61,446 nucleotides of DNA from a virus. Lineage: Duplodnaviria; Caudoviricetes. Where the stretch lies: the IMG/VR virus record IMGVR_UViG_3300011335_000402, positions 1-61,446 of that record. One strand, 5' to 3'. A program made the position numbers and the translations under genes. Below the pieces are notes generated by a model. It was not told where the DNA came from. It did not search any database and was given only the letters and a program-made list of their open reading frames with translations. This document shows positions 1-61,446 of the stretch, one piece after another (positions within the stretch are counted from its first letter, which is position 1; every line of letters starts with the position of its first letter).

Positions 1-132
1 CCCAGCGGACACTGGTGGCTTGAGACCCGGCTTGCCGGGGTTCGCCTTGTTGTAGGCCGCGCGACCTTTGGCATTGAGACCCCCAGCAGGGTTCTTGCCC
101 TCTTTGCGCTGCCATGCGGGGGTCTTGACCAT
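1..132 (-). CDS. Small basic virion-module protein (partial, runs off window start)
   Basis: Manual translation MVKTPAWQRKEGKNPAGGLNAKGRAAYNKANPGKPGLKPP; ATG overlaps the stop of the glycosyltransferase (TAATG). Confidence 0.7.
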   Translation of the reverse strand, partial: MVKTPAWQRKEGKNPAGGLNAKGRAAYNKANPGKPGLKPPVSAG

Positions 133-866
133 TACGCTGCCTCCGCTTTCGGTGCGAGCATCGGGTAGAGCACGTCGGTGCCGAAGTTGCCGACATACTC
201 CTGCACACCCATGTGGCCGAGGGTGATCGACGGGTCGACCCAGACCTCAAAGCCAAGCTCACGGGCACGGTCGCAGAACAGGAAGTCCTCGCCGATATAA
301 CCCTCTTCGGCCAGTTCGAAGTCGAACAGGCAGGGGACCACACGGTCGCTGCGCTTGTCGTAGTACTTCCACTCGGGGTGGGCCTCGGTCATGGTCACGA
401 ACACCTCACGGCGCACGATCATGAAGGCGGTGGCGACACGTTGGGCACGGACAAGGCCCATACCGTTCATGGTGAGGTCGCCGTTCCCATCAGCATCGAG
501 GGTGGCGATGTAGACCTTATCTTCGCTGCGCGTGCGCGGCACGGCGGCGACAATGCCCTTCCTTGGGTCGGATGCCCACGCCATCAGGCGCAGGATGTCA
601 TCCGGCTCAAAGTTGATGTCGCTGTCGATGAAGATCAGGTAGTCGCACTTTGAATCCAGCATGTCCTGCGCCATCAGGTTGCGGGCGCGGGAGACGACGG
701 AGCATCCGCAGATGCTGCCAATCTGGATGTCGATGCCATGCTGCGGTGCTGCCTGCGCAAAGCGGGCAAGCGACACCGCCAACTTCAAGGACACCTTGAA
801 GTCATAGGCGGGTAGAGCAATGAAGATGCTCTTACCCGCTAGATCGTAGCTCTTCTGGGACTGCAT
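132..866 (-). CDS. GT-A fold glycosyltransferase
   Basis: IFIALPAY beta-strand, SRARN, LIFIDSDI (DxD motif), GEDFLFC, LGHMG; likely start MQSQK at 866. Confidence 0.8.
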   Translation of the reverse strand: MQSQKSYDLAGKSIFIALPAYDFKVSLKLAVSLARFAQAAPQHGIDIQIGSICGCSVVSRARNLMAQDMLDSKCDYLIFIDSDINFEPDDILRLMAWASDPRKGIVAAVPRTRSEDKVYIATLDADGNGDLTMNGMGLVRAQRVATAFMIVRREVFVTMTEAHPEWKYYDKRSDRVVPCLFDFELAEEGYIGEDFLFCDRARELGFEVWVDPSITLGHMGVQEYVGNFGTDVLYPMLAPKAEAA

Positions 867-880
867 ACAGCACCTTCGGA

Positions 881-1228
881 TTAGGAAGCAGTGGTGACCG
901 CAATCCAAGTGGTGCCGCCGTCCGAGGAGTACAGGCGGGTGCTGGTGCTGTTACCATCGGTGCGCAGATACAGCGAACCCTTGGCCGCTGCCACAGTCGG
1001 AGCGCCCGAGCCGACATAGATACCGAGGTTGGCAGTCGAACTGATGAGGATCGCCGACATACCGCCCGCTGCCGGAGCAGTGCCGCTATCGACGGTCATG
1101 TTGCCGGTGATGGTGCTGTTGGCACCAAAGGTGCCGGTAACGGTCTCGGTACCGGTGCCATCAGCAACGGTGATGGTCTGGAAGCCGCTCTGCGAACGAA
1201 CGGGGCCGCTGAAAGTCGTGTTCGACAT
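881..1228 (-). CDS. Putative head decoration/fibre protein
   Basis: MSNTTFSGPVRS N-terminus, Thr/Gly-rich, GAPTVAAAKGSLYLRTDG motif; directly downstream of the capsid gene; GGAG RBS. Confidence 0.6.
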   Translation of the reverse strand: MSNTTFSGPVRSQSGFQTITVADGTGTETVTGTFGANSTITGNMTVDSGTAPAAGGMSAILISSTANLGIYVGSGAPTVAAAKGSLYLRTDGNSTSTRLYSSDGGTTWIAVTTAS

Positions 1229-1241
1229 ATTCTTTCTCCGT

Positions 1242-1309
1242 GTAGTAGCACATTCCCACACCGTCTCTACTACGTCTGCTAGGGCAGTCGGTGCGGGTTA
1301 ATCACCTAG
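1242..1309 (-). ncRNA. Candidate structured cis-regulatory RNA (double pseudoknot)
   Basis: Minus-strand pairings CCCGCACCG/CGGUGUGGG, CUGC/GCAG, loop CCUA with upstream UAGG, GUAGUAG/CUACUAC next to the RBS. Confidence 0.45.
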
Positions 1310-1327
1310 TTCAGTATGGATAACATC

Positions 1328-1365
1328 AAAAAGAAAAGAGGGGAAGAGGTTTCCCTCTTCCCCTC
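1328..1365 (-). terminator. Rho-independent terminator after major capsid gene
   Basis: GAGGGGAAGAGG-GAAA-CCTCTTCCCCTC followed by TTTTCTTTTT on the minus strand. Confidence 0.9.
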
Positions 1366-1376
1366 CCCCTGTTTCC

Positions 1377-2288
1377 TTAGGCAGCGCCTTCGGAACCGTA
1401 CATACCCAGAGGGTCGGACCAGCCGAAGCTGTAACGCTCGCGAGCCTTGTAGCGCACGTTGCCGGTGTCGAAGTCACCATCCATATTCTGGGACATCGGG
1501 GTACGGACAAAGTGCTTGAGGCCGTTCGGCACGTCGGTGGTCAGGAACCACGCGTCGTTGTCGGTCAGGAAGTGGTTAACGGTGTAACCTTCCGGGATCG
1601 AGCCGTTCGACTTCAAGGCGTTGATGTCGTTGTCGGCGGTCGACACGCGGAGTTCAGTCTCCAGCAGTCGAGTCGCAACGAACATCAGGCTCGGCGGCAC
1701 CACCAGCTTACGCGGCTTCGCCGCGATGAGCAGGCCACGTTCGTCCGTCCACGCAGCAATCTGAATGACAGCCGCTTCAAGCGACGTTTCGTTCAGGTCG
1801 GCAGCGGTGGCCGGGACGTTCGAGTTGACACTGCCCGAGACAGTCGGGTGGGCGTTCGAGAACAGCGGCTGACCGTCGCCACCGGGATAATCGGTGTCGA
1901 AGCCGTTGTTCAGGACCGAAGCGGCCTTGGTCTGCTTGGTGTACGCCATGGCACGGGCAAGTGCCTTGGTGTAGCGCGACGACAGCGAGTCATAGAGGTT
2001 GTCCTCAATCGCTTCTTCCGTGATCGAGAACCCGAGGGCAATCGTTTCATGGTTGTAGCGAGCAGTGAACACTTCCTGCGCGTTGTCATAGGCGATAGCC
2101 GAACCTTCGTTCTTGACCGGAGCCGCCGAGAAACCGGACAGCTTCGTTTCTTCTTCGAACGAACGCTCAGAAGTCTCCGTGTCGAAGATTTCCTTGTGCT
2201 CTTCGCCGTAGCGGGCGTACTCCAGACCGAACAGGGCGTTCAGGCCGGGCAGAAGCTCCTTGAGGAGTTGTGCGCGTGAAATTGCCAT
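1377..2288 (-). CDS. Major capsid protein
   Basis: MAISRAQLLKELLPGLNALFGLEY...DGDFDTGNVRYKARERYSFGWSD, typical of this capsid family; strong codon bias; followed by a terminator. Confidence 0.93.
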   Translation of the reverse strand: MAISRAQLLKELLPGLNALFGLEYARYGEEHKEIFDTETSERSFEEETKLSGFSAAPVKNEGSAIAYDNAQEVFTARYNHETIALGFSITEEAIEDNLYDSLSSRYTKALARAMAYTKQTKAASVLNNGFDTDYPGGDGQPLFSNAHPTVSGSVNSNVPATAADLNETSLEAAVIQIAAWTDERGLLIAAKPRKLVVPPSLMFVATRLLETELRVSTADNDINALKSNGSIPEGYTVNHFLTDNDAWFLTTDVPNGLKHFVRTPMSQNMDGDFDTGNVRYKARERYSFGWSDPLGMYGSEGAA

Positions 2289-2300
2289 TGTTCAGTCTCC

Positions 2301-2900
2301 TTAGACGCCGGTTGGGTTGAGGTACTGGTGCATACCCTGATTCCACTTGACGACGACCTCGGTGTAAGAACCGGGGTTGCCAGCAGTGGTGGTCTCGGGG
2401 ATGACATCAATAATGCGCAACGGCCACGTCGAGGTAGTGGCAGTCGTCGAACTGACAGCGACCCGCGAGTTGCCATTGGCAGTCGAGCCGGAGTTCTGCA
2501 CCAGAACAGCGTTGTTGCCGACCGCAGTGCGGTTGACGAAGCTGATGGTGGTGCCGCTCGACACGACAGCGACCTTGAACAGCGCATCGGGGTCATCCTG
2601 CACATAGGCTTGGATGTCCGTGGCCGTCACGCCGCCGGGGTAGAATTGGCGGAAGGTCTTCCCGAACACCGGATCGGTGTACGAGCAGCCCAGAAACACG
2701 CCAACAGGGGTAGCAGCGTTCGTGCCAGTGTCCTTGGCCAGAGTACCGGTGTCAGCCAGTCGAACAACGTCACCATAGAAAATGGCGGTTGCCGAACTTG
2801 CAGCAATCGGAATCTGACGAGTAGCACCAGCAAAAACCTGCCCACCGATCAGGTTGATCGGGATAAGCCCATAGGGGCCGTCAACACTCGGGTAAGTCAT
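2301..2900 (-). CDS. Capsid cement/decoration protein
   Basis: PYGLIPI...IFYGDVV...GVFLGCSYTDP...VQDDPD; immediately upstream of the capsid gene. Confidence 0.65.
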   Translation of the reverse strand: MTYPSVDGPYGLIPINLIGGQVFAGATRQIPIAASSATAIFYGDVVRLADTGTLAKDTGTNAATPVGVFLGCSYTDPVFGKTFRQFYPGGVTATDIQAYVQDDPDALFKVAVVSSGTTISFVNRTAVGNNAVLVQNSGSTANGNSRVAVSSTTATTSTWPLRIIDVIPETTTAGNPGSYTEVVVKWNQGMHQYLNPTGV

Positions 2901-2913
2901 ACCAAGCTCCTAG

Positions 2914-3363
2914 TTATCTGCCTTTGCCAAACGACGTCGAGGAACGGCTCTCACGGAGGAGGGGCATTCTCGGGTCGTTCTCTCTCATATAGTTGTTGTC
3001 CACGGACTCGATCTGAGCACGGTTCATGTTGGCGAAGTGCTTCCGCCGTTGAGCCATGAACTCAGTTGGAATCTTGCACAGCAACAGCCCACCGACCTCA
3101 ATGTTGTCCTTGAAACGGCTGTTCGGGTCCGCGAGGAAGCGGAGCGAAGGTTGCTCCTCTACCCGTACGGGTTCCCAGCCTTCGCGGAACTTAGCCGAGA
3201 CGTTTTTGGCGTCCGACTGTTCGAGGGCGGCTACACGAATCCACCGGTACGCATATCCGGGCTGGCGTTCAGGCTCAGGAAGCCCTCCTGCCGGTGCCCA
3301 CGATTCCGGGCGTTTCGTTTCGACTCGGGTGTCGAGTTCGCGCGTGAGACGATTTTCTGCCAT
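2914..3363 (-). CDS. Conserved head-module protein
   Basis: PGYAYRWIR...REGWEPV...GGLLLCKIP; between scaffold and capsid genes. Confidence 0.7.
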   Translation of the reverse strand: MAENRLTRELDTRVETKRPESWAPAGGLPEPERQPGYAYRWIRVAALEQSDAKNVSAKFREGWEPVRVEEQPSLRFLADPNSRFKDNIEVGGLLLCKIPTEFMAQRRKHFANMNRAQIESVDNNYMRENDPRMPLLRESRSSTSFGKGR

Positions 3364-3365
3364 GT

Positions 3366-4298
3366 TCAACGCTCCATCTTCATGAGTTCACGAGCATATT
3401 GCTCGGGGGTCAGGCCCAATCGTTTTGCGATGGCGATCTGGGACTGTTTCAGCACGATCTTCTTGGGGGATGTGCTGCGAGAAGCGGGTGCGACGACGTT
3501 GGCAGGTTTCGTGTCTGCGCGACTGGGTTTCCCAGTAGTCGCTTTGTCGTTCCCGAAATACTCGGGGAAACGACGGCGCATCGTTGTGTCGATGACGCCC
3601 CAATATTCGTCGGACCCGATGAATTGCGGGCCACGTTCGCGTTCGAGCTTTTGGTGAAGCCCGAGAGCCGATGCAGTCATCTCTGGGTCGGTGCCCCACC
3701 ATGTGTTACGCTCTTGCCACGCAACGGTTTTGGCATCCAACTGGGGTGTCTGTACCTGCTGTTGAGGGGACTCTACCTCTTCTTCTGCACCTTGTAAAGT
3801 AGGTGTATAGCCAGAGATACGGTCGAGCTTCATCTGGGCCGAGTTCAGCTTCTTCTGGGACTCAATGATACGGTCGGTATCACCGGCCTCATAGGCGTCA
3901 CGGTACTCGCGCTCGGCCTGCGAAAGCTCAAACTCAGCGTTCTGCTTGAAGCTGCCGACGAGCGCCTGCTCGCCCTGCGTCATGGTTGCCTTGAGCTTAC
4001 GATTCTCAGCCAGCAGGCGTTCCGCTGCCGAGAGGGCCTCAGCCTTCTCACGCTGCTCACGCTCCTTGGCACGACGCTCGTCATGCCAGACCTTCTTCAT
4101 CTGCTTGAACTTGTTGCGGACGTTCTCGGAGTACTCCTCCATCTCGTCCTGCTCAAGTTTCTCGACAAGCTCCTGCGGGAGCGGCTCACGGCCACGGTCC
4201 TCTTCGGGCGTATCGTCTTCAACCTCAATATTGGCCGCAGGGCCATCCTCGTCCTCGATCTCGAACGAGAAGTCGTCATCAGTCGGCTTGGTAGCCAT
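3366..4298 (-). CDS. Putative capsid scaffolding protein
   Basis: Acidic N-terminus, long coiled coil, C-terminal AKRLGLTPEQYA; RBS AAGGAG before MATK. Confidence 0.7.
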   Translation of the reverse strand: MATKPTDDDFSFEIEDEDGPAANIEVEDDTPEEDRGREPLPQELVEKLEQDEMEEYSENVRNKFKQMKKVWHDERRAKEREQREKAEALSAAERLLAENRKLKATMTQGEQALVGSFKQNAEFELSQAEREYRDAYEAGDTDRIIESQKKLNSAQMKLDRISGYTPTLQGAEEEVESPQQQVQTPQLDAKTVAWQERNTWWGTDPEMTASALGLHQKLERERGPQFIGSDEYWGVIDTTMRRRFPEYFGNDKATTGKPSRADTKPANVVAPASRSTSPKKIVLKQSQIAIAKRLGLTPEQYARELMKMER

Positions 4299-4330
4299 TG
4301 GTCTTCTCCTTTGTACGGGTAACGCCCCCG

Positions 4331-4798
4331 TTAAGCGGCACAGAACTGTGCGACTGCCGGACAAAAAGCGTTGCCTTTTTTCCGGTTTTCGGTGCGTGGG
4401 ATGACTTGAAGGTTGTCCAAGACATGCAGACCGCAGACATTTTTGCCCTTGACCGGCACGATGTGGTCAACCTCAAATCCGGGGAACATCCCGCAGAATA
4501 GATACATCCCGTCCATTTCGACCTTGTCGGTAAGCGAGACCGGATACCGGGCCAGCATCCGCCTATGGGCGCGATCTGCGGCTCCGTACCACCGATTCTG
4601 CTTGGCCCACCGCTTTCGCGCAGCTTTTCGGGCTTCTGACAGGGGCCGGGCTTCTCGGCGTTTTTCAGCCTCAGCCCGTTTACCAGAAGCCCGGTAAGCC
4701 TCCTCTTCTCGACGTTTGGATGCCTTACCCTTTTCACTAGCGTAATATTTACGCTTGGCGAGTTTTTGCCGAGCCTTTCGCTCTTCGGGGCTAAGCAC
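4331..4798 (-). CDS. HNH homing endonuclease
   Basis: EVDHIVPVKGKNVCGLHVLDNLQVIPRTENRKKGN with a basic N-terminus. Confidence 0.85.
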   Translation of the reverse strand: MLSPEERKARQKLAKRKYYASEKGKASKRREEEAYRASGKRAEAEKRREARPLSEARKAARKRWAKQNRWYGAADRAHRRMLARYPVSLTDKVEMDGMYLFCGMFPGFEVDHIVPVKGKNVCGLHVLDNLQVIPRTENRKKGNAFCPAVAQFCAA

Positions 4799-5228
4799 GG
4801 GACACCCCGCGAGGGTCTTCGACTACAGCTTCGACCGCATCGTCGTTGATGATGCGGAACTCACGGCCATAAATCTTGATGCGCGAGCCAGCGTGCGGGC
4901 GGACGACGATAAAATCGCCTTCCTTGCACCATGGGCCGCTCGGAAACCGCTTCTCGTCCTTGTAAGCGTCCGGGCCGACCTTCGCCACGTACAGCACTGT
5001 TGCCAGCAACTCCTCGTGGTGGATAGTGATGTCAGCCTTGAGGATGCCCCCCTCGGTGGCCTTCTCGACCTCCGGGATGGCGCACAAGAGCCGATAACCG
5101 GACGGGTCCGGCAGGAGCTTGGGACGGTCCTCGATAGGGATTTCCGACTCGGCGGGTTTGATGGTGATGGGCCTACCGTCGAGACCGACGAGTGGCGGGG
5201 TGGTGGTGCCGATGAGATCAATCGTCAT
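4791..5228 (-). CDS. groES: Co-chaperonin GroES-like protein
   Basis: PSGYRLL...TEGGIL mobile loop, VGPDAY, KEGDFIV, FRIINDDAVEAVV. Confidence 0.85.
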   Translation of the reverse strand: MTIDLIGTTTPPLVGLDGRPITIKPAESEIPIEDRPKLLPDPSGYRLLCAIPEVEKATEGGILKADITIHHEELLATVLYVAKVGPDAYKDEKRFPSGPWCKEGDFIVVRPHAGSRIKIYGREFRIINDDAVEAVVEDPRGVSRA

Positions 5229-5415
5229 CGTCGTCCTCCATCCGCTTCGACGTTTCTTCGAGCAGGCCGTTGGCCACCATCAGCCCACGGATGATACCGC
5301 AGGCATATTTATACTCGCCGTGGTCCTTGGCTGTGCCGCGAGCAAGATCATCTGAGATGACCTTGATCTCGTCCTGCACCTTTTTTGAGAGGTGCAGCAT
5401 TAGCGGACTGTTCAT
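5218..5415 (-). CDS. Hypothetical protein
   Basis: 65-aa ORF tightly coupled between portal and groES; G.AKD..EYKY.CG.IRGL motif. Confidence 0.7.
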   Translation of the reverse strand: MNSPLMLHLSKKVQDEIKVISDDLARGTAKDHGEYKYACGIIRGLMVANGLLEETSKRMEDDDDD

Positions 5416-7895
5416 TCACGTTCCTCTGGTTGCTGGGTTGGGGAAACAGGGGGTTGCTGCGTCTGGAACTGTTCGCGGGCAATATCGACGCCGATGCGAA
5501 GTCCTTCCATCTGCTCCTTGGCGGACAGGTTGGCCTTATCCGTTGCCATCTTGGCCCCAACTTGGAGGCCAGCGATCTCTTTCTGTGTGTCGAGCCGTTC
5601 GCGCTCAAGCTCGATACGGTCAGCCTTGTCGGCGGCGTCGATCTGGAGCTTCTTCTCCTTGAGTTCGACGTCCTTGGCTTTGAGTTGCAGTTCAGCCTGC
5701 TGCATCTGGACGATGGGGTCCTGTGCCGCCTGCTGGTTCTGCTGGGCCTGTGCCTCCGCTTGGTTCTTCTGGAGCAACTGCGATGCTGCGGCAGCGGCCA
5801 GACGCGAGACGGCAAGCTCGGTGTTCTCGTCCATCTGAGCGTCGGGCGGCGGGAGCGGCACACCAGCCTGCTCCTCAAGCTGACGCCGATACTCGAACGC
5901 CAGATGCTCGGCGATGTGGGCCTGCATAGCTGCCATCATGGCCTGCGCATTGGGGTTCTGACCCATCAGCGCAGCGACCTTCGGGTCCTGCATCGCTGCC
6001 ATGTGGACAGTGATGTGGGCCTCATGGTCTTGGTAGATGAACGCCTTGACCGGCTTACCGTTGATGACGTCCATGTTCTCGCTGACCGGGTCGCGCGGCT
6101 TCATGTCGTCGCCGTCCTTGAGCGGGACGAGCTTCTCAGCGTTCTTGATCCCGAGGACGTCGAGCATCTGCCGGTGGAGATATGGCAGGTCGTAAAGCTG
6201 CGGGGCACCCTGCGCCAATTGCAGAACCGCTTGATATTGCACGATTTTCTGCGCCATGGTGGCGGCATTGGGGTCCGACACGGGGATGACGTTGACCCGG
6301 TCATAGTCGCCCTGCTTGGCCTTGCGGTCGCCCTCACCGGGGTCGTAGTTGTACTCCTCGGGGGTGTAGTCGCGGATGATGTTCTTGAGGAGCTTGAACT
6401 CCTGCTTCATCGAGTAGTGGATGCGCGCCTGCACAGCCGACATGACCTTGAGCGTGCGCTCAAGGATGGCGAGCGTCGTACCCACAGGGGCCTGCGCCGA
6501 CATGTCGCTGACCTTCATATCCGCTGCCGACGCCAGCCTACGACCATCTTCCACGATGGTGTTCAACAGCGTGTAGAGGACTTGGCTCGGCTCCTTGTAG
6601 GGGAGTGGCATGATATTGTCGCGCATCGTGCCCGAAGCCACGTCAACGTCACGCCACTCCGCCGGGGCGATGGGAGTATCATCGCCCTTCACCCGCAGAC
6701 CCTTGGTCTTGAAGCCGCCGGGGAGATTGCTCAATGTCCCTGCGTCGACCAACTGGCGGATGATTGAGGTCCCGGACTTGGCGAACGCACCGATGAGGTG
6801 GATCAAGCCGAAGGCATAGAAGCCAAAGCCGGGGATATAGCAGTAGTGTACAAAGTGGTTGCGCTTCGTCTTCCGGTCGTCGTCCGGGTCCCAGTTGCGC
6901 CGGATCGAGAGGACCGTCTGAGTGCCCTTGTCGATGGTGACGACGTAGGGGACGGCGATGCCACTCTTTGTCTCGTCCTTGGCCAGCTTGTCGTCCGGCA
7001 GCACGAGGTCGACGTGCATCTCCAGCAGCTTGTACCGGTCGTCCGTGGTCGCGCGGAAGCCCATCTTCTCGGCGATCTTCTTCTCGACCTCATCGAGGGT
7101 GTTGACCGGCTCGGGTAGCTCGATGTCGCGGTAAAAGCCCGACGCTTGGAGCTTGTGAAGCTCGTTCGGGGTCTTACGCATGACGTGGGTCACACGCCCT
7201 GCCATCTCTAGGCTGGACGCACCGTAGGGCACGACGACATCCTCGGCGGGGATGTACATCGAGGTCTGGCGGTTGAGCGCCGGGTCAAAATAGACCTTTT
7301 TGAAGGCGTTACCGGCGAGGCCGAGGCCCCACAGCATCCGCTCATGCTCAGGGCGATACTCTACCATGACGTCGGTCAACTGGTAGTTCATATCCTCCTG
7401 CACGCGGGCAGCGGCGTCACGCGTCTCGTTGGTCTCCTTGCCGATGATCTCGGTCTTGACCGGCCCCTGAGCAGGAAATGTCTCAGTCATGGTCTCGGCT
7501 TGGAACCGTACCAGAGCCTCACTGAGGAGGGGGTGGTAGACCCCGCACGCACCGGGCCACGGCTCAGTCCGATCCTCGACCTTCATCCCCAGAAGCTCAA
7601 GCCCGTCGACGTAGGTCTGTATCCAGTCCTTCCGCGACGAAATGTCTTCCTCAAACTCGCCCAGCAGGTCGCCAGCAAGCTCGGCAAGCTGGCCGTCGTC
7701 CATATCCTCGGCGAGGTTGTCGCCAAAGCCATCATCCTCCTCGGCGTCCGGGTCGATCTCGATCTCCATATCGCCTATGCCGATTGTCACAGACTCCGGG
7801 TCCTCGATCTCGATCTCGATTTCCGGCTCGGCGTTGAGCAGATCAGCCGCCGAGAGACCCATAGGGGCCGGGTTGAGGGCTTTGTCGATGGCCAT
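5412..7895 (-). CDS. Portal protein
   Basis: 827 aa downstream of TerL; SRKDW, PWPGACGVYHPLL, LVDAGTLSNLPGG, Gln-rich coiled-coil C-terminal barrel (P22-like). Confidence 0.88.
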   Translation of the reverse strand: MAIDKALNPAPMGLSAADLLNAEPEIEIEIEDPESVTIGIGDMEIEIDPDAEEDDGFGDNLAEDMDDGQLAELAGDLLGEFEEDISSRKDWIQTYVDGLELLGMKVEDRTEPWPGACGVYHPLLSEALVRFQAETMTETFPAQGPVKTEIIGKETNETRDAAARVQEDMNYQLTDVMVEYRPEHERMLWGLGLAGNAFKKVYFDPALNRQTSMYIPAEDVVVPYGASSLEMAGRVTHVMRKTPNELHKLQASGFYRDIELPEPVNTLDEVEKKIAEKMGFRATTDDRYKLLEMHVDLVLPDDKLAKDETKSGIAVPYVVTIDKGTQTVLSIRRNWDPDDDRKTKRNHFVHYCYIPGFGFYAFGLIHLIGAFAKSGTSIIRQLVDAGTLSNLPGGFKTKGLRVKGDDTPIAPAEWRDVDVASGTMRDNIMPLPYKEPSQVLYTLLNTIVEDGRRLASAADMKVSDMSAQAPVGTTLAILERTLKVMSAVQARIHYSMKQEFKLLKNIIRDYTPEEYNYDPGEGDRKAKQGDYDRVNVIPVSDPNAATMAQKIVQYQAVLQLAQGAPQLYDLPYLHRQMLDVLGIKNAEKLVPLKDGDDMKPRDPVSENMDVINGKPVKAFIYQDHEAHITVHMAAMQDPKVAALMGQNPNAQAMMAAMQAHIAEHLAFEYRRQLEEQAGVPLPPPDAQMDENTELAVSRLAAAAASQLLQKNQAEAQAQQNQQAAQDPIVQMQQAELQLKAKDVELKEKKLQIDAADKADRIELERERLDTQKEIAGLQVGAKMATDKANLSAKEQMEGLRIGVDIAREQFQTQQPPVSPTQQPEERE

Positions 7896-8183
7896 TTACT
7901 TACCCTTCTTCGGCTTGGTAACGCCTGCAACGCGCGCGATGGTCCGCGCAGCAGTGACGACAGGCGCGACAGCAGCAGCGACCTCGGCGACATCCTCAAC
8001 GGCGTCCTCGATCTTATCGAGCACGTTCTTTTTCTTCGGAGCCTCCATTTGGTTAACTACCGCCACCGCATCCGCGAAAGGCACACCGCCAGCACGGTGA
8101 GCGTTGAACGCGATCTGCTGGTCAGGACGCCACTTGCGCCACTGGGTTTTCCCGATGGGGAAGAGTGCTTTTACCTCTGCCAT
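7896..8183 (-). CDS. Hypothetical protein
   Basis: ORF filling the gap between TerL and portal; likely start MAEVK. Confidence 0.6.
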   Translation of the reverse strand: MAEVKALFPIGKTQWRKWRPDQQIAFNAHRAGGVPFADAVAVVNQMEAPKKKNVLDKIEDAVEDVAEVAAAVAPVVTAARTIARVAGVTKPKKGK

Positions 8184-8184
8184 G

Positions 8185-9735
8185 TCAATAATACCCCTGA
8201 TGTCGATTGCTCTTGAAATACACCGGTTCATCTTCTGCGTCTAGCGCAGTAGTCACATAACCACCCTTGCGGAATCGCATGAGCGCCAGCGATACCGAGT
8301 CGACATAGTCGTCATGCTCGCCACCGGGGAAGCTGGCCACCTCGTCGATGACTTCTTCTGCCCAGTGGGTGTCCGGTGCCCACACGCGACCCGATGCAAA
8401 CAGATCAGAGCAGGCGTTGAGACGGCTGATCTTGTCGTTACCCCTCGATGGGGTAAACTCCTGCACCGGTATGCCCATGGACCGCATCTCATAGATGAGC
8501 GGGGCACCCGATGCCTTCTTCTCGATGATGATCGAGTCCGGCTCCCACTCCTTATACTCCTCAACCGCAGTGCGCTTGAGCGTCGGGAACTCCATCCGGT
8601 CCCGGAACGCGTTGAGGAGGATGATATTGGCCTGCTCGGTGCCATTATCGTCGGGGTGGTAGAACACACCCCATGTCGTACAGGCCGAATAGTCGGCCCG
8701 CTGGGTCTTCTCGAAGGCGGTATCCCACGACTGGAGGATGAACTCGCACTGTGGCGGGCGCTCGCGCTCCCATGTCTTCCACCATTCACGCTTGACGATG
8801 GCAGCAGTGTCGCTGGTCGGTGCCTGCTGGTACTGGGCCTGCCATTTTGAGTTGGGCAGTTCCTCTTTGAGTGCCGCAAGCTCTTTCAACGACCAAAATT
8901 CAGGCCACAGGGGCTTCCCAGAGGGTAAAATCGCTGGAAATTCAATGACTTCCCACTCATCACCGCCCCGCTGAATGGACGATTTCAGCACCTGACCGGT
9001 CAAATCGCGCTTCGACCAGCGCGTCATGACGATGATGATGGCCCCACCCGGCTGGAGACGCTGCCGAGGACCAGATGTGTACCACTCGTAGGTCTTGTCG
9101 TAGACGTCTGGGTTGACTTCCGCGAGTGCGGCTTCCTGCTCCGAGTGCGGATCGTCGATGATGAGCACGTCAGCGCCCTTCCCGGTCACCGCACCGCCCA
9201 CACCGATAGCGAAATAGTCGCCACCCTTGGACGTGTTCCATCGGCCAGCGGCCTTTGAGTCAGCAGAGAGGGACAGATCAGGGAAAATCTGATGATATGC
9301 CTCGGTATCGACGAGGTTACGCACCTTACGACCGAACCCCACGGCCAACTCAGCGGTGTGGGAGCACTGGATGACCTTTTTGTGGGGAAACTGACCGAGA
9401 AACCACGCGGGCAGGAGGTAGGAGGCGAACTCACTCTTAGTGTGTCGGGGCGGCATGTTGATGATGAGCCGCTTCAACTCCCCTCGCGCAACGCGCTCGA
9501 AGGCATCCGCCATGATCGCATGGTGCCGTCCGCCAATGAACGTCGGCCAGACAGCGCCGACGAACTTCATGAACTTCTCACGGGAGTCGCGCTGGCTCTT
9601 TAACTGCTCCAGCTTCTCCAGTTCCGCCAGCAGCTTCTCCTGCTCGAATATCGGCAGCTTGGGCAGCAGGGCCGGGAGATCAGCCAGACTGATCTCGTCA
9701 ATGGTCTTTAAGTTCGGACGTCCGCGCAAACCCAT
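8185..9735 (-). CDS. terL: Terminase large subunit
   Basis: INMPPRHTKS Walker A variant, LIIDDP Walker B, MTRW motif, SWDTA and HDDYVDS RNase H-like nuclease residues. Confidence 0.95.
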   Translation of the reverse strand: MGLRGRPNLKTIDEISLADLPALLPKLPIFEQEKLLAELEKLEQLKSQRDSREKFMKFVGAVWPTFIGGRHHAIMADAFERVARGELKRLIINMPPRHTKSEFASYLLPAWFLGQFPHKKVIQCSHTAELAVGFGRKVRNLVDTEAYHQIFPDLSLSADSKAAGRWNTSKGGDYFAIGVGGAVTGKGADVLIIDDPHSEQEAALAEVNPDVYDKTYEWYTSGPRQRLQPGGAIIIVMTRWSKRDLTGQVLKSSIQRGGDEWEVIEFPAILPSGKPLWPEFWSLKELAALKEELPNSKWQAQYQQAPTSDTAAIVKREWWKTWERERPPQCEFILQSWDTAFEKTQRADYSACTTWGVFYHPDDNGTEQANIILLNAFRDRMEFPTLKRTAVEEYKEWEPDSIIIEKKASGAPLIYEMRSMGIPVQEFTPSRGNDKISRLNACSDLFASGRVWAPDTHWAEEVIDEVASFPGGEHDDYVDSVSLALMRFRKGGYVTTALDAEDEPVYFKSNRHQGYY

Positions 9736-10334
9736 TAATCGTCGTCCGAGTCTTCACCGGGGAGGGGCAGTTTCCGCTCGTAGATGCCCAGTTCCTCATC
9801 AAGGTCCATCCCACCCGGCGTGACGTCGATGACCTCTGCGTTGAGCAGGCGCTTCACGCGCTCCTTAATGGCGGACTCCAGAGCCTCAGGCGAGTTGTAG
9901 TTGATCGTGATCTCGCTGCGCTCGGTGAACAGGCCGATGTCGCTGTGCTTACCCAGAAGCTCCAGAGCCTTGAGTTCGTACTTGGTCTGGCCGCAGTTGG
10001 CGATCTCCATCAACTTATTGGTCAGCGCGGCACGTACCTCATGCACGTCGAACGCCAGATTCTGGCCGTAGGTCTTGAGGAAGGCAGATGCCGCCAATGC
10101 GGTGGAGTAGTTCTTGAGAGGCGCGGACTTCTGATCCTTCGCCACGGCGTCGATAAGCGCCTTTTCCCGGTCGAATGTCACCGGATCGACCTCTAAGGGC
10201 GCACCAAGCTCCTCCAACAGGTCAGCGGTGTTCGCCGCCACGGTGATCTCATCCAAAAAGGTATCGAGTTGGGGTTCTTCGAGATCGAACGGGAGTGGGT
10301 ACTCGCCGGTCGGTTCGGCTTTAACGATGGCCAT
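9735..10334 (-). CDS. Putative terminase small subunit
   Basis: Immediately upstream of TerL; LKALELLGKH..IGLF motif typical of TerS. Confidence 0.7.
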   Translation of the reverse strand: MAIVKAEPTGEYPLPFDLEEPQLDTFLDEITVAANTADLLEELGAPLEVDPVTFDREKALIDAVAKDQKSAPLKNYSTALAASAFLKTYGQNLAFDVHEVRAALTNKLMEIANCGQTKYELKALELLGKHSDIGLFTERSEITINYNSPEALESAIKERVKRLLNAEVIDVTPGGMDLDEELGIYERKLPLPGEDSDDD

Positions 10335-10371
10335 AACAGGGTAGCGTCCGGTTTGAGGGATGCAGACCTTA

Positions 10372-10401
10372 TATATACCCCCCTAGGCACAAAATCGTCA
10401 A
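10372..10401 (-). promoter_or_regulatory. Sigma70-like promoter for the terminase/head operon
   Basis: TTGACG-18 bp-TATATA upstream of the TerS start. Confidence 0.55.
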
Positions 10402-10637
10402 GGTACCATTGACGGGGGGTGTTTCCTAACACGCGAGGTGCACATCGGCTGGCATAAAAAGAGGGGGGTGGGGGGTCGGATTTTCAAACTGCGTCGTAGG
10501 ATGTGTAAAATAGTATGTATGTATAGGAGGCGACCCTTCACGTGGTTTTGGGGGGTGGCGGGCCTGTGGGGCGCGCAATTAGCCGTTTTTTGACCCCTGC
10601 CCCCCTGCCCTAGCTTTCGACTGCTACCCTGCCCCGC

Positions 10638-10713
10638 TTTCCCTACCTGAGTAGGGAAGCCCCGCGCCTTGCCCCTTTCCCTACTCGAGTAGGGAAGCCC
10701 CGCGCCTTGCCCC
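10638..10713. repeat. 38-bp tandem repeat x2, each containing the 22-bp palindrome
   Basis: tttccctacNNNagtagggaagccccgcgccttgcccc at 10638 and 10676. Confidence 0.9.
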
Positions 10714-10736
10714 TAGCCGATTGCACCTTGCCCCGC

Positions 10737-10765
10737 TTGACATTGTAAACCGTTTAGCCGATACA
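10737..10765 (+). promoter_or_regulatory. Early sigma70-like promoter
   Basis: CTTGACATTGT -35 motif shared with other early promoters; GATACA at 17 bp. Confidence 0.6.
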
Positions 10766-10817
10766 GAAGGGGCGGGGCGAATTGTGCCCCGCGCCACAAA
10801 AGATAGGATGAAACATC

Positions 10818-11609
10818 ATGACTACTAATGCCGCTGCAAAGCGTATCACTATTGCCACCCTCGCAACTGCTACCCTATCCAGTGAGGAAGCCCGGTTGAT
10901 GCTTCCTCTCGCCGCCGCCGCCGCTGTTAAAGGCAAGGCCGAAATCGACGCTGGCAAAGCGAAAGGCGCTAGCGCGCTAGCCGTTATGGTTGCGGGGCTT
11001 GCCAGTGAGGAAGCTGCAAAGCGTCAATGGTCCTTTGATATTAAGGCCGCCGATGGTTCTGTGCATTATCACGTCGAGTGCATCGGCCATGAACAATTCG
11101 GCGAAACTAGCGCCGCGTGGGTGCGCAACGGTGAAGGGGCGATTAGCAAGGCCGCACAATCGGCATATAATGCCGCGTTCACGTTGGAGTATTTTGGACT
11201 AAAAGAATGCACCCCCGCCTTGCGCACTATGTGGGGCAAGGCCATTGTCACGGCACGGGGCATTCTGGATCAAAACATGACCGCCACGGTTAAGGACGGC
11301 AAGCTGGTCCTGTCGGGCGGACATGGTGAAAAGGCGGATGCAATGCGTGCGGCTAAGTCTCTGACTGCTTTGCAGAAACTGGCAGAAGACAAAGCCGGGT
11401 CGTCGCGTTCTGCCCCGCAAAATGCCCCTGCCAAAAAGGAAGGGGAAGAGACCCGCCCCGCCACGCCCGAAGAAATCACGCGCGCTGCGGTGGCAATTGC
11501 CAAAGCCATTGCCACTGGCAAAGAAACAGCCACAAATGCCACCCTGTCCAACTTGCGGGCTTTGGCAATGATATTTTCGGCCAAGCCCGAAGCCTTTGCT
11601 GGCGATTGA
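10818..11609 (+). CDS. Hypothetical Ala-rich early protein (monocistronic)
   Basis: 263-aa ORF with own promoter, RBS and terminator. Confidence 0.8.
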   Translation: MTTNAAAKRITIATLATATLSSEEARLMLPLAAAAAVKGKAEIDAGKAKGASALAVMVAGLASEEAAKRQWSFDIKAADGSVHYHVECIGHEQFGETSAAWVRNGEGAISKAAQSAYNAAFTLEYFGLKECTPALRTMWGKAIVTARGILDQNMTATVKDGKLVLSGGHGEKADAMRAAKSLTALQKLAEDKAGSSRSAPQNAPAKKEGEETRPATPEEITRAAVAIAKAIATGKETATNATLSNLRALAMIFSAKPEAFAGD

Positions 11610-11636
11610 CCCTAGCGCCCTAGGCGCAACGCCCCT

Positions 11637-11670
11637 AACCCGGCTGGCAATGTGCCAGCCGGGTTTTTTT
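11637..11670 (+). terminator. Rho-independent terminator
   Basis: AACCCGGCTGGCA-ATG-TGCCAGCCGGGTT running into a T tract. Confidence 0.9.
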
Positions 11671-11798
11671 GTGCCCGCGCCACACGCGGGCCGCGCGCCC
11701 GCATGATAGATCATCGGGTGGTCGCCCTATGATAGAAGCATGATAGAAGTGTGGGGTGGTCGGCCTTCGGCCTTTCCCTACTCGGGTAGGCAAGATCG

Positions 11799-12161
11799 TC
11801 AGGTGTAGTAGCCCAACGGGTCACGCCCTTTCCCGTAGAGGTAGCGAAGCTCTTCCTCCGCCCAGTCATCATCGTTGGCGTCGGTGTAATATCGAGAGCC
11901 GTCTGCGTTCGTGAGCCACGTGAGGTTAGGTGGTATCGGGCGAGAGTTAGTCTCTACTGGTGCTGGTGTAGGTGCAACAGGTTGGGCTGATGCTAGGCTA
12001 GGTGGAGAGATCAACGCAGCACGCTCATGTAGATATTCATGTAGGGCGATAGCCACCAATGCGCTCAACGGGACGCCACGAACGGCAGCCGCAGTAACCG
12101 CAGCCGCATGAAAGTCCGAAGGCACGCGAAACCTGATTTCCGAATCCATAATTTCCTCCAT
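11799..12161 (-). CDS. Putative ribbon-helix-helix DNA-binding protein
   Basis: IRFRVPSDFHAAAVTAAAVRGVPLSALVAIALHEYL fits the Arc/HicB-type RHH pattern. Confidence 0.6.
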   Translation of the reverse strand: MEEIMDSEIRFRVPSDFHAAAVTAAAVRGVPLSALVAIALHEYLHERAALISPPSLASAQPVAPTPAPVETNSRPIPPNLTWLTNADGSRYYTDANDDDWAEEELRYLYGKGRDPLGYYT

Positions 12162-12363
12162 TCCACTGAGAGTGGAGAATCAGTGGATACACAGTTTTTC
12201 ACGCCGCGCAAGCGGACTCCACTGATTCTCCACTCTCAGTGGAAGATCGACTTTCGTGGTAAAATCCCCGATTCCACTGGTTCTCCACTCTCAGTGGACA
12301 CCTGCGCGTGGTAAATTTTTGGGTGTTGGCGCTCGACTCCACTGATTCTCCACTCTCAGTGGA
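12162..12363. repeat. Four 26-bp repeats TCCACTGATTCTCCACTCTCAGTGGA (first copy inverted)
   Basis: Copies at 12162 (reverse), 12218, 12273 (1 mismatch), 12338. Confidence 0.92.
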
Positions 12364-12387
12364 GAATGTCTCGATTTCAGCCGCGCT

Positions 12388-12740
12388 AATGTAATTTTTT
12401 CTTCCTAATGTAATGGCTTTTGTAATCTTTTTTTTTTATTACAAACCGCAGGAATCCTAGGGTTTTTGGCATTTGTAATAATGTAATCGAATTTTCGGGG
12501 TGTTTATGCGTCCACGGGATTTTTCGAGGCGCTCACCCAGCCCCAAAACGCCAAACCCCGTATTTTTTCCGCCTATATATATATAAACTCTTTTTTTCTC
12601 ATTACATTATTACAATACCCAAAAAATTACGCTGAAACCCGCGGAAATCAGCCATTTCTTTTGTAAGATTCTTTTGTAAGATTCCGGTTTTGGGTCCATT
12701 ACAATATTACAACCGCAGAAACCCTACATTGTAATAAAAT
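12388..12740. other. Putative replication origin
   Basis: Non-coding, AT-rich; clustered TGTAAT/ATTACA hexamers around (TA)6 at 12574-12585 and poly-T runs. Confidence 0.55.
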
Positions 12741-12767
12741 CACGCCCTTGGGGACGCTTACCCCTAC

Positions 12768-12796
12768 TTGACATTGTCTAGTGTATGTGTTACCAC
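12768..12796 (+). promoter_or_regulatory. Early sigma70-like promoter
   Basis: TTGACA(TTGT)-17 bp-TACCAC. Confidence 0.55.
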
Positions 12797-12871
12797 AATC
12801 GGACGGGACAGACCGTCCCCGCGCGGCCCAACGGCCACCCACTTTCCCTACTCGGGTAGGGAAACAAAAAG

Positions 12872-13240
12872 ATGAAGGACGCTCTTATGGCTTTCGCCAA
12901 ACACACCAACGACGACTTCGCTCGTGGCGACAATGTGTCATTGTTGCTCGGATGCTTCCGTGAGGCTGATCGCGGTCACTGGTTCGAATTTGCAGTGCGA
13001 CCGGAAAAGACCTTTGCACCCTCCGACTTCGCGCCTGACTGCCCACACATCATCTTCCTGAACGAAAGCTATCGCTTCGCCAAGGTGCTCAAGACCGTGG
13101 CATGGATATGCGTTGACGAGGACGAGACCGGCCAACCCATCATGGAGAAGTGGCAACTCCGCAGCCATCGCACCTATGACACCGCGTGGGCTGTCCAACG
13201 CAGAGCAGACATAGCCAAGACGCTTTCCCTACTCGGGTAG
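12872..13240 (+). CDS. Hypothetical early protein
   Basis: 122-aa ORF flanked by two palindrome copies; its stop codon lies within the second. Confidence 0.7.
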   Translation: MKDALMAFAKHTNDDFARGDNVSLLLGCFREADRGHWFEFAVRPEKTFAPSDFAPDCPHIIFLNESYRFAKVLKTVAWICVDEDETGQPIMEKWQLRSHRTYDTAWAVQRRADIAKTLSLLG

Positions 13241-13255
13241 GCAAAGGAGGACACA

Positions 13256-13369
13256 ATGCGCATAACCAAGGCAGAATGGTATCGACTGGGTGGCTTCGCC
13301 AACAGCGACCTCTATCGACGCGCCGACCGGTTAGGCCGGTGGATGCACTTCATAGGAGCAACGCAATGA
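13256..13369 (+). CDS. Small hypothetical protein (37 aa)
   Basis: Strong RBS AAAGGAGG; MRITKAEWYRLGGFANSDLYRR...; ATGA overlap with next gene. Confidence 0.65.
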   Translation: MRITKAEWYRLGGFANSDLYRRADRLGRWMHFIGATQ

Positions 13370-13602
13370 CACCGATGCAGATCACCGCAATCGCCCTCAC
13401 CATGGCTGGCATGACAGGCTTTGCTTGGCTGGCTAATCGCTTCCTGACCAACTGGTCGAAGGGCATCGACGCGATGCGCGAGCATGAGAAGATACGCGAC
13501 CGGGTGTTCCGGGACGCGCTCGACACCATCCACCATCTCCGCATGGAGAACGATCAACTGACCGCCATGGTCATGGCTATGGCCAACAGAGAGGACGACT
13601 AA
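13366..13602 (+). CDS. Small membrane-anchored hypothetical protein
   Basis: AGGAGCAA RBS; N-terminal hydrophobic helix followed by coiled coil. Confidence 0.65.
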   Translation: MTPMQITAIALTMAGMTGFAWLANRFLTNWSKGIDAMREHEKIRDRVFRDALDTIHHLRMENDQLTAMVMAMANREDD

Positions 13603-13703
13603 TGATTGACACTTTCATCGAGGCCCCGTGGTTGGCCGTGCTGCTTTGGTTTTCGATCACCATGCCTGTGCTGCTCTGGCACGAGGGGAGGGGAGAGGAC
13701 TAA
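13602..13703 (+). CDS. Small hydrophobic peptide (33 aa)
   Basis: TAATG coupling; MIDTFIEAPWLAVLLWFSITMPVLLWHEGRGED. Confidence 0.5.
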   Translation: MIDTFIEAPWLAVLLWFSITMPVLLWHEGRGED

Positions 13704-13704
13704 C

Positions 13705-13733
13705 TTGACATTGTAATGTTACTACGCTATACA
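13705..13733 (+). promoter_or_regulatory. Early sigma70-like promoter
   Basis: TTGACA-17 bp-TATACA. Confidence 0.7.
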
Positions 13734-13784
13734 GAAGAAGTCGGGGCAAGAAGCGCCCCACCCACAAAAGATAAGGAGCAGACC

Positions 13785-14132
13785 ATGAGCAAGCCAATCC
13801 GCACCACCGGCACCAAGTGCCGTCGCCATGTCCAAGCCCGCGAGGCTTTCACCAACTCCAACGACCAACTCTTTGGTCGCTGGGAGACCCCACTACTCTA
13901 TGTCGTCTACAGCTACGGCACCCACTGGCCCCTGTTCGTCTGGGACGGGTTCGACTGGTATGAGAACGAAGATAAGTCCTCGCGCACTACGTCCAAGCAC
14001 CGCAGCCAGACCCACCCCTACGCGCCCACCCAGCTTCGCACATGCCGCTGGCTCAAGGACTTCATCCGCACCCACACCGGGCACCATAACGCACTGTCCG
14101 AGGTGCAAACCACACTGGGCCTAGCGGCGTAG
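13785..14132 (+). CDS. Hypothetical early protein
   Basis: RBS AAGGAG; YVVYSYGTHWPL...SRTTSKH motif. Confidence 0.75.
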   Translation: MSKPIRTTGTKCRRHVQAREAFTNSNDQLFGRWETPLLYVVYSYGTHWPLFVWDGFDWYENEDKSSRTTSKHRSQTHPYAPTQLRTCRWLKDFIRTHTGHHNALSEVQTTLGLAA

Positions 14133-14168
14133 GCTTTCCCTACCCGAGTAGGGAAAAGGAGCAAACCA

Positions 14169-14462
14169 ATGACTACCACGTTCAACGACCTCACATTCAA
14201 CCCGCACCCCCACATGCCCGATGGTGTCCAAGCGAAGATGTTCTTCCCCAACGGCTACGGCGCGTCGGTTATCCGCTCGACGTCCAGCTACGGTGGCAAG
14301 AACGGCCTATATGAACTGGCGGTGCTGCGCGGCACGGAAGCCGACTGGCACTTGTGCTACTCCACCACCATCACTGACGACGTGCTGGGCCATCTCACAC
14401 CGGGCGATGTGACCGCCTACCTCAACGAGATCAAGGCACTGCCGCAAGGGGACCAGCCATGA
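14169..14462 (+). CDS. Hypothetical early protein
   Basis: FPNGYGASVI...SYGG..GLYELAVL, a recurrent phage small-protein pattern; strong RBS. Confidence 0.8.
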   Translation: MTTTFNDLTFNPHPHMPDGVQAKMFFPNGYGASVIRSTSSYGGKNGLYELAVLRGTEADWHLCYSTTITDDVLGHLTPGDVTAYLNEIKALPQGDQP

Positions 14463-14698
14463 CCAAGACACGCACCCGCCTACCCAACACCATCACCACC
14501 CTGCCAAGCACCAACGACCTCGCGCGGCTCCCTATTGCCGAGTCGGGCAGCTACATCCTCAACGCCGAGCAGATCGCAACCCTGCGCCAGCGCATCTACT
14601 CCCTCAACAAGGACAACGTGCGCGGCTGGCGCTGGCGCTCTGCCAAGTTCCCTGTCGGTAACGGGCTGTTCACGCTGTTTGTATGGAGGCTTTCGTAA
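14459..14698 (+). CDS. Hypothetical protein
   Basis: ATGA-coupled 79-aa ORF. Confidence 0.65.
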   Translation: MTKTRTRLPNTITTLPSTNDLARLPIAESGSYILNAEQIATLRQRIYSLNKDNVRGWRWRSAKFPVGNGLFTLFVWRLS

Positions 14699-15090
14699 TG
14701 GGCTATAGTTCCGACATGACTGTGGTGTTTTACAGTCGCTCCCCAGAAAACCTACCGTTCGCTGCGCTCAAGCTATGGGTCGATGAGAATTACCCCTTGA
14801 GCGAAGCGCGGCAGGAGTGGGACGCCGAGATCACCGAAGACCCGGACAAAGCGTTCATCCTCATCCAATACCGTGGTGTGAAATGGTATCCCACCTACAA
14901 CCACCCTCAAGCGGTGCAGGCTACTCTTGAGCGGTTCAGCCAGACGTTCGAGAATGAGGATGACCGCTCAATCCCAATGGCATCATGGGAGTCCGCGCTG
15001 ATCGGTGAGGAACTCAACGACATAACCCACGACGGGTCTCCATACAGCGACTACCGCCTCTTCGTGGAGCGCATTGCCTACTTCGACTAG
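14698..15090 (+). CDS. Hypothetical protein
   Basis: TAATG-coupled start MGYSSD; VKWY and IGEE motifs. Confidence 0.7.
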   Translation: MGYSSDMTVVFYSRSPENLPFAALKLWVDENYPLSEARQEWDAEITEDPDKAFILIQYRGVKWYPTYNHPQAVQATLERFSQTFENEDDRSIPMASWESALIGEELNDITHDGSPYSDYRLFVERIAYFD

Positions 15091-15119
15091 CATACTAGCC
15101 ATAACGAGGAGCAAACGAC

Positions 15120-15653
15120 ATGGCACGAGCAATGACTGTGACCGCATATACGTTCGATGAGTTGGATGAGTCTGTCCAACGCAAGGTTATCGAGCGGTGG
15201 CGTAACGACGACCACTTCCACTGGGGCGACGAGTGGCGGGACTCTCTCAAGAGGTTCGCCGAGGCGGCACCCATCCGCGTCCGCGACTGGAACGTAGGCT
15301 ACCCCGGCACCTTCGTCTCGTTCGAGATGGTTGGGGAGTATGCCGACGAGGTGGGCGACCTGTCTGGTGTCCGTGCGTGGAAATGGCTGATGAACAACGG
15401 GTGGAACGACCTCTCCACCACGTCCTGCCCGTTCACCGGCTATTGCGGGGACGAGTCCCTCTTGGACGCTTTCCGCACGGCGATTGCCAACCCTGCCAGC
15501 ATCGTATCGCTGCGCAAGGTGTTTGGTGACGCGCTTCACCACTGGGCCAAGGACTTCGAGGCTGACCTCGACCACTGGCACTCCGAGGAGTGCATCCGCG
15601 AGGAGATCGAGGCCAACGAGTATGAGTTCTACGACGACGGGTCGCTTGTCTGA
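15120..15653 (+). CDS. Hypothetical acidic early protein
   Basis: YTFDEL...CPFTGYCGD...IEANEYEFYDDG; AGGAGCAAAC RBS. Confidence 0.8.
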   Translation: MARAMTVTAYTFDELDESVQRKVIERWRNDDHFHWGDEWRDSLKRFAEAAPIRVRDWNVGYPGTFVSFEMVGEYADEVGDLSGVRAWKWLMNNGWNDLSTTSCPFTGYCGDESLLDAFRTAIANPASIVSLRKVFGDALHHWAKDFEADLDHWHSEECIREEIEANEYEFYDDGSLV

Positions 15654-15722
15654 CCCGCGTGACGCAGATCACACCCACACAATGCTTTCCCTACTCAAGT
15701 AGGGAAAAGGAAGGATGATACC

Positions 15723-15944
15723 ATGAGCACTAACAAGCGCCGCGCAACCACACTACTGCGCAAGTATGACAGGATGCGCCGAGATATTCGCCAGACCGAG
15801 CGCGACCTCAACGAGGCGGTCACAAACTACGGTCGAGAGGTGGGCTACTACGGCCTGTCGAAGGACCATTTCCGTAACATGCTGGAGCAGGAACGGCTGA
15901 ACGCCGCTGCCGAGCAAGATCAGTGGGAGAAGAACAATGCGTGA
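15723..15944 (+). CDS. Hypothetical protein
   Basis: 73-aa ORF after a palindrome and RBS. Confidence 0.7.
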   Translation: MSTNKRRATTLLRKYDRMRRDIRQTERDLNEAVTNYGREVGYYGLSKDHFRNMLEQERLNAAAEQDQWEKNNA

Positions 15945-16200
15945 GTGGGGAACAACTCTTGTGGTAGCCACGGCTGGCCACGTCTGGGTCGCCAAGTCGA
16001 TCACGTTCGACGGGGACTTCTATCATCTGCACAACGCCCGCACGGTGCGGCGCTGGGGCACAACGGAAGGGCTGAACGAATTGGTGCGCGGCCCGACCAA
16101 GGAGACGGTGCTCGATGCTCCCGCTCCGCTGCTATCCGTAGTGCCGATTGCGATGATCTGCCTCATCCCCTGCGATGACGATAAGTGGCCGAACTGGTGA
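15937..16200 (+). CDS. Small beta-barrel protein (DUF6948-like)
   Basis: AGHVWV...LHNARTVRRWGTTEGLNELVRGP...LIPC pattern; family assignment from memory. Confidence 0.6.
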   Translation: MREWGTTLVVATAGHVWVAKSITFDGDFYHLHNARTVRRWGTTEGLNELVRGPTKETVLDAPAPLLSVVPIAMICLIPCDDDKWPNW

Positions 16201-16448
16201 CCGGGTCGGTGGGGGGCAATCCCCCCACCCTCCTCTGGGCCAAGCTGGTCGATGAGTCTGGGCTGATCTCTGGTCACGACGATGACGATGCCCTCGACGA
16301 TGCCCTCGGCGGTGACGGCTACGGCTGGGGCGACGGTGGCGGTGGAGGCCACGGCTACGAGGGTGGCGACAACGGCGACGGCGATGGTCTCGGCCCCAGC
16401 TATGGTTGGGGCAACGGCTACGGCAACGGCTACGGCGGCGGGGGGTAA
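16197..16448 (+). CDS. Gly/Asp-repeat peptide 1
   Basis: GTGA coupling (alternative start 16185); PPTLLWAKL leader followed by GDGYG-type repeats. Confidence 0.6.
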   Translation: MTGSVGGNPPTLLWAKLVDESGLISGHDDDDALDDALGGDGYGWGDGGGGGHGYEGGDNGDGDGLGPSYGWGNGYGNGYGGGG

Positions 16449-16450
16449 AG

Positions 16451-16657
16451 ATGGCAAGTGAACCACCTACCCTCCTCTGGGCCAAGCTGATCGAGGGGTC
16501 TAGGCTGATCTTTGGTCACTACGATGACGACTACGGCGACGGCAACGGCTACGGCGACGGCAACGGCTACGGCGACGGCAACGGCTACGGCGACGGCTTC
16601 GGCGACGGCTACGAGGGTAACGATCTCGGCGACGGGGGAGACCACAATGATGACTGA
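16451..16657 (+). CDS. Gly/Asp-repeat peptide 2
   Basis: MASEPPTLLWAKL leader followed by (YGDGNG)3. Confidence 0.65.
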   Translation: MASEPPTLLWAKLIEGSRLIFGHYDDDYGDGNGYGDGNGYGDGNGYGDGFGDGYEGNDLGDGGDHNDD

Positions 16658-16859
16658 ACCACCTACCCTCCTCTGGGCCAAGCTAGTTGACGGGTCACTG
16701 CTGTTCTTCGACGTGGAGGGCGAATGCTATTGGGGTGACAGCCAAGGTGCTGATGGCGATGGTTGCGGCCACGGCGATGGCGACGGCGATGGCGACGGCG
16801 ATGGCCACGGCGACGGCTACGGCGACGGCTACGGCGACGGTGATGGCAACTACACCTAA
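16647..16859 (+). CDS. Gly/Asp-repeat peptide 3
   Basis: MMTEPPTLLWAKL leader followed by GDGDG/GDGYG repeats; GGGAG RBS. Confidence 0.65.
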   Translation: MMTEPPTLLWAKLVDGSLLFFDVEGECYWGDSQGADGDGCGHGDGDGDGDGDGHGDGYGDGYGDGDGNYT

Positions 16860-16872
16860 CAAAGAAGGAGTA

Positions 16873-17043
16873 ATGACAATGAAGGATCGCAACTACTACC
16901 GCATGATGCCCGACTCTGAACTGGTGGAGGAATCCATCTACGGCACGGACACCGACTGGAAGGAACTGGCTATCGTTCTGGCCGAGCGGCTGCGCGAGGC
17001 GCGGGACACACCGCCCCCGATGTGCCCGCACTGCGACGACTGA
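16873..17043 (+). CDS. Small hypothetical protein
   Basis: RBS AAGGAG; WKELAIVLAERL; terminal CPHC. Confidence 0.65.
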   Translation: MTMKDRNYYRMMPDSELVEESIYGTDTDWKELAIVLAERLREARDTPPPMCPHCDD

Positions 17044-17045
17044 CC

Positions 17046-17074
17046 TTGACATTGTTAATATATTGTGCTACACA
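17046..17074 (+). promoter_or_regulatory. Early sigma70-like promoter
   Basis: TTGACA-17 bp-TACACA. Confidence 0.7.
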
Positions 17075-17152
17075 ATAATCGACAGCGGGGATAACCCTGC
17101 GCGCTGCCTTTCCCTACTCGGGTAGGCAAACCACAACCAAGGAGCAACCAAC

Positions 17153-18367
17153 ATGATTTCTGCTGAACGCAAACTTACCAAGGCCAAGCTGGATGTCATG
17201 CGGTCCACGATACCTAGCCTGCGCCTCTGGGCAGGCGTCATGTCCATCGGCACTACTCGCCTGTGTGACAAGACACGCACGGCATATACCAATGGCCGCG
17301 ACGAGGTTTATGGTCGCGCCTTTGTCGAGCAACTACCTACCCGGCAACTCAGCTTCGTGTGTCTGCACGAGGCCGTCCACAAGGGGCTGCGCCACCTCAA
17401 AATCTGGCGTAAGCTATTCGACGAGGACGCGAATCTGGCTAACAGAGCCTGTGACTACGTCGTTAACCGTATCATCGTAGAGGCTGACCCCGGCGAACTC
17501 GTTGTGCAGTTCCCGCGCAACCCAGACGGCACCCGGCTTGGTCTCTATGACCCCAAATACACCCGCACATGGTCGGCCCGGATGATCTTCGACGACCTCA
17601 AGCAGCAGGGTGACAGCAACGCTAACCCAACGCAGCCGGGTGACGGTGGCGAGGGCTTCGACGAGCATGGTTGGGATGACGCCGACGAACTACCCAAGGA
17701 GGAGCAGGAGGCGCTCGCCAAGGAGATCGACAGTGCGCTGCGCCGTGGTGAGGCCGAGGCCAAGAGTTGCGGTGCTGGCAAGGGCGGTATGCCGTCCGAA
17801 CTCAACGAGATACTGCGCCCTCAGATCGACTGGCGCGAGGCGCTCCGCGAGTTCATCAGCCAGTCCTGTGCATCACACGACACCTCCTCATGGCGTAGGC
17901 TCAACCGACGCTTCTACGGTATGGACCTCCTGCTACCCACACCCTACGGCGAGAGCCTTGGGCATATCGTGGTAGGGGCTGACCTGTCCGGCTCCATGTG
18001 GTGCGGCGACCCGTCCAACATGCAGAAAATCCTGTCCGAGTTCGTCGCCATCACCCGCATGGTCAACCCGCAGCATGTCGATCTCCTCTACTGGGATAGC
18101 CAAGTCACCGGCCATGAGGAGTATAAGCAGGGTGACTATGACGCGATGCTATCCAGCATGAAGCCACGTGGTGGCGGCGGCACACGCCCGTCGTGCGTCC
18201 CCACGTATCTCAAGGAGAAGGCCATCACCCCCGACTGTATCGTCATGTTGACGGACGGCGAGGTGTTCAACGACTGGGGCGGCAACTGGCCCGCACCTGT
18301 CCTCTGGGTCGTGTGCGGCAACCCCGGCGTGACTGCCACCACTGGCAAGACCATCCACATGAGTTGA
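17153..18367 (+). CDS. Metallopeptidase-VWA domain protein (DUF2201-like)
   Basis: TAYTNG, HEAVH (HExxH), N.ACDYVVN, MIDAS DLSGS, GGGT, LTDG. Confidence 0.88.
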   Translation: MISAERKLTKAKLDVMRSTIPSLRLWAGVMSIGTTRLCDKTRTAYTNGRDEVYGRAFVEQLPTRQLSFVCLHEAVHKGLRHLKIWRKLFDEDANLANRACDYVVNRIIVEADPGELVVQFPRNPDGTRLGLYDPKYTRTWSARMIFDDLKQQGDSNANPTQPGDGGEGFDEHGWDDADELPKEEQEALAKEIDSALRRGEAEAKSCGAGKGGMPSELNEILRPQIDWREALREFISQSCASHDTSSWRRLNRRFYGMDLLLPTPYGESLGHIVVGADLSGSMWCGDPSNMQKILSEFVAITRMVNPQHVDLLYWDSQVTGHEEYKQGDYDAMLSSMKPRGGGGTRPSCVPTYLKEKAITPDCIVMLTDGEVFNDWGGNWPAPVLWVVCGNPGVTATTGKTIHMS

Positions 18368-18423
18368 TTTTAAAAAACCGTGTCATTTTCCCTACTCAGG
18401 TAGGCAAACGAAGGAGCAAGATA

Positions 18424-19014
18424 ATGAGCAGACTGACCAAGGGTATCCGCGAAGACATGGCCCGCAAGCTGGTGGCGCACCGCTACACAGACGAGGCCAA
18501 GGAGTTGGTGCGGCTCAACCGCACACTGGCCGAGCGAGCCTACAACCACTGCTACACGCCCGAGATCGTCGCGGCGATGGAGACTATCGAGAAGGCGTTC
18601 CCCAAGGTTTTCGATAACCACACGCCGTTCAACGTCAATGCCGGGGGGTTCACCGTCATACTGGGCGGATTTGTCCGTAACCGCTGGGTCCGTGTGGAGC
18701 AGCTTACGCCGACCCCTTTCCGACTCGCTTCGTATAAGAGCCATGACATCAGTCGTGATGAGAAGCTGACCGAGGAGATTAAGGCGTTCGCCATCCGACG
18801 CGATGCGTTCAACAATGTGTGTGAGACCGCCTACCATGAGGCACTCTCCGTGCTCAACACCATGACGACCGGCAAGAAGCTGGCCGAGGCATGGCCGGAG
18901 GCAATGCCGGTGATCGGTGACCTCATCCCCGAGGACCAACGCACCCTACCCGTGGTGCAGGTCTCCGCTATCAACGCCAAGTTCGGCTTGCCGCCTGAGG
19001 CCAAGGCCGCTTGA
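18424..19014 (+). CDS. Nmad5-like (nucleotide-modification-associated domain 5) protein
   Basis: MSRLTK.IRE N-terminus and TTGKKLAEAWPEA C-terminus. Confidence 0.6.
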   Translation: MSRLTKGIREDMARKLVAHRYTDEAKELVRLNRTLAERAYNHCYTPEIVAAMETIEKAFPKVFDNHTPFNVNAGGFTVILGGFVRNRWVRVEQLTPTPFRLASYKSHDISRDEKLTEEIKAFAIRRDAFNNVCETAYHEALSVLNTMTTGKKLAEAWPEAMPVIGDLIPEDQRTLPVVQVSAINAKFGLPPEAKAA

Positions 19015-19039
19015 CATTATTATTACATTGTGCTACATA
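19011..19039 (+). promoter_or_regulatory. Early sigma70-like promoter
   Basis: TTGACA-17 bp-TACATA; similar to the 17046 promoter. Confidence 0.7.
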
Positions 19040-19118
19040 ATAATCAACGGCGGGGGTCCAACCCCGCCACAAGCCCTTCCCTACTCGGGTAGGCAAACCA
19101 CAACCAAGGAGCAATCAC

Positions 19119-20195
19119 ATGTCGAATATCAATATCAACTCGCGCCTCTCGCTGCGCGAAGCCGCTGAACTTATCGCTGCTATCGGCACCACCAACCGCA
19201 TCCTGCTCAGGGGTGAGAAGGGCATCGGTAAGTCTGCCCTCATGAAGATACTGCCCGAGTTCCTCGGCCCTGACTACGAGTATTCCTACTTCGATATGGG
19301 CAACAAGTCCGAGGGCGACACCGCCATCCCTTACCCCGACAAGGAGCGCAAGGTGATGGAGTTCTTCGTCAACGCAGGTCTCAAGCTGCATCTGGGCAAG
19401 CCGGTCGTCATCATGCTCGACGAGTTCGGCAAGGCATCGCGTTCCATCCAGAACATGATGCACCCACTGTTGGAGATCAACAACCCACGCCTTGGCGATA
19501 TGCCGCTACCCAAAGGCAGCATCGTCTTCCTGACATCCAACCTGACGGAAGAGGGTATTGGCGACATCTTCCTCGACCACACGCTCGACCGCCTGACTGT
19601 GGTCGAAGTGCGCAAGTCAGACGCCGACGAGTGGCTGCTGTGGGGTGCCGAGAACAACATCCACCCAGCTATGCTGGCATGGGTCAAACAGACGCCTACC
19701 GTGCTGGCTTCCTTCCGTGACGCGGACTTCGATGTTGACAACCCCTACGTCTATAACCCCAAGCGCGTGCAGGGTAAGTTCATCACACCGCGCTCGCTCG
19801 AACTGGGGTCCAACATCGTTTGGCAGCGCGACAAGATCAGCCAGAACGCATTGCTCTGCGCGCTTGTCGGCACGATTGGTAACGCTGGGGCCAACGACCT
19901 CACCTCTTACCTCGCCTATCAGGACGACATCCCGACGCGTGACGCTATCATCAACACGCCTGAGCAAGCCGCTATCCCTGTCTCTGTAGGGGCAATCATC
20001 ACACTGCTGTTCAACCTCGAACGTGCTGTGACGGAAGAAACCATTACCCCGATCATGAAGTATATCAGCCGTCTCGACGCCGAGCATCAGGCGGTGTTCT
20101 GCACCACCCTCGCCCGGTCGCCATCCAAGCAGAAGGTCGCGTTCCGTAACGCAGCCTTCACCACATGGGCACGTGAGAATCAGGACATCCTCTGA
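19119..20195 (+). CDS. MoxR-like AAA+ ATPase
   Basis: Walker A GEKGIGKS, Walker B IMLDEF, TSN sensor, TPRS motif; near the VWA gene. Confidence 0.88.
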   Translation: MSNININSRLSLREAAELIAAIGTTNRILLRGEKGIGKSALMKILPEFLGPDYEYSYFDMGNKSEGDTAIPYPDKERKVMEFFVNAGLKLHLGKPVVIMLDEFGKASRSIQNMMHPLLEINNPRLGDMPLPKGSIVFLTSNLTEEGIGDIFLDHTLDRLTVVEVRKSDADEWLLWGAENNIHPAMLAWVKQTPTVLASFRDADFDVDNPYVYNPKRVQGKFITPRSLELGSNIVWQRDKISQNALLCALVGTIGNAGANDLTSYLAYQDDIPTRDAIINTPEQAAIPVSVGAIITLLFNLERAVTEETITPIMKYISRLDAEHQAVFCTTLARSPSKQKVAFRNAAFTTWARENQDIL

Positions 20196-20254
20196 CCCTC
20201 GGATGGTTTCCCTACTCAGGTAGGGAAACCGTTCACCCATCTAGGAGCAAACCA

Positions 20255-20434
20255 ATGCCAAGAGCATACGTTAGGAAAAAAGATGGTGTGGTCAAATACC
20301 GCAACATCACTGTCGACGCCGACATCGTCGCCATCCTGAACCAGAAATCGGTCGACCTCGAAGCGACCCTTGGGTTCAAGCCGACCATCTCGCAGACCAT
20401 GCGTTACCTCCTCAAGAAGGAATTGAGCCAATGA
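20255..20434 (+). CDS. Small putative ribbon-helix-helix protein (59 aa, absent from ORF track)
   Basis: AGGAGCAAAC RBS; RNITVDADIVAILNQ...GFKPTISQTMRYLL; ATGA coupling. Confidence 0.6.
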   Translation: MPRAYVRKKDGVVKYRNITVDADIVAILNQKSVDLEATLGFKPTISQTMRYLLKKELSQ

Positions 20435-21282
20435 GCATTTCATCCTCGGCCATGTTGGTCGAACTCAACATCTCGGTGTGGACCGCCAACAAGGTGGACA
20501 AGGTAGCGAGCCGCAAGGTCGCCGACGACAACAACGCTGGCTGGGATGCTGGTCAGTTCCGCAAGAACCTCATGGCTGGCAGCACGATGCGCAAGCAGAT
20601 CGCTGACTACGCTGCTGGCTGTCGCCTGTGGCACAACACCCGCACCATGCCGTGGGCTGATCGCGGCCCTCGCCTTCTGCCTACGTCGCTATTCTTTGAC
20701 TACAAGACCGAGGCATCTGCGCGTCAGGACTTCTTCCTCGACCTCGTGAACCGTTTCGAGGCGGAGTATCCCGCGCTGCAAAGCACCGCCAAGAACTACC
20801 TCGGCGCGCTGTTTGACCCGGCTGACTACCCCAGTGTCGAAGAGATGCGGTCCAAGTTCGGCTTCCGTCTGGTGTTCTCACCAGTGCCGGAGGCGGGCGA
20901 CTTTCGCGTAGACCTACCGACGCAGGAGTTGGAGATAATGCGCGAACGCTACGAGCAGAACGCCAACGAGCGGGTTGCCAGCGCCATGCACGAGCAGTGG
21001 ACCAAGCTGCACGACATGGTGGAGCGTATGTCTGACAAGTTGATCGAGCCGGACGGCGACGATACCCGTCGCTGGCACGATACCTTCCTGACCAATGCGC
21101 ATGAACTATGCGCAATGCTGTCGCACCTCAACATCACCAAGGACCCCGAACTGGAGCAGGCCCGTCGCCAATTGGAGCGGGCTGTCGCTGGGGTTGAGAT
21201 CGGCGACATCAAAGAAAGTGCCGGTGTCCGCATCGACGTGAAGGACAAGCTGGACGCCATCCTCAAGCAATATAACTGGTAG
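20431..21282 (+). CDS. DUF3150-like protein
   Basis: LVELNISVW...TMPW..RGPRLLP...FDPADYP; typical neighbour of phage MoxR/VWA genes. Confidence 0.6.
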   Translation: MSISSSAMLVELNISVWTANKVDKVASRKVADDNNAGWDAGQFRKNLMAGSTMRKQIADYAAGCRLWHNTRTMPWADRGPRLLPTSLFFDYKTEASARQDFFLDLVNRFEAEYPALQSTAKNYLGALFDPADYPSVEEMRSKFGFRLVFSPVPEAGDFRVDLPTQELEIMRERYEQNANERVASAMHEQWTKLHDMVERMSDKLIEPDGDDTRRWHDTFLTNAHELCAMLSHLNITKDPELEQARRQLERAVAGVEIGDIKESAGVRIDVKDKLDAILKQYNW

Positions 21283-21293
21283 GAGCAAAGACC

Positions 21294-22190
21294 ATGTTTA
21301 TCGACGACATCAAGAACACCTACATCTACCTCGACACCCTCAAGCGCGTGGTGTGGGAAAACCCGAACGACCGCATCATCTCACGGGATTTGGCGGTGAC
21401 TGCACACCCAGCTATGTTGCCGCTGTTCCACCGGCTGCTGCGGGACCGCCCGACATGGCGGTTCAAATCGACTACTCCGGCGTATGCTAATACGACCCGT
21501 ATCGAGACCAAAGAGTTCCGCATCTACGACATCGACGAGGAGATCGGCACGGTCCGGGTTGAGTATCACTGGAGTAATCCAGAGCAGCCGCGCTACTACT
21601 TCTCCAACCATCGTCTCAAGTTGGTGCGCCAACGTCGGGGCGAACCCTACTCAACCAAGATTGAGGTTGCGGCCAAGCGCATCCTCAAGGCGTTCCACCT
21701 CAAGACCCCCTCCGAGCGTGCCTCCGAGGCGTTCCACTCGGTGCGCGGGGTAATATCCACCACCAACAGCAAGAGCTATTCGCGCATCTCCAGAGCGCGT
21801 CAGCAGATCGAGCGTGCAGCCTATGACTACGCTGCTAAGAACTGGGACTCGTTCGTCGCGCTCATCGGTGAGCCGGTCAAGGACTTGGACTACCCTGAGG
21901 TTCTACGGAACGCCGCAGAAGTTGCTGAGTTAGCAACTGCCCTCGCGGGACACACTGGCACACTCATCCGGCTGGAAGCCAACGACTCCTACATGGTTGC
22001 CCAATCGCAGGAAAGCGGCGGCTACATCGTGCGTCACTATAACGATGCGACGATGCCTGAGCACCTGCTCACACCGCTGGGTCTGCTTAAAATGGTCGAT
22101 GTCGGCACCTTCATCCCGGACATAGGCATACGTGCGGAGCATAGCCTGTTCTTCGCCCTACCCCAACCACAGGAGGAGGCCGGTGGCTGA
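21294..22190 (+). CDS. Hypothetical protein
   Basis: 298-aa ORF with AGGAGCAAA RBS. Confidence 0.8.
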   Translation: MFIDDIKNTYIYLDTLKRVVWENPNDRIISRDLAVTAHPAMLPLFHRLLRDRPTWRFKSTTPAYANTTRIETKEFRIYDIDEEIGTVRVEYHWSNPEQPRYYFSNHRLKLVRQRRGEPYSTKIEVAAKRILKAFHLKTPSERASEAFHSVRGVISTTNSKSYSRISRARQQIERAAYDYAAKNWDSFVALIGEPVKDLDYPEVLRNAAEVAELATALAGHTGTLIRLEANDSYMVAQSQESGGYIVRHYNDATMPEHLLTPLGLLKMVDVGTFIPDIGIRAEHSLFFALPQPQEEAGG

Positions 22191-22359
22191 ACGTCGAGGC
22201 CGGGGGCCGGGTAAACGACCGGCTATGAAGCATGTGTCCTTACGCATACCGCAGCACGTGGTTGACCATTTCGGTGGCGACATACGTGCCATGCGGGATG
22301 CGTGGGTGCGGCACGTCGAGAGCCTTCCCTACCCGAGTAGGGAAACGGGAGGCACTTGA
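22183..22359 (+). CDS. Small RHH protein resembling BrnA antitoxin DNA-binding domain
   Basis: RGRGPGK..MKHVSLRIPQHVVDHF; strong AGGAGG RBS before GTG. Confidence 0.55.
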   Translation: MAERRGRGPGKRPAMKHVSLRIPQHVVDHFGGDIRAMRDAWVRHVESLPYPSRETGGT

Positions 22360-22405
22360 CAGAGTATAGTTGAGATGCAATCATCACAGCCAAGGAGCAA
22401 ACATC

Positions 22406-22768
22406 ATGGCAATGACCCCTGAGAAGAAGGTCAAACAGAAGGTCGTGTCCGCGCTTAACGCAGTGGGCGCATACCACTTCCCCCCTGCAACTGGCGGCTT
22501 TGGCCGCAGCGGGGTCCCCGACATTGTGGCCTGCATCAACGGGCACTTCCTCGCCATCGAGTGCAAGGCCGGAACCAACAAGCCGACCGCATTGCAGGTG
22601 CGTGAGATCGAGACCATCCGCGCCAACGGCGGCACCGCTCTGGTGGTCAACGAGCAGAACTTGGACATGCTTCCACCGTTGCTCGACCGCATAAAAAAGC
22701 GGGCAACTACCATCGAGGGCGGTGCCACTCTGCAACCTGCGGGTGAGCGCAATTACCAGAGCGAATGA
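22406..22768 (+). CDS. VRR-NUC family nuclease/resolvase
   Basis: TPEKKVK...GVPDIV...FLAIECKA...PTALQ. Confidence 0.85.
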   Translation: MAMTPEKKVKQKVVSALNAVGAYHFPPATGGFGRSGVPDIVACINGHFLAIECKAGTNKPTALQVREIETIRANGGTALVVNEQNLDMLPPLLDRIKKRATTIEGGATLQPAGERNYQSE

Positions 22769-22799
22769 CCGCCAGATACAAAATCAGAAGGAAAGAGCA

Positions 22800-22982
22800 A
22801 TGCGTAAAATTTCAATCGGCTTCGCCCTCGGGCTTCTTATCGGCACCACCGTGCCTGCGGCAGCAGCCCTCCTCGTGGGGTCAAACGGCTATCTGAACGG
22901 CTGGACCGTCACCAGCAACGGACGTGAGGTCTGCTACGCCCCCTATGTGTGGGTCGGCCTCCGCGAGATCGAGTGCAACTGA
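22800..22982 (+). CDS. Small exported protein
   Basis: Signal-peptide-like N-terminus with AxA site; two Cys. Confidence 0.6.
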   Translation: MRKISIGFALGLLIGTTVPAAAALLVGSNGYLNGWTVTSNGREVCYAPYVWVGLREIECN

Positions 22983-23824
22983 TGCAGCCGGGGCATTTCC
23001 TTACCGGGTTTTTGGATGCGCTACCGAACGCGCTGAAATACTATTCCAAAGACGATAGGATCGTGGCGACCGCAGTAGCGAAGTTGGCACGGTCCAGAGG
23101 TGTGGTTTTTACTGTCGACGGATATTCTAAACCGGAAGTCGATATAGAGGAGTGCTTCTGCAAAATCCCTCTGACACCGCCATACCCCATAACGGTATTG
23201 GAGTATGAGCTACCACCCCCAAAGAACCTTATAGCGCATAAAGCACCGCGCCCACGCGTACTGGTTGTTCAGCAAGAGGGTGAGGATGTAGTGCTTATAC
23301 CCATAGAGTATTATCATGAGGGGGACGTAGGCTGGATACCCCCGTATGCCATGTTTAAGATTAGTAGGGACGGGGATGCCCCTGTGTCTATTGCCCCCTT
23401 GCTAAACAACTCGTTTGCGAAAGCGCAGGAGCTTATGACGGGGGAAAATCGCGATATTAATGATGTCATGTCAAACGTAATGATCGCGGACCTCGCTACA
23501 TATGCCGAGTTTTGCCGAACCTTGCATGAACATGAGGTCACTTTCGCCGAAGTGGTACCGGACGCAGCCAAGAACCGTATGCGCCGCGCTCGGGGTAAGG
23601 CTCCACTGTTCACCTACAAGGTGCTGACCATCGGTAAGAAGAAGCGGAAGTCGCGGCATCTGGGGGGCACACATGCCTCCCCGCGCAGCCATCTGCGCAG
23701 GGGCTATTACCGCACGAGCAGGAACGGTGTGCGCCACTGGGTGCAGCCGTGCATGGTCAAGGGCGACACGGACGGGTTCGTCCACAAAGACTATAAGGTA
23801 GAGGGGCAAGCCCAATGCAGCTAA
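22982..23824 (+). CDS. Hypothetical protein with basic C-terminal HxRRG motif
   Basis: GGTHASPRSHLRRGYYR...WVQPCMVKG. Confidence 0.75.
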   Translation: MQPGHFLTGFLDALPNALKYYSKDDRIVATAVAKLARSRGVVFTVDGYSKPEVDIEECFCKIPLTPPYPITVLEYELPPPKNLIAHKAPRPRVLVVQQEGEDVVLIPIEYYHEGDVGWIPPYAMFKISRDGDAPVSIAPLLNNSFAKAQELMTGENRDINDVMSNVMIADLATYAEFCRTLHEHEVTFAEVVPDAAKNRMRRARGKAPLFTYKVLTIGKKKRKSRHLGGTHASPRSHLRRGYYRTSRNGVRHWVQPCMVKGDTDGFVHKDYKVEGQAQCS

Positions 23825-25635
23825 TCACCATCGACTTCGAGACCTACTACGACCGGGCTTTCAGCCTGTCCAAGATGACGACTGAGGAGTATATCCGCGA
23901 CCCTCTGTTTGAGACTATCGGCGTAGCTGTGAAGGTCGGCGACGGCGAGACACAGTGGTTCTCCGGCCCCAAGACGCAGATCAAGCGGTGGCTGGACCAG
24001 TTCGACTGGGGTAACAGCGTAGCCATAGCCCACAATGCTATGTTCGATATGGCCATCCTCAACTGGCACTTCGACATCCGCCCCAAGCGTATCGCTGACA
24101 CGCTGTCCATGCTGCGCGCACTGGACGGACCCGACGCCGGGAATAGTCTGGCCAAAGCCGCCGAGCGTTATGGGCTGGGGGTCAAGGGCACCGAGGTAGT
24201 CAACGCGCTAGGTAAAGGGCGACTGGACTTCACCAAGGAAGAACTGGGCCGCTACGGCGACTACTGCATCAACGACGTGGACCTCACCTACGACCTGTTC
24301 CACAAGCTGCTGCCCATGTTCCCACTGGTGGAGTTGAAGCTAGTGGACCTGACCATCCGCATGTTCACCGAGCCTGTGTTGGAACTGGATGCCTCCGCGC
24401 TCACCGAGCATCTCAAGGATGTGCAGCGTAAGAAGAACGACCTGCTGGGTAAGGCATTGATCTCCAAGGACAATCTCATGTCCAACCCCCAGTTGGCCGA
24501 GACCCTGCGCCACCTTGGGGTCGAGCCGCCCATGAAAATCAGCCCGACAACGGGCAAGGAGACCTATGCCTTCGCCAAGAACGACGAGGAGTTCAAGGCG
24601 CTACTGGAACACGAGGACCCCATCGTGCAAGCCATTGTGGCTGCGCGGCTAGGGGTGAAGTCCACACTGGAGGAGACACGCACCGAGCGGTTCATCGGTA
24701 TCGCCAACCGGGGCACTCTGCCCATACCCCTACGCTATTATGCAGCGCACACTGGGCGGTGGGGTGGTGACGATAAGGTCAACATGCAGAACCTGCCACG
24801 CAAGTCGCCGCTCAAGAAAGCGGTTAAAGCCCCCGCTGGGTATACGTTCATCGACTGTGACTCGTCGCAGATCGAAGCGCGCACCTTGGCGTGGCTGGCT
24901 GGGCAGCACGACCTTGTGGCAGCGTTCGACGCCGGGGAAGACGTCTACAAGATCATGGCGAGCGCCATCTATGGGGTGCCGGTCGAGGAGGTCACGGACG
25001 ACCAACGGTTCGTGGGTAAGACCACCATCCTTGGTGCCGGTTACGGTATGGGGCACGTCAAGTTCCAAGCGCAGTTGAAGACCTTCGGGGTCGATATGCC
25101 CTTGGCCGAGTGCAAGCGCATCATCACCGTCTACCGTGAAACCTACCCTATGATTCCGCTGCTGTGGCGGGCGGCGGGTGACGCGCTGGACGCCATGGCC
25201 AACAACCAGACCACGCCGCTCGGGTGCTACGGTGTCCTACAGGTACGTGGGTATGAGGGAATCTTGCTGCCCAACGGGCTGCGGCTTTCCTACCCCGGCC
25301 TACGCTATGTGCAGACCCCAGAGGGTAAGTCCGAGATGGTCTACGACCAGAAGAAGGGTCGGGCGGTGCTCCAGTCGCGCATCTATGGGGGGAAGTTGGT
25401 GGAGAATATTTGCCAAGCCCTCGCCCGCATTGTGATCGGTGAGCAGATGCTGATGATCGCACGACGGCTACGTGTCGTCATGACGGTGCATGACGCTGTC
25501 GGGTCACTTGCCCCTACGGAAGAAGCAGAAGAGGCCCGTGCCTACGTCGAGGCATGTATGCGCATCCGCCCCAAATGGGCGCGGCTGCTACCACTGAACT
25601 GTGAGAGCAAGATGGGAGCCAGCTATGGCGGATAA
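23815..25635 (+). CDS. polA: DNA polymerase family A with 3'-5' exonuclease
   Basis: Exo DFET/AHNAMFD/YCINDV; HTGRW; motif A DSSQIEAR; motif B RFVGKTTILGAGYG; motif C VHD. Confidence 0.95.
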   Translation: MQLITIDFETYYDRAFSLSKMTTEEYIRDPLFETIGVAVKVGDGETQWFSGPKTQIKRWLDQFDWGNSVAIAHNAMFDMAILNWHFDIRPKRIADTLSMLRALDGPDAGNSLAKAAERYGLGVKGTEVVNALGKGRLDFTKEELGRYGDYCINDVDLTYDLFHKLLPMFPLVELKLVDLTIRMFTEPVLELDASALTEHLKDVQRKKNDLLGKALISKDNLMSNPQLAETLRHLGVEPPMKISPTTGKETYAFAKNDEEFKALLEHEDPIVQAIVAARLGVKSTLEETRTERFIGIANRGTLPIPLRYYAAHTGRWGGDDKVNMQNLPRKSPLKKAVKAPAGYTFIDCDSSQIEARTLAWLAGQHDLVAAFDAGEDVYKIMASAIYGVPVEEVTDDQRFVGKTTILGAGYGMGHVKFQAQLKTFGVDMPLAECKRIITVYRETYPMIPLLWRAAGDALDAMANNQTTPLGCYGVLQVRGYEGILLPNGLRLSYPGLRYVQTPEGKSEMVYDQKKGRAVLQSRIYGGKLVENICQALARIVIGEQMLMIARRLRVVMTVHDAVGSLAPTEEAEEARAYVEACMRIRPKWARLLPLNCESKMGASYGG

Positions 25636-26062
25636 TGTTCATCCGGCGGTCGTGCTGATCGTCGAGCGCATGAAGAGTCACCCTGAGGAGTTCATGGTAG
25701 GGTTAGAGCCACCGGGGCAGCTAGGTGCCGTGCAGCCGCGCTGGGGCAAGCTACTGGGGCGTATGGACCCATGGTTGACGCCCGCAGACAGGGCTTATCT
25801 TGACCAGCACTTTAGGGCGTTGGCCATGGAGCGCATTCACCACGACATACTGGATGAACTGCTTAACGGTCCCTCCCGCAGACAGGAACAGGAGGAAAAA
25901 ATGCAGGCCATACTCACGCAAAAGCTGGCGAGCGTTCAGCAGCAGCAATTAGCTTCGGACTCGCAAAACTGGACCTACACCTCCGTATCCGGCCCCGGAC
26001 TTAGGACCACTGGCCCTGACGCCACCACAATTCTAGACGAACTATGGGGTATCAGGCGGTGA
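25625..26062 (+). CDS. Hypothetical protein
   Basis: Start MADNVHP; ERMKSHPEEF motif; coupled to polA. Confidence 0.65.
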   Translation: MADNVHPAVVLIVERMKSHPEEFMVGLEPPGQLGAVQPRWGKLLGRMDPWLTPADRAYLDQHFRALAMERIHHDILDELLNGPSRRQEQEEKMQAILTQKLASVQQQQLASDSQNWTYTSVSGPGLRTTGPDATTILDELWGIRR

Positions 26063-26529
26063 GTACGAAGCGAGGGTTTTTGACCGAACTTCGTGCCATC
26101 TGGCAGGGAGTTATCGGTGACGAGGGGGGTCACTGCCCCTGCTGCGATAGGTGGGGGAAGATTTATCCGCGCAGCCTCAACGAAACCATGGCGCGGTCGC
26201 TAATCTGGCTGGCGCACCATAGTGCCACTGGGGACTGGGTTGACGTACCCAAGCACGCACCACGCTGGCTAGTTCGGTCCAACCAACTACCGACCCTACG
26301 GTGGTGGGGGCTGGTCGAGCGCCTTGAAACCGAGGACAAGACAAAGAAACATTCGGGCCTGTGGCGGGCCACCCAGCGCGGCCACCTGTTCGCCCAGAAC
26401 CGCCTACGGGTACCAAAGAAGGTCTACACCTACAATGCCAAGGTCGAAGGCTTCGGCGAGGAGCAGGTGGCGATCAAGGACTGCATTGAGAGTTTTGACT
26501 ACAGCGACGTAATGAGGAGTAACACATGA
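26044..26529 (+). CDS. Hypothetical protein (CxxC, possible winged helix)
   Basis: CPCC...LRWWGLVE...SGLWRAT; start may be GTG 26059. Confidence 0.7.
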   Translation: MGYQAVSTKRGFLTELRAIWQGVIGDEGGHCPCCDRWGKIYPRSLNETMARSLIWLAHHSATGDWVDVPKHAPRWLVRSNQLPTLRWWGLVERLETEDKTKKHSGLWRATQRGHLFAQNRLRVPKKVYTYNAKVEGFGEEQVAIKDCIESFDYSDVMRSNT

Positions 26530-27125
26530 CCGAATACCAATTTACAAAAGACTGGTTCAGCCAAGCACCAGAGGTGTGGAAGCGGCTTACCCCCCTCCTG
26601 CCGGGTGATCCGGGTAGACGCCATTTCCTTGAGATCGGCTCTTTCGAGGGCCGCAGCGCGGTTTGGATTGCCGAGAACATGATGGTCGAGGGCGACGAGT
26701 TGCGCTGCATCGACACATGGAAGGGCGGTGAGGAGCACAGCGCCGAGGATATGGGGGCTGTCGAAGATCGGTTCCGGCACAACATTGTGCTGGCCGCTAA
26801 ACGCCTACCGAGCCGCCGCATTTTCCAGACCCCCGGTACATCTGTTCAGCGACTGGCAGAGTTTCAGGGTAAGAATGAGTTCGACTTCATCTACATCGAC
26901 GGGTCCCACATCGCCAAGGACGTGCTGACCGACGCCTGCATGGCGTGGCCGCTGCTCAAGTCCGGCGGTCTTATGGTGTTCGACGATTATCTGTGGGGTG
27001 ACCCGCGTGACGTCCTGCACCGCCCCAAGCTGGCGATTGACGCCTTTGCCAACATCTTTGCCGAGCAGTTGGATGTCATCCACGTCGGCTACCAGTTCGT
27101 AGTACGAAGGAAGGAGCAAATGTAA
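26526..27125 (+). CDS. Class I SAM-dependent methyltransferase (Methyltransf_24-like)
   Basis: LEIGSFEGRS, IDTW, FDFIYIDGSH, LKSGGLMVFDDY. Confidence 0.9.
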   Translation: MTEYQFTKDWFSQAPEVWKRLTPLLPGDPGRRHFLEIGSFEGRSAVWIAENMMVEGDELRCIDTWKGGEEHSAEDMGAVEDRFRHNIVLAAKRLPSRRIFQTPGTSVQRLAEFQGKNEFDFIYIDGSHIAKDVLTDACMAWPLLKSGGLMVFDDYLWGDPRDVLHRPKLAIDAFANIFAEQLDVIHVGYQFVVRRKEQM

Positions 27126-27634
27126 TGGCTGCATACCCCCTCTACAAAGAGATCATAGACACCCTGCGCATGATGCCGAACCGTACGGGGCAGGAGTTGA
27201 TGGATGCTTTACCCCATATCAAAAGGTCGACCATGTACTCAGCATTGAGCACCCTGCGCAACAACGACGCTATCACCATTTCCGGGCAGGACCCCCAGTT
27301 CCTAGGGCCGGATGGTGAGCCGACAAAAATGATCAACCGCTACTCTGCTACCGACAAGCCCTTTCCAAAGCGCAAACCGCCGAAGCGCCAAGGGTATAAG
27401 GGAATCGCTAATGCGCTCAAGGATCAGGTAGCGGAACTACAGCGGTGGAAGGCCAATGCCATCAGGCAGTATCCTGACCTCGCCGTGCCCTCCTCGGTGC
27501 TCAAAGCCCGTAAGGTAGTTGCGGATGAAGTTGCCGCCACTGGCGACTCTGCACTGGCAGATCAGATCAGGCGCGGGGACCAAGACAACTCCCTCATGAT
27601 GCGGGTGACCATCAAGGTTATGGAAGGAAAGTGA
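27125..27634 (+). CDS. Hypothetical protein with possible N-terminal winged HTH
   Basis: TGQEL..ALP.IKRSTMYSALSTL pattern. Confidence 0.6.
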   Translation: MAAYPLYKEIIDTLRMMPNRTGQELMDALPHIKRSTMYSALSTLRNNDAITISGQDPQFLGPDGEPTKMINRYSATDKPFPKRKPPKRQGYKGIANALKDQVAELQRWKANAIRQYPDLAVPSSVLKARKVVADEVAATGDSALADQIRRGDQDNSLMMRVTIKVMEGK

Positions 27635-27635
27635 C

Positions 27636-27809
27636 ATGCCGGACTATGGTTTGTTCCTTATCTCGTTCGTGCTCGGTGGGTTTACCCACTGGGTGTGGTC
27701 CCTCAAGACCATTGGTGACTTGAAGCGCACCAACGAGCGACTCAACGATGCGGTGACCACCCTCACCAGCCGTGACGAAAGCGGTCGCTTCAACGGCAAG
27801 CGTCGATGA
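27636..27809 (+). CDS. Small membrane protein (57 aa)
   Basis: Manual translation MPDYGLFLISFVLGG...RDESGRF; ATGA coupling with next gene. Confidence 0.6.
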   Translation: MPDYGLFLISFVLGGFTHWVWSLKTIGDLKRTNERLNDAVTTLTSRDESGRFNGKRR

Positions 27810-28051
27810 AGGTCGTCCTTAACCCGAAGCACTTCCACATACGCGCAAAGGCAGAGGACGGTACCTTGTGGCTTACCCATGAGAAATACCGCGAGCCGGT
27901 CCGGCCTGTGAAGGATGTCACCAACGACATCCTCCTCTGCCTTTGCGCCGATATGTCGGCGGAGGACGCGACCCAGAAGGTCGAGCGTAGCATAAAATTC
28001 AGTGACGGCATGGAGTGCCGCATCACTGTGGAGATGGTGAAAAGTGGGTAA
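27806..28051 (+). CDS. Hypothetical protein
   Basis: 81-aa coupled ORF. Confidence 0.6.
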   Translation: MKVVLNPKHFHIRAKAEDGTLWLTHEKYREPVRPVKDVTNDILLCLCADMSAEDATQKVERSIKFSDGMECRITVEMVKSG

Positions 28052-28418
28052 CCCAGTTTCAGGCGGTAGCAACGACTACTACAAGGTGCGTATCGGTAAC
28101 CCCACCAGTGGGGGAGACGCCTATACCGCCGAGTGCAACGACATCATCGAGGCACTGGGCATGAACTACGCCGAGGGCAATGCGTTCAAGGCGGTTTGGC
28201 GGCGCGCTGCCCTACGACAGGGTGGCGGAAAGCCCGGTTCTACGCTACTCTACGAGTCGGAAAAGATAGAGTTTTTTGGGGCACGACTCGTCGCCCAAGC
28301 AGGAGGAGCAGGAAATGACCGCATGGTCCTACAGCAGCATCAAGACGTTCGATCAGTGCCCGAAGAAGTACTTCCATCTCAAGGTTGCGAAGGATGTGAA
28401 GGACACGCAGGGACCTGA
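28044..28418 (+). CDS. DUF3310/SaV-like protein
   Basis: GGSNDYY...ECNDIIEALGMNYAEGNAFKAVWR. Confidence 0.6.
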   Translation: MGNPVSGGSNDYYKVRIGNPTSGGDAYTAECNDIIEALGMNYAEGNAFKAVWRRAALRQGGGKPGSTLLYESEKIEFFGARLVAQAGGAGNDRMVLQQHQDVRSVPEEVLPSQGCEGCEGHAGT

Positions 28419-28986
28419 GGCCGCATATGGCGAGGCGGTCCACAAAGCTGCCGAAGACTATGTGACGGACGGCACCCCTATCCCTGAGAAGTTCGCCTAC
28501 ATGCGCCCCATCGTGGAGCCGCTGGCCCGCAAGCACGGCGACAAGTTTGCTGAGTTGAAGCTGGGACTGCGTAAGCAGGGGGAAGAGTTCGAGGCGTGCG
28601 ACTTCTTCGACGAGGACGTCTGGTATCGGGGTATCGTCGATCTGCTCATCCTCGACGGCGACCGTGCGTGGATGGTGGACTATAAGACCGGCAAGAACGC
28701 CAAGTATGCTGACATGAAACAGCTTGACCTAATGGCTGGCGCGCTGTTCGTCCGCTTCCCGGACCTCAAGACCATCAAGTCGGGGTTGGCCTATGTTGTC
28801 AGCAACGAGTTCCCACAGAAGATACACCACCGCCAGCACCTACGCACGTACCTGTCGGTGTTCGACGCCCAGTTGGACCGCTTGGACGCCGCCTTGGAAA
28901 ATGGTATATGGAACCCGGTGTCTTCTGGGTTGTGCCCATGGTGCCCTGTGACCAACTGTGAGAATTGGCGACCGAGGAGGAAGTGA
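28315..28986 (+). CDS. PD-(D/E)XK exonuclease (RecB/Cas4-like)
   Basis: WSYSS...CP, G..VH, GIVDL, VDYKTG, Q, C-terminal CPWCP..C. Confidence 0.9.
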   Translation: MTAWSYSSIKTFDQCPKKYFHLKVAKDVKDTQGPEAAYGEAVHKAAEDYVTDGTPIPEKFAYMRPIVEPLARKHGDKFAELKLGLRKQGEEFEACDFFDEDVWYRGIVDLLILDGDRAWMVDYKTGKNAKYADMKQLDLMAGALFVRFPDLKTIKSGLAYVVSNEFPQKIHHRQHLRTYLSVFDAQLDRLDAALENGIWNPVSSGLCPWCPVTNCENWRPRRK

Positions 28987-29267
28987 TGGCGAGGGACTAC
29001 AAAGCTGAATATGAGGCGTATCACTCGCGCCCCGAGCAGAAGAAGAACCGAGCCGCGCGTAACGCTGCCCGCGCCAAGATGGCCAAGGCCGGAAAGGTCA
29101 AGAAGGGTGACGGTAAGGACGTCGCCCACGTCAAAGCGTTCGACAAGGGCGGAAGCAATGGTGACGGCCTGCGGGTCGAGAGCCGGTCGGCCAACCGCTC
29201 ATTCAAGCGCGACCGCAAGGGCAACCTCGTGTCAGAAGCCAGTGCGCGGGAACGGAAGAAGAAGTGA
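28986..29267 (+). CDS. Small HNH-like endonuclease
   Basis: RAARNAAR...KGDGKDVAH...GGSN..LRV.SRSANRS. Confidence 0.7.
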   Translation: MARDYKAEYEAYHSRPEQKKNRAARNAARAKMAKAGKVKKGDGKDVAHVKAFDKGGSNGDGLRVESRSANRSFKRDRKGNLVSEASARERKKK

Positions 29268-29443
29268 TGCAGGTCGGAGATCAAGTTCAAAAGGTAAAGG
29301 GGTACCGGTGGCCCGGTGTGGTTGTCGCCCTTTTCCGTACGACAGCAGGTGCAGAGCGTGTCGTGGTTGAGTGTACCGTACCGGAAGTCGCCGGGGCGCT
29401 GCACATCTACAATCTCGACCAGTTGGAGAAGGTAGCGCCATAG
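29267..29443 (+). CDS. DfrB/R67 DHFR-like SH3-fold protein (58 aa, absent from ORF track)
   Basis: MQVGDQVQKVKGYRWPGVVV...T...VVE...GALHIY...LE aligns by eye with the R67 core; TGATG coupling. Confidence 0.6.
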   Translation: MQVGDQVQKVKGYRWPGVVVALFRTTAGAERVVVECTVPEVAGALHIYNLDQLEKVAP

Positions 29444-29480
29444 CGCACCGGACAAAGTAGTACGCAAGCAGGAGCAAACT

Positions 29481-31025
29481 GTGCAAGTTATCAACAATAA
29501 GGCCCTGCTCCTCAGGGCCGACGACCCATCGACCATCACCTCACGCATCATGAACAGCGCCGACACCGCCGAGGGCGTGGTTGTCAAATGGGGACACAGA
29601 GAGGCCGAGACGCTGGCGTTATTGGGGTATACCGACACCCCATCGCCTATACTCAAGTCCTACCACTGGACAGGTAAGCTGACGCCGTTCGACCATCAGA
29701 AGACCACCGCGTCCTTCCTCTCCATCCGCAAGCGCGCCTTCTGCTTCAACGAGCAGGGTACCGGCAAGACGGCCAGTGTCATCTGGGCGGCGGACTACCT
29801 CATGAAGCGCGGGCTGGTGAGGCGCGTGTTGGTGCTGTGCCCCCTGTCGATCATGAAGTCGGCGTGGCAGCAGGACCTATTCAAGTTCGCCATGCACCGC
29901 TCGTGTAGCGTGGCGCATGGGTCAGCCAAGCAGCGCGAGAAAATCCTCGACGCTGGGGCCGACTTCGTCGTCATCAATTTCGACGGCTTGGCAACGGTCA
30001 AGGACAAGATCATGTCGGGTGGGTTTGACCTGATCGTGATCGACGAGGCCAATGCCTACAAGAACGCGCAGACCAACCGCTGGAGGGTGCTCAACCATAT
30101 CGTCAAGGCAACAGAACCTCGCCTGTGGATGCTCACTGGTACGCCCGCCGCGCAGTCGCCGCTCGATGCCTATGGTCTCGCCAAGCTGGCAGACTCGCCG
30201 GGATGCCCCAAATATTATGGCTCCTACCGTGACAGCGTTATGCACAAGGTGACCCGCTTCAAATGGGCGGCGCGTCCCGGCGCGCAGGAGATCGTGCATC
30301 GCATCCTGCAACCTGCCATCCGGTTCGAGAAGAAGGACTGCCTTGACCTACCAGAGGTTACTCATACTGAGCGAGAGGCACCGCTCACGCCCCAGCAGCG
30401 CAAGTTCTACAACCAGTTGAGGAGCCAGATGCTCATCGAGGCAGCGGGCGAGGAGGTCAGTGCGGTCAACGCTGCGGCTAAGGTCAACAAGCTGCTCCAG
30501 ATCAGCGGAGGCGCGGTCTACACGGACGATGGCTCGGTGTTGGAGTTCGACATCTCCAACCGCCTCAACGTGGTGCTAGAGGTGATCGAGGAGGCCAGCA
30601 ACAAGGTGCTGGTGTTCGTGCCCTTCACCCACACCATCGACCTGCTTCGCGCACGGCTGGAGAAGGAAGGCGTCTCGTGTGACGTCATCAACGGCTCCGT
30701 GCCGGTCAACCGGCGCAGCGACATCGTCAATCACTTCCAGACCCGCAAGGACCCGCACGTGCTGCTCATTCAGCCACAGGCGGCTTCTCATGGGCTTACC
30801 CTGACGGCAGCAGACACAATCATCTGGTATGCCCCGGTCACCAGTGTGGAGACCTACCTACAGGCCAACGCCCGCATCGACCGTCCGGGTCAGAAGAACG
30901 CCATGACCGTGGTGCATATCAAGGGCAGCGAGGTGGAGGAGCGCCTCTACAATATGCTGCAAGGCAACATCAACAATCACATGAAAATCATCGACCTCTA
31001 CAGACAGGAACTTGACACTGTATAG
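29481..31025 (+). CDS. SNF2-family helicase
   Basis: EQGTGKT, DEAN, LTGTP, HGLTLT, QANARIDRPGQ. Confidence 0.92.
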   Translation: MQVINNKALLLRADDPSTITSRIMNSADTAEGVVVKWGHREAETLALLGYTDTPSPILKSYHWTGKLTPFDHQKTTASFLSIRKRAFCFNEQGTGKTASVIWAADYLMKRGLVRRVLVLCPLSIMKSAWQQDLFKFAMHRSCSVAHGSAKQREKILDAGADFVVINFDGLATVKDKIMSGGFDLIVIDEANAYKNAQTNRWRVLNHIVKATEPRLWMLTGTPAAQSPLDAYGLAKLADSPGCPKYYGSYRDSVMHKVTRFKWAARPGAQEIVHRILQPAIRFEKKDCLDLPEVTHTEREAPLTPQQRKFYNQLRSQMLIEAAGEEVSAVNAAAKVNKLLQISGGAVYTDDGSVLEFDISNRLNVVLEVIEEASNKVLVFVPFTHTIDLLRARLEKEGVSCDVINGSVPVNRRSDIVNHFQTRKDPHVLLIQPQAASHGLTLTAADTIIWYAPVTSVETYLQANARIDRPGQKNAMTVVHIKGSEVEERLYNMLQGNINNHMKIIDLYRQELDTV

Positions 31026-31040
31026 GCTATGAGGTATAGA
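31012..31040 (+). promoter_or_regulatory. Sigma70-like promoter of the second replication operon
   Basis: TTGACA-17 bp-TATAGA. Confidence 0.7.
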
Positions 31041-31068
31041 GGGGTTACCACAAAACAAGGAGCAACTA

Positions 31069-31473
31069 ATGACGGAAAAAATACCCATAAACGACGTCGT
31101 CGCCGCGTACCGCAAGGTGCGCGATGCGGTGGCCGAGGCGGAAGCCGCCCACGAGAAGGAGATGGCGGCGCTCAAGGAGCAGATGGACATCCTCTCCGCA
31201 GAGCTTCTGAACTTCTGCAACGAGCAGAACCTCGACAGCGTCCGCACCCCTGCGGGGACCATCTCACGGCGCGTCCAGACCCGTTACTGGACGACCGATT
31301 GGGAGTCCATGTACCAGTTCGTTCTGGAGCATGAAGCGCCCTTCGTTTTGGAGCGGCGCATCCACAACGGCAACCTCAAGCAGTTTCTGGAGGACCACCC
31401 GGACGTCCTCCCGGTCGGCCTACAGGTCGATAACAAGTACACAATCACTGTCCGCAAACCTACCGAGAAGTGA
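31069..31473 (+). CDS. Conserved replication-module protein (coiled coil)
   Basis: SVRTPAGT...DWES...LERRI...LP.GL pattern. Confidence 0.75.
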   Translation: MTEKIPINDVVAAYRKVRDAVAEAEAAHEKEMAALKEQMDILSAELLNFCNEQNLDSVRTPAGTISRRVQTRYWTTDWESMYQFVLEHEAPFVLERRIHNGNLKQFLEDHPDVLPVGLQVDNKYTITVRKPTEK

Positions 31474-31481
31474 GTTTCCCA

Positions 31482-32429
31482 ATGAGCAACATTACCATTT
31501 TCGAAGAAGCCTCCAACGTGCCCACGGTGCGCCGTCAGTCGCGCCACATGGACAAGATGGGGAGCGGCACCACCCTGCGCCGCATCCAGACCAACACCAA
31601 CGGCACCTTCAAGCGTGTCATCGGTGGTGAGCAGATCGGTAAGGCTGTCCCGCATGAAGTCGATGTCATCATCGTCGATTGGTTGAAGGATGTGTCGCGG
31701 CAGTTCTATGCCAGCGCCTACGACCCTAATGCTAAGGCAACGCTGCCTGACTGCTGGTCGGCACTGGGTGACAAACCCGACGCCAAGGTTAAGTCTCCGC
31801 CGTCCTCTTCCTGCGCTGCCTGCCCCAACAACGTCGAGGGTTCGGGGGACAAGGGTAAGGGCAAGGCATGTCGCTACCAGCGCCGCGTGGCGGTCCTGAT
31901 CGCGGGCGACCCATCTGGTGAGGTCTACCAGATGAACTTCGCGGCTACGACGCTGTTCGGTAAGGGCGTTGGTAACGTCCATCCGTTCGAGAGCTACAAG
32001 AACTTCCTGCGCTCCAGCGGTGAGGGTCTCGACACTGTCGTCACTCGCGTGATGTACGATCTCGAAGCCGACACCATGAAGTTGAAGTTCAAGCCGATTC
32101 GTCACCTCACCGAGGTCGAAGCCGGACTGGTGGACGCCGCACAGGACAACCCGGAGACCCAGCGGTATATCCAGTTGACGGTTGCCGAGGTCGATGGCGC
32201 AACGCACACAGCGAACCCGGTAGCTACCACGCCGAAGGTCATTGAAGCCCCGGCCAAGCCCGCTGGTAACCCGTTCGCGGACGATGACGAAGACGAGGAC
32301 GACGCTCCGGCGGAACCGGTCAAGCGCGCCAGTAAGAAGAGCAACACTGCGGTCGCTCCGTCCACTGAGGCGAAGCCGGGACTCCAGTCAGTTCTCAATA
32401 ACTGGCTCGACGAAGACGACGAAGGTTAA
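31482..32429 (+). CDS. Putative ssDNA-binding/annealing protein
   Basis: Cys cluster (PDCWS, CAACP, KAC), acidic flexible tail ending WLDEDDEG; replication context. Confidence 0.6.
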   Translation: MSNITIFEEASNVPTVRRQSRHMDKMGSGTTLRRIQTNTNGTFKRVIGGEQIGKAVPHEVDVIIVDWLKDVSRQFYASAYDPNAKATLPDCWSALGDKPDAKVKSPPSSSCAACPNNVEGSGDKGKGKACRYQRRVAVLIAGDPSGEVYQMNFAATTLFGKGVGNVHPFESYKNFLRSSGEGLDTVVTRVMYDLEADTMKLKFKPIRHLTEVEAGLVDAAQDNPETQRYIQLTVAEVDGATHTANPVATTPKVIEAPAKPAGNPFADDDEDEDDAPAEPVKRASKKSNTAVAPSTEAKPGLQSVLNNWLDEDDEG

Positions 32430-32431
32430 TC

Positions 32432-32659
32432 ATGCACGGTTATAGCCTCCGTATGGCCAAGGGGATTGAGCAGGCGGACGAGCGCCTGCTTGGGGTGCAA
32501 CTCGGGCGAGTCTGTCTCGCCCGAGACATCCCTGTAGCCGAGGTCGCCCGACATTTTGGGGTAAGCCGACAAGCTGTTTACAACTGGTTCCTCGGGGAGA
32601 GCAGCCCGAGGGAGAGCCTAGGCCCGCAGATACGCGAGTATATGGTTCAACTGGGTTGA
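32432..32659 (+). CDS. HTH DNA-binding protein
   Basis: VAEVARHFGVSRQAVYNWFLG. Confidence 0.85.
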   Translation: MHGYSLRMAKGIEQADERLLGVQLGRVCLARDIPVAEVARHFGVSRQAVYNWFLGESSPRESLGPQIREYMVQLG

Positions 32660-32700
32660 GCCTCCAGCAAAGGTAAACGATAAGCGGGGGTTTCCCCGCA

Positions 32701-35586
32701 ATGGTGAGTGATGCAATGCAGCAACCCGACCTCCTAAGCCTTGTGCAACCAGACGATGGCTGGTTCGCAATCACAGGCATCAAGGGGTCCGGGAAGGACG
32801 CGAACGTGCGACAGGCACTTGTGGCTACCCGCGAAGAGGCAGACGACCTCATCGCGCAGTATGCCGCTGCCGAGCGCAACGTATTTTTTGGGGTGGCCAA
32901 ATACTCTACAGGTGCCAACCGCACGAAGGAGAACGTGAAGGCGCTCAAAGCCTTCTGGCTCGACATCGACTGCGGCCCCGGCAAATCCGCGATCAACCCG
33001 GACACTAAACGTCCTGACGGCTATCCAGATCAGGCCGCTGGTCTCTCCGCCCTCCGCGACTTCTGTAGCGCGGTCGGGCTTCCAACACCTACGCTGGTAA
33101 GTTCCGGTGGAGGTATCCATGCTTACTGGCCTCTGACCGAGGCCGTGTCGCGCCGCGAGTGGGAGACCGTCGCCGAACGCCTCAAAGAGGTGTGCCGGTC
33201 GTTGGACTTCTTCGTGGACGACAAGGTATTCGAGGTGGCGCGCATTCTGCGTGTGCCCGGAACCTTCAACTATAAGGGTGATACACCGCGCCCCGTGGAG
33301 CTACTCCACGTCGGCAAACCCATACCAGTGCAGGAGGTACGCTCGATCTTGGGGGTCAAAGCCCAGCCCGAGCAGAGCATCTTCGATGATGGCTACCAAG
33401 TGTCACCCCGCCAGCAGGCGCTCCTTGGGGGTATCGGCTACAGCTTCAAGCGCATCATGCGGCGTACGCTCAATGGGGACGGGTGCAACCAGATCATGCA
33501 CGCCTACACCAACCGGGCGACCCTCAGCTACTACGAGTGGTTCTTTGCCTTCTCGGTAGCTGCCATGTGCGAAGACGCGGATAAGGCGGTACATATCCTC
33601 TCGGAGGGGCACCCCGACTACGACCCGGATACGATCACTAGGAAGGCAGCCACGGTCAAAAAATCGACTAGCTGCGCCAAGTTCAAAGGCAACAATGCGG
33701 CCCTGTGTGAAGGGTGCCCGCATTTTGGTAAAATCCTCGGCCCGAAAGAGTTGGGCAAAGAGGTGCGTGAGGGCAGTAATGAGCGTACACTAATACCCGA
33801 TACTTCTGCCCCTAACGAAGCAGGTGTAGAGGAACCCCCTACTACGGTTGTGATACCCAAGTTCCCCTTCCCATTTTACCGGGGTGAGGGCGGCGGTATC
33901 TGGCGTAGGCCACCCAAGGACGAGCCAGAGGCGGACCCCATCTGGGTGTATGAGCACGACCTTTATGTCGTGAAGCGAATGAACGACACCACCGATGGTG
34001 ACGTGGTGCTCTTCCGGCTGCACCTGCCCTGTGACCCCATGAAGGAGTTCACAGTGCCCTTATATAAGGTCACCCAGAAGGACGAGTTGCGCAAGGCGCT
34101 CGCCGCGCAGGGGGTAATTAGCGCCGGAAAGAAGTTCGAACTCCTCATGGATTTCGTTCTGGCATCCACGAAAGAAATCCAATTCCACGAAAAGGCAGAG
34201 ATCATGAGACAACAATTTGGATGGGTGGACGGCAACAGCCGGTTCGTCCTCGGAGATCAGGAAATCACCGTCAGCGGTAACGTCTACTCTCCTCCCTCTA
34301 AGGCCACGAGTAAGCTGGCCAAATTCATCGGGCCGGTCGGCTCGTTCGAGGAGTGGAAGAACGTCTGGTCGCTGTTCGGTGCCGAAGGGATGGAAGGTCA
34401 GGCATTCGCCGCCTTGAGCGCGTTCGGTTCGCCCCTGCTCAAATTCCTCAACCAGACCGGTGCGGTCATCAACCTGTTCAACTCCCGGTCCGGGACCGGT
34501 AAGACCACCATCCTCAACATGGTGAACAGCGTCTATGGCCACCCGAAGGAACTGCGGCTCAAGGAGATCGACACCATCAACGGTAAGCTCCAGTGGGTCG
34601 GCGTCCTCAACAACCTGCCCGCCACCATGGACGAACTGACCAACGCGACCCCCAAGGACTACTCCGACTTCCTCTACTCCCTGTCCAACGGGAAGGGGAA
34701 AGAGCGCATGATGGCCGGGTCCAACGAGTTGCGCGAGAACAACACCACATGGCAGAATATCACGGTATCCACGTCGAACTCATCGTTCGTCGAGAAGCTG
34801 TCAGTGTTGAAGAACAACCCAGAAGGCGAGTTGATGCGCCTGATCGAGTACCCCATCGGGCTGGTCGATTCGATCAACACCGCTGAGGCCAAGAACCTCT
34901 TCGACACCGTGCTGTTCAGCAACTATGGCCATGCAGGCCCCATCTTCCTACGCTACATCATCGCCAATATGGAGCAGGTGCTGCTCAAGGTGCGTGCGAT
35001 GCAGGCCAAGATCGACCGGGAGCTTCAACTCCTCCCCAAGGAGCGTTTCTGGTCATCGACCGTCGCGAGCAACATCGTCGGCGGCTTGATCGCCAAGCAG
35101 TGCGGCCTGATCGACTGGGATATGGACCGCATCTATAACTGGGCCTGCGGGTTGGTCGAGCGGCTGCGGCAGGACACGACCGCGCCGCTGGACGATGTGG
35201 AGCAGGTCGTCGGCGACTACCTCTATCGGCATGTCCAGAACATCCTCGTGGTTGACGACTTGGCGGACCGGCGCACCAACATGCCTGCCCTGCCGAAGCG
35301 CGAACCAAAGGGTGAGTTGCTCATCCGCATCGAGCCGGACACGCGGATGATGTTCATGATCGCCAAGCCGTTCAAGGAGTACTGCGTTAAGTACCAGATC
35401 AACTACGGCGAGACCCTGCGCAAGCTGGAGGAGACGGGGCGACTCGTGGGTCGCGGTGGCAAGCGTATATCCAAGGGGATGGCGGTCTCTGGCGACAATA
35501 TCCACTGCCTCTGGTTCAAGCTGACGGACGATTTCGTCAACACCGACGATTATGTGAAACCAGAAGAAACTGCCGATGGTGATTGA
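32701..35586 (+). CDS. Primase-helicase (RepB-type primase, DUF927, P-loop helicase)
   Basis: WLDID, SGGGIHAYW, RILRVPGTFN, Cys cluster, QFGW, SGTGKTT, MDE. Confidence 0.88.
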   Translation: MVSDAMQQPDLLSLVQPDDGWFAITGIKGSGKDANVRQALVATREEADDLIAQYAAAERNVFFGVAKYSTGANRTKENVKALKAFWLDIDCGPGKSAINPDTKRPDGYPDQAAGLSALRDFCSAVGLPTPTLVSSGGGIHAYWPLTEAVSRREWETVAERLKEVCRSLDFFVDDKVFEVARILRVPGTFNYKGDTPRPVELLHVGKPIPVQEVRSILGVKAQPEQSIFDDGYQVSPRQQALLGGIGYSFKRIMRRTLNGDGCNQIMHAYTNRATLSYYEWFFAFSVAAMCEDADKAVHILSEGHPDYDPDTITRKAATVKKSTSCAKFKGNNAALCEGCPHFGKILGPKELGKEVREGSNERTLIPDTSAPNEAGVEEPPTTVVIPKFPFPFYRGEGGGIWRRPPKDEPEADPIWVYEHDLYVVKRMNDTTDGDVVLFRLHLPCDPMKEFTVPLYKVTQKDELRKALAAQGVISAGKKFELLMDFVLASTKEIQFHEKAEIMRQQFGWVDGNSRFVLGDQEITVSGNVYSPPSKATSKLAKFIGPVGSFEEWKNVWSLFGAEGMEGQAFAALSAFGSPLLKFLNQTGAVINLFNSRSGTGKTTILNMVNSVYGHPKELRLKEIDTINGKLQWVGVLNNLPATMDELTNATPKDYSDFLYSLSNGKGKERMMAGSNELRENNTTWQNITVSTSNSSFVEKLSVLKNNPEGELMRLIEYPIGLVDSINTAEAKNLFDTVLFSNYGHAGPIFLRYIIANMEQVLLKVRAMQAKIDRELQLLPKERFWSSTVASNIVGGLIAKQCGLIDWDMDRIYNWACGLVERLRQDTTAPLDDVEQVVGDYLYRHVQNILVVDDLADRRTNMPALPKREPKGELLIRIEPDTRMMFMIAKPFKEYCVKYQINYGETLRKLEETGRLVGRGGKRISKGMAVSGDNIHCLWFKLTDDFVNTDDYVKPEETADGD

Positions 35587-35770
35587 GGGCGTCACCTATG
35601 AGGTGAACTGGCGTGCCTTCCGAAAAGGCACGTCGCTCTTCTTCCCCTGCCTCGACTACCCCCGCGCCCGAGCACAACTGGTTGTGGTCACCAAGCGGCT
35701 AAGACTCAAGGTGTTGGTCAAGCCCACCATCGAACAGGGGATTAGGGGTTTACGCGTTTGGCGAATGTGA
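35576..35770 (+). CDS. Small hypothetical protein
   Basis: GTSLFFPC...GLRVWR; last plus-strand gene. Confidence 0.7.
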   Translation: MVIEGVTYEVNWRAFRKGTSLFFPCLDYPRARAQLVVVTKRLRLKVLVKPTIEQGIRGLRVWRM

Positions 35771-35777
35771 GTATAGG
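35749..35777 (+). promoter_or_regulatory. Putative promoter for the candidate sRNA
   Basis: TTTACG-17 bp-TATAGG with no downstream ORF before the terminator. Confidence 0.55.
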
Positions 35778-35783
35778 GGACCC

Positions 35784-35856
35784 CGGAAGTTTGCTCCTTC
35801 CTTGTGGTAATCACTCCCATAACCCCCCAGTCGGACCCGTCCGGCTGGGGGTTTTT
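35784..35856 (+). ncRNA. Candidate anti-RBS small RNA
   Basis: Hairpin GGAAG-TTTGCTC-CTTCC; GTTTGCTCCTTCCTTGTGGTAA is complementary to the leaders of many plus-strand genes. Confidence 0.6.
35821..35856 (+). terminator. Rho-independent terminator at the convergence of the two transcription blocks
   Basis: CCCCCAGTCGGA...TCCGGCTGGGGG-TTTTT. Confidence 0.85.
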
Positions 35857-38800
35857 CTATTCCTGCGCCTCTTCGCGCAGTCGCTCCTGTACCAACGGCA
35901 TCCGCACCGGGATGCGCTCGTTGATCCCCATACCGCCCGACCGCTCTGCGGCTTCCCGAGCCTTCTCTTGGAAGGACCGCTGCATGGTGTCAGCGGTGAT
36001 GGCGTTCGAGGGGTAGTTGAGGTTGTAGATTTGGATGCTACGGTCGATGTCCGTGAGGGCAGCGAAGTTCTCCTCGCTTGGGTCTCGCGTAATATCCAGA
36101 ACCGCACGATACCGCTTGTTGAGCAGATCGGTCCGCTCGGCGGCAACCTCTCGCTCAATATCCCCAGCGGCAATCGAGAGTTGCATATCGCGTGACGACT
36201 CTGCCTCGGCGAAGCCCAGTGACTGCATCATCGAGGTGTACGTGTCATAGAACTCCGGCTCACGCAGCACGATGTCGCGGTCCTTGCCGATGACCAGACC
36301 CTCCTCTTGGAGCCGCTCCGACTTGAGGTAATTGCGGATCACTGCGGGCATAGCAGTTTCGATGGCGAGACGAGGGTTACCGGCGTTGGCTTCCTTGATG
36401 GTCTTTATCGCGGCGCTCGCCAGCGCACTGGTGGGGCCGAGGAACGTCCGGGATATGAACTCATAGAACTGCACCTCCGGGTCATCCGACTTGACGTCCA
36501 CCGGATGCCATAGGGAGTTGAGCGAGACCGAGTTAGAGATGTCGACGCCGAACACTCCGGGTATGCCAATATCCGCAGCCGTCGCCAGCATCTCTGCTGA
36601 CTCATCGGAGAGACCCAGCGCGGTAGCCATCGTGCCGTCCGGACCGAACGTCTCGGGAATCCACGTGGTGCGGATGTAGTACTCCATGTCCTTTTTGCCG
36701 AGTTTGTTCTTGAGCAACTCACGCTCGATGATCTCGGGGGTCAGTTCCTCTTCCTCGTCGTCTCCGATGCTCATGGCCCACTGGAGGATACCATAGGCCC
36801 CCATGGCCAGCGCATACAGCCAAGAGCCTCGGATACCTGCGTAGAGTGTCGTCATGGCGGCGACACCGAAGAAGACCCGAGCCGCAGCGGCTTTGCCTTC
36901 CTTGTTGAAGAACGGGAGCATGTTGACGAAGCTGCGCACCAGCAGCGACGTCATAGAGAAGCTGTAGGAGCGCATGGCCAGCGGGAGACGACCCAACTGC
37001 GACTTGGCGTAGCGCGACTTGTTCCAGTTGGAGAAGTCGAACATACCGGCGTTGGTCAGTTCGGCTGCTTTGCGCATGGCGATGTCGGCGGCGTTCTCCG
37101 AGGTAACACCCTTCTTCTTCAACTCGCGGTCGTAGGCCAGTTCGAACGCCGACATGAACATCACTTCACGCCCGACGCGCTCCATCCCATGGAACATAGC
37201 CCCCATGGCTTCCATGGTGTTGGCTGTGGCGCGCTGCGTTGCCGAGATCATATCCCCGCGCCGCACCGACTGGGTGAAGCTGTAGGTTTCGGTAGGCGTG
37301 TTGCTCCGGTCGTAGAGGTCCGCTGATGCAGCGAAGGTGCTCTGGGTGACGTCGTGCTCGTGGGCGAAGGTCCACGCCCTCTGGAGTGCCTTATACCGCT
37401 TCTGGTCAGCCTCTTTCTTGGACTCTTTCAGCGCCAGCATGTTGGCGTTGTTTTCCAGTGTGACCCTTGGCATCTGGATCGTCACGTTGCCTTCATCATC
37501 GCGAAACGGGTTGGCGATGCGCGAACCAGTCAGCATCCCGGTCGTGTACTTGGTAGCCATGGCATAGGTCGCCACTTCGCCAAACTCTGCCGACAGGGTC
37601 GGTAGGCCGACAATATGAAGCTGGGTCAGGTTGATGATCGCCGACTTGGGTGCCGACAATAGGTACAAGAAGGTGCCCTTGGCACCAAGGGCCAGCAGCT
37701 TCTCCACGGTGTTTTCCGGGTCGGGCGACATGGTCCCTTCGATACGCATCTCCAGTTCGCGGGTGATGGTGTCGAGGCGCACCTTGGACGGATTGTCCTC
37801 AGTCTCCTTGTAGGACTGGTCAATGAGGTTCTGGAACTTGTGGTTGAACGCCAGACGCCCAAGCTGGTTAGCCGCCGCCACCGAGGTGGTGGCGAAGGTG
37901 CGCAGTGTGTCGGTGCTGAAACCGGCCTTGAACTGGCGGTGCAGGAACCGCCGCCGCATGTCGGCTTCTGGTAGCGCGGTCAGGTACATCTGGAAGATGT
38001 GGTCCTTGAGGGTATTCACGTCGGTGCTAGCACCGCCCTCGTCGACCATATCGAGCAGCTTCTTGAGCGCCGTGCTGGCGTCCTTGTTGGCGACACTACC
38101 ACGTAGTGCGTTGGTCCCGAAACCGGGGGTGACTTTGCGGGTTTCCTTCTCCGCCCTTAGTCGGTCCATGAACGCCTTCTGGGCCGACTGCGACTCGAAC
38201 ATATGGAACTCACCCTCTGGGCCTTTGCCGACAGAGACCCAGTATTCACCATACCGCTTGAGCGGGAAGTAGATGATGCGCTTACGTGCTTCGGCGAACA
38301 TCTCTTCGACCGCGCCCTTGAGGCGCGTAGCGTCCTCTTCCTCGAAGTCGCCATCGTCGATGCGCTCCATGAGCAGTCGGTAGTGCTCGTCGAAGTCGGC
38401 GCGGTAGTGGTCTCGCACCTCACGGAAAAGCTGCTTACCCGTACCCGAACCGAGCGCCTTTTGCGACAGGTCATTCCAACCATAGACCTTGTCCCCACTC
38501 TTGGGGTCAGTGCCGCCGTTGTAGACGCGCTTGATGTTATTCTTCCGCTCGGTGATCGACCCCCTGAGAGTTTTCTGCTTCTTGGGGTCAGTGGTGTTCG
38601 CCAGCTTGGCTTCGAGGTCTTTCAGCTTCGGGTCGATAGCTATGTAGGCCGTGGCGTTGTCCGCCAGTGTCGGGTCTACGTCCATCATTGTCGCCGAGAA
38701 CATGATGTCCCCGAGTGCGCGCCCACCCTCCTCGGAGCGCGAGGTGAAGTCCGCCCAACGCTCGGCGGTCTTGGTCGCCCGCATCATCAGCCTATTGATG

Positions 38801-41800
38801 TAGGGCAAATACTCGTCGCGCATCATCGCATCAATCCGCGCCGGGTTCTTCATCCCGGCGGCGGTGCCAAGGCGCACGACATCCTCCGTCATCATCGGCC
38901 CGAGCATCTTCTGGAACGCCCCCGGCGCGATGCTATTGTAAAGGCTCGTGAGGATGCCAACGTCCGCATTGGGCCTACGCGCCATCAGCGACAGCTTCCC
39001 GGCGAGACTCAAGGTCTCTTCACCCTTACGGCTCCGCAGGATGCGCTTCTGCATGTTGTTGATCTTCATCCGGCGGATGCCAGCGGCTTCCTCCAGACGC
39101 CTGATCTGCCCCTTGGTCAGCTTACGTGAGACAGCGGCAGCTACCGTTTGGGTAGTGATTGGCTGCGTACCGCCTGTGTCATCCGGGAGGTCCCGGAACG
39201 TACCGGTTTTGGCCGACAGCATCTTGCCGGTCATCTCACCGCTCTCTGCGTTCAGGACTGCGTTCAGCCCCTTGATGATCGCCGAGTTGTTGGTGAAGCC
39301 GAAGGCGTCCTTGATGGCCTCGATGAACCCTTCGAGCCAGTTGCGCGCTTCGCCTACCCAGCCAGTGCGCTTGGCGCGCTTACCTACCAGTTCCGTGGCG
39401 TTGACCGCCCAGAACTCAGACGGGTTGGACAGGTGGTAGACCGAGTAGGGGATGTCGCCCATTGCGAACGACTCTTGGAGCCGCTTCCGCGCCGTCGGGT
39501 CACCATAGTATGCTGATACGATGGTAGCCAGAACCTCACGCATGGGGACGTTACCAGTCGCGTCAGCCATGGCGCGAAGGTCCTTGATGCGCTTTGCCCA
39601 CGCGGCCCGGATACCATCGCGCACCTTTTCAGGCATCATGCGCTCGGTGTGGTGCAGCACCTCATGGGTAGCCGTGCCAGTTTTGGCCTTCTGGGTGAAG
39701 ATGGTGGCAAGCCGACTGAACGGGTCATACTGACCCGAGGGGCTACTCATATTCCCCCCGCGCAGCGAGAACGCCAGATCGTCGGCGATGGCAGGGTTCT
39801 TCTGCAACAGCCACCGAACCATCTCGGCGCTCTCACGCGACAGTTGCATGTTGCGTTCGGCTTTGTAGGTGACCTCCATGGCGCGCTCAAACCCACGCAC
39901 TCGGGGGCGGCTACGCGCTTCACGTTGGGCTTCGGTGCGCGCGAGCAGCCGCTCGCGCAGTTCCCGCAAATCTTCTAGCAGCGTCTCAATGTCTTCGGCG
40001 CGCTGGTACCGCTCCATGGCGCGGCGCAATTCAACCTCGGCGTAGAGCCGCTGCTGCTCGGGAAGCTGCTCCATGAACGCATAGATACTGGCGCTGCTTG
40101 GCGTTTCGACTAGCCTCAGTGCCTCGACATCAGTGCCTCCGCCTTCGCCAATATCGAACAGCACTCCCTGATCGGGGTCTGCCTTCTTGGCACGCGTCCG
40201 CTTAGGCTTCGGTGCGGGTGCTTCGGTAGCCACAGGTGCATAATTCTGATGTTCAGCCAGCAGGGTGTCGGGGCTGAACGGCCCTGCGACTTTTTCTCCC
40301 CCATTCATATACTGAACTTCGACCGGAAGAGAGGTGACGCCCTCCTCCGCCGCTACCGCTACACGGTTGTTCCCTTCCGCGATGAAGGCTTCACCATTGT
40401 GGTTGACCCATACCATGGGCAGACCCGCCTTTTCGCGGTCGAACCCACCTTCATCGACAGATTTCCGCAATGCGTCGTATTTGGGTTCCCCCGGTGCAGG
40501 CTGCTCGTTGTTGATGCCTTCAAGGCTCCGCAGTTTCTCAACCGGGATTTCCACGCGGCGGACGGTCTGCGTTGCTGGGCCATTCAGCATACGCGCTGCC
40601 GACCCAGTGGTTTCGCCCTCGGCCAATGCCTCGGCCCGCCCTCGTTCAGCTTTCTGTTGCTGGCGGGCTTCCCATTCACCGCCGGGGTTGTCCTCAAAGA
40701 CTTCCGGCGTGACCTTCTCGACCGTAGCCGTCTCGGCGACCGTGGCCGGGGCTTCCTCCATCGGGGGCGCGACGAGTTCCTGCGAGACCTGCTGGTCGCG
40801 CGCGGCAAGTTCTTCTTCCACTGCTGTGGTAGGCGCAGGCTGGACGCCTGATACTTCTGCCAGCACCGCGAGCGGGTCTACGTCTCCACCACGCGCAACG
40901 GTCTGCGCGATCCGGGTAGCCGCTGCGGTGTACTGCTTCGGGAGCAGTCCTTGAAACTGCGGGTTCTCCATGGTGACGTCGGATACAAGCTGCATGGCGG
41001 CAGCTTTGCGTTCCTTCATGTTCGCCGCTTCACGGATAGGCGTCAGTGGATCGAACTGTGCTCCTTCTCGAACAGGAGAAACTGGAGCGCCAGAAACAGG
41101 CTCTGCCACTGGTCGTCCGTCAAGCCGCTCAACGCTGGGGAGAGCAGCCCCGGATAATACGGCTCCTCCATCAGGAGAAACGCCTGCGAGACCTCCTCCG
41201 GGTGTAGGTCCGGCAAGTCCTGCATCATCTGGGCGAAGTCCCGTCGCACCTGCTCCAGCGCCTGCTTCCCGTCCGACATCTCCGACTCCTCGCGCTGCAC
41301 GCACCTGTGCCTTGGCCTGCTCCAGCAAATCTCCGCTGCGCTCAACCACCATGTTGACGGCGGTATCCTGTTGGAGGTCCGGGTCCGCATCCATCAGCGC
41401 GTTGACCTCAGCCCTCGCCAGATCACGGAAGGTCTGGACGACCTCAGGGTCGTTGTTGGGGATGTCTTCTACTTCGCCCCGGCTGCGGTCGCGTTGGCGC
41501 ATGGCAGTGACGACGTTGCGTTCGGCCAGTGCCTCTCGCGCTGTGGCTGTGCGGGCCAACCGCTCCGCGATAGCATCTTCGTCGAGGTTGGGGTTGGCGG
41601 CTCTGAGCGCATTCCCCTCTTCCTCATACAGCCGGAAGCGTTCTTCACTGACCGCTCGGATAAGCGCCGGGTCATCCCGGACGAACTGCTGCACCGCCTC
41701 AGCTACGCCACGAACGCCACCACCGACGATACCGCCAACCAGCGCGCTGCGCCCGACGCCTTCCATGATCTCTTGGTTGGGGTCATAAATCTGCTGGGCG

Positions 41801-42987
41801 AGCAGGTTCTGCCCTGCCTGCACTACGGCTTCCTGTCCGGCTTCTTCCGCACCAGTCAGCGCGATACGCCCAAGTGCGCGGGACTCGATATTGGTGACCG
41901 CCCGCTCGATGGCTTCCAATGCGGCACGCGGGGCAACTTGGCCGACTGTGGCCCGGTCAACGACGTCAAACACCGCGTCGATTGCCTGCTGTCGAGCGGT
42001 GACAGGCACGCGCTCGATCATACGGTTGATTACACCTACTTCGGTCAGGCCAAGGCCCGCACCACCGAGACGCGCCAAGAACTCCTGCCCGGACGTGACC
42101 TCGCCGCCTTCTTCGCGGAACTGTTGGATGTCCTGCCCCATCTCGGAGGAACCAGCAGCGGCAGCGGCTGGGTACTGCGCCCGACCCAATGCCTGTGCGG
42201 TGCGCGCTGCACCTAGACCACTAGCGAGCCGCCCTGCACCACGCAGCGCGAGTTGCTCTGTCAGGCTACCTACACCCGCACCGACGTCCCCAGCGAGAGC
42301 CGCGATTGGCGAGTAGCGCGCAGCCTCACTGGTTTCGCCGAACCAACGACGACCACGTTCTTGTCCTGAGGCTTCGGTCTCGGCCCCATATTCTGAGATT
42401 GCGCCACCAATATCTTCGGCACCGACCGTGGACAGCCCCGAACCAAGTAGCCCTGCTGCACCCCCTATAAGGCGGTTGGGTGCTTCAACAACACTGCGCC
42501 CCAGCATGGTAGCAAAGTCGGAAATCGCACTGCCGACTGTGGCCGATGGCGGGGGAGCGCCAGTCTGGTCGATATAGTCTATACGTGCGCGGAGTCGGCC
42601 AATTGAAGTCCGGGCGTTCTCGATCATATCCGGGATAGCGCCAAGCTCTTCTGGCGAACCTGCGTCCGTGCGGAGCCGCTCTTGGAGTTGGGCGATCTGC
42701 CGTTCTGTACGGCGAATAGAGGCGAGCGTCTCAGCGCGATCAGTCCGGGCCTCGGCAGTCAACGTACCTGCGCGTGCAGGAGTCGGTGCAGGAGTAGGAG
42801 TGGCTACTGGGGCAGGAGTAGCAGCCGTAGGCTGGGCCACAGGCGCAGTGGGTGCAGAGGGAGGGACATTAAGGCGCGCAGCGATGCGCCTGCGCAGTTC
42901 TGCTTCCACCTGCGCTTTGGGTACGTCAGCCCCGGCATCCATCTGATACACACGACCATCGGGGCCTGTCATCGTGTAAGTCGTCAT
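35857..42987 (-). CDS. Large polyvalent internal virion/ejection protein
   Basis: 2376 aa at the end of the late operon; Gly/Ala hydrophobic segments, ParB/Srx-like IAEGNNR motif, THEVLHH zincin motif. Confidence 0.75.
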   Translation of the reverse strand: MTTYTMTGPDGRVYQMDAGADVPKAQVEAELRRRIAARLNVPPSAPTAPVAQPTAATPAPVATPTPAPTPARAGTLTAEARTDRAETLASIRRTERQIAQLQERLRTDAGSPEELGAIPDMIENARTSIGRLRARIDYIDQTGAPPPSATVGSAISDFATMLGRSVVEAPNRLIGGAAGLLGSGLSTVGAEDIGGAISEYGAETEASGQERGRRWFGETSEAARYSPIAALAGDVGAGVGSLTEQLALRGAGRLASGLGAARTAQALGRAQYPAAAAAGSSEMGQDIQQFREEGGEVTSGQEFLARLGGAGLGLTEVGVINRMIERVPVTARQQAIDAVFDVVDRATVGQVAPRAALEAIERAVTNIESRALGRIALTGAEEAGQEAVVQAGQNLLAQQIYDPNQEIMEGVGRSALVGGIVGGGVRGVAEAVQQFVRDDPALIRAVSEERFRLYEEEGNALRAANPNLDEDAIAERLARTATAREALAERNVVTAMRQRDRSRGEVEDIPNNDPEVVQTFRDLARAEVNALMDADPDLQQDTAVNMVVERSGDLLEQAKAQVRAARGVGDVGREAGAGAGATGLRPDDAGLAGPTPGGGLAGVSPDGGAVLSGAALPSVERLDGRPVAEPVSGAPVSPVREGAQFDPLTPIREAANMKERKAAAMQLVSDVTMENPQFQGLLPKQYTAAATRIAQTVARGGDVDPLAVLAEVSGVQPAPTTAVEEELAARDQQVSQELVAPPMEEAPATVAETATVEKVTPEVFEDNPGGEWEARQQQKAERGRAEALAEGETTGSAARMLNGPATQTVRRVEIPVEKLRSLEGINNEQPAPGEPKYDALRKSVDEGGFDREKAGLPMVWVNHNGEAFIAEGNNRVAVAAEEGVTSLPVEVQYMNGGEKVAGPFSPDTLLAEHQNYAPVATEAPAPKPKRTRAKKADPDQGVLFDIGEGGGTDVEALRLVETPSSASIYAFMEQLPEQQRLYAEVELRRAMERYQRAEDIETLLEDLRELRERLLARTEAQREARSRPRVRGFERAMEVTYKAERNMQLSRESAEMVRWLLQKNPAIADDLAFSLRGGNMSSPSGQYDPFSRLATIFTQKAKTGTATHEVLHHTERMMPEKVRDGIRAAWAKRIKDLRAMADATGNVPMREVLATIVSAYYGDPTARKRLQESFAMGDIPYSVYHLSNPSEFWAVNATELVGKRAKRTGWVGEARNWLEGFIEAIKDAFGFTNNSAIIKGLNAVLNAESGEMTGKMLSAKTGTFRDLPDDTGGTQPITTQTVAAAVSRKLTKGQIRRLEEAAGIRRMKINNMQKRILRSRKGEETLSLAGKLSLMARRPNADVGILTSLYNSIAPGAFQKMLGPMMTEDVVRLGTAAGMKNPARIDAMMRDEYLPYINRLMMRATKTAERWADFTSRSEEGGRALGDIMFSATMMDVDPTLADNATAYIAIDPKLKDLEAKLANTTDPKKQKTLRGSITERKNNIKRVYNGGTDPKSGDKVYGWNDLSQKALGSGTGKQLFREVRDHYRADFDEHYRLLMERIDDGDFEEEDATRLKGAVEEMFAEARKRIIYFPLKRYGEYWVSVGKGPEGEFHMFESQSAQKAFMDRLRAEKETRKVTPGFGTNALRGSVANKDASTALKKLLDMVDEGGASTDVNTLKDHIFQMYLTALPEADMRRRFLHRQFKAGFSTDTLRTFATTSVAAANQLGRLAFNHKFQNLIDQSYKETEDNPSKVRLDTITRELEMRIEGTMSPDPENTVEKLLALGAKGTFLYLLSAPKSAIINLTQLHIVGLPTLSAEFGEVATYAMATKYTTGMLTGSRIANPFRDDEGNVTIQMPRVTLENNANMLALKESKKEADQKRYKALQRAWTFAHEHDVTQSTFAASADLYDRSNTPTETYSFTQSVRRGDMISATQRATANTMEAMGAMFHGMERVGREVMFMSAFELAYDRELKKKGVTSENAADIAMRKAAELTNAGMFDFSNWNKSRYAKSQLGRLPLAMRSYSFSMTSLLVRSFVNMLPFFNKEGKAAAARVFFGVAAMTTLYAGIRGSWLYALAMGAYGILQWAMSIGDDEEEELTPEIIERELLKNKLGKKDMEYYIRTTWIPETFGPDGTMATALGLSDESAEMLATAADIGIPGVFGVDISNSVSLNSLWHPVDVKSDDPEVQFYEFISRTFLGPTSALASAAIKTIKEANAGNPRLAIETAMPAVIRNYLKSERLQEEGLVIGKDRDIVLREPEFYDTYTSMMQSLGFAEAESSRDMQLSIAAGDIEREVAAERTDLLNKRYRAVLDITRDPSEENFAALTDIDRSIQIYNLNYPSNAITADTMQRSFQEKAREAAERSGGMGINERIPVRMPLVQERLREEAQE

Positions 42988-43026
42988 CTATGCAACCTTC
43001 TCGTGGATAGCAGTACCACTTCTAGT

Positions 43027-44367
43027 TTAATAGCTGCCCAAGTCCACACTACCGCCAGCGGACGGCGGTGACGAAAGACCGTAATCTTCCGTCAAAGAAG
43101 AGCGAAGGTCGCGCAGGAACTCCCTCCCCTTACCCGCAGTTACCGCCTGCGTATATGGCGCATACATTGCACCACCCGGACGGGTCATCTCGTTGATGGT
43201 CTCAATAACGGTATTCATAAGCGCACGGCGCTCACGTTCCGTACCAGCCGCCGCAGCAATCCGGGCTTGGGTGATACCACCCGCCGTGGAAATCTGGGCT
43301 TGGCGGATACCTGCGGCAATACTGGCGCGTTGGAGCATCTCCTGCGAAGCGCGGTCCAAGGTCCGGTAGTAGTTCTCAAACTCTCGGTTTTGCCGCGCTT
43401 CTGCGAGGCTGTTGAACTGCCCAAGCATCTCCAACGCAACTGCTGCACGGCCTGTAAGCTCTTGGTTACCCGTGCGTTCTTCCGCGAGCATAGCCTGCCG
43501 GACCTCACGCTCTTCACCACGACGCGCACGGGCAGCGGAAGCGAGGGTCGGAACAGCTTCGCTTACACCGGCACCGATGGCCTGCAAGAGTGAACCGGGG
43601 GTCGAGGCCATGCGCGCACCAAACTGCCCGATAGCGGTCCATAGGTCTTCCTTGCGGCGACGTTCGCGCTCGGCAGGATCAAGCTGCCCTTCAAGGAACG
43701 CAGCATACTCTTGAGCACGCTGGGTCTGGCGCGGAGCGACTTCCAGAAGACGTTCCGCGTTGCCGACCAAGGTATCACCCAACCCACCAATTTCCCTCGG
43801 GGTATCGAAAGCCAAAGAATTGATGGGGGTTCTGCGGAACCGCAGTGGCGTTTCTTCTTCCTCTTCTGGCGCGGTGACCGGTATTTCACCACCCTCATAA
43901 TTCGGGACACGTGCTTGCCCCCCTGCATCGAACGCCACAAGGCCCCCGGAGGCATAGCCACCGTTGTCCGGCTCATCGAACATGTTGTCTGGCAGCGAGA
44001 GCGAGGTGAGGCCACCCATGGCCATACCCTGCGGAGGCATAGCTTCCATCGGCGGAGCCGGAGGAGCGCCCATGGGCGCACCCATCGGGGGCGGGGGAGC
44101 CATAGCTGCGGCTTGTGGAGTAGCACCAAGGCCAGCGGGCATCGGAGGCATCGGCGGCGCAAACACCTGCTGGGCTACAGTCTGCTGCGGTGCCATCTCC
44201 TGCTGCTGCGCCGAGCGCATCCGGTCGATGAACATACCCGCCAGCGTACCGGCAGTGGGGTCGAGAATCCCCATCTGCATCGCCTCGGCGATCTTCTGCT
44301 TGTTGCCGCCATAGTCCTTGGCGATCTGCTCCGGGGACTGGAGGTTATAGGGTTTGGTCTCCATCAT
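43027..44367 (-). CDS. Putative internal virion/ejection protein
   Basis: Pro/Met-rich linker, repeated xAxGG motifs, helical C-terminus; position before the large protein. Confidence 0.6.
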   Translation of the reverse strand: MMETKPYNLQSPEQIAKDYGGNKQKIAEAMQMGILDPTAGTLAGMFIDRMRSAQQQEMAPQQTVAQQVFAPPMPPMPAGLGATPQAAAMAPPPPMGAPMGAPPAPPMEAMPPQGMAMGGLTSLSLPDNMFDEPDNGGYASGGLVAFDAGGQARVPNYEGGEIPVTAPEEEEETPLRFRRTPINSLAFDTPREIGGLGDTLVGNAERLLEVAPRQTQRAQEYAAFLEGQLDPAERERRRKEDLWTAIGQFGARMASTPGSLLQAIGAGVSEAVPTLASAARARRGEEREVRQAMLAEERTGNQELTGRAAVALEMLGQFNSLAEARQNREFENYYRTLDRASQEMLQRASIAAGIRQAQISTAGGITQARIAAAAGTERERRALMNTVIETINEMTRPGGAMYAPYTQAVTAGKGREFLRDLRSSLTEDYGLSSPPSAGGSVDLGSY

Positions 44368-45500
44368 CAGCCTCCCGCACCGCGCATCATGTTATAAATA
44401 CTCGCTGCACCGAGGCCGGTACCCAGAAGCTGCTGGGCGATACCCGGCTGGGGCGCATAAGTCGTAACGGTCGAGTCCGGTTTGACCGGCACGCCGCGCA
44501 GCAGGCTGCTGTACTGCTGTAGCATCTCCAACGGGTAGTCGCGCTGGCGCAGGAAGTCCTGATACGCCATGTCGAGATACTGCTGCTGGAGCGCCTGATT
44601 CTGCGCTGCCGTCTGCTGCTGGAAGCCAAGCCGCGAGAGGTCCGACTGCTGCCGGTTGGTGCCGATGTTGGCAAGAGTCTGTGCCGACTGTCCTGCCTGC
44701 CCATAGCCAGCGAGGCGCTGCTGCGCACCGAACTGGCGCGACTGCTCACGCATCCGCTGTGCTTCAAGATTGGCCTGCTGGTTGGCCCGGAGGGCTTCAA
44801 GACCCGTAGTCGCGCCAAGCTGCTGCACACCAAGCAGCGACTGGAGATTGGTCTGCCCCGCCTGCTGACGGAGCGCCTGCTCGGTGTTGAACTGACCCTG
44901 CGCCTGCTCGAACCCTGCTTGAAGGCCACGCGCCTGAATGTCGCCCATCTGCTGCTGGAGATTGCGCTCGCGCTCCATGGACGCCAGAAGCTGGCGGCTA
45001 CCGCCGTAGGAACCCTGACGTGCAGAGCCGAGGTCTTGGGCCACCTGACCGCGCCGTGCGCTGGTGACAGCCTCACGCATCTGCGGCTCAAGAGCGGCGC
45101 TCAAGAAGGGCGACATGTAGCTGGCCGCTTGCTGCGAACCAAACTGCTGCGGGCCTTCCATCTGGAAATTGTAGAGTGCTGGCCCACCGACCATCTGGGC
45201 GTTGAACTGGCCGGGACGATATTGTCCGGCATTCATTGCACCGAGGCCAGCGGCAGTGGCCAACCCACCGGCAGTACCGAACTCACTGGGACCTTGGAGA
45301 CCCGCTACCTGCTGCTGCACAGCCTGCTGCTGCGGCGTGAACCCGGCGATACGCTCCTGCTCGTAGGGCACATAGCCCTGACCGAGCAGCGACTGCGACC
45401 GCTGCATCATGTTTTCGAAATACGGACGTGCGTATTCCGGGAGGTTGGACTGGCTAACCTCCGACCTCTGCACCGTGCTGCTACCGCCGCCCTTAGCCAT
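44367..45500 (-). CDS. Putative DNA-transfer/ejection protein
   Basis: MAKGGGSST start, Gln/Gly/Ala-rich, YMSPF, GSYGGSR, C-terminal hydrophobic Gly-rich helix. Confidence 0.65.
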   Translation of the reverse strand: MAKGGGSSTVQRSEVSQSNLPEYARPYFENMMQRSQSLLGQGYVPYEQERIAGFTPQQQAVQQQVAGLQGPSEFGTAGGLATAAGLGAMNAGQYRPGQFNAQMVGGPALYNFQMEGPQQFGSQQAASYMSPFLSAALEPQMREAVTSARRGQVAQDLGSARQGSYGGSRQLLASMERERNLQQQMGDIQARGLQAGFEQAQGQFNTEQALRQQAGQTNLQSLLGVQQLGATTGLEALRANQQANLEAQRMREQSRQFGAQQRLAGYGQAGQSAQTLANIGTNRQQSDLSRLGFQQQTAAQNQALQQQYLDMAYQDFLRQRDYPLEMLQQYSSLLRGVPVKPDSTVTTYAPQPGIAQQLLGTGLGAASIYNMMRGAGG

Positions 45501-45936
45501 CCTGACCTCCAACACCCGCCTCTGCTACGGGGATTTCAAACACCTGCCACAATAGCTGGTAGCCGTCATCACGAAAAGCTCGTGCCAGCCCCGGACGACC
45601 GGAACCTTCTAGCGCGTCACAACCAGCATCTGACGCCCACCTGCGGAGCATGGCGAGCATGTCGTCTTTCCAACCAAAGCCGTCGTCCCCGGCGAGGAAC
45701 ACCATGTCGAGGCACTTCTTGCGGGGGTACTGCCAGAAACGCGTGACGGTGATACCGACGATGTTGGCTTCATCATCCATGGCAATCCACAGATGTGCGT
45801 CCCCAGACATAGCAGCTTCGAGGATGTCTTCCGGCTCGTAGCGCCCGAAGGTGTATTCAGCCGCCTTCGCCAGATGGGGAAAAATCCGGGGCCACAGGGC
45901 GTCAACGAAATTGGGAGGGACGAGGCTGATCTCCAT
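45493..45936 (-). CDS. GNAT-like internal virion assembly protein
   Basis: LWIA...YPRKK...FLAG...GCDALEGSGRPG; position as in podoviral ejection modules. Confidence 0.55.
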   Translation of the reverse strand: MEISLVPPNFVDALWPRIFPHLAKAAEYTFGRYEPEDILEAAMSGDAHLWIAMDDEANIVGITVTRFWQYPRKKCLDMVFLAGDDGFGWKDDMLAMLRRWASDAGCDALEGSGRPGLARAFRDDGYQLLWQVFEIPVAEAGVGGQDG

Positions 45937-47585
45937 TACGCAAGACCCCGGCGCAGACCCGTGTCTTTGCCGCGCTCCGATTTGCGCCGTGCCTTATGAG
46001 CCTTATCCATAAGTGAGTAGAGCTTGTCAGCGCCACGGCGCTCGTTGCCATTGCCGACCCGACGCACTGCCTCTGGGGAGAAGATCACCTCGTCACGTGC
46101 AACACGTGCAGGCTGGTCACGCCCAATCCGGGCGGGGATAGAGTCGCTGACCCCATCACCCGGACCCCGGACTGGACGACCCCCCATCCGAGCGAGAAGC
46201 TCATGTCCTGCATTGCTGCTGCCGTTCCCCAGTTCGGAGACGGTGCGAGCATCAACTACGAAAGCGCCATCGGCGAGATTGACCTCACCACCCTCGGCGT
46301 AGCCTTCATCCTGTTGGAGACCCATGTAGGGGATCATCCGCTGGGTGTACATAGGCTGACCCTTGCGGGCGCGCGGGTTGAGGATGTTCTGCATGATTGG
46401 CGTGCCCGGTGCCGTGTGGGACCCCGGCTGCACAAGCTGGCCAGCAGCGTTGTAGATTTCCGGTGTATCGACCGGGAAGTAATCGCGCTCGGCGGACGAC
46501 CGGAGGATGTCTTCGGTGGCCGGGGCAAACTGTGCCTCCCGACGCTGCGAATAGTAGGGACCGGCGTAGGAGTTATCCACAGCCCCCTGCGGGGTGCCCG
46601 TCCCCGAAGGAGTGGCGAGGCTGCTGAGTGTACCCAGCACACCAGAAGCAGCCATGGGGGTGGCGAGCGAGGCACCAAGGCCGCTCATCGTACCACGAGC
46701 AGTGTTAGAGAAGCCCTGCGTGAACCCGGCCAGACCGCGCGATGCAGCGGCGGGAGCGACAGCGGGCATCGCCGTAGTAGCCAGAGCCGGGGTTGCGAGG
46801 CCCGGAGCACCGCCAGCCATAGCGGCATTGAGCGCGCCTTGAGAAACCATACCGGCTGGAGTAGCTGCGCCAGCCGCACCGCGCATGGCGGTGTTGAGTG
46901 CGTTCTGCGAGACGGTGCCTGCGGCGCGTGTCGCCGCACCGGGGAGCACGTTGCCCGACGCTGCCTGCGAAAGCTGAGAAGCAAGATCGCCTGCACCTGC
47001 CGTGGCAGTCGTTGCTGCCGGAGTAGCTGCCGCCGTAGCTGTGCCCGGTGCGGCTGCGCCGCCCAGTGCTCCTTGGATACCACCCGCAAGGGACGCACCG
47101 CCGAAAGCACCGAGGCCAGCCATGAGGCCCTTCTGGAGACTGCCGGTCAGTGCGGTTGAACCCGCTGCCGTAATCAGGCCAGCGGTGAGCGCCTTCCCAC
47201 CCAACTGTGCGACGAGACCCGATCCGGGAAGGACAAAATTGAGTCCGACGCCGAGAAGGGTGGGAAGGAGCTTCTTCAAGAAACCAGCTTCGGGCAGACC
47301 GGTGTTGGGATTGATCGACAGGGAACCACCAGCCGCCTGCGCCAGACCTTGAAGACTATTGACCTCGTTGGGGGTCATGTGGACGAGCATCGAGTCCTCG
47401 TCGCGACCCATGCTCCGAAGCTGTTCAGCCATCGGATTGAACAGAACCGACAGGCCACCGTTGGTCGGCAAACCCCCAGAATAGCCCGGAACCTGCGGGC
47501 CGAGACGCGGCGGGCTACCGATCACAGCCTGCTGCTGCGGATCGTTTTCAATGTATGGGGGCGGAGCCGACTGTACGTCCATCAC
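45936..47585 (-). CDS. Putative internal virion protein
   Basis: GRDEDSMLVH...INPNTGLPEA N-domain, Gly/Ala hydrophobic region, GPGDGVSDSIPA C-domain. Confidence 0.6.
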   Translation of the reverse strand: MMDVQSAPPPYIENDPQQQAVIGSPPRLGPQVPGYSGGLPTNGGLSVLFNPMAEQLRSMGRDEDSMLVHMTPNEVNSLQGLAQAAGGSLSINPNTGLPEAGFLKKLLPTLLGVGLNFVLPGSGLVAQLGGKALTAGLITAAGSTALTGSLQKGLMAGLGAFGGASLAGGIQGALGGAAAPGTATAAATPAATTATAGAGDLASQLSQAASGNVLPGAATRAAGTVSQNALNTAMRGAAGAATPAGMVSQGALNAAMAGGAPGLATPALATTAMPAVAPAAASRGLAGFTQGFSNTARGTMSGLGASLATPMAASGVLGTLSSLATPSGTGTPQGAVDNSYAGPYYSQRREAQFAPATEDILRSSAERDYFPVDTPEIYNAAGQLVQPGSHTAPGTPIMQNILNPRARKGQPMYTQRMIPYMGLQQDEGYAEGGEVNLADGAFVVDARTVSELGNGSSNAGHELLARMGGRPVRGPGDGVSDSIPARIGRDQPARVARDEVIFSPEAVRRVGNGNERRGADKLYSLMDKAHKARRKSERGKDTGLRRGLA

Positions 47586-47649
47586 ATTCCGTTCCTAGCT
47601 TGTGGCTACGCTTATAGTGCCAAATGAGGAAAAACCAAAGCCCTGCATA

Positions 47650-48321
47650 TCACATAACTTCCGACACAAACTCGACCTGAACAAACGCAGCAGGGGTGGC
47701 TGGGAGCGCAGGGGTCGTGCCCGGTACAGCGGTGACCGCTGGGAAATGTTCGATAGACACGCCGGTATCGGTGACATGCCACATGATCTGGACATAATCC
47801 CCCGCAGCCAACTGGACCATGATGGGCGTTACCGCGATGAGATGTGACGCTGTACCTGCGCTTTTGCGGGCCGAGATAGAGAATCGGCTGTTAGTGCTGG
47901 GGATGTCCGAACCATTCTTGCGCAGCCAGATGTCGATGTCCTGTACATCGTTGGTGGTGTTCTTGAACTGAATGCTGAACGTGACGGTATAGATGCCATC
48001 GGAGGGCACTGTGAGCCACGAACTGTTGCTCAACGTCACGCCATCCAAAAAGTCCGACTGGTCGTAGGTGAGGGCGTAGGCCGCGTCGATTGCCGCAGCG
48101 GTCTGGTCCGTGTCGCTGCTAAACTGGCCGTAGGGAAAGGTGAGGTGGATGCCGGACCCATAGAAGAAGTCCGCCGTGTACGACTCGGCATAGTTGGGCG
48201 TCTTGCTGTCCAACTGGGAGAAGTAGGTCTCCAGCACCCGGATGAGTTGCCGCACATACTGCGGGTCGTACTCGATGGGCGGGTTGGGGAGTGGCGCGGC
48301 CCGGAAGCGAGTAAGAGCCAT
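47650..48321 (-). CDS. Tail-associated protein
   Basis: LPNPPIEYD N-terminus, C1q-like beta domain (GIYTV..SIQ, AGDYVQI). Confidence 0.55.
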   Translation of the reverse strand: MALTRFRAAPLPNPPIEYDPQYVRQLIRVLETYFSQLDSKTPNYAESYTADFFYGSGIHLTFPYGQFSSDTDQTAAAIDAAYALTYDQSDFLDGVTLSNSSWLTVPSDGIYTVTFSIQFKNTTNDVQDIDIWLRKNGSDIPSTNSRFSISARKSAGTASHLIAVTPIMVQLAAGDYVQIMWHVTDTGVSIEHFPAVTAVPGTTPALPATPAAFVQVEFVSEVM

Positions 48322-50309
48322 CAGCGCCTCCCGTCAGGGCGCACGTCAAGGCGCGGTGCGCCAAGCTGCCACTGCACGTCGAGGTTCTGCGACCGGACCT
48401 TAATTGCCATCTGGCGAGCACGGGCGCGCACAAACACCTGATCGGTGAACCTGCCCACAGAGGTCTCGATGACCCGCTGGGTATCCGCAGGGTCCGAAGC
48501 CAACGCACTGCCGGGGAAGTTGCGCGAGCGCATCTGCAACGTGACTTCCGGGGACGTGGCGGTCGAGCCAGCGAACTGGAGATCAGGCAGTATGCGCCGG
48601 GTCAGCATGAAGTTGTCGCCATCGTCGAGGTCAAAGTCGGACGACTGGATGTAGCTGTCCATCGGGAGCGTGTCGTCGTTGACGCCAGTCTCATGCTTAT
48701 AGAGTAGCCCGTCGCCAGTGGTGACCGTCGTGCCGTTGACCGTGATCGGGGTGTTGGCAGCTTGGGGGACCTGCCGCAGCGGGGTGTCGAGCCACGCAGT
48801 CCGGTCGATGGTGCCATAATACCAGATACGTTCGAGGTGGTTGTAGACCACGTAGGCGTTGTTGTAGTCGCTGTCAGCGGTCGGGTAGAACCACCAGATT
48901 TCGTTCCACTGCTCGTTGGTCCCGCAGATAATCTGCTCCGACTGCTCGAAGTTGATGTTGTTGAAGACGTGGTTGCGCAGGGTGCAGGGGAGCGTCTCGA
49001 CGCGACCGGTGTAGGCGTAGAACTTGTCCTGCCCCATCCAGTAGGTGATGTTCGCTGCCGTGCCGACCGCCCGAGGCGATGCAATCGAGACGTTGTCGGC
49101 ATACTCCTGCAACCCGAACACATCTGAGGTGCCGAGGAACTGGAGCGTGTAGAGGTTGCTGTCCGTCCAGACGAGGATTTCCTGCCGGGTCGGGAGGGCA
49201 CGGACGATCTTCGAACCGCGCGACACGCGCAGGTCGCCAGCGGTATTGGTGGTCGTGGGCGTCCAGTCACCCGGCGTATCTTGGTCAGCCCAGCGGATGA
49301 GGAGCGGGTCGAAGTCCGCTGTGCTCGTCGAGCCGAACGGAACAGCGCCGAAGGCGATCAGATGCTTGTCCTGCTGCGATACCAGCAACTGCATGATCTG
49401 AACCGGGACCGCCGCAGGGTCGAAACCCTCGTTGTCGGCGTAGTCCACGAGTCGGATGGCCTTGGTAGCCAGAGCAGTAGCAGGGTCCGCAGTGGTGCCG
49501 CGCACCCACCAGTAGCCTTCTCCGTTGCGGATGTTCATGGCGAGGTCGTTGTCGAAGTTGTCGAACCACCAGTCACGCTGCGGGAGGTTTACGCCAGACC
49601 CGGTGGTGCCGAGGCCCCAACTATCACGACCCCACGCACCCACGCCCCAGCCCAGACCGGCAATAGTGATGGCGTTACCCGGCGCGATCTCGAACGCGAT
49701 GGTGATGGCTGTGCCGCCCATGCCGCCAGTGAGCGCCTCAAACCCGTAGGTGGTCGAGGTGAACGACACGTCGAGGGACGGTGAACTGCCTGCTGGCGTA
49801 GTCACAGTGTAGGTAAAGGTGAAGGTGTCGACGACCGTGACCTGATGGTTACCGTTGAGTTCCGACGAGGGGATACCCAGCAGCGGACCGACAATGCCGG
49901 AAATCTGAACATAGGAGCCAGTCGACAGGCCATGCACTGATGGCAACGTCACCGTAACCGTGGTGGACCCCGGAGTCAGGAAGATGCAGTTGTTGGTCGT
50001 CGGCGACGTTAGCGTCGGCGTGCTCGTCCGCAACGGGGTAATGTCATAGTAGTAACCCCCGACCTCGATGTAGACCTTCTCGTTGGTGCCGAGGGCCAGC
50101 AGGTTGTCGGAGAAGGTCGTCACCCAGTTCCACATCTGGCGGCACACGCCGATGAAGGCGTTCGGGGTAGCCTTTACCCAGCCGCCAATCTTCTCAGGAT
50201 AACCCGAGCGGAACCTGACCTTGTCGCACTCGTACCAGCCACCCTCGTTCGAGTAGTCGGTCTGGTCGCGGTTGACGCCGGGTTTGAACTGGAGCTTGAT
50301 GAAGGGCAT
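48321..50309 (-). CDS. Tail tubular/packaged-DNA stabilisation protein (P22 gp10-like)
   Basis: FKPGVNR...VRFRSGYPEKIGGW, IRWADQ, EIWWFYP, C-terminal PDGRR. Confidence 0.75.
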   Translation of the reverse strand: MPFIKLQFKPGVNRDQTDYSNEGGWYECDKVRFRSGYPEKIGGWVKATPNAFIGVCRQMWNWVTTFSDNLLALGTNEKVYIEVGGYYYDITPLRTSTPTLTSPTTNNCIFLTPGSTTVTVTLPSVHGLSTGSYVQISGIVGPLLGIPSSELNGNHQVTVVDTFTFTYTVTTPAGSSPSLDVSFTSTTYGFEALTGGMGGTAITIAFEIAPGNAITIAGLGWGVGAWGRDSWGLGTTGSGVNLPQRDWWFDNFDNDLAMNIRNGEGYWWVRGTTADPATALATKAIRLVDYADNEGFDPAAVPVQIMQLLVSQQDKHLIAFGAVPFGSTSTADFDPLLIRWADQDTPGDWTPTTTNTAGDLRVSRGSKIVRALPTRQEILVWTDSNLYTLQFLGTSDVFGLQEYADNVSIASPRAVGTAANITYWMGQDKFYAYTGRVETLPCTLRNHVFNNINFEQSEQIICGTNEQWNEIWWFYPTADSDYNNAYVVYNHLERIWYYGTIDRTAWLDTPLRQVPQAANTPITVNGTTVTTGDGLLYKHETGVNDDTLPMDSYIQSSDFDLDDGDNFMLTRRILPDLQFAGSTATSPEVTLQMRSRNFPGSALASDPADTQRVIETSVGRFTDQVFVRARARQMAIKVRSQNLDVQWQLGAPRLDVRPDGRR

Positions 50310-50722
50310 CAGGTCGCATCCGCCTCAAGGGTGATGGTGGCGCTATCGAGCACGGTGGACGTGCCAACGCGTCGGATTTCCACAGTGAAGACGCAGGTAT
50401 TGGCGGTACCGATGGTGGCCGTGCGCGTCCAAGTCTGGGTGGACGACAGCGCCAGCCAAGACCCCGCAGTGCCGGTGCTGAGAGACCCGCTCGTCACGGT
50501 GACCAACACCTCATAATTGCTGGCCTGCGACGTCGGCGTACACCACTGCTCAAGAGTGGTGAAGGTGAGGTTGATCTGCGACTGGGCCTGCCCACCAGAG
50601 GTCAGACGGTAGCCTGCGGTTGCGTTGCGAGCACCGCCAGTTGCATCAGTGATGCTCTGGTTAGAGATCGTAATCAACGCGTCCGGTGCCGCGCCCAAGA
50701 GGACAGCCAGAACCCCACTCAC
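50309..50722 (-). CDS. Small Ser/Thr-rich tail protein
   Basis: GTG start coupled to the tail fibre stop; beta-rich. Confidence 0.6.
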   Translation of the reverse strand: MSGVLAVLLGAAPDALITISNQSITDATGGARNATAGYRLTSGGQAQSQINLTFTTLEQWCTPTSQASNYEVLVTVTSGSLSTGTAGSWLALSSTQTWTRTATIGTANTCVFTVEIRRVGTSTVLDSATITLEADAT

Positions 50723-52011
50723 GACAGACCAGCCCCCGTGATGTACCATTCGGTCGCGGCGACCTTGACGATGGTGGCAACGCCATAGGCAGCGAGGGTA
50801 CGCGTACCAGTGGTGCCGACACCAGCCCAGCGTAGCGTGTCACTGGTGATCGCAACAGTCTGCGGGCTTGCACTGGTGTTGATGAGCACGATGGTGGTGG
50901 CCGTTGGGAACGCCACACTGGCATTGGCCGGGATGGTCCAGCCGCCCGTGGTGTTGGGGATAGCCTTACCCGCATCGGTCAGCACAAGGGCATAGGCCCC
51001 AGTCTGGCTGTTGAACGGTGTGCCACGGAACCCCGGCGAGGACGCCGCGATGGTGCCAGTGTCGCTGATGGACGTCCCGGCGTTGATGGCGTTGCCCGTC
51101 GTCATGGTCTTGTTCGTCAGGTTCTGGGTGTCGGTGGTACCGACGAAGTCACCCGAAGGGTTAGTCTTAACGGAGAAGGCAGAGGTGCCGTTGCCGATGA
51201 CGACGCCAGTGAGGGTCGTAGCCCCGGTCCCGCCGTTGGCGACAGGGAGCGTGCCGGTCACCTGAGTGGTGAGGCTTACACCAGACAGAGTACCACCAAG
51301 GGTTAGAGACCCAGAGGTGGTGACGGTGCCCGTCAGCGTCAGGCCGTTGACCGTGCCAGTACCGCCAACCGAGGTGACCGTGCCAGTGCCAGTACCCGCA
51401 CCGATTGCGGTGCGGAAATCAGCGGCGTTCAGCGCAGATACCGTGTTGTCCGCGTTGAAGCGGGGGAAGGTGATCGCACCGGGGTTGGTGATCGTGAAGA
51501 GGTTGCCGCCCAGAGTGGTTGCACCCAGCGACGTGCGCGCACCCGACGCGGTCGTAGCCGCAGTACCGCCAGAGGCGATTGGGAGGGCCGAGCCAAGGGT
51601 CAGCGAACTCGCATAGGTGACGACATCGACGACATTGATGCCTGTGTTGAAGACGAACATCGTCCGGCCCGCAGGCACCGCAATGCCTGTACCGGTCACA
51701 TTCTTGACGGTGATGGCGTCCGCCGTGCCGTTGTTGACGAGATAGAGTTTCTCGATGGCGGGCACGATCAGGTTGCGCGCACCCCCAGTCGTCCCGGTCA
51801 GGTTCAACCGTAGGTTGCGCGCAGTCTGTGTGGTGTTGGTGTCAGTGAGGGTCAGCGTCACATCGCCGGAGGCAAAAGTGACATCCGCAGAGCCAGTGAT
51901 GGCCTCCTCAATAGCCGTGCCGAGGTTCGTGTTGGTGACGGTGCCCCACGTCGTGGTGTTCTCGCCAGTTGCCATCAACTGGATTTTGAGGGAGCTATAA
52001 GTGCTCGGCAT
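50719..52011 (-). CDS. Tail fibre protein
   Basis: MPSTYS...GEN..TWG..TN N-terminus, LPIASGGT/LPVANGGTG repeats, Thr/Gly-rich. Confidence 0.75.
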   Translation of the reverse strand: MPSTYSSLKIQLMATGENTTTWGTVTNTNLGTAIEEAITGSADVTFASGDVTLTLTDTNTTQTARNLRLNLTGTTGGARNLIVPAIEKLYLVNNGTADAITVKNVTGTGIAVPAGRTMFVFNTGINVVDVVTYASSLTLGSALPIASGGTAATTASGARTSLGATTLGGNLFTITNPGAITFPRFNADNTVSALNAADFRTAIGAGTGTGTVTSVGGTGTVNGLTLTGTVTTSGSLTLGGTLSGVSLTTQVTGTLPVANGGTGATTLTGVVIGNGTSAFSVKTNPSGDFVGTTDTQNLTNKTMTTGNAINAGTSISDTGTIAASSPGFRGTPFNSQTGAYALVLTDAGKAIPNTTGGWTIPANASVAFPTATTIVLINTSASPQTVAITSDTLRWAGVGTTGTRTLAAYGVATIVKVAATEWYITGAGLS

Positions 52012-52033
52012 GGCTATACCCTATTCTGGATTA

Positions 52034-52210
52034 TCAGTTGGCGGGCTTGCTGCGCTTCGACTTGACCGACCATGCGGCGACAAAGATCGTTGCGAAAGCA
52101 CCCGCGAGTGACACGGCGGTCTCAGAGTCTACCCAACCCTTGCCGACAGCGACACCGCCAGCAGCAGCGAGAATGGTACGGACGACGCCGTAGAGTTCGT
52201 TCTTGGACAT
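52034..52210 (-). CDS. Putative holin (58 aa, absent from ORF track)
   Basis: MSKNELYGVVRTILAAAGGVAVGKGWVD...AFATIFVAAWSVKSKRSK: two hydrophobic helices and a basic tail, directly after the endolysin. Confidence 0.7.
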   Translation of the reverse strand: MSKNELYGVVRTILAAAGGVAVGKGWVDSETAVSLAGAFATIFVAAWSVKSKRSKPAN

Positions 52211-52216
52211 ATCGGG

Positions 52217-52708
52217 TTACCCCTCGTTGCGGGACACTGGGGTCCCATTTGAATTAAGCCATACTGGCTTACCGACAACGGGAATATCCTTCGGCCACCG
52301 CGATGCCGTGAGACGGCTCTTGGCGAGCTTCATGACGTTCACGCCATTGGACTGGTTGCCACCGAGGACGTGGTAATAGGCCGAATCCTCACCGACATAG
52401 AAGCCAACATGCCCACCACCTTGGCGGTTGAACACCAAAATGGCACCGGGGGCGAGCCGGTCAACGCGCAGCAGCGAGCCATAGGTCGACCACTCCTTGG
52501 CGCGCATCCACAGCTTCGGGATCGGGAGGCCGACTTCCTTCATGCAGTGGGCAACGAAGGTGCCGCACCACGGGGTCTCATCTTCCGACCACCACGCGTT
52601 GAGGTCGCGCAGCCAGCGCAGGATGACCGAGCTATGCTTCGGGCCGGGGACTTCTCGCAGACCCATATGCTTCTGAGCTACATCCATCCATGGAGAGCCT
52701 TTGGCCAT
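52217..52708 (-). CDS. Endolysin, NlpC/P60-CHAP-like (TIGR02594-type)
   Basis: DETPWCGTFV, GGGHVGF, LGGNQSN. Confidence 0.88.
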   Translation of the reverse strand: MAKGSPWMDVAQKHMGLREVPGPKHSSVILRWLRDLNAWWSEDETPWCGTFVAHCMKEVGLPIPKLWMRAKEWSTYGSLLRVDRLAPGAILVFNRQGGGHVGFYVGEDSAYYHVLGGNQSNGVNVMKLAKSRLTASRWPKDIPVVGKPVWLNSNGTPVSRNEG

Positions 52709-53163
52709 TATGCTATCCTTACAATTGCGTTCGCCGCGTTGTTGGCCGGGAACTGAATGGTGAACGTGTTCGCCGTGACCGTCCTAGCACCACCGAAATC
52801 GAGCACACAGACGGCTGGGTTGACGAGGACGTTGCCGGTCGGCCCGAGCGCCGAAGGCGTGGTGTTGTAGATCAGAGCGCCGTAGGCGGTGAAGGTCGCG
52901 CCGGGGAAGGCTGCGTTGGCGAAGCTGGTGAACCCAACCCCATTGTCTGCACCCGTGCCAAGGCTTGTCAGAGTGACGCCACCGGCAGAATAACCCGTAC
53001 CGCTGATCTCCCCAGTGGTGGTGTAGGCCGTCGTCGCCGCGCCGATGTCCGCCAAGCTGGTGTAGAGCGCCAACTTGAACGTATCCCCACCGACCCGGAA
53101 GTCGTGGACGCCGAGCAGCATCTGCTGCTTGAAGGATGTGCAGAGGGTCTGAGAGATGCTCAC
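52708..53163 (-). CDS. Virion structural protein
   Basis: CTSFK..L.G.HDF...FKLALYT...GYSAGG...VLDFGG. Confidence 0.7.
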   Translation of the reverse strand: MSISQTLCTSFKQQMLLGVHDFRVGGDTFKLALYTSLADIGAATTAYTTTGEISGTGYSAGGVTLTSLGTGADNGVGFTSFANAAFPGATFTAYGALIYNTTPSALGPTGNVLVNPAVCVLDFGGARTVTANTFTIQFPANNAANAIVRIA

Positions 53164-53843
53164 CGGACTGGGTACCTCACCTGCGGCGTGCGGAACATAT
53201 CCTGCCGGTTCTTGCCATCGCCAAGCTGCTTGAGCAGACCCATCGCTTCCTCATACCGGCTCTGGTACACGGCGATGACATCCTGCTCACCCTTCATGAA
53301 GGTGTAGGCTTCGAGCAGTGAGCCATAGAGCAGCGCGGAGTCGAAGTTCTCACCCAACCACGTGGTGCTCGCCGTCACAATCGACTCGGGGTAATAGAAG
53401 TAGTTGATCGCGACGGTGTAGATAGCGTTTGGCGTCGGCCCCAGAATGTACGAATTTTCGTCGGACATGGCGTAATAGGCGGGCGTGCCGGTCGTGTTCG
53501 GGTTGGGGAAAGACTCCCGGATGAAGCTGACATCCTTGTTCAGCAGGAAAGTGTAATCCCCCGACACCGGGTCCACCACCGCAACCGAGTAGTTCGCCAG
53601 CCAGTCGGCTGGTGTCGCTAGAGTCTGGTTGCCGATGGTGGTCGTGGCGGTGCCGTCCTTGCGCAGGACGAGAAGCTGGACGGTGTTGTATATCCGCTGC
53701 TCGGCCTGCTGGATGAACGTGTTGATCTGTTCGGTCGACGTCAGGGTAACCGTCCCCGTTCCCGCAGAGTTGGTCCATGCGGTGTCGGGGAAGTCGTTTT
53801 CGACGTACCCTTTGATCGTCTCGAACAGTTCAGCGTAGTTCAC
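53160..53843 (-). CDS. Head-tail adaptor protein
   Basis: FIQQAEQRI, LGPTP, LLYGSLLEAYTFMK. Confidence 0.7.
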   Translation of the reverse strand: MNYAELFETIKGYVENDFPDTAWTNSAGTGTVTLTSTEQINTFIQQAEQRIYNTVQLLVLRKDGTATTTIGNQTLATPADWLANYSVAVVDPVSGDYTFLLNKDVSFIRESFPNPNTTGTPAYYAMSDENSYILGPTPNAIYTVAINYFYYPESIVTASTTWLGENFDSALLYGSLLEAYTFMKGEQDVIAVYQSRYEEAMGLLKQLGDGKNRQDMFRTPQVRYPVR

Positions 53844-53846
53844 GGC

Positions 53847-54050
53847 TTAACCCATCTTTGTGCTGTGCCCGGTACCCTTGGTTGCCGCACCCGTGCCACG
53901 CGTCTTCTGCGTCTGGGTGTTGGCGACATTGTTGGGGTAGCCGTTGTTGCCGAGGTCGATATTGGTGCTGCCCGACATGGTGTGGGGCTTGGCGTAGACG
54001 CTGGCCGGACCAACCTCCTTGCCGCCACGTTTCATGCTGAACTTGGCCAT
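53847..54050 (-). CDS. Small basic protein
   Basis: Ends RGTGAATKG; tight packing with neighbours. Confidence 0.65.
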   Translation of the reverse strand: MAKFSMKRGGKEVGPASVYAKPHTMSGSTNIDLGNNGYPNNVANTQTQKTRGTGAATKGTGHSTKMG

Positions 54051-54051
54051 A

Positions 54052-54258
54052 TCAAATACCCTTCTTCGGGACGCTGCGGCTCGTGCGCTTCTGGTTGGCA
54101 ATCTTTGCGAGATTGCGTCCCATCTTGAGCATCTGGGCGTTCGTCTTGCCGCCCTTCGCCAGCTTGGTCACCGACTTACCGGGGTGAAGCCGACGCTCGT
54201 GTTTGTGGACAGCAGCGCCGATCATAGCCTTGTCCTGCTTGATGTCATCCTTAGCCAT
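54052..54258 (-). CDS. Small basic protein
   Basis: HKHE..LHPG, LAKGG, GRNLAK. Confidence 0.7.
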   Translation of the reverse strand: MAKDDIKQDKAMIGAAVHKHERRLHPGKSVTKLAKGGKTNAQMLKMGRNLAKIANQKRTSRSVPKKGI

Positions 54259-54259
54259 T

Positions 54260-54652
54260 CTATACCTCCGTTGTCACGGTGACTGTACCGACTTGTCCAG
54301 TCCCTATTAGCGTATTCGGAAGACCAAATAAACCCAGCGGATCATTGAGGCCAACTGGTGCCCAACCCCACTGGATGACCCGACTGCCGTCTCCCGGAAA
54401 GCCGTTCGTGTCGAGGCCAGATTGATAATAGCTGTTGTCCGGGCGCGGGTTGCGCAGCGCCTGCGGATCGTTGACGGGGTACATACCCAACTGTAGCTGC
54501 GGCTGGTCGGGTTCCCAGCACTCTGGGCACACCAGAATGTTGACGTTCTTCGTCTTGATGACGAGCCGCCGAAGCTGCTTGAGCTTGAACCGTTGAGCGC
54601 ATCGGTCGCACTCGGCGATGGCCCGTTTGCCGGAGGCAAAGTTATTGGGCAT
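54260..54652 (-). CDS. Zn-ribbon protein
   Basis: CDRC...CPEC, PQLQL, DPQALRNPRPD. Confidence 0.75.
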   Translation of the reverse strand: MPNNFASGKRAIAECDRCAQRFKLKQLRRLVIKTKNVNILVCPECWEPDQPQLQLGMYPVNDPQALRNPRPDNSYYQSGLDTNGFPGDGSRVIQWGWAPVGLNDPLGLFGLPNTLIGTGQVGTVTVTTEV

Positions 54653-54660
54653 CGCTCCTC

Positions 54661-55374
54661 CTAGTAGAACATCTGACGCGGGGCGATGCGTAGAGGAGCC
54701 TTCTCGCGATCCTCATCTGCCGCCTGCTGCCAGAGTTCTTCATACTGCATCTTCAACCCAGCAGACCGCTCCAGCGCGCCGGGAATCTTGAGCGACAGGT
54801 GATATGCCAACCCGGCCACCATGCAGGGGAGGAACCGGAACGGGATGTCTTGGATGTTGACCCCGCCCCCAGCGTCCTGAATGCGCCGGAGCCGCCATAC
54901 CACCAGAGTGTAGTAGTTGCTCTGATCGGGCACAGGCCACACGTTGATCGTGGGATATTGGATGGCACCGCCACCCTCGTCCTGCCCGCTGAGGCGGCGA
55001 TACCAGAGTTGGATCGGTCGCCCTTGGGCATTCTTGTTGGGGATCGTCGAGTAGGTATCGACACTGATCCGCGAGATGTTGATGTCCGTCTGACCCTGCC
55101 CAGTCTGCGTACGCACGACATGGTCAATAATATCAATGGTATCGACCGGCATACCGTACTCAGCCTGTCCGGCGACCAACGGTATCGTGCCTTCGTCAAT
55201 GGTCCACAGGTTGATACCCCGGTTGGCCCACTCGATGGTCAGCAGGTTGAGGCTGCGCCGCGCCGTGCGCAGATCGTAGCCCGTGCGAAGCTCGGCACCG
55301 CACCGCTCAAACGCCTCTTCGACGAGGTCGTTGAGATTGAGGTTGAAACTGGTGGTGCCGGAAGTCGAGGCCAT
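54661..55374 (-). CDS. Head-tail connector/tail tubular protein A-like
   Basis: EEAFERCG...ARRSLNL..EWANRG, PFRFLPCMVAGLAY. Confidence 0.7.
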   Translation of the reverse strand: MASTSGTTSFNLNLNDLVEEAFERCGAELRTGYDLRTARRSLNLLTIEWANRGINLWTIDEGTIPLVAGQAEYGMPVDTIDIIDHVVRTQTGQGQTDINISRISVDTYSTIPNKNAQGRPIQLWYRRLSGQDEGGGAIQYPTINVWPVPDQSNYYTLVVWRLRRIQDAGGGVNIQDIPFRFLPCMVAGLAYHLSLKIPGALERSAGLKMQYEELWQQAADEDREKAPLRIAPRQMFY

Positions 55375-55394
55375 GAAGATTTTCCTTCCTTCTC

Positions 55395-57293
55395 CTATAC
55401 GCCGTTAGCACTAATTTGCGTAGGTGTGAAGTCCGAGCTAGTCGCGGCGGGAATGGGGGCGAAATTGCTGTTGGCTGATGCCGCCATAGGCGTCCAATCT
55501 GGCGGAATAGGGGGCGCTCCGGGTACGAAACCAGAGCTACTTGCCGACCCATCCGGGGTCCAGTTGGGCACCGGTTGCCCCTGACGCACAAGGGTCGGAA
55601 AGAATATATCCCCAGCAACCGGTGGCGGTGGCACCAACACATAGGCAACATCAGCGGTGTAGAAGGTGTTGATGTTGTCGAATAGCTCAGGAAACAGGGT
55701 CCTGCTCTGAGCCACCGTGGCGGAATAGAAGATGTTCTCGTTGTCGAACCGAGCAGGTGTAAGCGTGACCGTGCCGGGAGTGACCGTGGCAGCGAAGAAG
55801 CTGTTGGGGTTAGTGTACAGAGCCGGGGTGAGCGTGATCGTGCCACGAGTGACCGTCGCAGAATAGAAGGTGTTCGAGTTATCGAACCGCGCAGGGGTGA
55901 GGGTCTGCGTCCCCCCTTCCTGTGTCACCGTGGCGGAATAGAAGGCGTTCGAGTTGTCGAACCGAGCAGGGGTGAGTGTCACCGCGCCGGGGGTGACCGT
56001 GGCGGCATAGAAGGTGTTCGAGTTGTCGAACCGAGCGGGGGTGAGTGTGACCGTGCCGCGAACGACCGTCGCAGAATAGAAGGTGTTCGAGTTATCGAAT
56101 CGGGCAGGGGTCAGCGTCACCGTGCCGGGAGTGACTGTCGCGGTAAAGAAGCTGTTGGAGTTGGTGTACAGGGCAGGGGTGAGCGTCACCGTGCCACGGG
56201 TGACCGTGGCGGCGTAGAACGTATTCGAGTTATCGAACCGAGCAGGGGTGAGCGTCACCGCGCCGGGGGTGACCGTGGCGGCGAAGAAGCTGTTGGGGTT
56301 GGTGTACAGAGCCGGGGTGAGGGTCTGTCCGCCCCCTTCCTGTGTCACCGTCGCAGCAAAGAAGCTGTTGGGGTTGGTGTACAGGGCGGGTGTGAGTGTG
56401 TTGGTAGCCGCCACCGTCGCGGCGAAGAAGTTGTTCGTGTTGTCAAAGCGCGCCGGGGTCAGCGTCACCGTGCCACGGGTGACCGTCGCAGCGAAGAAGT
56501 TGTTCGTATTGTTGAATCGAGCGGGGACAAGGGTCTGGTTACCCGTGGGCACTTCGCGCAGGCGCACAAGAGCTATAGGCCCGCGCACGTTGGTCACCGT
56601 GCCGGTGGCGGTGGTGTTCACCGTTGGCGAGACCGAACTCGCCCCTGCTGTTACGGAAGCATAGGCACTGTAGCCCCCGATGTCGTTGCCGTTCGAGCTA
56701 TCGGGTTCGTTGATCTCGGTCGCAGCGCCTATGGTGGCCCCGGTTGAGGTCAGACTCCTCGCGCTAAACTGCGAAGGCGTGGTGACGTCAGTCGGGATAC
56801 ACATCGCCCAGATGGCGAGGTCCCCGTTCTGCAACGCTGGCCCCGGAGTTCCGTCAGCCAGAGCAACAGCGAACGATACCCCGGCAGTGGGGGCGGTAGC
56901 CTGCTGCCCGCTGGCAAAACCGTAGGATATTGTGACGTCTAGGCCGATGGGTACTCGGGTAATGAACCCCCACGACACGTCGTTCTGGCCAACAGTGACC
57001 GCGAGGTTACCTGTCTCACCGCCAGTTGTGTTTTTTCTGTAGATGAAGAGGTTGGTATCGCCAGTGTCGGCGGTGGGTAGCGCGTCGTAGCCACCCGCCC
57101 CGATTATACTGCCAATAAGCGTCCATCCGGTGGGGGTCGTGACCGTACCACCGTTGATCGCAGAACCCTTCTGCCCGACAAACAGAAGGACGGGTTGCCC
57201 AGCGGTAATCCCCGCCGGATATGGCACGGATATGGAAGTACCTGACGCAGCGGAATATGCTGCTGCGCCACTAACCGGCGTTCCAAAAGCCAT
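55395..57293 (-). CDS. Repeat-containing fibre/adhesin-like virion protein
   Basis: N-terminal beta domain followed by 13 ~23-aa repeats TLTPA(RF/LY)xNxNxF(Y/F)xATVT. Confidence 0.7.
   Translation of the reverse strand: MAFGTPVSGAAAYSAASGTSISVPYPAGITAGQPVLLFVGQKGSAINGGTVTTPTGWTLIGSIIGAGGYDALPTADTGDTNLFIYRKNTTGGETGNLAVTVGQNDVSWGFITRVPIGLDVTISYGFASGQQATAPTAGVSFAVALADGTPGPALQNGDLAIWAMCIPTDVTTPSQFSARSLTSTGATIGAATEINEPDSSNGNDIGGYSAYASVTAGASSVSPTVNTTATGTVTNVRGPIALVRLREVPTGNQTLVPARFNNTNNFFAATVTRGTVTLTPARFDNTNNFFAATVAATNTLTPALYTNPNSFFAATVTQEGGGQTLTPALYTNPNSFFAATVTPGAVTLTPARFDNSNTFYAATVTRGTVTLTPALYTNSNSFFTATVTPGTVTLTPARFDNSNTFYSATVVRGTVTLTPARFDNSNTFYAATVTPGAVTLTPARFDNSNAFYSATVTQEGGTQTLTPARFDNSNTFYSATVTRGTITLTPALYTNPNSFFAATVTPGTVTLTPARFDNENIFYSATVAQSRTLFPELFDNINTFYTADVAYVLVPPPPVAGDIFFPTLVRQGQPVPNWTPDGSASSSGFVPGAPPIPPDWTPMAASANSNFAPIPAATSSDFTPTQISANGV
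55644..56537. repeat. Coding tandem repeat, ~69 bp x13
   Basis: Repeats visible at DNA and protein level. Confidence 0.9.
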
Positions 57294-57309
57294 CTAGGCC
57301 CCCTATGGG

Positions 57310-57714
57310 CTAGAGGGCAAAGATACCGGACGCGTTCCACGTAATGGCAATGTTACCGCCGTTCGGTGTCACTGGAAGCCCGGTAACGCCCGTGTCGATA
57401 AACGCCACAAGCGGCGACGTACCGGCAGTGCCGGTGTCGATATAGATGATGAGTGCCTCAGCAGAGTTGCCGGTCACCGCTGTGAATGTCACGTCCGCGC
57501 CGTCGAACACCCCGTTGGTAAAGGTCTTGGTGCCGATCACCTGAGGCGTCCCAACAACCGACCCCGAGGCCGACGACCAGAACTGGTGCGCCGCGCTGTA
57601 CGTGTAGGTGCCGGTGTCGATCAGAGCGACGTTCACGGTGCCCGTGGACATGTTGTTGTTGGCAGTGAAGCTGAAAAGCTGCTGCTTCCAGAGGGGGTAC
57701 AGTGCGTTTGGCAT
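57310..57714 (-). CDS. Virion structural protein
   Basis: GVFDGADVTF...GLPVTPNGGNI..W...GIF. Confidence 0.7.
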   Translation of the reverse strand: MPNALYPLWKQQLFSFTANNNMSTGTVNVALIDTGTYTYSAAHQFWSSASGSVVGTPQVIGTKTFTNGVFDGADVTFTAVTGNSAEALIIYIDTGTAGTSPLVAFIDTGVTGLPVTPNGGNIAITWNASGIFAL

Positions 57715-57731
57715 CCTTGGCTCCTACATGC

Positions 57732-58127
57732 TTACCTGAATTTTGCCGTCTTCTTGGCGATGCGCTGGGGCTGCTTCACGAACTGCTTACCCTGTCGTGT
57801 GCCTTCGCGCTTGGCCTTCGTGGTAGCAGCATACTCCGAAGCCGAGAGAGATTCACGTGCTTTCTTCGGCAGGTACCGCTCGCCGGTCGCCTTAGGTCCT
57901 TGGGTGGAGGGTTTGCCCGACCGGGTACCCCAGTCCTCCTTGGTCCACTTCGACAGTGATTTCTGCGCCTCGGTCTTCTCGCCACGGTATCCACCGCCCG
58001 ACTTCTTGTACTTCTGAGAGGCAAGCTGCGCCTTGCGCGCGGACCACTGACCGGGCTTCCCGCCCTTGTCGCTGGCCTTCACACTGGCGACGATCCGCTT
58101 CCACTTACCCTCATCAGTACGTGCCAT
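57732..58127 (-). CDS. Basic virion-module protein
   Basis: GQWSARKAQ, WTKEDWGT, ERYLPK. Confidence 0.75.
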   Translation of the reverse strand: MARTDEGKWKRIVASVKASDKGGKPGQWSARKAQLASQKYKKSGGGYRGEKTEAQKSLSKWTKEDWGTRSGKPSTQGPKATGERYLPKKARESLSASEYAATTKAKREGTRQGKQFVKQPQRIAKKTAKFR

Positions 58128-58261
58128 CAGGTCAATTCCTTGGGCAGGCGGTTGGGCTTAAACTGCTTGAGCGGCGGACCCAGACGGGGCTTGCCGGGTT
58201 TCTTCGGCGGACGCGCGGACGCGCGGACCTTGGGGGTCTTCACGGCGCGCGACTTAGCCAC
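58127..58261 (-). CDS. Small Lys/Arg/Pro-rich peptide
   Basis: GTG start fills the gap between two basic genes. Confidence 0.45.
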   Translation of the reverse strand: MAKSRAVKTPKVRASARPPKKPGKPRLGPPLKQFKPNRLPKELT

Positions 58262-58262
58262 A

Positions 58263-58550
58263 TCATTTCTTCCGCATCTTGGAGAGCAACTGAGCAAACC
58301 GTGCCCGCTGGCCGAGTTTCCCCGGCTTCTTGGCGGCGGTGGCCAACTCCTTAGCCGGGATGGTCTCACCCTTCTTAACACCCATCTGCTTACGCAGGGC
58401 ACCGGGCTTCTTGATTGCTTTTTGGATGAAGTTGGTGCTGCCACCCTTGGCGTAGACGGTCACCTCGTCGGGGTTGTCCTTCCGGCGAACCATCTTACCC
58501 TTGGGCATCTTTGAGGCCCGCATATCACCCATACCACGGCTCGGTCGCAT
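58263..58550 (-). CDS. Small basic protein
   Basis: MRPSRGMG, YAKGG, IKKPGAL, RARFA; AGGAGG RBS. Confidence 0.75.
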   Translation of the reverse strand: MRPSRGMGDMRASKMPKGKMVRRKDNPDEVTVYAKGGSTNFIQKAIKKPGALRKQMGVKKGETIPAKELATAAKKPGKLGQRARFAQLLSKMRKK

Positions 58551-58559
58551 ATAGTCCTC

Positions 58560-58847
58560 CTATGCCCAGACGCGGAACGGCAGGGTTGGCGCTGGGAGTG
58601 TGAACGGGGCCAGCATGTCGATCTGATCTTCGGTCAGTTCGTACGACCGAATGTTGACATGCCAGTCCGGGTAGTTGGTCTCGACCGGTGGCGTGACGCT
58701 GTAGTCGATGCGGGTGAACGGGCCAATGGTATCGACGCTGACACCCACTGCCGGGTAGAGTTCGCCATCAATGTCGACGAGCACGCCAGCAGTGGTCAGG
58801 GCGGTGTCCATCTCCGCTTTGGTGGTCGCCTTGAGGTAGAGGTCCAT
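58560..58847 (-). CDS. Putative fibre assembly/accessory protein
   Basis: MDLYLK...WHVNIR...PFRVWA directly after the fibre gene. Confidence 0.6.
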   Translation of the reverse strand: MDLYLKATTKAEMDTALTTAGVLVDIDGELYPAVGVSVDTIGPFTRIDYSVTPPVETNYPDWHVNIRSYELTEDQIDMLAPFTLPAPTLPFRVWA

Positions 58848-58857
58848 ATGTGTCTCC

Positions 58858-60591
58858 TTAGGCCGTCAGGGCTTGCAGCGCCGTGTTCGACAGGCGGATC
58901 GGGTAGTAGCGGATCGACCGGATATGGCCGTTCAGGAACAAGCCCCCATACGGAGCACTCCAACCGGCGTTGAGGGTGTTCACACCAACAGGAATCGCGC
59001 CAGCCGAGTCGATAGCAGGCGCAGCGCCGTTGAGGGTAGCGGCGAAACCATTAGCCAGATAGGCCGAAGCATGTTTCGAAACCGCACCGACAGTGACCGC
59101 GCCCGTGTTCAGGTTGGCCGATGTCACCCCACCTGAAATGACGTTGACGAAAGATGTCCCCCCGGAGTTAACGAACGGGAGCAGGATGTTGTTAGCTGTG
59201 TTGTCGCTCAACATCGCAAGCGTTTCGGAGACGGTATTAATTCCGAGCACAGAGAACTCGACGAAGAGCGTACCTTCGGGCTGGTTGTACCACGAGGCAA
59301 AGTTCGGCGCGCTGATTGTCGTTTGGTCCGACGTCCGCGTCACCTGACTGGCAACCGTGGGGATGTAGCTGGATGCGAATGGCAAAACTTCATGCTGCGC
59401 GCCCCAGACAAACCAAGTTCGGTTAGTGCCGGTGAAAGAAGGCGTGGGCGCTGCGGTATCGGCGTCCAGCGGTACAAGCTGAAAATTCCCGGCGGCGGTC
59501 GCGGCAGTCGTCGCCGTCAGGATGCAACGATACCATCCGTTGCCCATAGGTACGATTGACGACGTAGCCGACGCTTGCTTGTTGCCGACAACGCCGGTTG
59601 AGACGTTGAAATTGGCGTAAAAGGATGTGGTTCCGTCGAACATCAAAAGCTGAAACCAAGTGCCGGTACCAGCTTTAACATAACATGAAACTGTTTGCGC
59701 GGCGGCGGTCATGGTGAGGCTGGTGCGGAACACGCGGTGCAGCCCGGTGGTAACGCCATCATCAAACGTATCGGCGGTCGTCGCGCCGTCCGGCGACACA
59801 GATGTGTTGGCAGTGACGGTGACGCCAGAAGCCGTCCAGTACGCGTTATCGAACTCCTCACTGCGTAGCAGCAAATTCGTCGACTGCTGCTCAACCAGCA
59901 GGCCGCGCGGGAGCAACGTCACCGGGTTGTAGTCAAGCCGGGGCGGGAACACACCGCCGAAGTTGCGGGCGTACGAAGTGGGTGCAGCGGCGATCTCCGC
60001 CTGCGCGCCCCACAGGAAAAAGGTCTCGGTGCCTGCCGGGGTCCACGACTCGTTGTACACAGCGGAAGCTGACGATACGACATTGAAACGAATGGTAGAC
60101 GCTGCTGCGGGGGTAAACGTCATGCTGCACCGATACCAGCCGTCACCGACTGGAGTAATGGTGCTCGTCGGGACACCCACGCCTTTCGTACCAACGACGC
60201 CAGTCGTCAGGTTAAAATTGGCGAAATAGTCCGGGTTTGAAGCATGGAGGATTTGCATGAACCCATGGGTTCCAGCCTTGGCGTAGATCGAAGCCGTCCA
60301 TTGCGTCGCACCCGCAAGGTTCGTCGCGGCGACAAAAACCGTGTGGATACTAGCGGCGGCGACCGCTGTGACCGTGTCAGCCGTCGATGTGCTATCCGGC
60401 GCAACAGTGCTGTTCGCGGTGATCGTCACAGACGTCTTGGTCCACGCAGCGTTGTCCAACTCCTGCGTGAAGGTCAGGACGTTCTTCGAAGCCGGGGTAA
60501 CCTGCACAAGGCCATTGCTACCAACGAACGTCGCCGCGCTGGTGCGCGTGAAGTTGAACAACTGGTCAAAGGTTCGACTGACTAGGGGCAT
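58858..60591 (-). CDS. Head/tail fibre with duplicated carbohydrate-binding-like domain
   Basis: FTRTS.AT, GLLVE..TNLL, GWYRC and WGAQ.E each twice, SYIPT, LamG-like C-terminus. Confidence 0.75.
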   Translation of the reverse strand: MPLVSRTFDQLFNFTRTSAATFVGSNGLVQVTPASKNVLTFTQELDNAAWTKTSVTITANSTVAPDSTSTADTVTAVAAASIHTVFVAATNLAGATQWTASIYAKAGTHGFMQILHASNPDYFANFNLTTGVVGTKGVGVPTSTITPVGDGWYRCSMTFTPAAASTIRFNVVSSASAVYNESWTPAGTETFFLWGAQAEIAAAPTSYARNFGGVFPPRLDYNPVTLLPRGLLVEQQSTNLLLRSEEFDNAYWTASGVTVTANTSVSPDGATTADTFDDGVTTGLHRVFRTSLTMTAAAQTVSCYVKAGTGTWFQLLMFDGTTSFYANFNVSTGVVGNKQASATSSIVPMGNGWYRCILTATTAATAAGNFQLVPLDADTAAPTPSFTGTNRTWFVWGAQHEVLPFASSYIPTVASQVTRTSDQTTISAPNFASWYNQPEGTLFVEFSVLGINTVSETLAMLSDNTANNILLPFVNSGGTSFVNVISGGVTSANLNTGAVTVGAVSKHASAYLANGFAATLNGAAPAIDSAGAIPVGVNTLNAGWSAPYGGLFLNGHIRSIRYYPIRLSNTALQALTA

Positions 60592-60594
60592 TGG

Positions 60595-60879
60595 TTAAAT
60601 CCAGACCTGAATATCGACGAAGTCGTTCGGGAACACCGGGTCGCGAACGGTCGTGGCGTAACTGCCGGTGGTGAAGTCGGTAATGAGTGAAGGGCTGGCG
60701 GAAGTGCTGGACAGCACAAAATCGACGATCAGGGTTGGCGAGCCGTCTGTCGGCAGCCCGCCCCCTGTACCGAAATTTGCCAACAGACCGGGCGAGCCGG
60801 ACCACAGCCCGGACACGTTGCGATAAAGCCCCGTGCCGAGCGCCAGCCCGGATACCCCGCTGTACAGCCCCACCGACAT
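60595..60879 (-). CDS. Hypothetical virion-module protein
   Basis: 94-aa coupled ORF with GLY/GLW repeats. Confidence 0.6.
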   Translation of the reverse strand: MSVGLYSGVSGLALGTGLYRNVSGLWSGSPGLLANFGTGGGLPTDGSPTLIVDFVLSSTSASPSLITDFTTGSYATTVRDPVFPNDFVDIQVWI

Positions 60880-61208
60880 TACGGATGGAGACCCACTTGC
60901 AGCGCGGTTAAGGTAACACTGCCGTTACCCGCCGTCTGTCGCACGCGAAGAGCGACCGGGTTGTAGGCGTAGTTCCCCTGCCGGTTGACCGTCTGGGCCA
61001 CCATGTTGACGTCTGGGTGGTCAAACCAAGTCGGAGTGACCCCAGCCTCAAGCGGGTTATCGAGCGTCTGCTGGACCGTGTACGTGGCCGTACCGGTGAC
61101 CACCACTTGGAGGGCAACACCGAACTGGCCGTAATAGTCGAGCACAGCGGGGTTCGAGTTCTTCGCGCCCCCGCTTGCGTCCGACACACTCACCTGAATT
61201 GGGCGCAT
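60879..61208 (-). CDS. Virion structural protein (beta-sandwich)
   Basis: TYTVQQTLD...WFDH...ALRV. Confidence 0.65.
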   Translation of the reverse strand: MRPIQVSVSDASGGAKNSNPAVLDYYGQFGVALQVVVTGTATYTVQQTLDNPLEAGVTPTWFDHPDVNMVAQTVNRQGNYAYNPVALRVRQTAGNGSVTLTALQVGLHP

Positions 61209-61209
61209 G

Positions 61210-61446
61210 TCACTTACCCTTCTTCATCCCACAAGAGCCGCCACGAGCCATCGTGACCATCTTGCCCTTGGTCTTGCCCTTCTTGGCGCAACCATCAATC
61301 GAGCCACCCTTGGCGTAACGGACCTGTGCAGGTCCGCCGGTCGGGGCAACTGGGGCCATCCTACCCATACGGTTCATCATAACCTGTCCTCCTTCTGCAC
61401 GTGAGACCGTCCGTTTATCGGCTGTCTCGAACTCTTTACCTACCCG
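61210..61446 (-). CDS. Small basic protein (probably partial at window end)
   Basis: Open frame RVGKEFETADK...YAKGGSIDGCAKKGKTKGK...MARGG; alternative start ATG 61380. Confidence 0.65.
   Translation of the reverse strand, partial: RVGKEFETADKRTVSRAEGGQVMMNRMGRMAPVAPTGGPAQVRYAKGGSIDGCAKKGKTKGKMVTMARGGSCGMKKGK

What the first reader, a model, noticed from the sequence alone, without database searches (positions are those of the whole stretch)
35749..35856. Candidate phage sRNA antisense to a ribosome-binding motif shared by ~14 early/replication genes
Seen: the non-coding gap after the last plus-strand gene has a promoter-like TTTACG-17-TATAGG, a hairpin GGAAG-[TTTGCTC]-CTTCC, then TTGTGGTAA and an intrinsic terminator (~70 nt). 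Its reverse complement TTACCACAAGGAAGGAGCAAACT matches plus-strand leaders: 17130 and 19097 (ACCACAA-cc-AAGGAGCAA, 16/18), 31045 (TTACCACAA-aac-AAGGAGCAA, 9+9), 27107 (14 nt perfect), 14156, 22392 and 29470 (11 nt), 15107, 18410 and 20243 (10 nt), and 13354, 13773, 21281, 28304 (7-9 nt). The late minus-strand RBSs I inspected lack the GCAA extension. Inference: one trans-acting RNA with a loop-displayed seed occludes the Shine-Dalgarno of the early/replication regulon, giving an RNA-based early-to-late (or dormancy) switch in a phage without an obvious cI repressor.
Basis: partly seen in the sequence, partly recalled or inferred. Interest (0 to 1): 0.92.

Follow-up and report, generated by a model that had tools for sequence, protein, structure and literature searches.

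The report
Conserved phage small RNA complementary to early ribosome-binding sites
A short gene-like element at the end of this freshwater phage's early genes, conserved in dozens of related uncultured phages, looks like a ~70-nt regulatory RNA whose hairpin loop is the exact complement of a ribosome-binding tag carried only by the phage's early genes, which suggests an RNA that turns early protein synthesis down.

Summary
Positions 35749-35856 contain a -35/-10-like pair, a 17-nt hairpin (35785-35801), a linker and a one-directional intrinsic terminator. AGGAGCAA precedes 10 of 34 early starts and 0 of 39 late starts, while core Shine-Dalgarno strength does not differ.

The same module lies behind a conserved 64-aa ORF in at least 71 distinct IMG/VR contexts. 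Hairpin stems covary, but UGCUCCU, the complement of AGGAGCA, is kept.

In one clade the loop changed U to C, and several early RBSs read AGGAGCGA. That form is absent from 239 early starts in loci with the canonical loop. A second complementary block also recurs: sRNA linker UGGUUG against leader CAACCA.

Best reading: a trans-acting phage sRNA that pairs with the RBSs of its own early regulon. This is inferred, not shown. There are no expression data, the covariation rests on one clade, and two other seed variants show no compensation.

No Rfam family matched, and the four paper searches found no description of it. I class it as a new variant of a known kind.

The parts
35576..35770 (+). Conserved 64-aa ORF whose last codons (..G-L-R-V-W-R-M) carry the -35-like box. 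It always precedes the element.
   Evidence: ORF list. 80 distinct homologues were read from related loci. In the 40-sequence alignment W12, P24, C25, L59, R60 and W62 are invariant. AF2 pLDDT is 93.9. There is no Pfam or PHROG hit and no PDB fold match with E below 0.33.
35749..35754 (+). -35-like hexamer TTTACG, formed by the Leu codon TTA plus CG of the Arg codon.
   Evidence: In contexts selected only by the 17-mer, this Leu codon is TTA in 58, TTG in 12 and CTT in 1 of 71. TTA makes up only 9 of 1475 Leu codons in the window's genes.
35772..35777 (+). -10-like hexamer TATAGG, 17 nt after the -35-like box and 7 nt before the hairpin.
   Evidence: Across 91 distinct family elements, the best hexamer at spacer 16-18 has T1 in 89, A2 in 89 and T3 in 72. 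The spacer is 16 or 17 nt in 90, and the hexamer lies 14-15 nt before GCTCC in 74. The tool's scan did not call this site.
35785..35801 (+). 5' hairpin GGAAG-UUUGCUC-CUUCC. The seed UUGCUCCU at 35791-35798 is the complement of AGGAGCAA.
   Evidence: The 17-mer is identical in 12 of 12 primase-defined relatives that have downstream sequence and in 71 distinct family contexts. Stem covariation is shown.
35802..35823 (+). Linker UUGUGGUAAUCACUCCCAUAAC. UUGUGGU is complementary to ACCACAA in three leaders.
   Evidence: Family-wide, the top linker 4-mers are GGTT, TGGT and GTTG, while the top 4-mers upstream of GGAGC[AG]-type Shine-Dalgarno sites are AACC, ACCA, CAAC and CCAA.
35824..35856 (+). Intrinsic terminator: a 12-bp stem with 9 G-C pairs and a 4-nt loop, then UUUUU.
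   Evidence: 68 of 71 family contexts have a T-run downstream. Only 1 of 71 is A-rich on the other side of the stem, so termination is one-directional.
13354..13361 (+). AGGAGCAA RBS, followed by ATG at 13366.
14157..14164 (+). AGGAGCAA RBS of the gene starting at 14169.
15107..15114 (+). AGGAGCAA RBS of the gene starting at 15120.
17130..17147 (+). ACCACAAccAAGGAGCAA leader of the 404-aa gene starting at 17153.
18412..18419 (+). AGGAGCAA RBS, followed by ATG at 18424.
19097..19114 (+). ACCACAAccAAGGAGCAA leader of the ATPase gene starting at 19119.
20243..20250 (+). AGGAGCAA RBS of the gene starting at 20255.
21281..21288 (+). AGGAGCAA RBS of the gene starting at 21294.
22393..22400 (+). AGGAGCAA RBS of the gene starting at 22406 (resolvase-like).
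27105..27118 (+). Longest perfect match to the sRNA (14 nt), in front of the gene starting at 27125.
29470..29477 (+). AGGAGCAA RBS of the helicase gene (GTG at 29481).
31045..31065 (+). TTACCACAAaacAAGGAGCAA leader of the gene starting at 31069.
35857..42987 (-). Convergent 2376-aa late gene. Its stop codon abuts the T-run, and its own strand has no U-tract after the stem.

Best explanation
Positions 35749-35856 encode a small non-coding RNA of about 70 nt that defines a family in a group of ~60-kb freshwater phages.

Proposed transcription unit (inferred):
- It is probably transcribed by the host RNA polymerase from a promoter whose -35 box lies in the last codons of a conserved 64-aa ORF and whose -10 box follows the stop codon.
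- The transcript would start at or just before a 5-bp/7-nt hairpin and end at a one-directional intrinsic terminator.

Proposed action (inferred):
- The hairpin presents UUGCUCCU in its loop and the first two pairs of its 3' arm.
- This pairs with AGGAGCAA, a Shine-Dalgarno sequence plus a CAA extension carried only by early and replication genes.
- A G/U-rich linker often adds a second contact with a C/A-rich stretch upstream of the Shine-Dalgarno sequence.
- Pairing would cover the ribosome-binding site and lower translation of the early regulon as the RNA accumulates.

Shown here by computation: the anatomy, the conservation, the stem covariation, the restriction of the tag to early genes, the selective complementarity, and one natural compensatory change.

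Inferred and untested: transcription, the direction of the effect (repression), its timing, and any need for a chaperone.
For: 1. Tag restricted to early genes
- AGGAGCAA occurs 12 times on the + strand, all before early starts, and on the - strand only at 3151 and in the candidate.
- It precedes 10 of 34 early and 0 of 39 late TIRs (Fisher 2e-4). AGGAG (14/34 vs 10/39), GGAG (17/34 vs 17/39) and anti-SD duplex energy (-7.30 vs -7.37) do not differ.
- In 55 distinct relatives there are 66 copies on the early strand upstream against 2 on the opposite strand, and 6 and 5 downstream.
- Two distant phages that lack the element (Rollin, RHph_TM3_14A) show no enrichment: 1 and 3 copies in the whole genome.

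2. Conservation
- The 17-mer is identical in 12 of 12 relatives chosen by primase similarity (72-75% aa identity), while its flanks vary.
- Among 84 distinct contexts chosen by the 17-mer alone, 71 have the same ORF end and 68 of those have a T-run. The median length is 70 nt.

3. RNA structure
- A scan keyed on the ORF end found variant stems: GGTAG/CTACC, GACAG/CTGTC, GAGAG/CTCTC, GCAAG/CTTGC, GGAAAG/CTTTCC and GGGG/CCCC. GCTCC stays invariant and TG before it nearly invariant.
- 4 of 5 stem pairs show changes on both sides, in 16 cells. 0 of 500 shuffles reach that cell count.

4. Promoter
- A TAT at a fixed distance is conserved in otherwise variable non-coding sequence.
- The Leu codon in the -35 box is the rare TTA or TTG in 70 of 71 contexts.

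5. Seed-target covariation
- In the clade with loop AAUCGCUC, early TIRs read AGGAGCGA. Complete genome G001 has 3 CGA and 1 CAA, and G002 has 3 CGA and 3 CAA.
- The window has 11 CAA and 0 CGA. Across 67 canonical loci, GGAGCAA occurs 93 times and GGAGCGA 0 times in 239 TIRs.
- The orthologous gene starting ATGACCGA has CAA in canonical phages and CGA in the variant clade.

6. Second pairing block: the linker and leader 4-mer sets are mutual complements. The C/A-rich 4-mers occur in 64 of 134 tagged leaders, 29 of 135 other early leaders and 9 of 60 late leaders.

7. Energetics that include intramolecular structure
- Cofold ddG of -8 kcal/mol or better is reached by 20 of 35 early and 1 of 39 late TIRs.
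- 0 of 149 shuffles reach this early-minus-late contrast; their maximum is 13.
Against: - No expression data exist for this phage or its relatives.
- The window's own -10 box (TATAGG) is weak, and the tool's promoter scan did not call it.
- The -35 box lies in conserved coding sequence, and the 91/91 TTTACG count is conditioned by the scan pattern.
- Covariation rests on one clade, so on one or a few events. In that clade 1-3 tagged TIRs per genome keep CAA.
- One other contig with C at the same loop position (L220) has no AGGAGCGA in 5.3 kb.
- In the contig with loop AUGCUC (G008) the tags stay AGGAGCAA (7), with only 1 AGGAGCAT. Pairing at the 8th position is therefore not maintained.
- Part of the seed lies in the stem, which must open (-3.7 kcal/mol).
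- Shuffled, unstructured versions of the 5' part give about as many strong early duplexes (mean 14.6). Only the early/late selectivity is exceptional.
- Major early genes, including the DNA polymerase (23815) and the primase (32701), lack the tag.
- The linker-class test is marginal (p = 0.048, with no correction for relatedness).
- The host is unknown, so host targets cannot be excluded.
Confidence: 0.55

Rival explanations
1. The RNA is real, but its main targets are host mRNAs. One version is a general dampening of host translation through its anti-Shine-Dalgarno core. Another is a specific host gene. On this view the match to phage early RBSs is secondary.
For: - The CUCCU core would pair with any strong Shine-Dalgarno sequence (with CTCCT fixed, shuffles average 1.7 early hits).
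- Described phage sRNAs often act on host genes (passages of the review PMC12197685; abstract of bioRxiv 10.1101/2024.10.31.621285 in the listing).
- The host is unknown, so this could not be tested.
Against: - The conserved part extends beyond the Shine-Dalgarno core into exactly the extension that marks phage early genes and is absent from late genes.
- The extension changes together with the loop in one clade.
Confidence: 0.13
2. The functional strand or molecule is the other one. The hairpin read on the minus strand (GGAAG-GAGCAAA-CUUCC) would be a mimic of the early RBS tag. It would be carried on read-through late transcripts and would titrate whatever factor recognises the tag, for example a phage protein, ribosomal protein S1 or a nuclease.
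For: - The late operon has no U-tract on its own strand after the stem. Only 1 of 71 contexts is A-rich on the plus-strand side upstream of the stem, so read-through is plausible.
- A mimic would covary with the tag just as an antisense RNA would.
- T4 offers a precedent for an early-mRNA tag read by proteins: GGA plus an A-rich 11-nt site recognised by RegB with S1 (abstract of PMC1702504).
Against: - The promoter-like boxes and the T-run are oriented for the plus strand, at fixed distances.
- No RegB homologue was found.
- The complementary linker/leader block fits antisense pairing and does not fit mimicry.
Confidence: 0.12
3. It is a 3'-end element of the early operon mRNA with no trans-acting role, serving for example in stability, processing or termination. 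The complementarity would then be a relic of an inverted duplication of a leader cassette.
For: - The element lies in the 3' UTR of the last early gene, before the operon terminator.
- Early leaders are modular repeated cassettes that could be copied (families D5, D8, D10).
Against: - A relic would not keep 17 nt invariant while its flanks diverge.
- It would not keep the loop while the stem covaries.
- It would not change its loop together with the RBSs.
- A strong terminator is already present.
Confidence: 0.1
4. It is a DNA-level site, such as a protein operator, an origin or a nick site, formed by the inverted repeat GGAAG-N7-CTTCC next to the replication genes.
For: - It is an inverted repeat at the junction of the replication and late modules, next to the primase gene.
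Against: - The spacer is more conserved than the arms, and the arms covary to keep pairing rather than sequence.
- The motif in the leaders sits at a fixed 3-5 nt from start codons, which points to action at the RNA or translation level.
Confidence: 0.05

Closest known systems
c4 antisense RNA of phages P1/P7 (and, recalled, the CI RNA of P4)
   Same: It is a phage-encoded small RNA. Its complementary sequences are displayed in loops and pair around a ribosome-binding site to block translation (passages of review PMC12197685).
   Different: c4 controls one operon (antirepressor) for immunity in temperate phages. As I recall, it is processed from the same transcript as its target. Here the predicted targets are 12 or more separate early TIRs that share a tag, the RNA has its own promoter-like boxes, and there is no Rfam match to any family.
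T4 RegB endoribonuclease with S1, and the T4 RegA translational repressor
   Same: Both shut off early mRNAs specifically, keyed on the Shine-Dalgarno GGAG plus an A-rich extension. The RegB/S1 site is 11 nt, with GGA followed by an A-rich consensus (abstract of PMC1702504). The RegA role is recalled and was seen only in the listing of PMC3014915.
   Different: Those effectors are proteins. No RegB homologue is present in the window. Here the reader of the tag would be an RNA.
Bacterial multi-target anti-Shine-Dalgarno sRNAs
   Same: A C/U-rich motif in a hairpin loop pairs with the Shine-Dalgarno regions of several mRNAs.
   Different: Those are host-encoded, use different motifs and regulate metabolic regulons. 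This one is phage-encoded, is aimed at the phage's own early genes, and has no Rfam match.
oop RNA of phage lambda (recalled)
   Same: A short (~77-nt) phage RNA with its own promoter and an intrinsic terminator, located beside the replication genes.
   Different: oop is cis-antisense to one gene (cII). This element overlaps no gene and matches many distant sites.

Membership tests
Any curated Rfam family (including phage antisense RNAs and anti-SD sRNAs) | Covariance-model score at or above the family's gathering threshold | tested here: not met
   There were 0 matches in the whole window at gathering thresholds. The best sub-threshold match in 35650-35900 is NsiR1, at 24.1 bits against a threshold of 39, and it covers mainly the terminator.
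Trans-encoded base-pairing sRNA that occludes ribosome-binding sites | Independent transcription unit: a promoter and a Rho-independent terminator bounding a short non-coding stretch | tested here: inconclusive
   The terminator is clear. The -35/-10-like boxes are conserved at fixed spacing. However, the window's -10 box is weak, the scan did not call it, and no transcript data exist.
Trans-encoded base-pairing sRNA that occludes ribosome-binding sites | Conserved, accessible seed | tested here: met
   GCTCC is invariant and the flanking T/G are nearly invariant in 81 sequences. The seed lies in the loop and the first stem pairs.
Trans-encoded base-pairing sRNA that occludes ribosome-binding sites | Complementarity to target TIRs beyond chance, and selective | tested here: met
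   At least 8 contiguous complementary bases occur in 12 of 34 early and 1 of 39 late TIRs, and 0 of 2000 shuffles match this. Cofold ddG gives 20 of 35 against 1 of 39, and 0 of 149 shuffles reach that contrast.
Trans-encoded base-pairing sRNA that occludes ribosome-binding sites | Compensatory change between seed and targets | tested here: inconclusive
   One clade is positive. One contig is negative (L220). There is no compensation at the 8th position. The metagenome scan added no new variant clade.
Trans-encoded base-pairing sRNA that occludes ribosome-binding sites | Expression, and a regulatory effect on target translation | not testable with these tools
   This needs a northern blot, RACE or small-RNA sequencing, plus reporter assays.
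P1/P7 c4-type immunity RNA | Encoded in and processed from the operon it controls, with a single antirepressor target and an immunity function in a temperate phage | tested here: not met
   The element lies downstream of the last early gene, not upstream of a single target. It matches 12 dispersed TIRs. It has no Rfam C4 match. The defining features themselves are recalled, supported by the review passages.
T4 RegB-type early mRNA inactivation | RegB endoribonuclease gene present | tested here: not met
   A six-frame search of the window with PF10715 gave no match at E of 1 or better.

The most novel reading that the evidence does not exclude
A whole family of freshwater phages marks its early and replication mRNAs with a private extension of the Shine-Dalgarno sequence (AGGAGCAA). 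They encode one small RNA that reads this address and shuts the tagged regulon down. This would be an RNA counterpart of T4 RegA/RegB, with tag and reader co-evolving, as in the clade where the loop changed U to C and the tags changed A to G. Temporal control of translation would then rest on a single ~70-nt RNA rather than on a protein.
Probability: 0.4. Interest if true: 0.85.

Novelty: new variant of a known kind. Interest (0 to 1): 0.72.

Why it matters
Phage small RNAs that regulate the phage's own program are known mainly as single-target antisense RNAs of temperate phages. A conserved RNA predicted to address a dozen early genes through a shared ribosome-binding tag would do three things:
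- It would add an RNA-based route to early shut-off.
- It would explain why early and late genes of these phages use different ribosome-binding sites.
- It would give a compact, portable tag-and-reader pair that can be tested directly with reporter fusions and compensatory mutations. Nature appears to have made one such mutation already.

It also defines an RNA family for annotating uncultured phage genomes.

Tried and rejected
- RNA evidence: the look-up of sequencing runs on 31000-40900 listed no RNA holder.
- blastn of 35000-37000 against isolated phages found no match.
- Distant isolates found through the primase (Pseudomonas phage Rollin, Rhizobium phage RHph_TM3_14A) lack the element downstream of their primase.
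- The 17-mer in prokaryote genomes gave 48 hits. By my own arithmetic about 70 are expected by chance in 596 Gb. Only one hit (L277, a short contig binned in a MAG) has the family architecture, so there is no sign of a host-derived sRNA and no usable host assignment.
- A minus-strand ORF through the hairpin was rejected, because the reading frame differs between relatives with different linker lengths (reading).
- tRNA or anticodon-loop mimic: ARAGORN found nothing.
- A RegB-like nuclease was not found.
- The 64-aa ORF as an RNA chaperone: the fold is confident, but no PDB match has E below 0.33, so there is no verdict.
Four hits passed my filter, and the two that belong to the family were both from the variant clade already known.
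- The absolute number of strong cofold duplexes is not exceptional against unstructured shuffles. Only the early/late contrast is.
- My simple gene caller mis-set two early starts (13366 and 18424). They were added by hand. In one search one of them was offset by 1 nt, which was corrected.
- A covariance model of the full RNA was considered but not built.
- Supplementary Table S1 of PMC12197685, which lists 38 phage sRNAs of unknown function, could not be seen and may bear on novelty.
Full report
**Setting.** The window is a nearly complete (98%) virus record of 61,446 bp with about 60% G+C. Genes on the plus strand run from about 10.8 to 35.77 kb. They include an ATPase, a DNA polymerase, a helicase and a 961-aa primase. 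Minus-strand genes fill the rest, and a 2376-aa gene ends at 35857. The finding lies in the 86-nt convergent gap between the last plus-strand ORF (35576-35770, 64 aa) and that giant gene.

**The observation.**
- TTTACG is at 35749-35754, then a 17-nt spacer, then TATAGG at 35772-35777.
- The hairpin GGAAG-TTTGCTC-CTTCC is at 35785-35801, followed by TTGTGGTAA.
- A 12-bp G+C-rich stem at 35824-35851 is followed by five T.
- The stop codon of the 64-aa ORF lies between the two hexamers.
- The tool's promoter scan did not list the site, because its rule requires a T at the last position of the second hexamer.
- Folded as RNA, 35784-35856 gives the 5' hairpin, a weak middle hairpin and the terminator: -33.6 kcal/mol, z = -4.1, mostly from the terminator.

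**The tag on early genes.**
- AGGAGCAA occurs 12 times on the plus strand. All copies lie between 13354 and 31058, and all are followed within 3-5 nt by a start codon. On the minus strand it occurs only at 3151 and in the candidate itself.
- With my own rough gene calls, the tag precedes 10 of 34 early and 0 of 39 late starts (Fisher 2e-4).
- The core motifs do not differ: AGGAG 14/34 vs 10/39, GGAG 17/34 vs 17/39. The duplex energy with a generic anti-Shine-Dalgarno motif does not differ either: -7.30 vs -7.37.
- Two further tagged starts (13366 and 18424) had been mis-set by my caller.
- The early leaders are modular. A sigma-70-like promoter occurs in 5 copies, a 22-bp palindrome in 11 copies, and the tag follows.

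**More than chance.**
- At least 8 contiguous complementary bases to the first 20 nt of the candidate are found in 12 of 34 early and 1 of 39 late TIRs.
- None of 2000 free shuffles reaches 12. With CTCCT kept in place, 13 of 2000 do.
- With intramolecular structure included (cofold), ddG of -8 kcal/mol or better is reached by 20 of 35 early and 1 of 39 late TIRs. The medians are -9.4 and -3.3.
- Shuffling the 5' part gives about as many strong early duplexes (mean 14.6) but also many late ones (mean 11.6).
- The observed early-minus-late contrast of 19 was reached by 0 of 149 shuffles (mean 2.6, maximum 13). What is unusual is the selectivity, not the raw affinity.

**Relatives.**
- A primase-based search found 19 IMG/VR loci with 67-75% amino-acid identity. 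Of 15 I printed, 3 were cut short. The other 12 all carry the identical 17-mer, while the sequence on both sides varies.
- Among the resulting 84 distinct contexts with full flanks, 71 have the same ORF end (G-L-R-x-W) upstream. Of those, 68 have a T-run downstream, and the median length from hairpin to T-run is 70 nt.
- Only 1 of the 71 is A-rich on the other side of the terminator stem, so the terminator serves the plus strand only.
- The other 13 contexts are unrelated, mostly coding sequence of an A+T-rich phage group.
- In prokaryote genomes the 17-mer occurs at about the chance level. Only one short contig there has the family architecture.

**Promoter.**
- In 91 distinct family elements the best hexamer 16-18 nt after TTTACG has T in 89, A in 89 and T in 72 at its first three positions. 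It lies 14-15 nt before GCTCC in 74, which puts a start site at about the first base of the hairpin.
- Many relatives have TATACT or TATAAT-like boxes. The window's TATAGG is among the weaker ones.
- The TTTACG count in that set is conditioned by the scan pattern. In the set chosen only by the 17-mer, the Leu codon inside the box is TTA in 58, TTG in 12 and CTT in 1 of 71. TTA is 9 of 1475 Leu codons in the window. This indicates a constraint at the nucleotide level.

**Structure.**
- A scan keyed on the ORF end rather than on the hairpin returned variants.
- The stems change in a compensating way: GGTAG/CTACC, GACAG/CTGTC, GAGAG/CTCTC, GCAAG/CTTGC, GGAAAG/CTTTCC and GGGG/CCCC.
- GCTCC is invariant and the two bases before it are nearly invariant in 81 sequences.
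- On that ungapped alignment, 4 of 5 pairs show changes on both sides, in 16 cells, which 0 of 500 shuffles reach. The covariation score is 0.211 against 0.129. This holds even though rows with 6- or 8-nt loops are out of register and count as unpaired.
- What is conserved is therefore UGCUCCU, and mostly UUGCUCCU, which is the complement of AGGAGCA(A). The rest of the stem is kept only as a stem.

**The tag in relatives.**
- In 55 distinct loci, AGGAGCAA occurs 66 times on the early strand upstream of the element and 2 times on the opposite strand. It occurs 6 and 5 times downstream.
- CAA is the commonest triplet after AGGAG on the early strand (66 of 442). It is not among the top eight on the late strand.
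- In 67 canonical loci, 93 of 239 early TIRs read GGAGCAA.
- Rollin and RHph_TM3_14A, which lack the element, have 1 and 3 copies in the whole genome.

**Seed-target covariation.**
- One clade (L204, L229, L230, L233-L235, L237, L241) has the loop AAUCGCUC or GGUCGCUC, that is, C where the canonical loop has its last U.
- The predicted tag, AGGAGCGA, is found there in front of several different genes. The complete genome G001 has 3 CGA and 1 CAA, and G002 has 3 CGA and 3 CAA.
- Canonical loci have 0 GGAGCGA among 239 TIRs, and the window has 11 CAA and 0 CGA.
- The gene beginning ATGACCGA has CAA in canonical phages (L145, L179, L181, L215) and CGA throughout the variant clade.
- Results against: L220, which also has C at this position, has no CGA in 5.3 kb. 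G008, with loop AUGCUC, keeps 7 AGGAGCAA and has 1 AGGAGCAT and 2 AGGAGCAG. The CUGCUC loci give one match and otherwise none.
- A metagenome scan added no new variant clade.
- The covariation is therefore real but rests on one lineage.

**A second pairing block.**
- Across the family, however, the commonest linker 4-mers are GGTT, TGGT and GTTG. The commonest 4-mers in the 17 nt upstream of tagged Shine-Dalgarno sites are AACC, ACCA, CAAC and CCAA, their complements.
- Such C/A-rich 4-mers occur in 64 of 134 tagged leaders, 29 of 135 other early leaders and 9 of 60 late leaders.
- Loci whose linker has TGGT or GGTT have ACCA or AACC in 35 of 83 tagged leaders, against 21 of 78 in the others (p = 0.048, uncorrected for relatedness). 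Matches of linkers to their own leaders are only slightly better than to leaders of other loci: 4.56 vs 4.08.

**Interpretation.**
- The anatomy is that of a small RNA gene. The conserved part is exactly the complement of a tag that only early genes carry.
- The most economical mechanism is the canonical one. The loop nucleates pairing with GAGCAA(A), the helix extends over the Shine-Dalgarno sequence as the 5-bp stem opens (-3.7 kcal/mol; the 11-mer duplex is -15.7), and ribosome binding is blocked.
- Because the promoter-like boxes resemble the phage's early promoters, the RNA would accumulate from the start of infection and with genome copy number, giving delayed shut-off of the tagged genes. 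These steps are inferred.
- The late operon probably reads through the element on the other strand, which could remove the RNA late or form a rival functional molecule.
- The rival readings are host targets, a minus-strand mimic, a passive 3' element and a DNA site. They are weighed in the Rival explanations section.

**Known relatives of the idea.**
- No Rfam family matches.
- The motif strings occur in no relevant paper of the library (32 papers, of which the 15 listed are all unrelated eukaryotic work). Two concept searches and one on RegA turned up no description of such an RNA.
- I read passages of the review PMC12197685 and the abstract of PMC1702504. The rest were seen as search listings only.
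- The closest known systems are the c4 RNA of P1/P7, the protein pair RegA/RegB of T4 (no RegB gene here) and bacterial anti-Shine-Dalgarno sRNAs (recalled).

**Verdict.** It is a new variant of a known kind, with high interest for a purely computational case. It is limited by the lack of expression data, by the unknown host and by covariation that comes from a single clade.

Noticed in passing
window 10628-22345: There are eleven or more copies of the 22-bp palindrome TTTCCCTACTCGGGTAGGGAAA. Most lie between a promoter and the tagged RBS of early genes, and the central 4-mer occurs in both orientations.
   Followed up: partly
window 10736, 13704, 17045, 19010, 31011: Five promoter-like sites share CTTGACATTGT, then about 12 nt, then GCTATACA or a close variant (TTGACA, 17-nt spacer, TAtAcA). 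The -10 of the site at 31011 (GTATAG) equals that of the candidate sRNA promoter.
   Followed up: partly
window 17045-17150 and 19010-19117: A duplicated expression cassette (promoter, palindrome, ACCACAAccAAGGAGCAA) lies in front of the 404-aa and 358-aa genes. The two copies are 86-87% identical over about 100 nt.
   Followed up: no
window 16221-16858: Three adjacent small ORFs are built from 6-, 12- and 18-nt repeats that encode Gly/Asp/Tyr-rich sequence.
   Followed up: no
window 12161-12363: Four copies of a 26-29-nt self-complementary repeat (TCCACTGA..TCAGTGGA) lie next to the lone reverse-strand ORF at 11799-12161, which has no PHROG hit.
   Followed up: no
window 35857-42987 (-): The 2376-aa protein has a C-terminal region that matches the PHROG 'DarB-like antirestriction' (E 1e-47). 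Its N-terminal region has a weak hit to virion RNA polymerase (E 5e-4).
   Followed up: no
window 35576-35770 (+): The 64-aa ORF belongs to a well-conserved small-protein family, with W12, P24, C25, L59, R60 and W62 invariant in 40 sequences. The predicted alpha/beta fold is confident (pLDDT 93.9). There is no Pfam or PHROG hit and no significant PDB match. It always sits directly upstream of the sRNA.
   Followed up: partly
window 31069-31473 (+): The family assignments conflict. Pfam gives Mu Gam-like just under its cut-off (28.0 against 28.3 bits), while PHROGs gives 'minor head protein' (E 2e-19).
   Followed up: no
L020, L037, L041, L082, L084, L090, L095, L097, L127, L135, L138: The same 17-mer occurs inside a conserved coding region of an unrelated A+T-rich phage group, with no terminator and no ORF-end motif. 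It is not part of the family.
   Followed up: partly
L277 (genome contigs): An 8.3-kb contig binned in an Actinomycetota MAG carries the complete ORF-end, hairpin and terminator module. It is probably a phage contig in the bin, and I did not use it as host evidence.
   Followed up: no
L164, L169, L172, L180, L184, L199, L150: More divergent relatives with the same ORF end have longer or different RNAs. They carry extra 5' hairpins and CU-rich stretches such as CTCCTTGGAAG or CCTTTCCTCCTG. These may be sister sRNA types.
   Followed up: no
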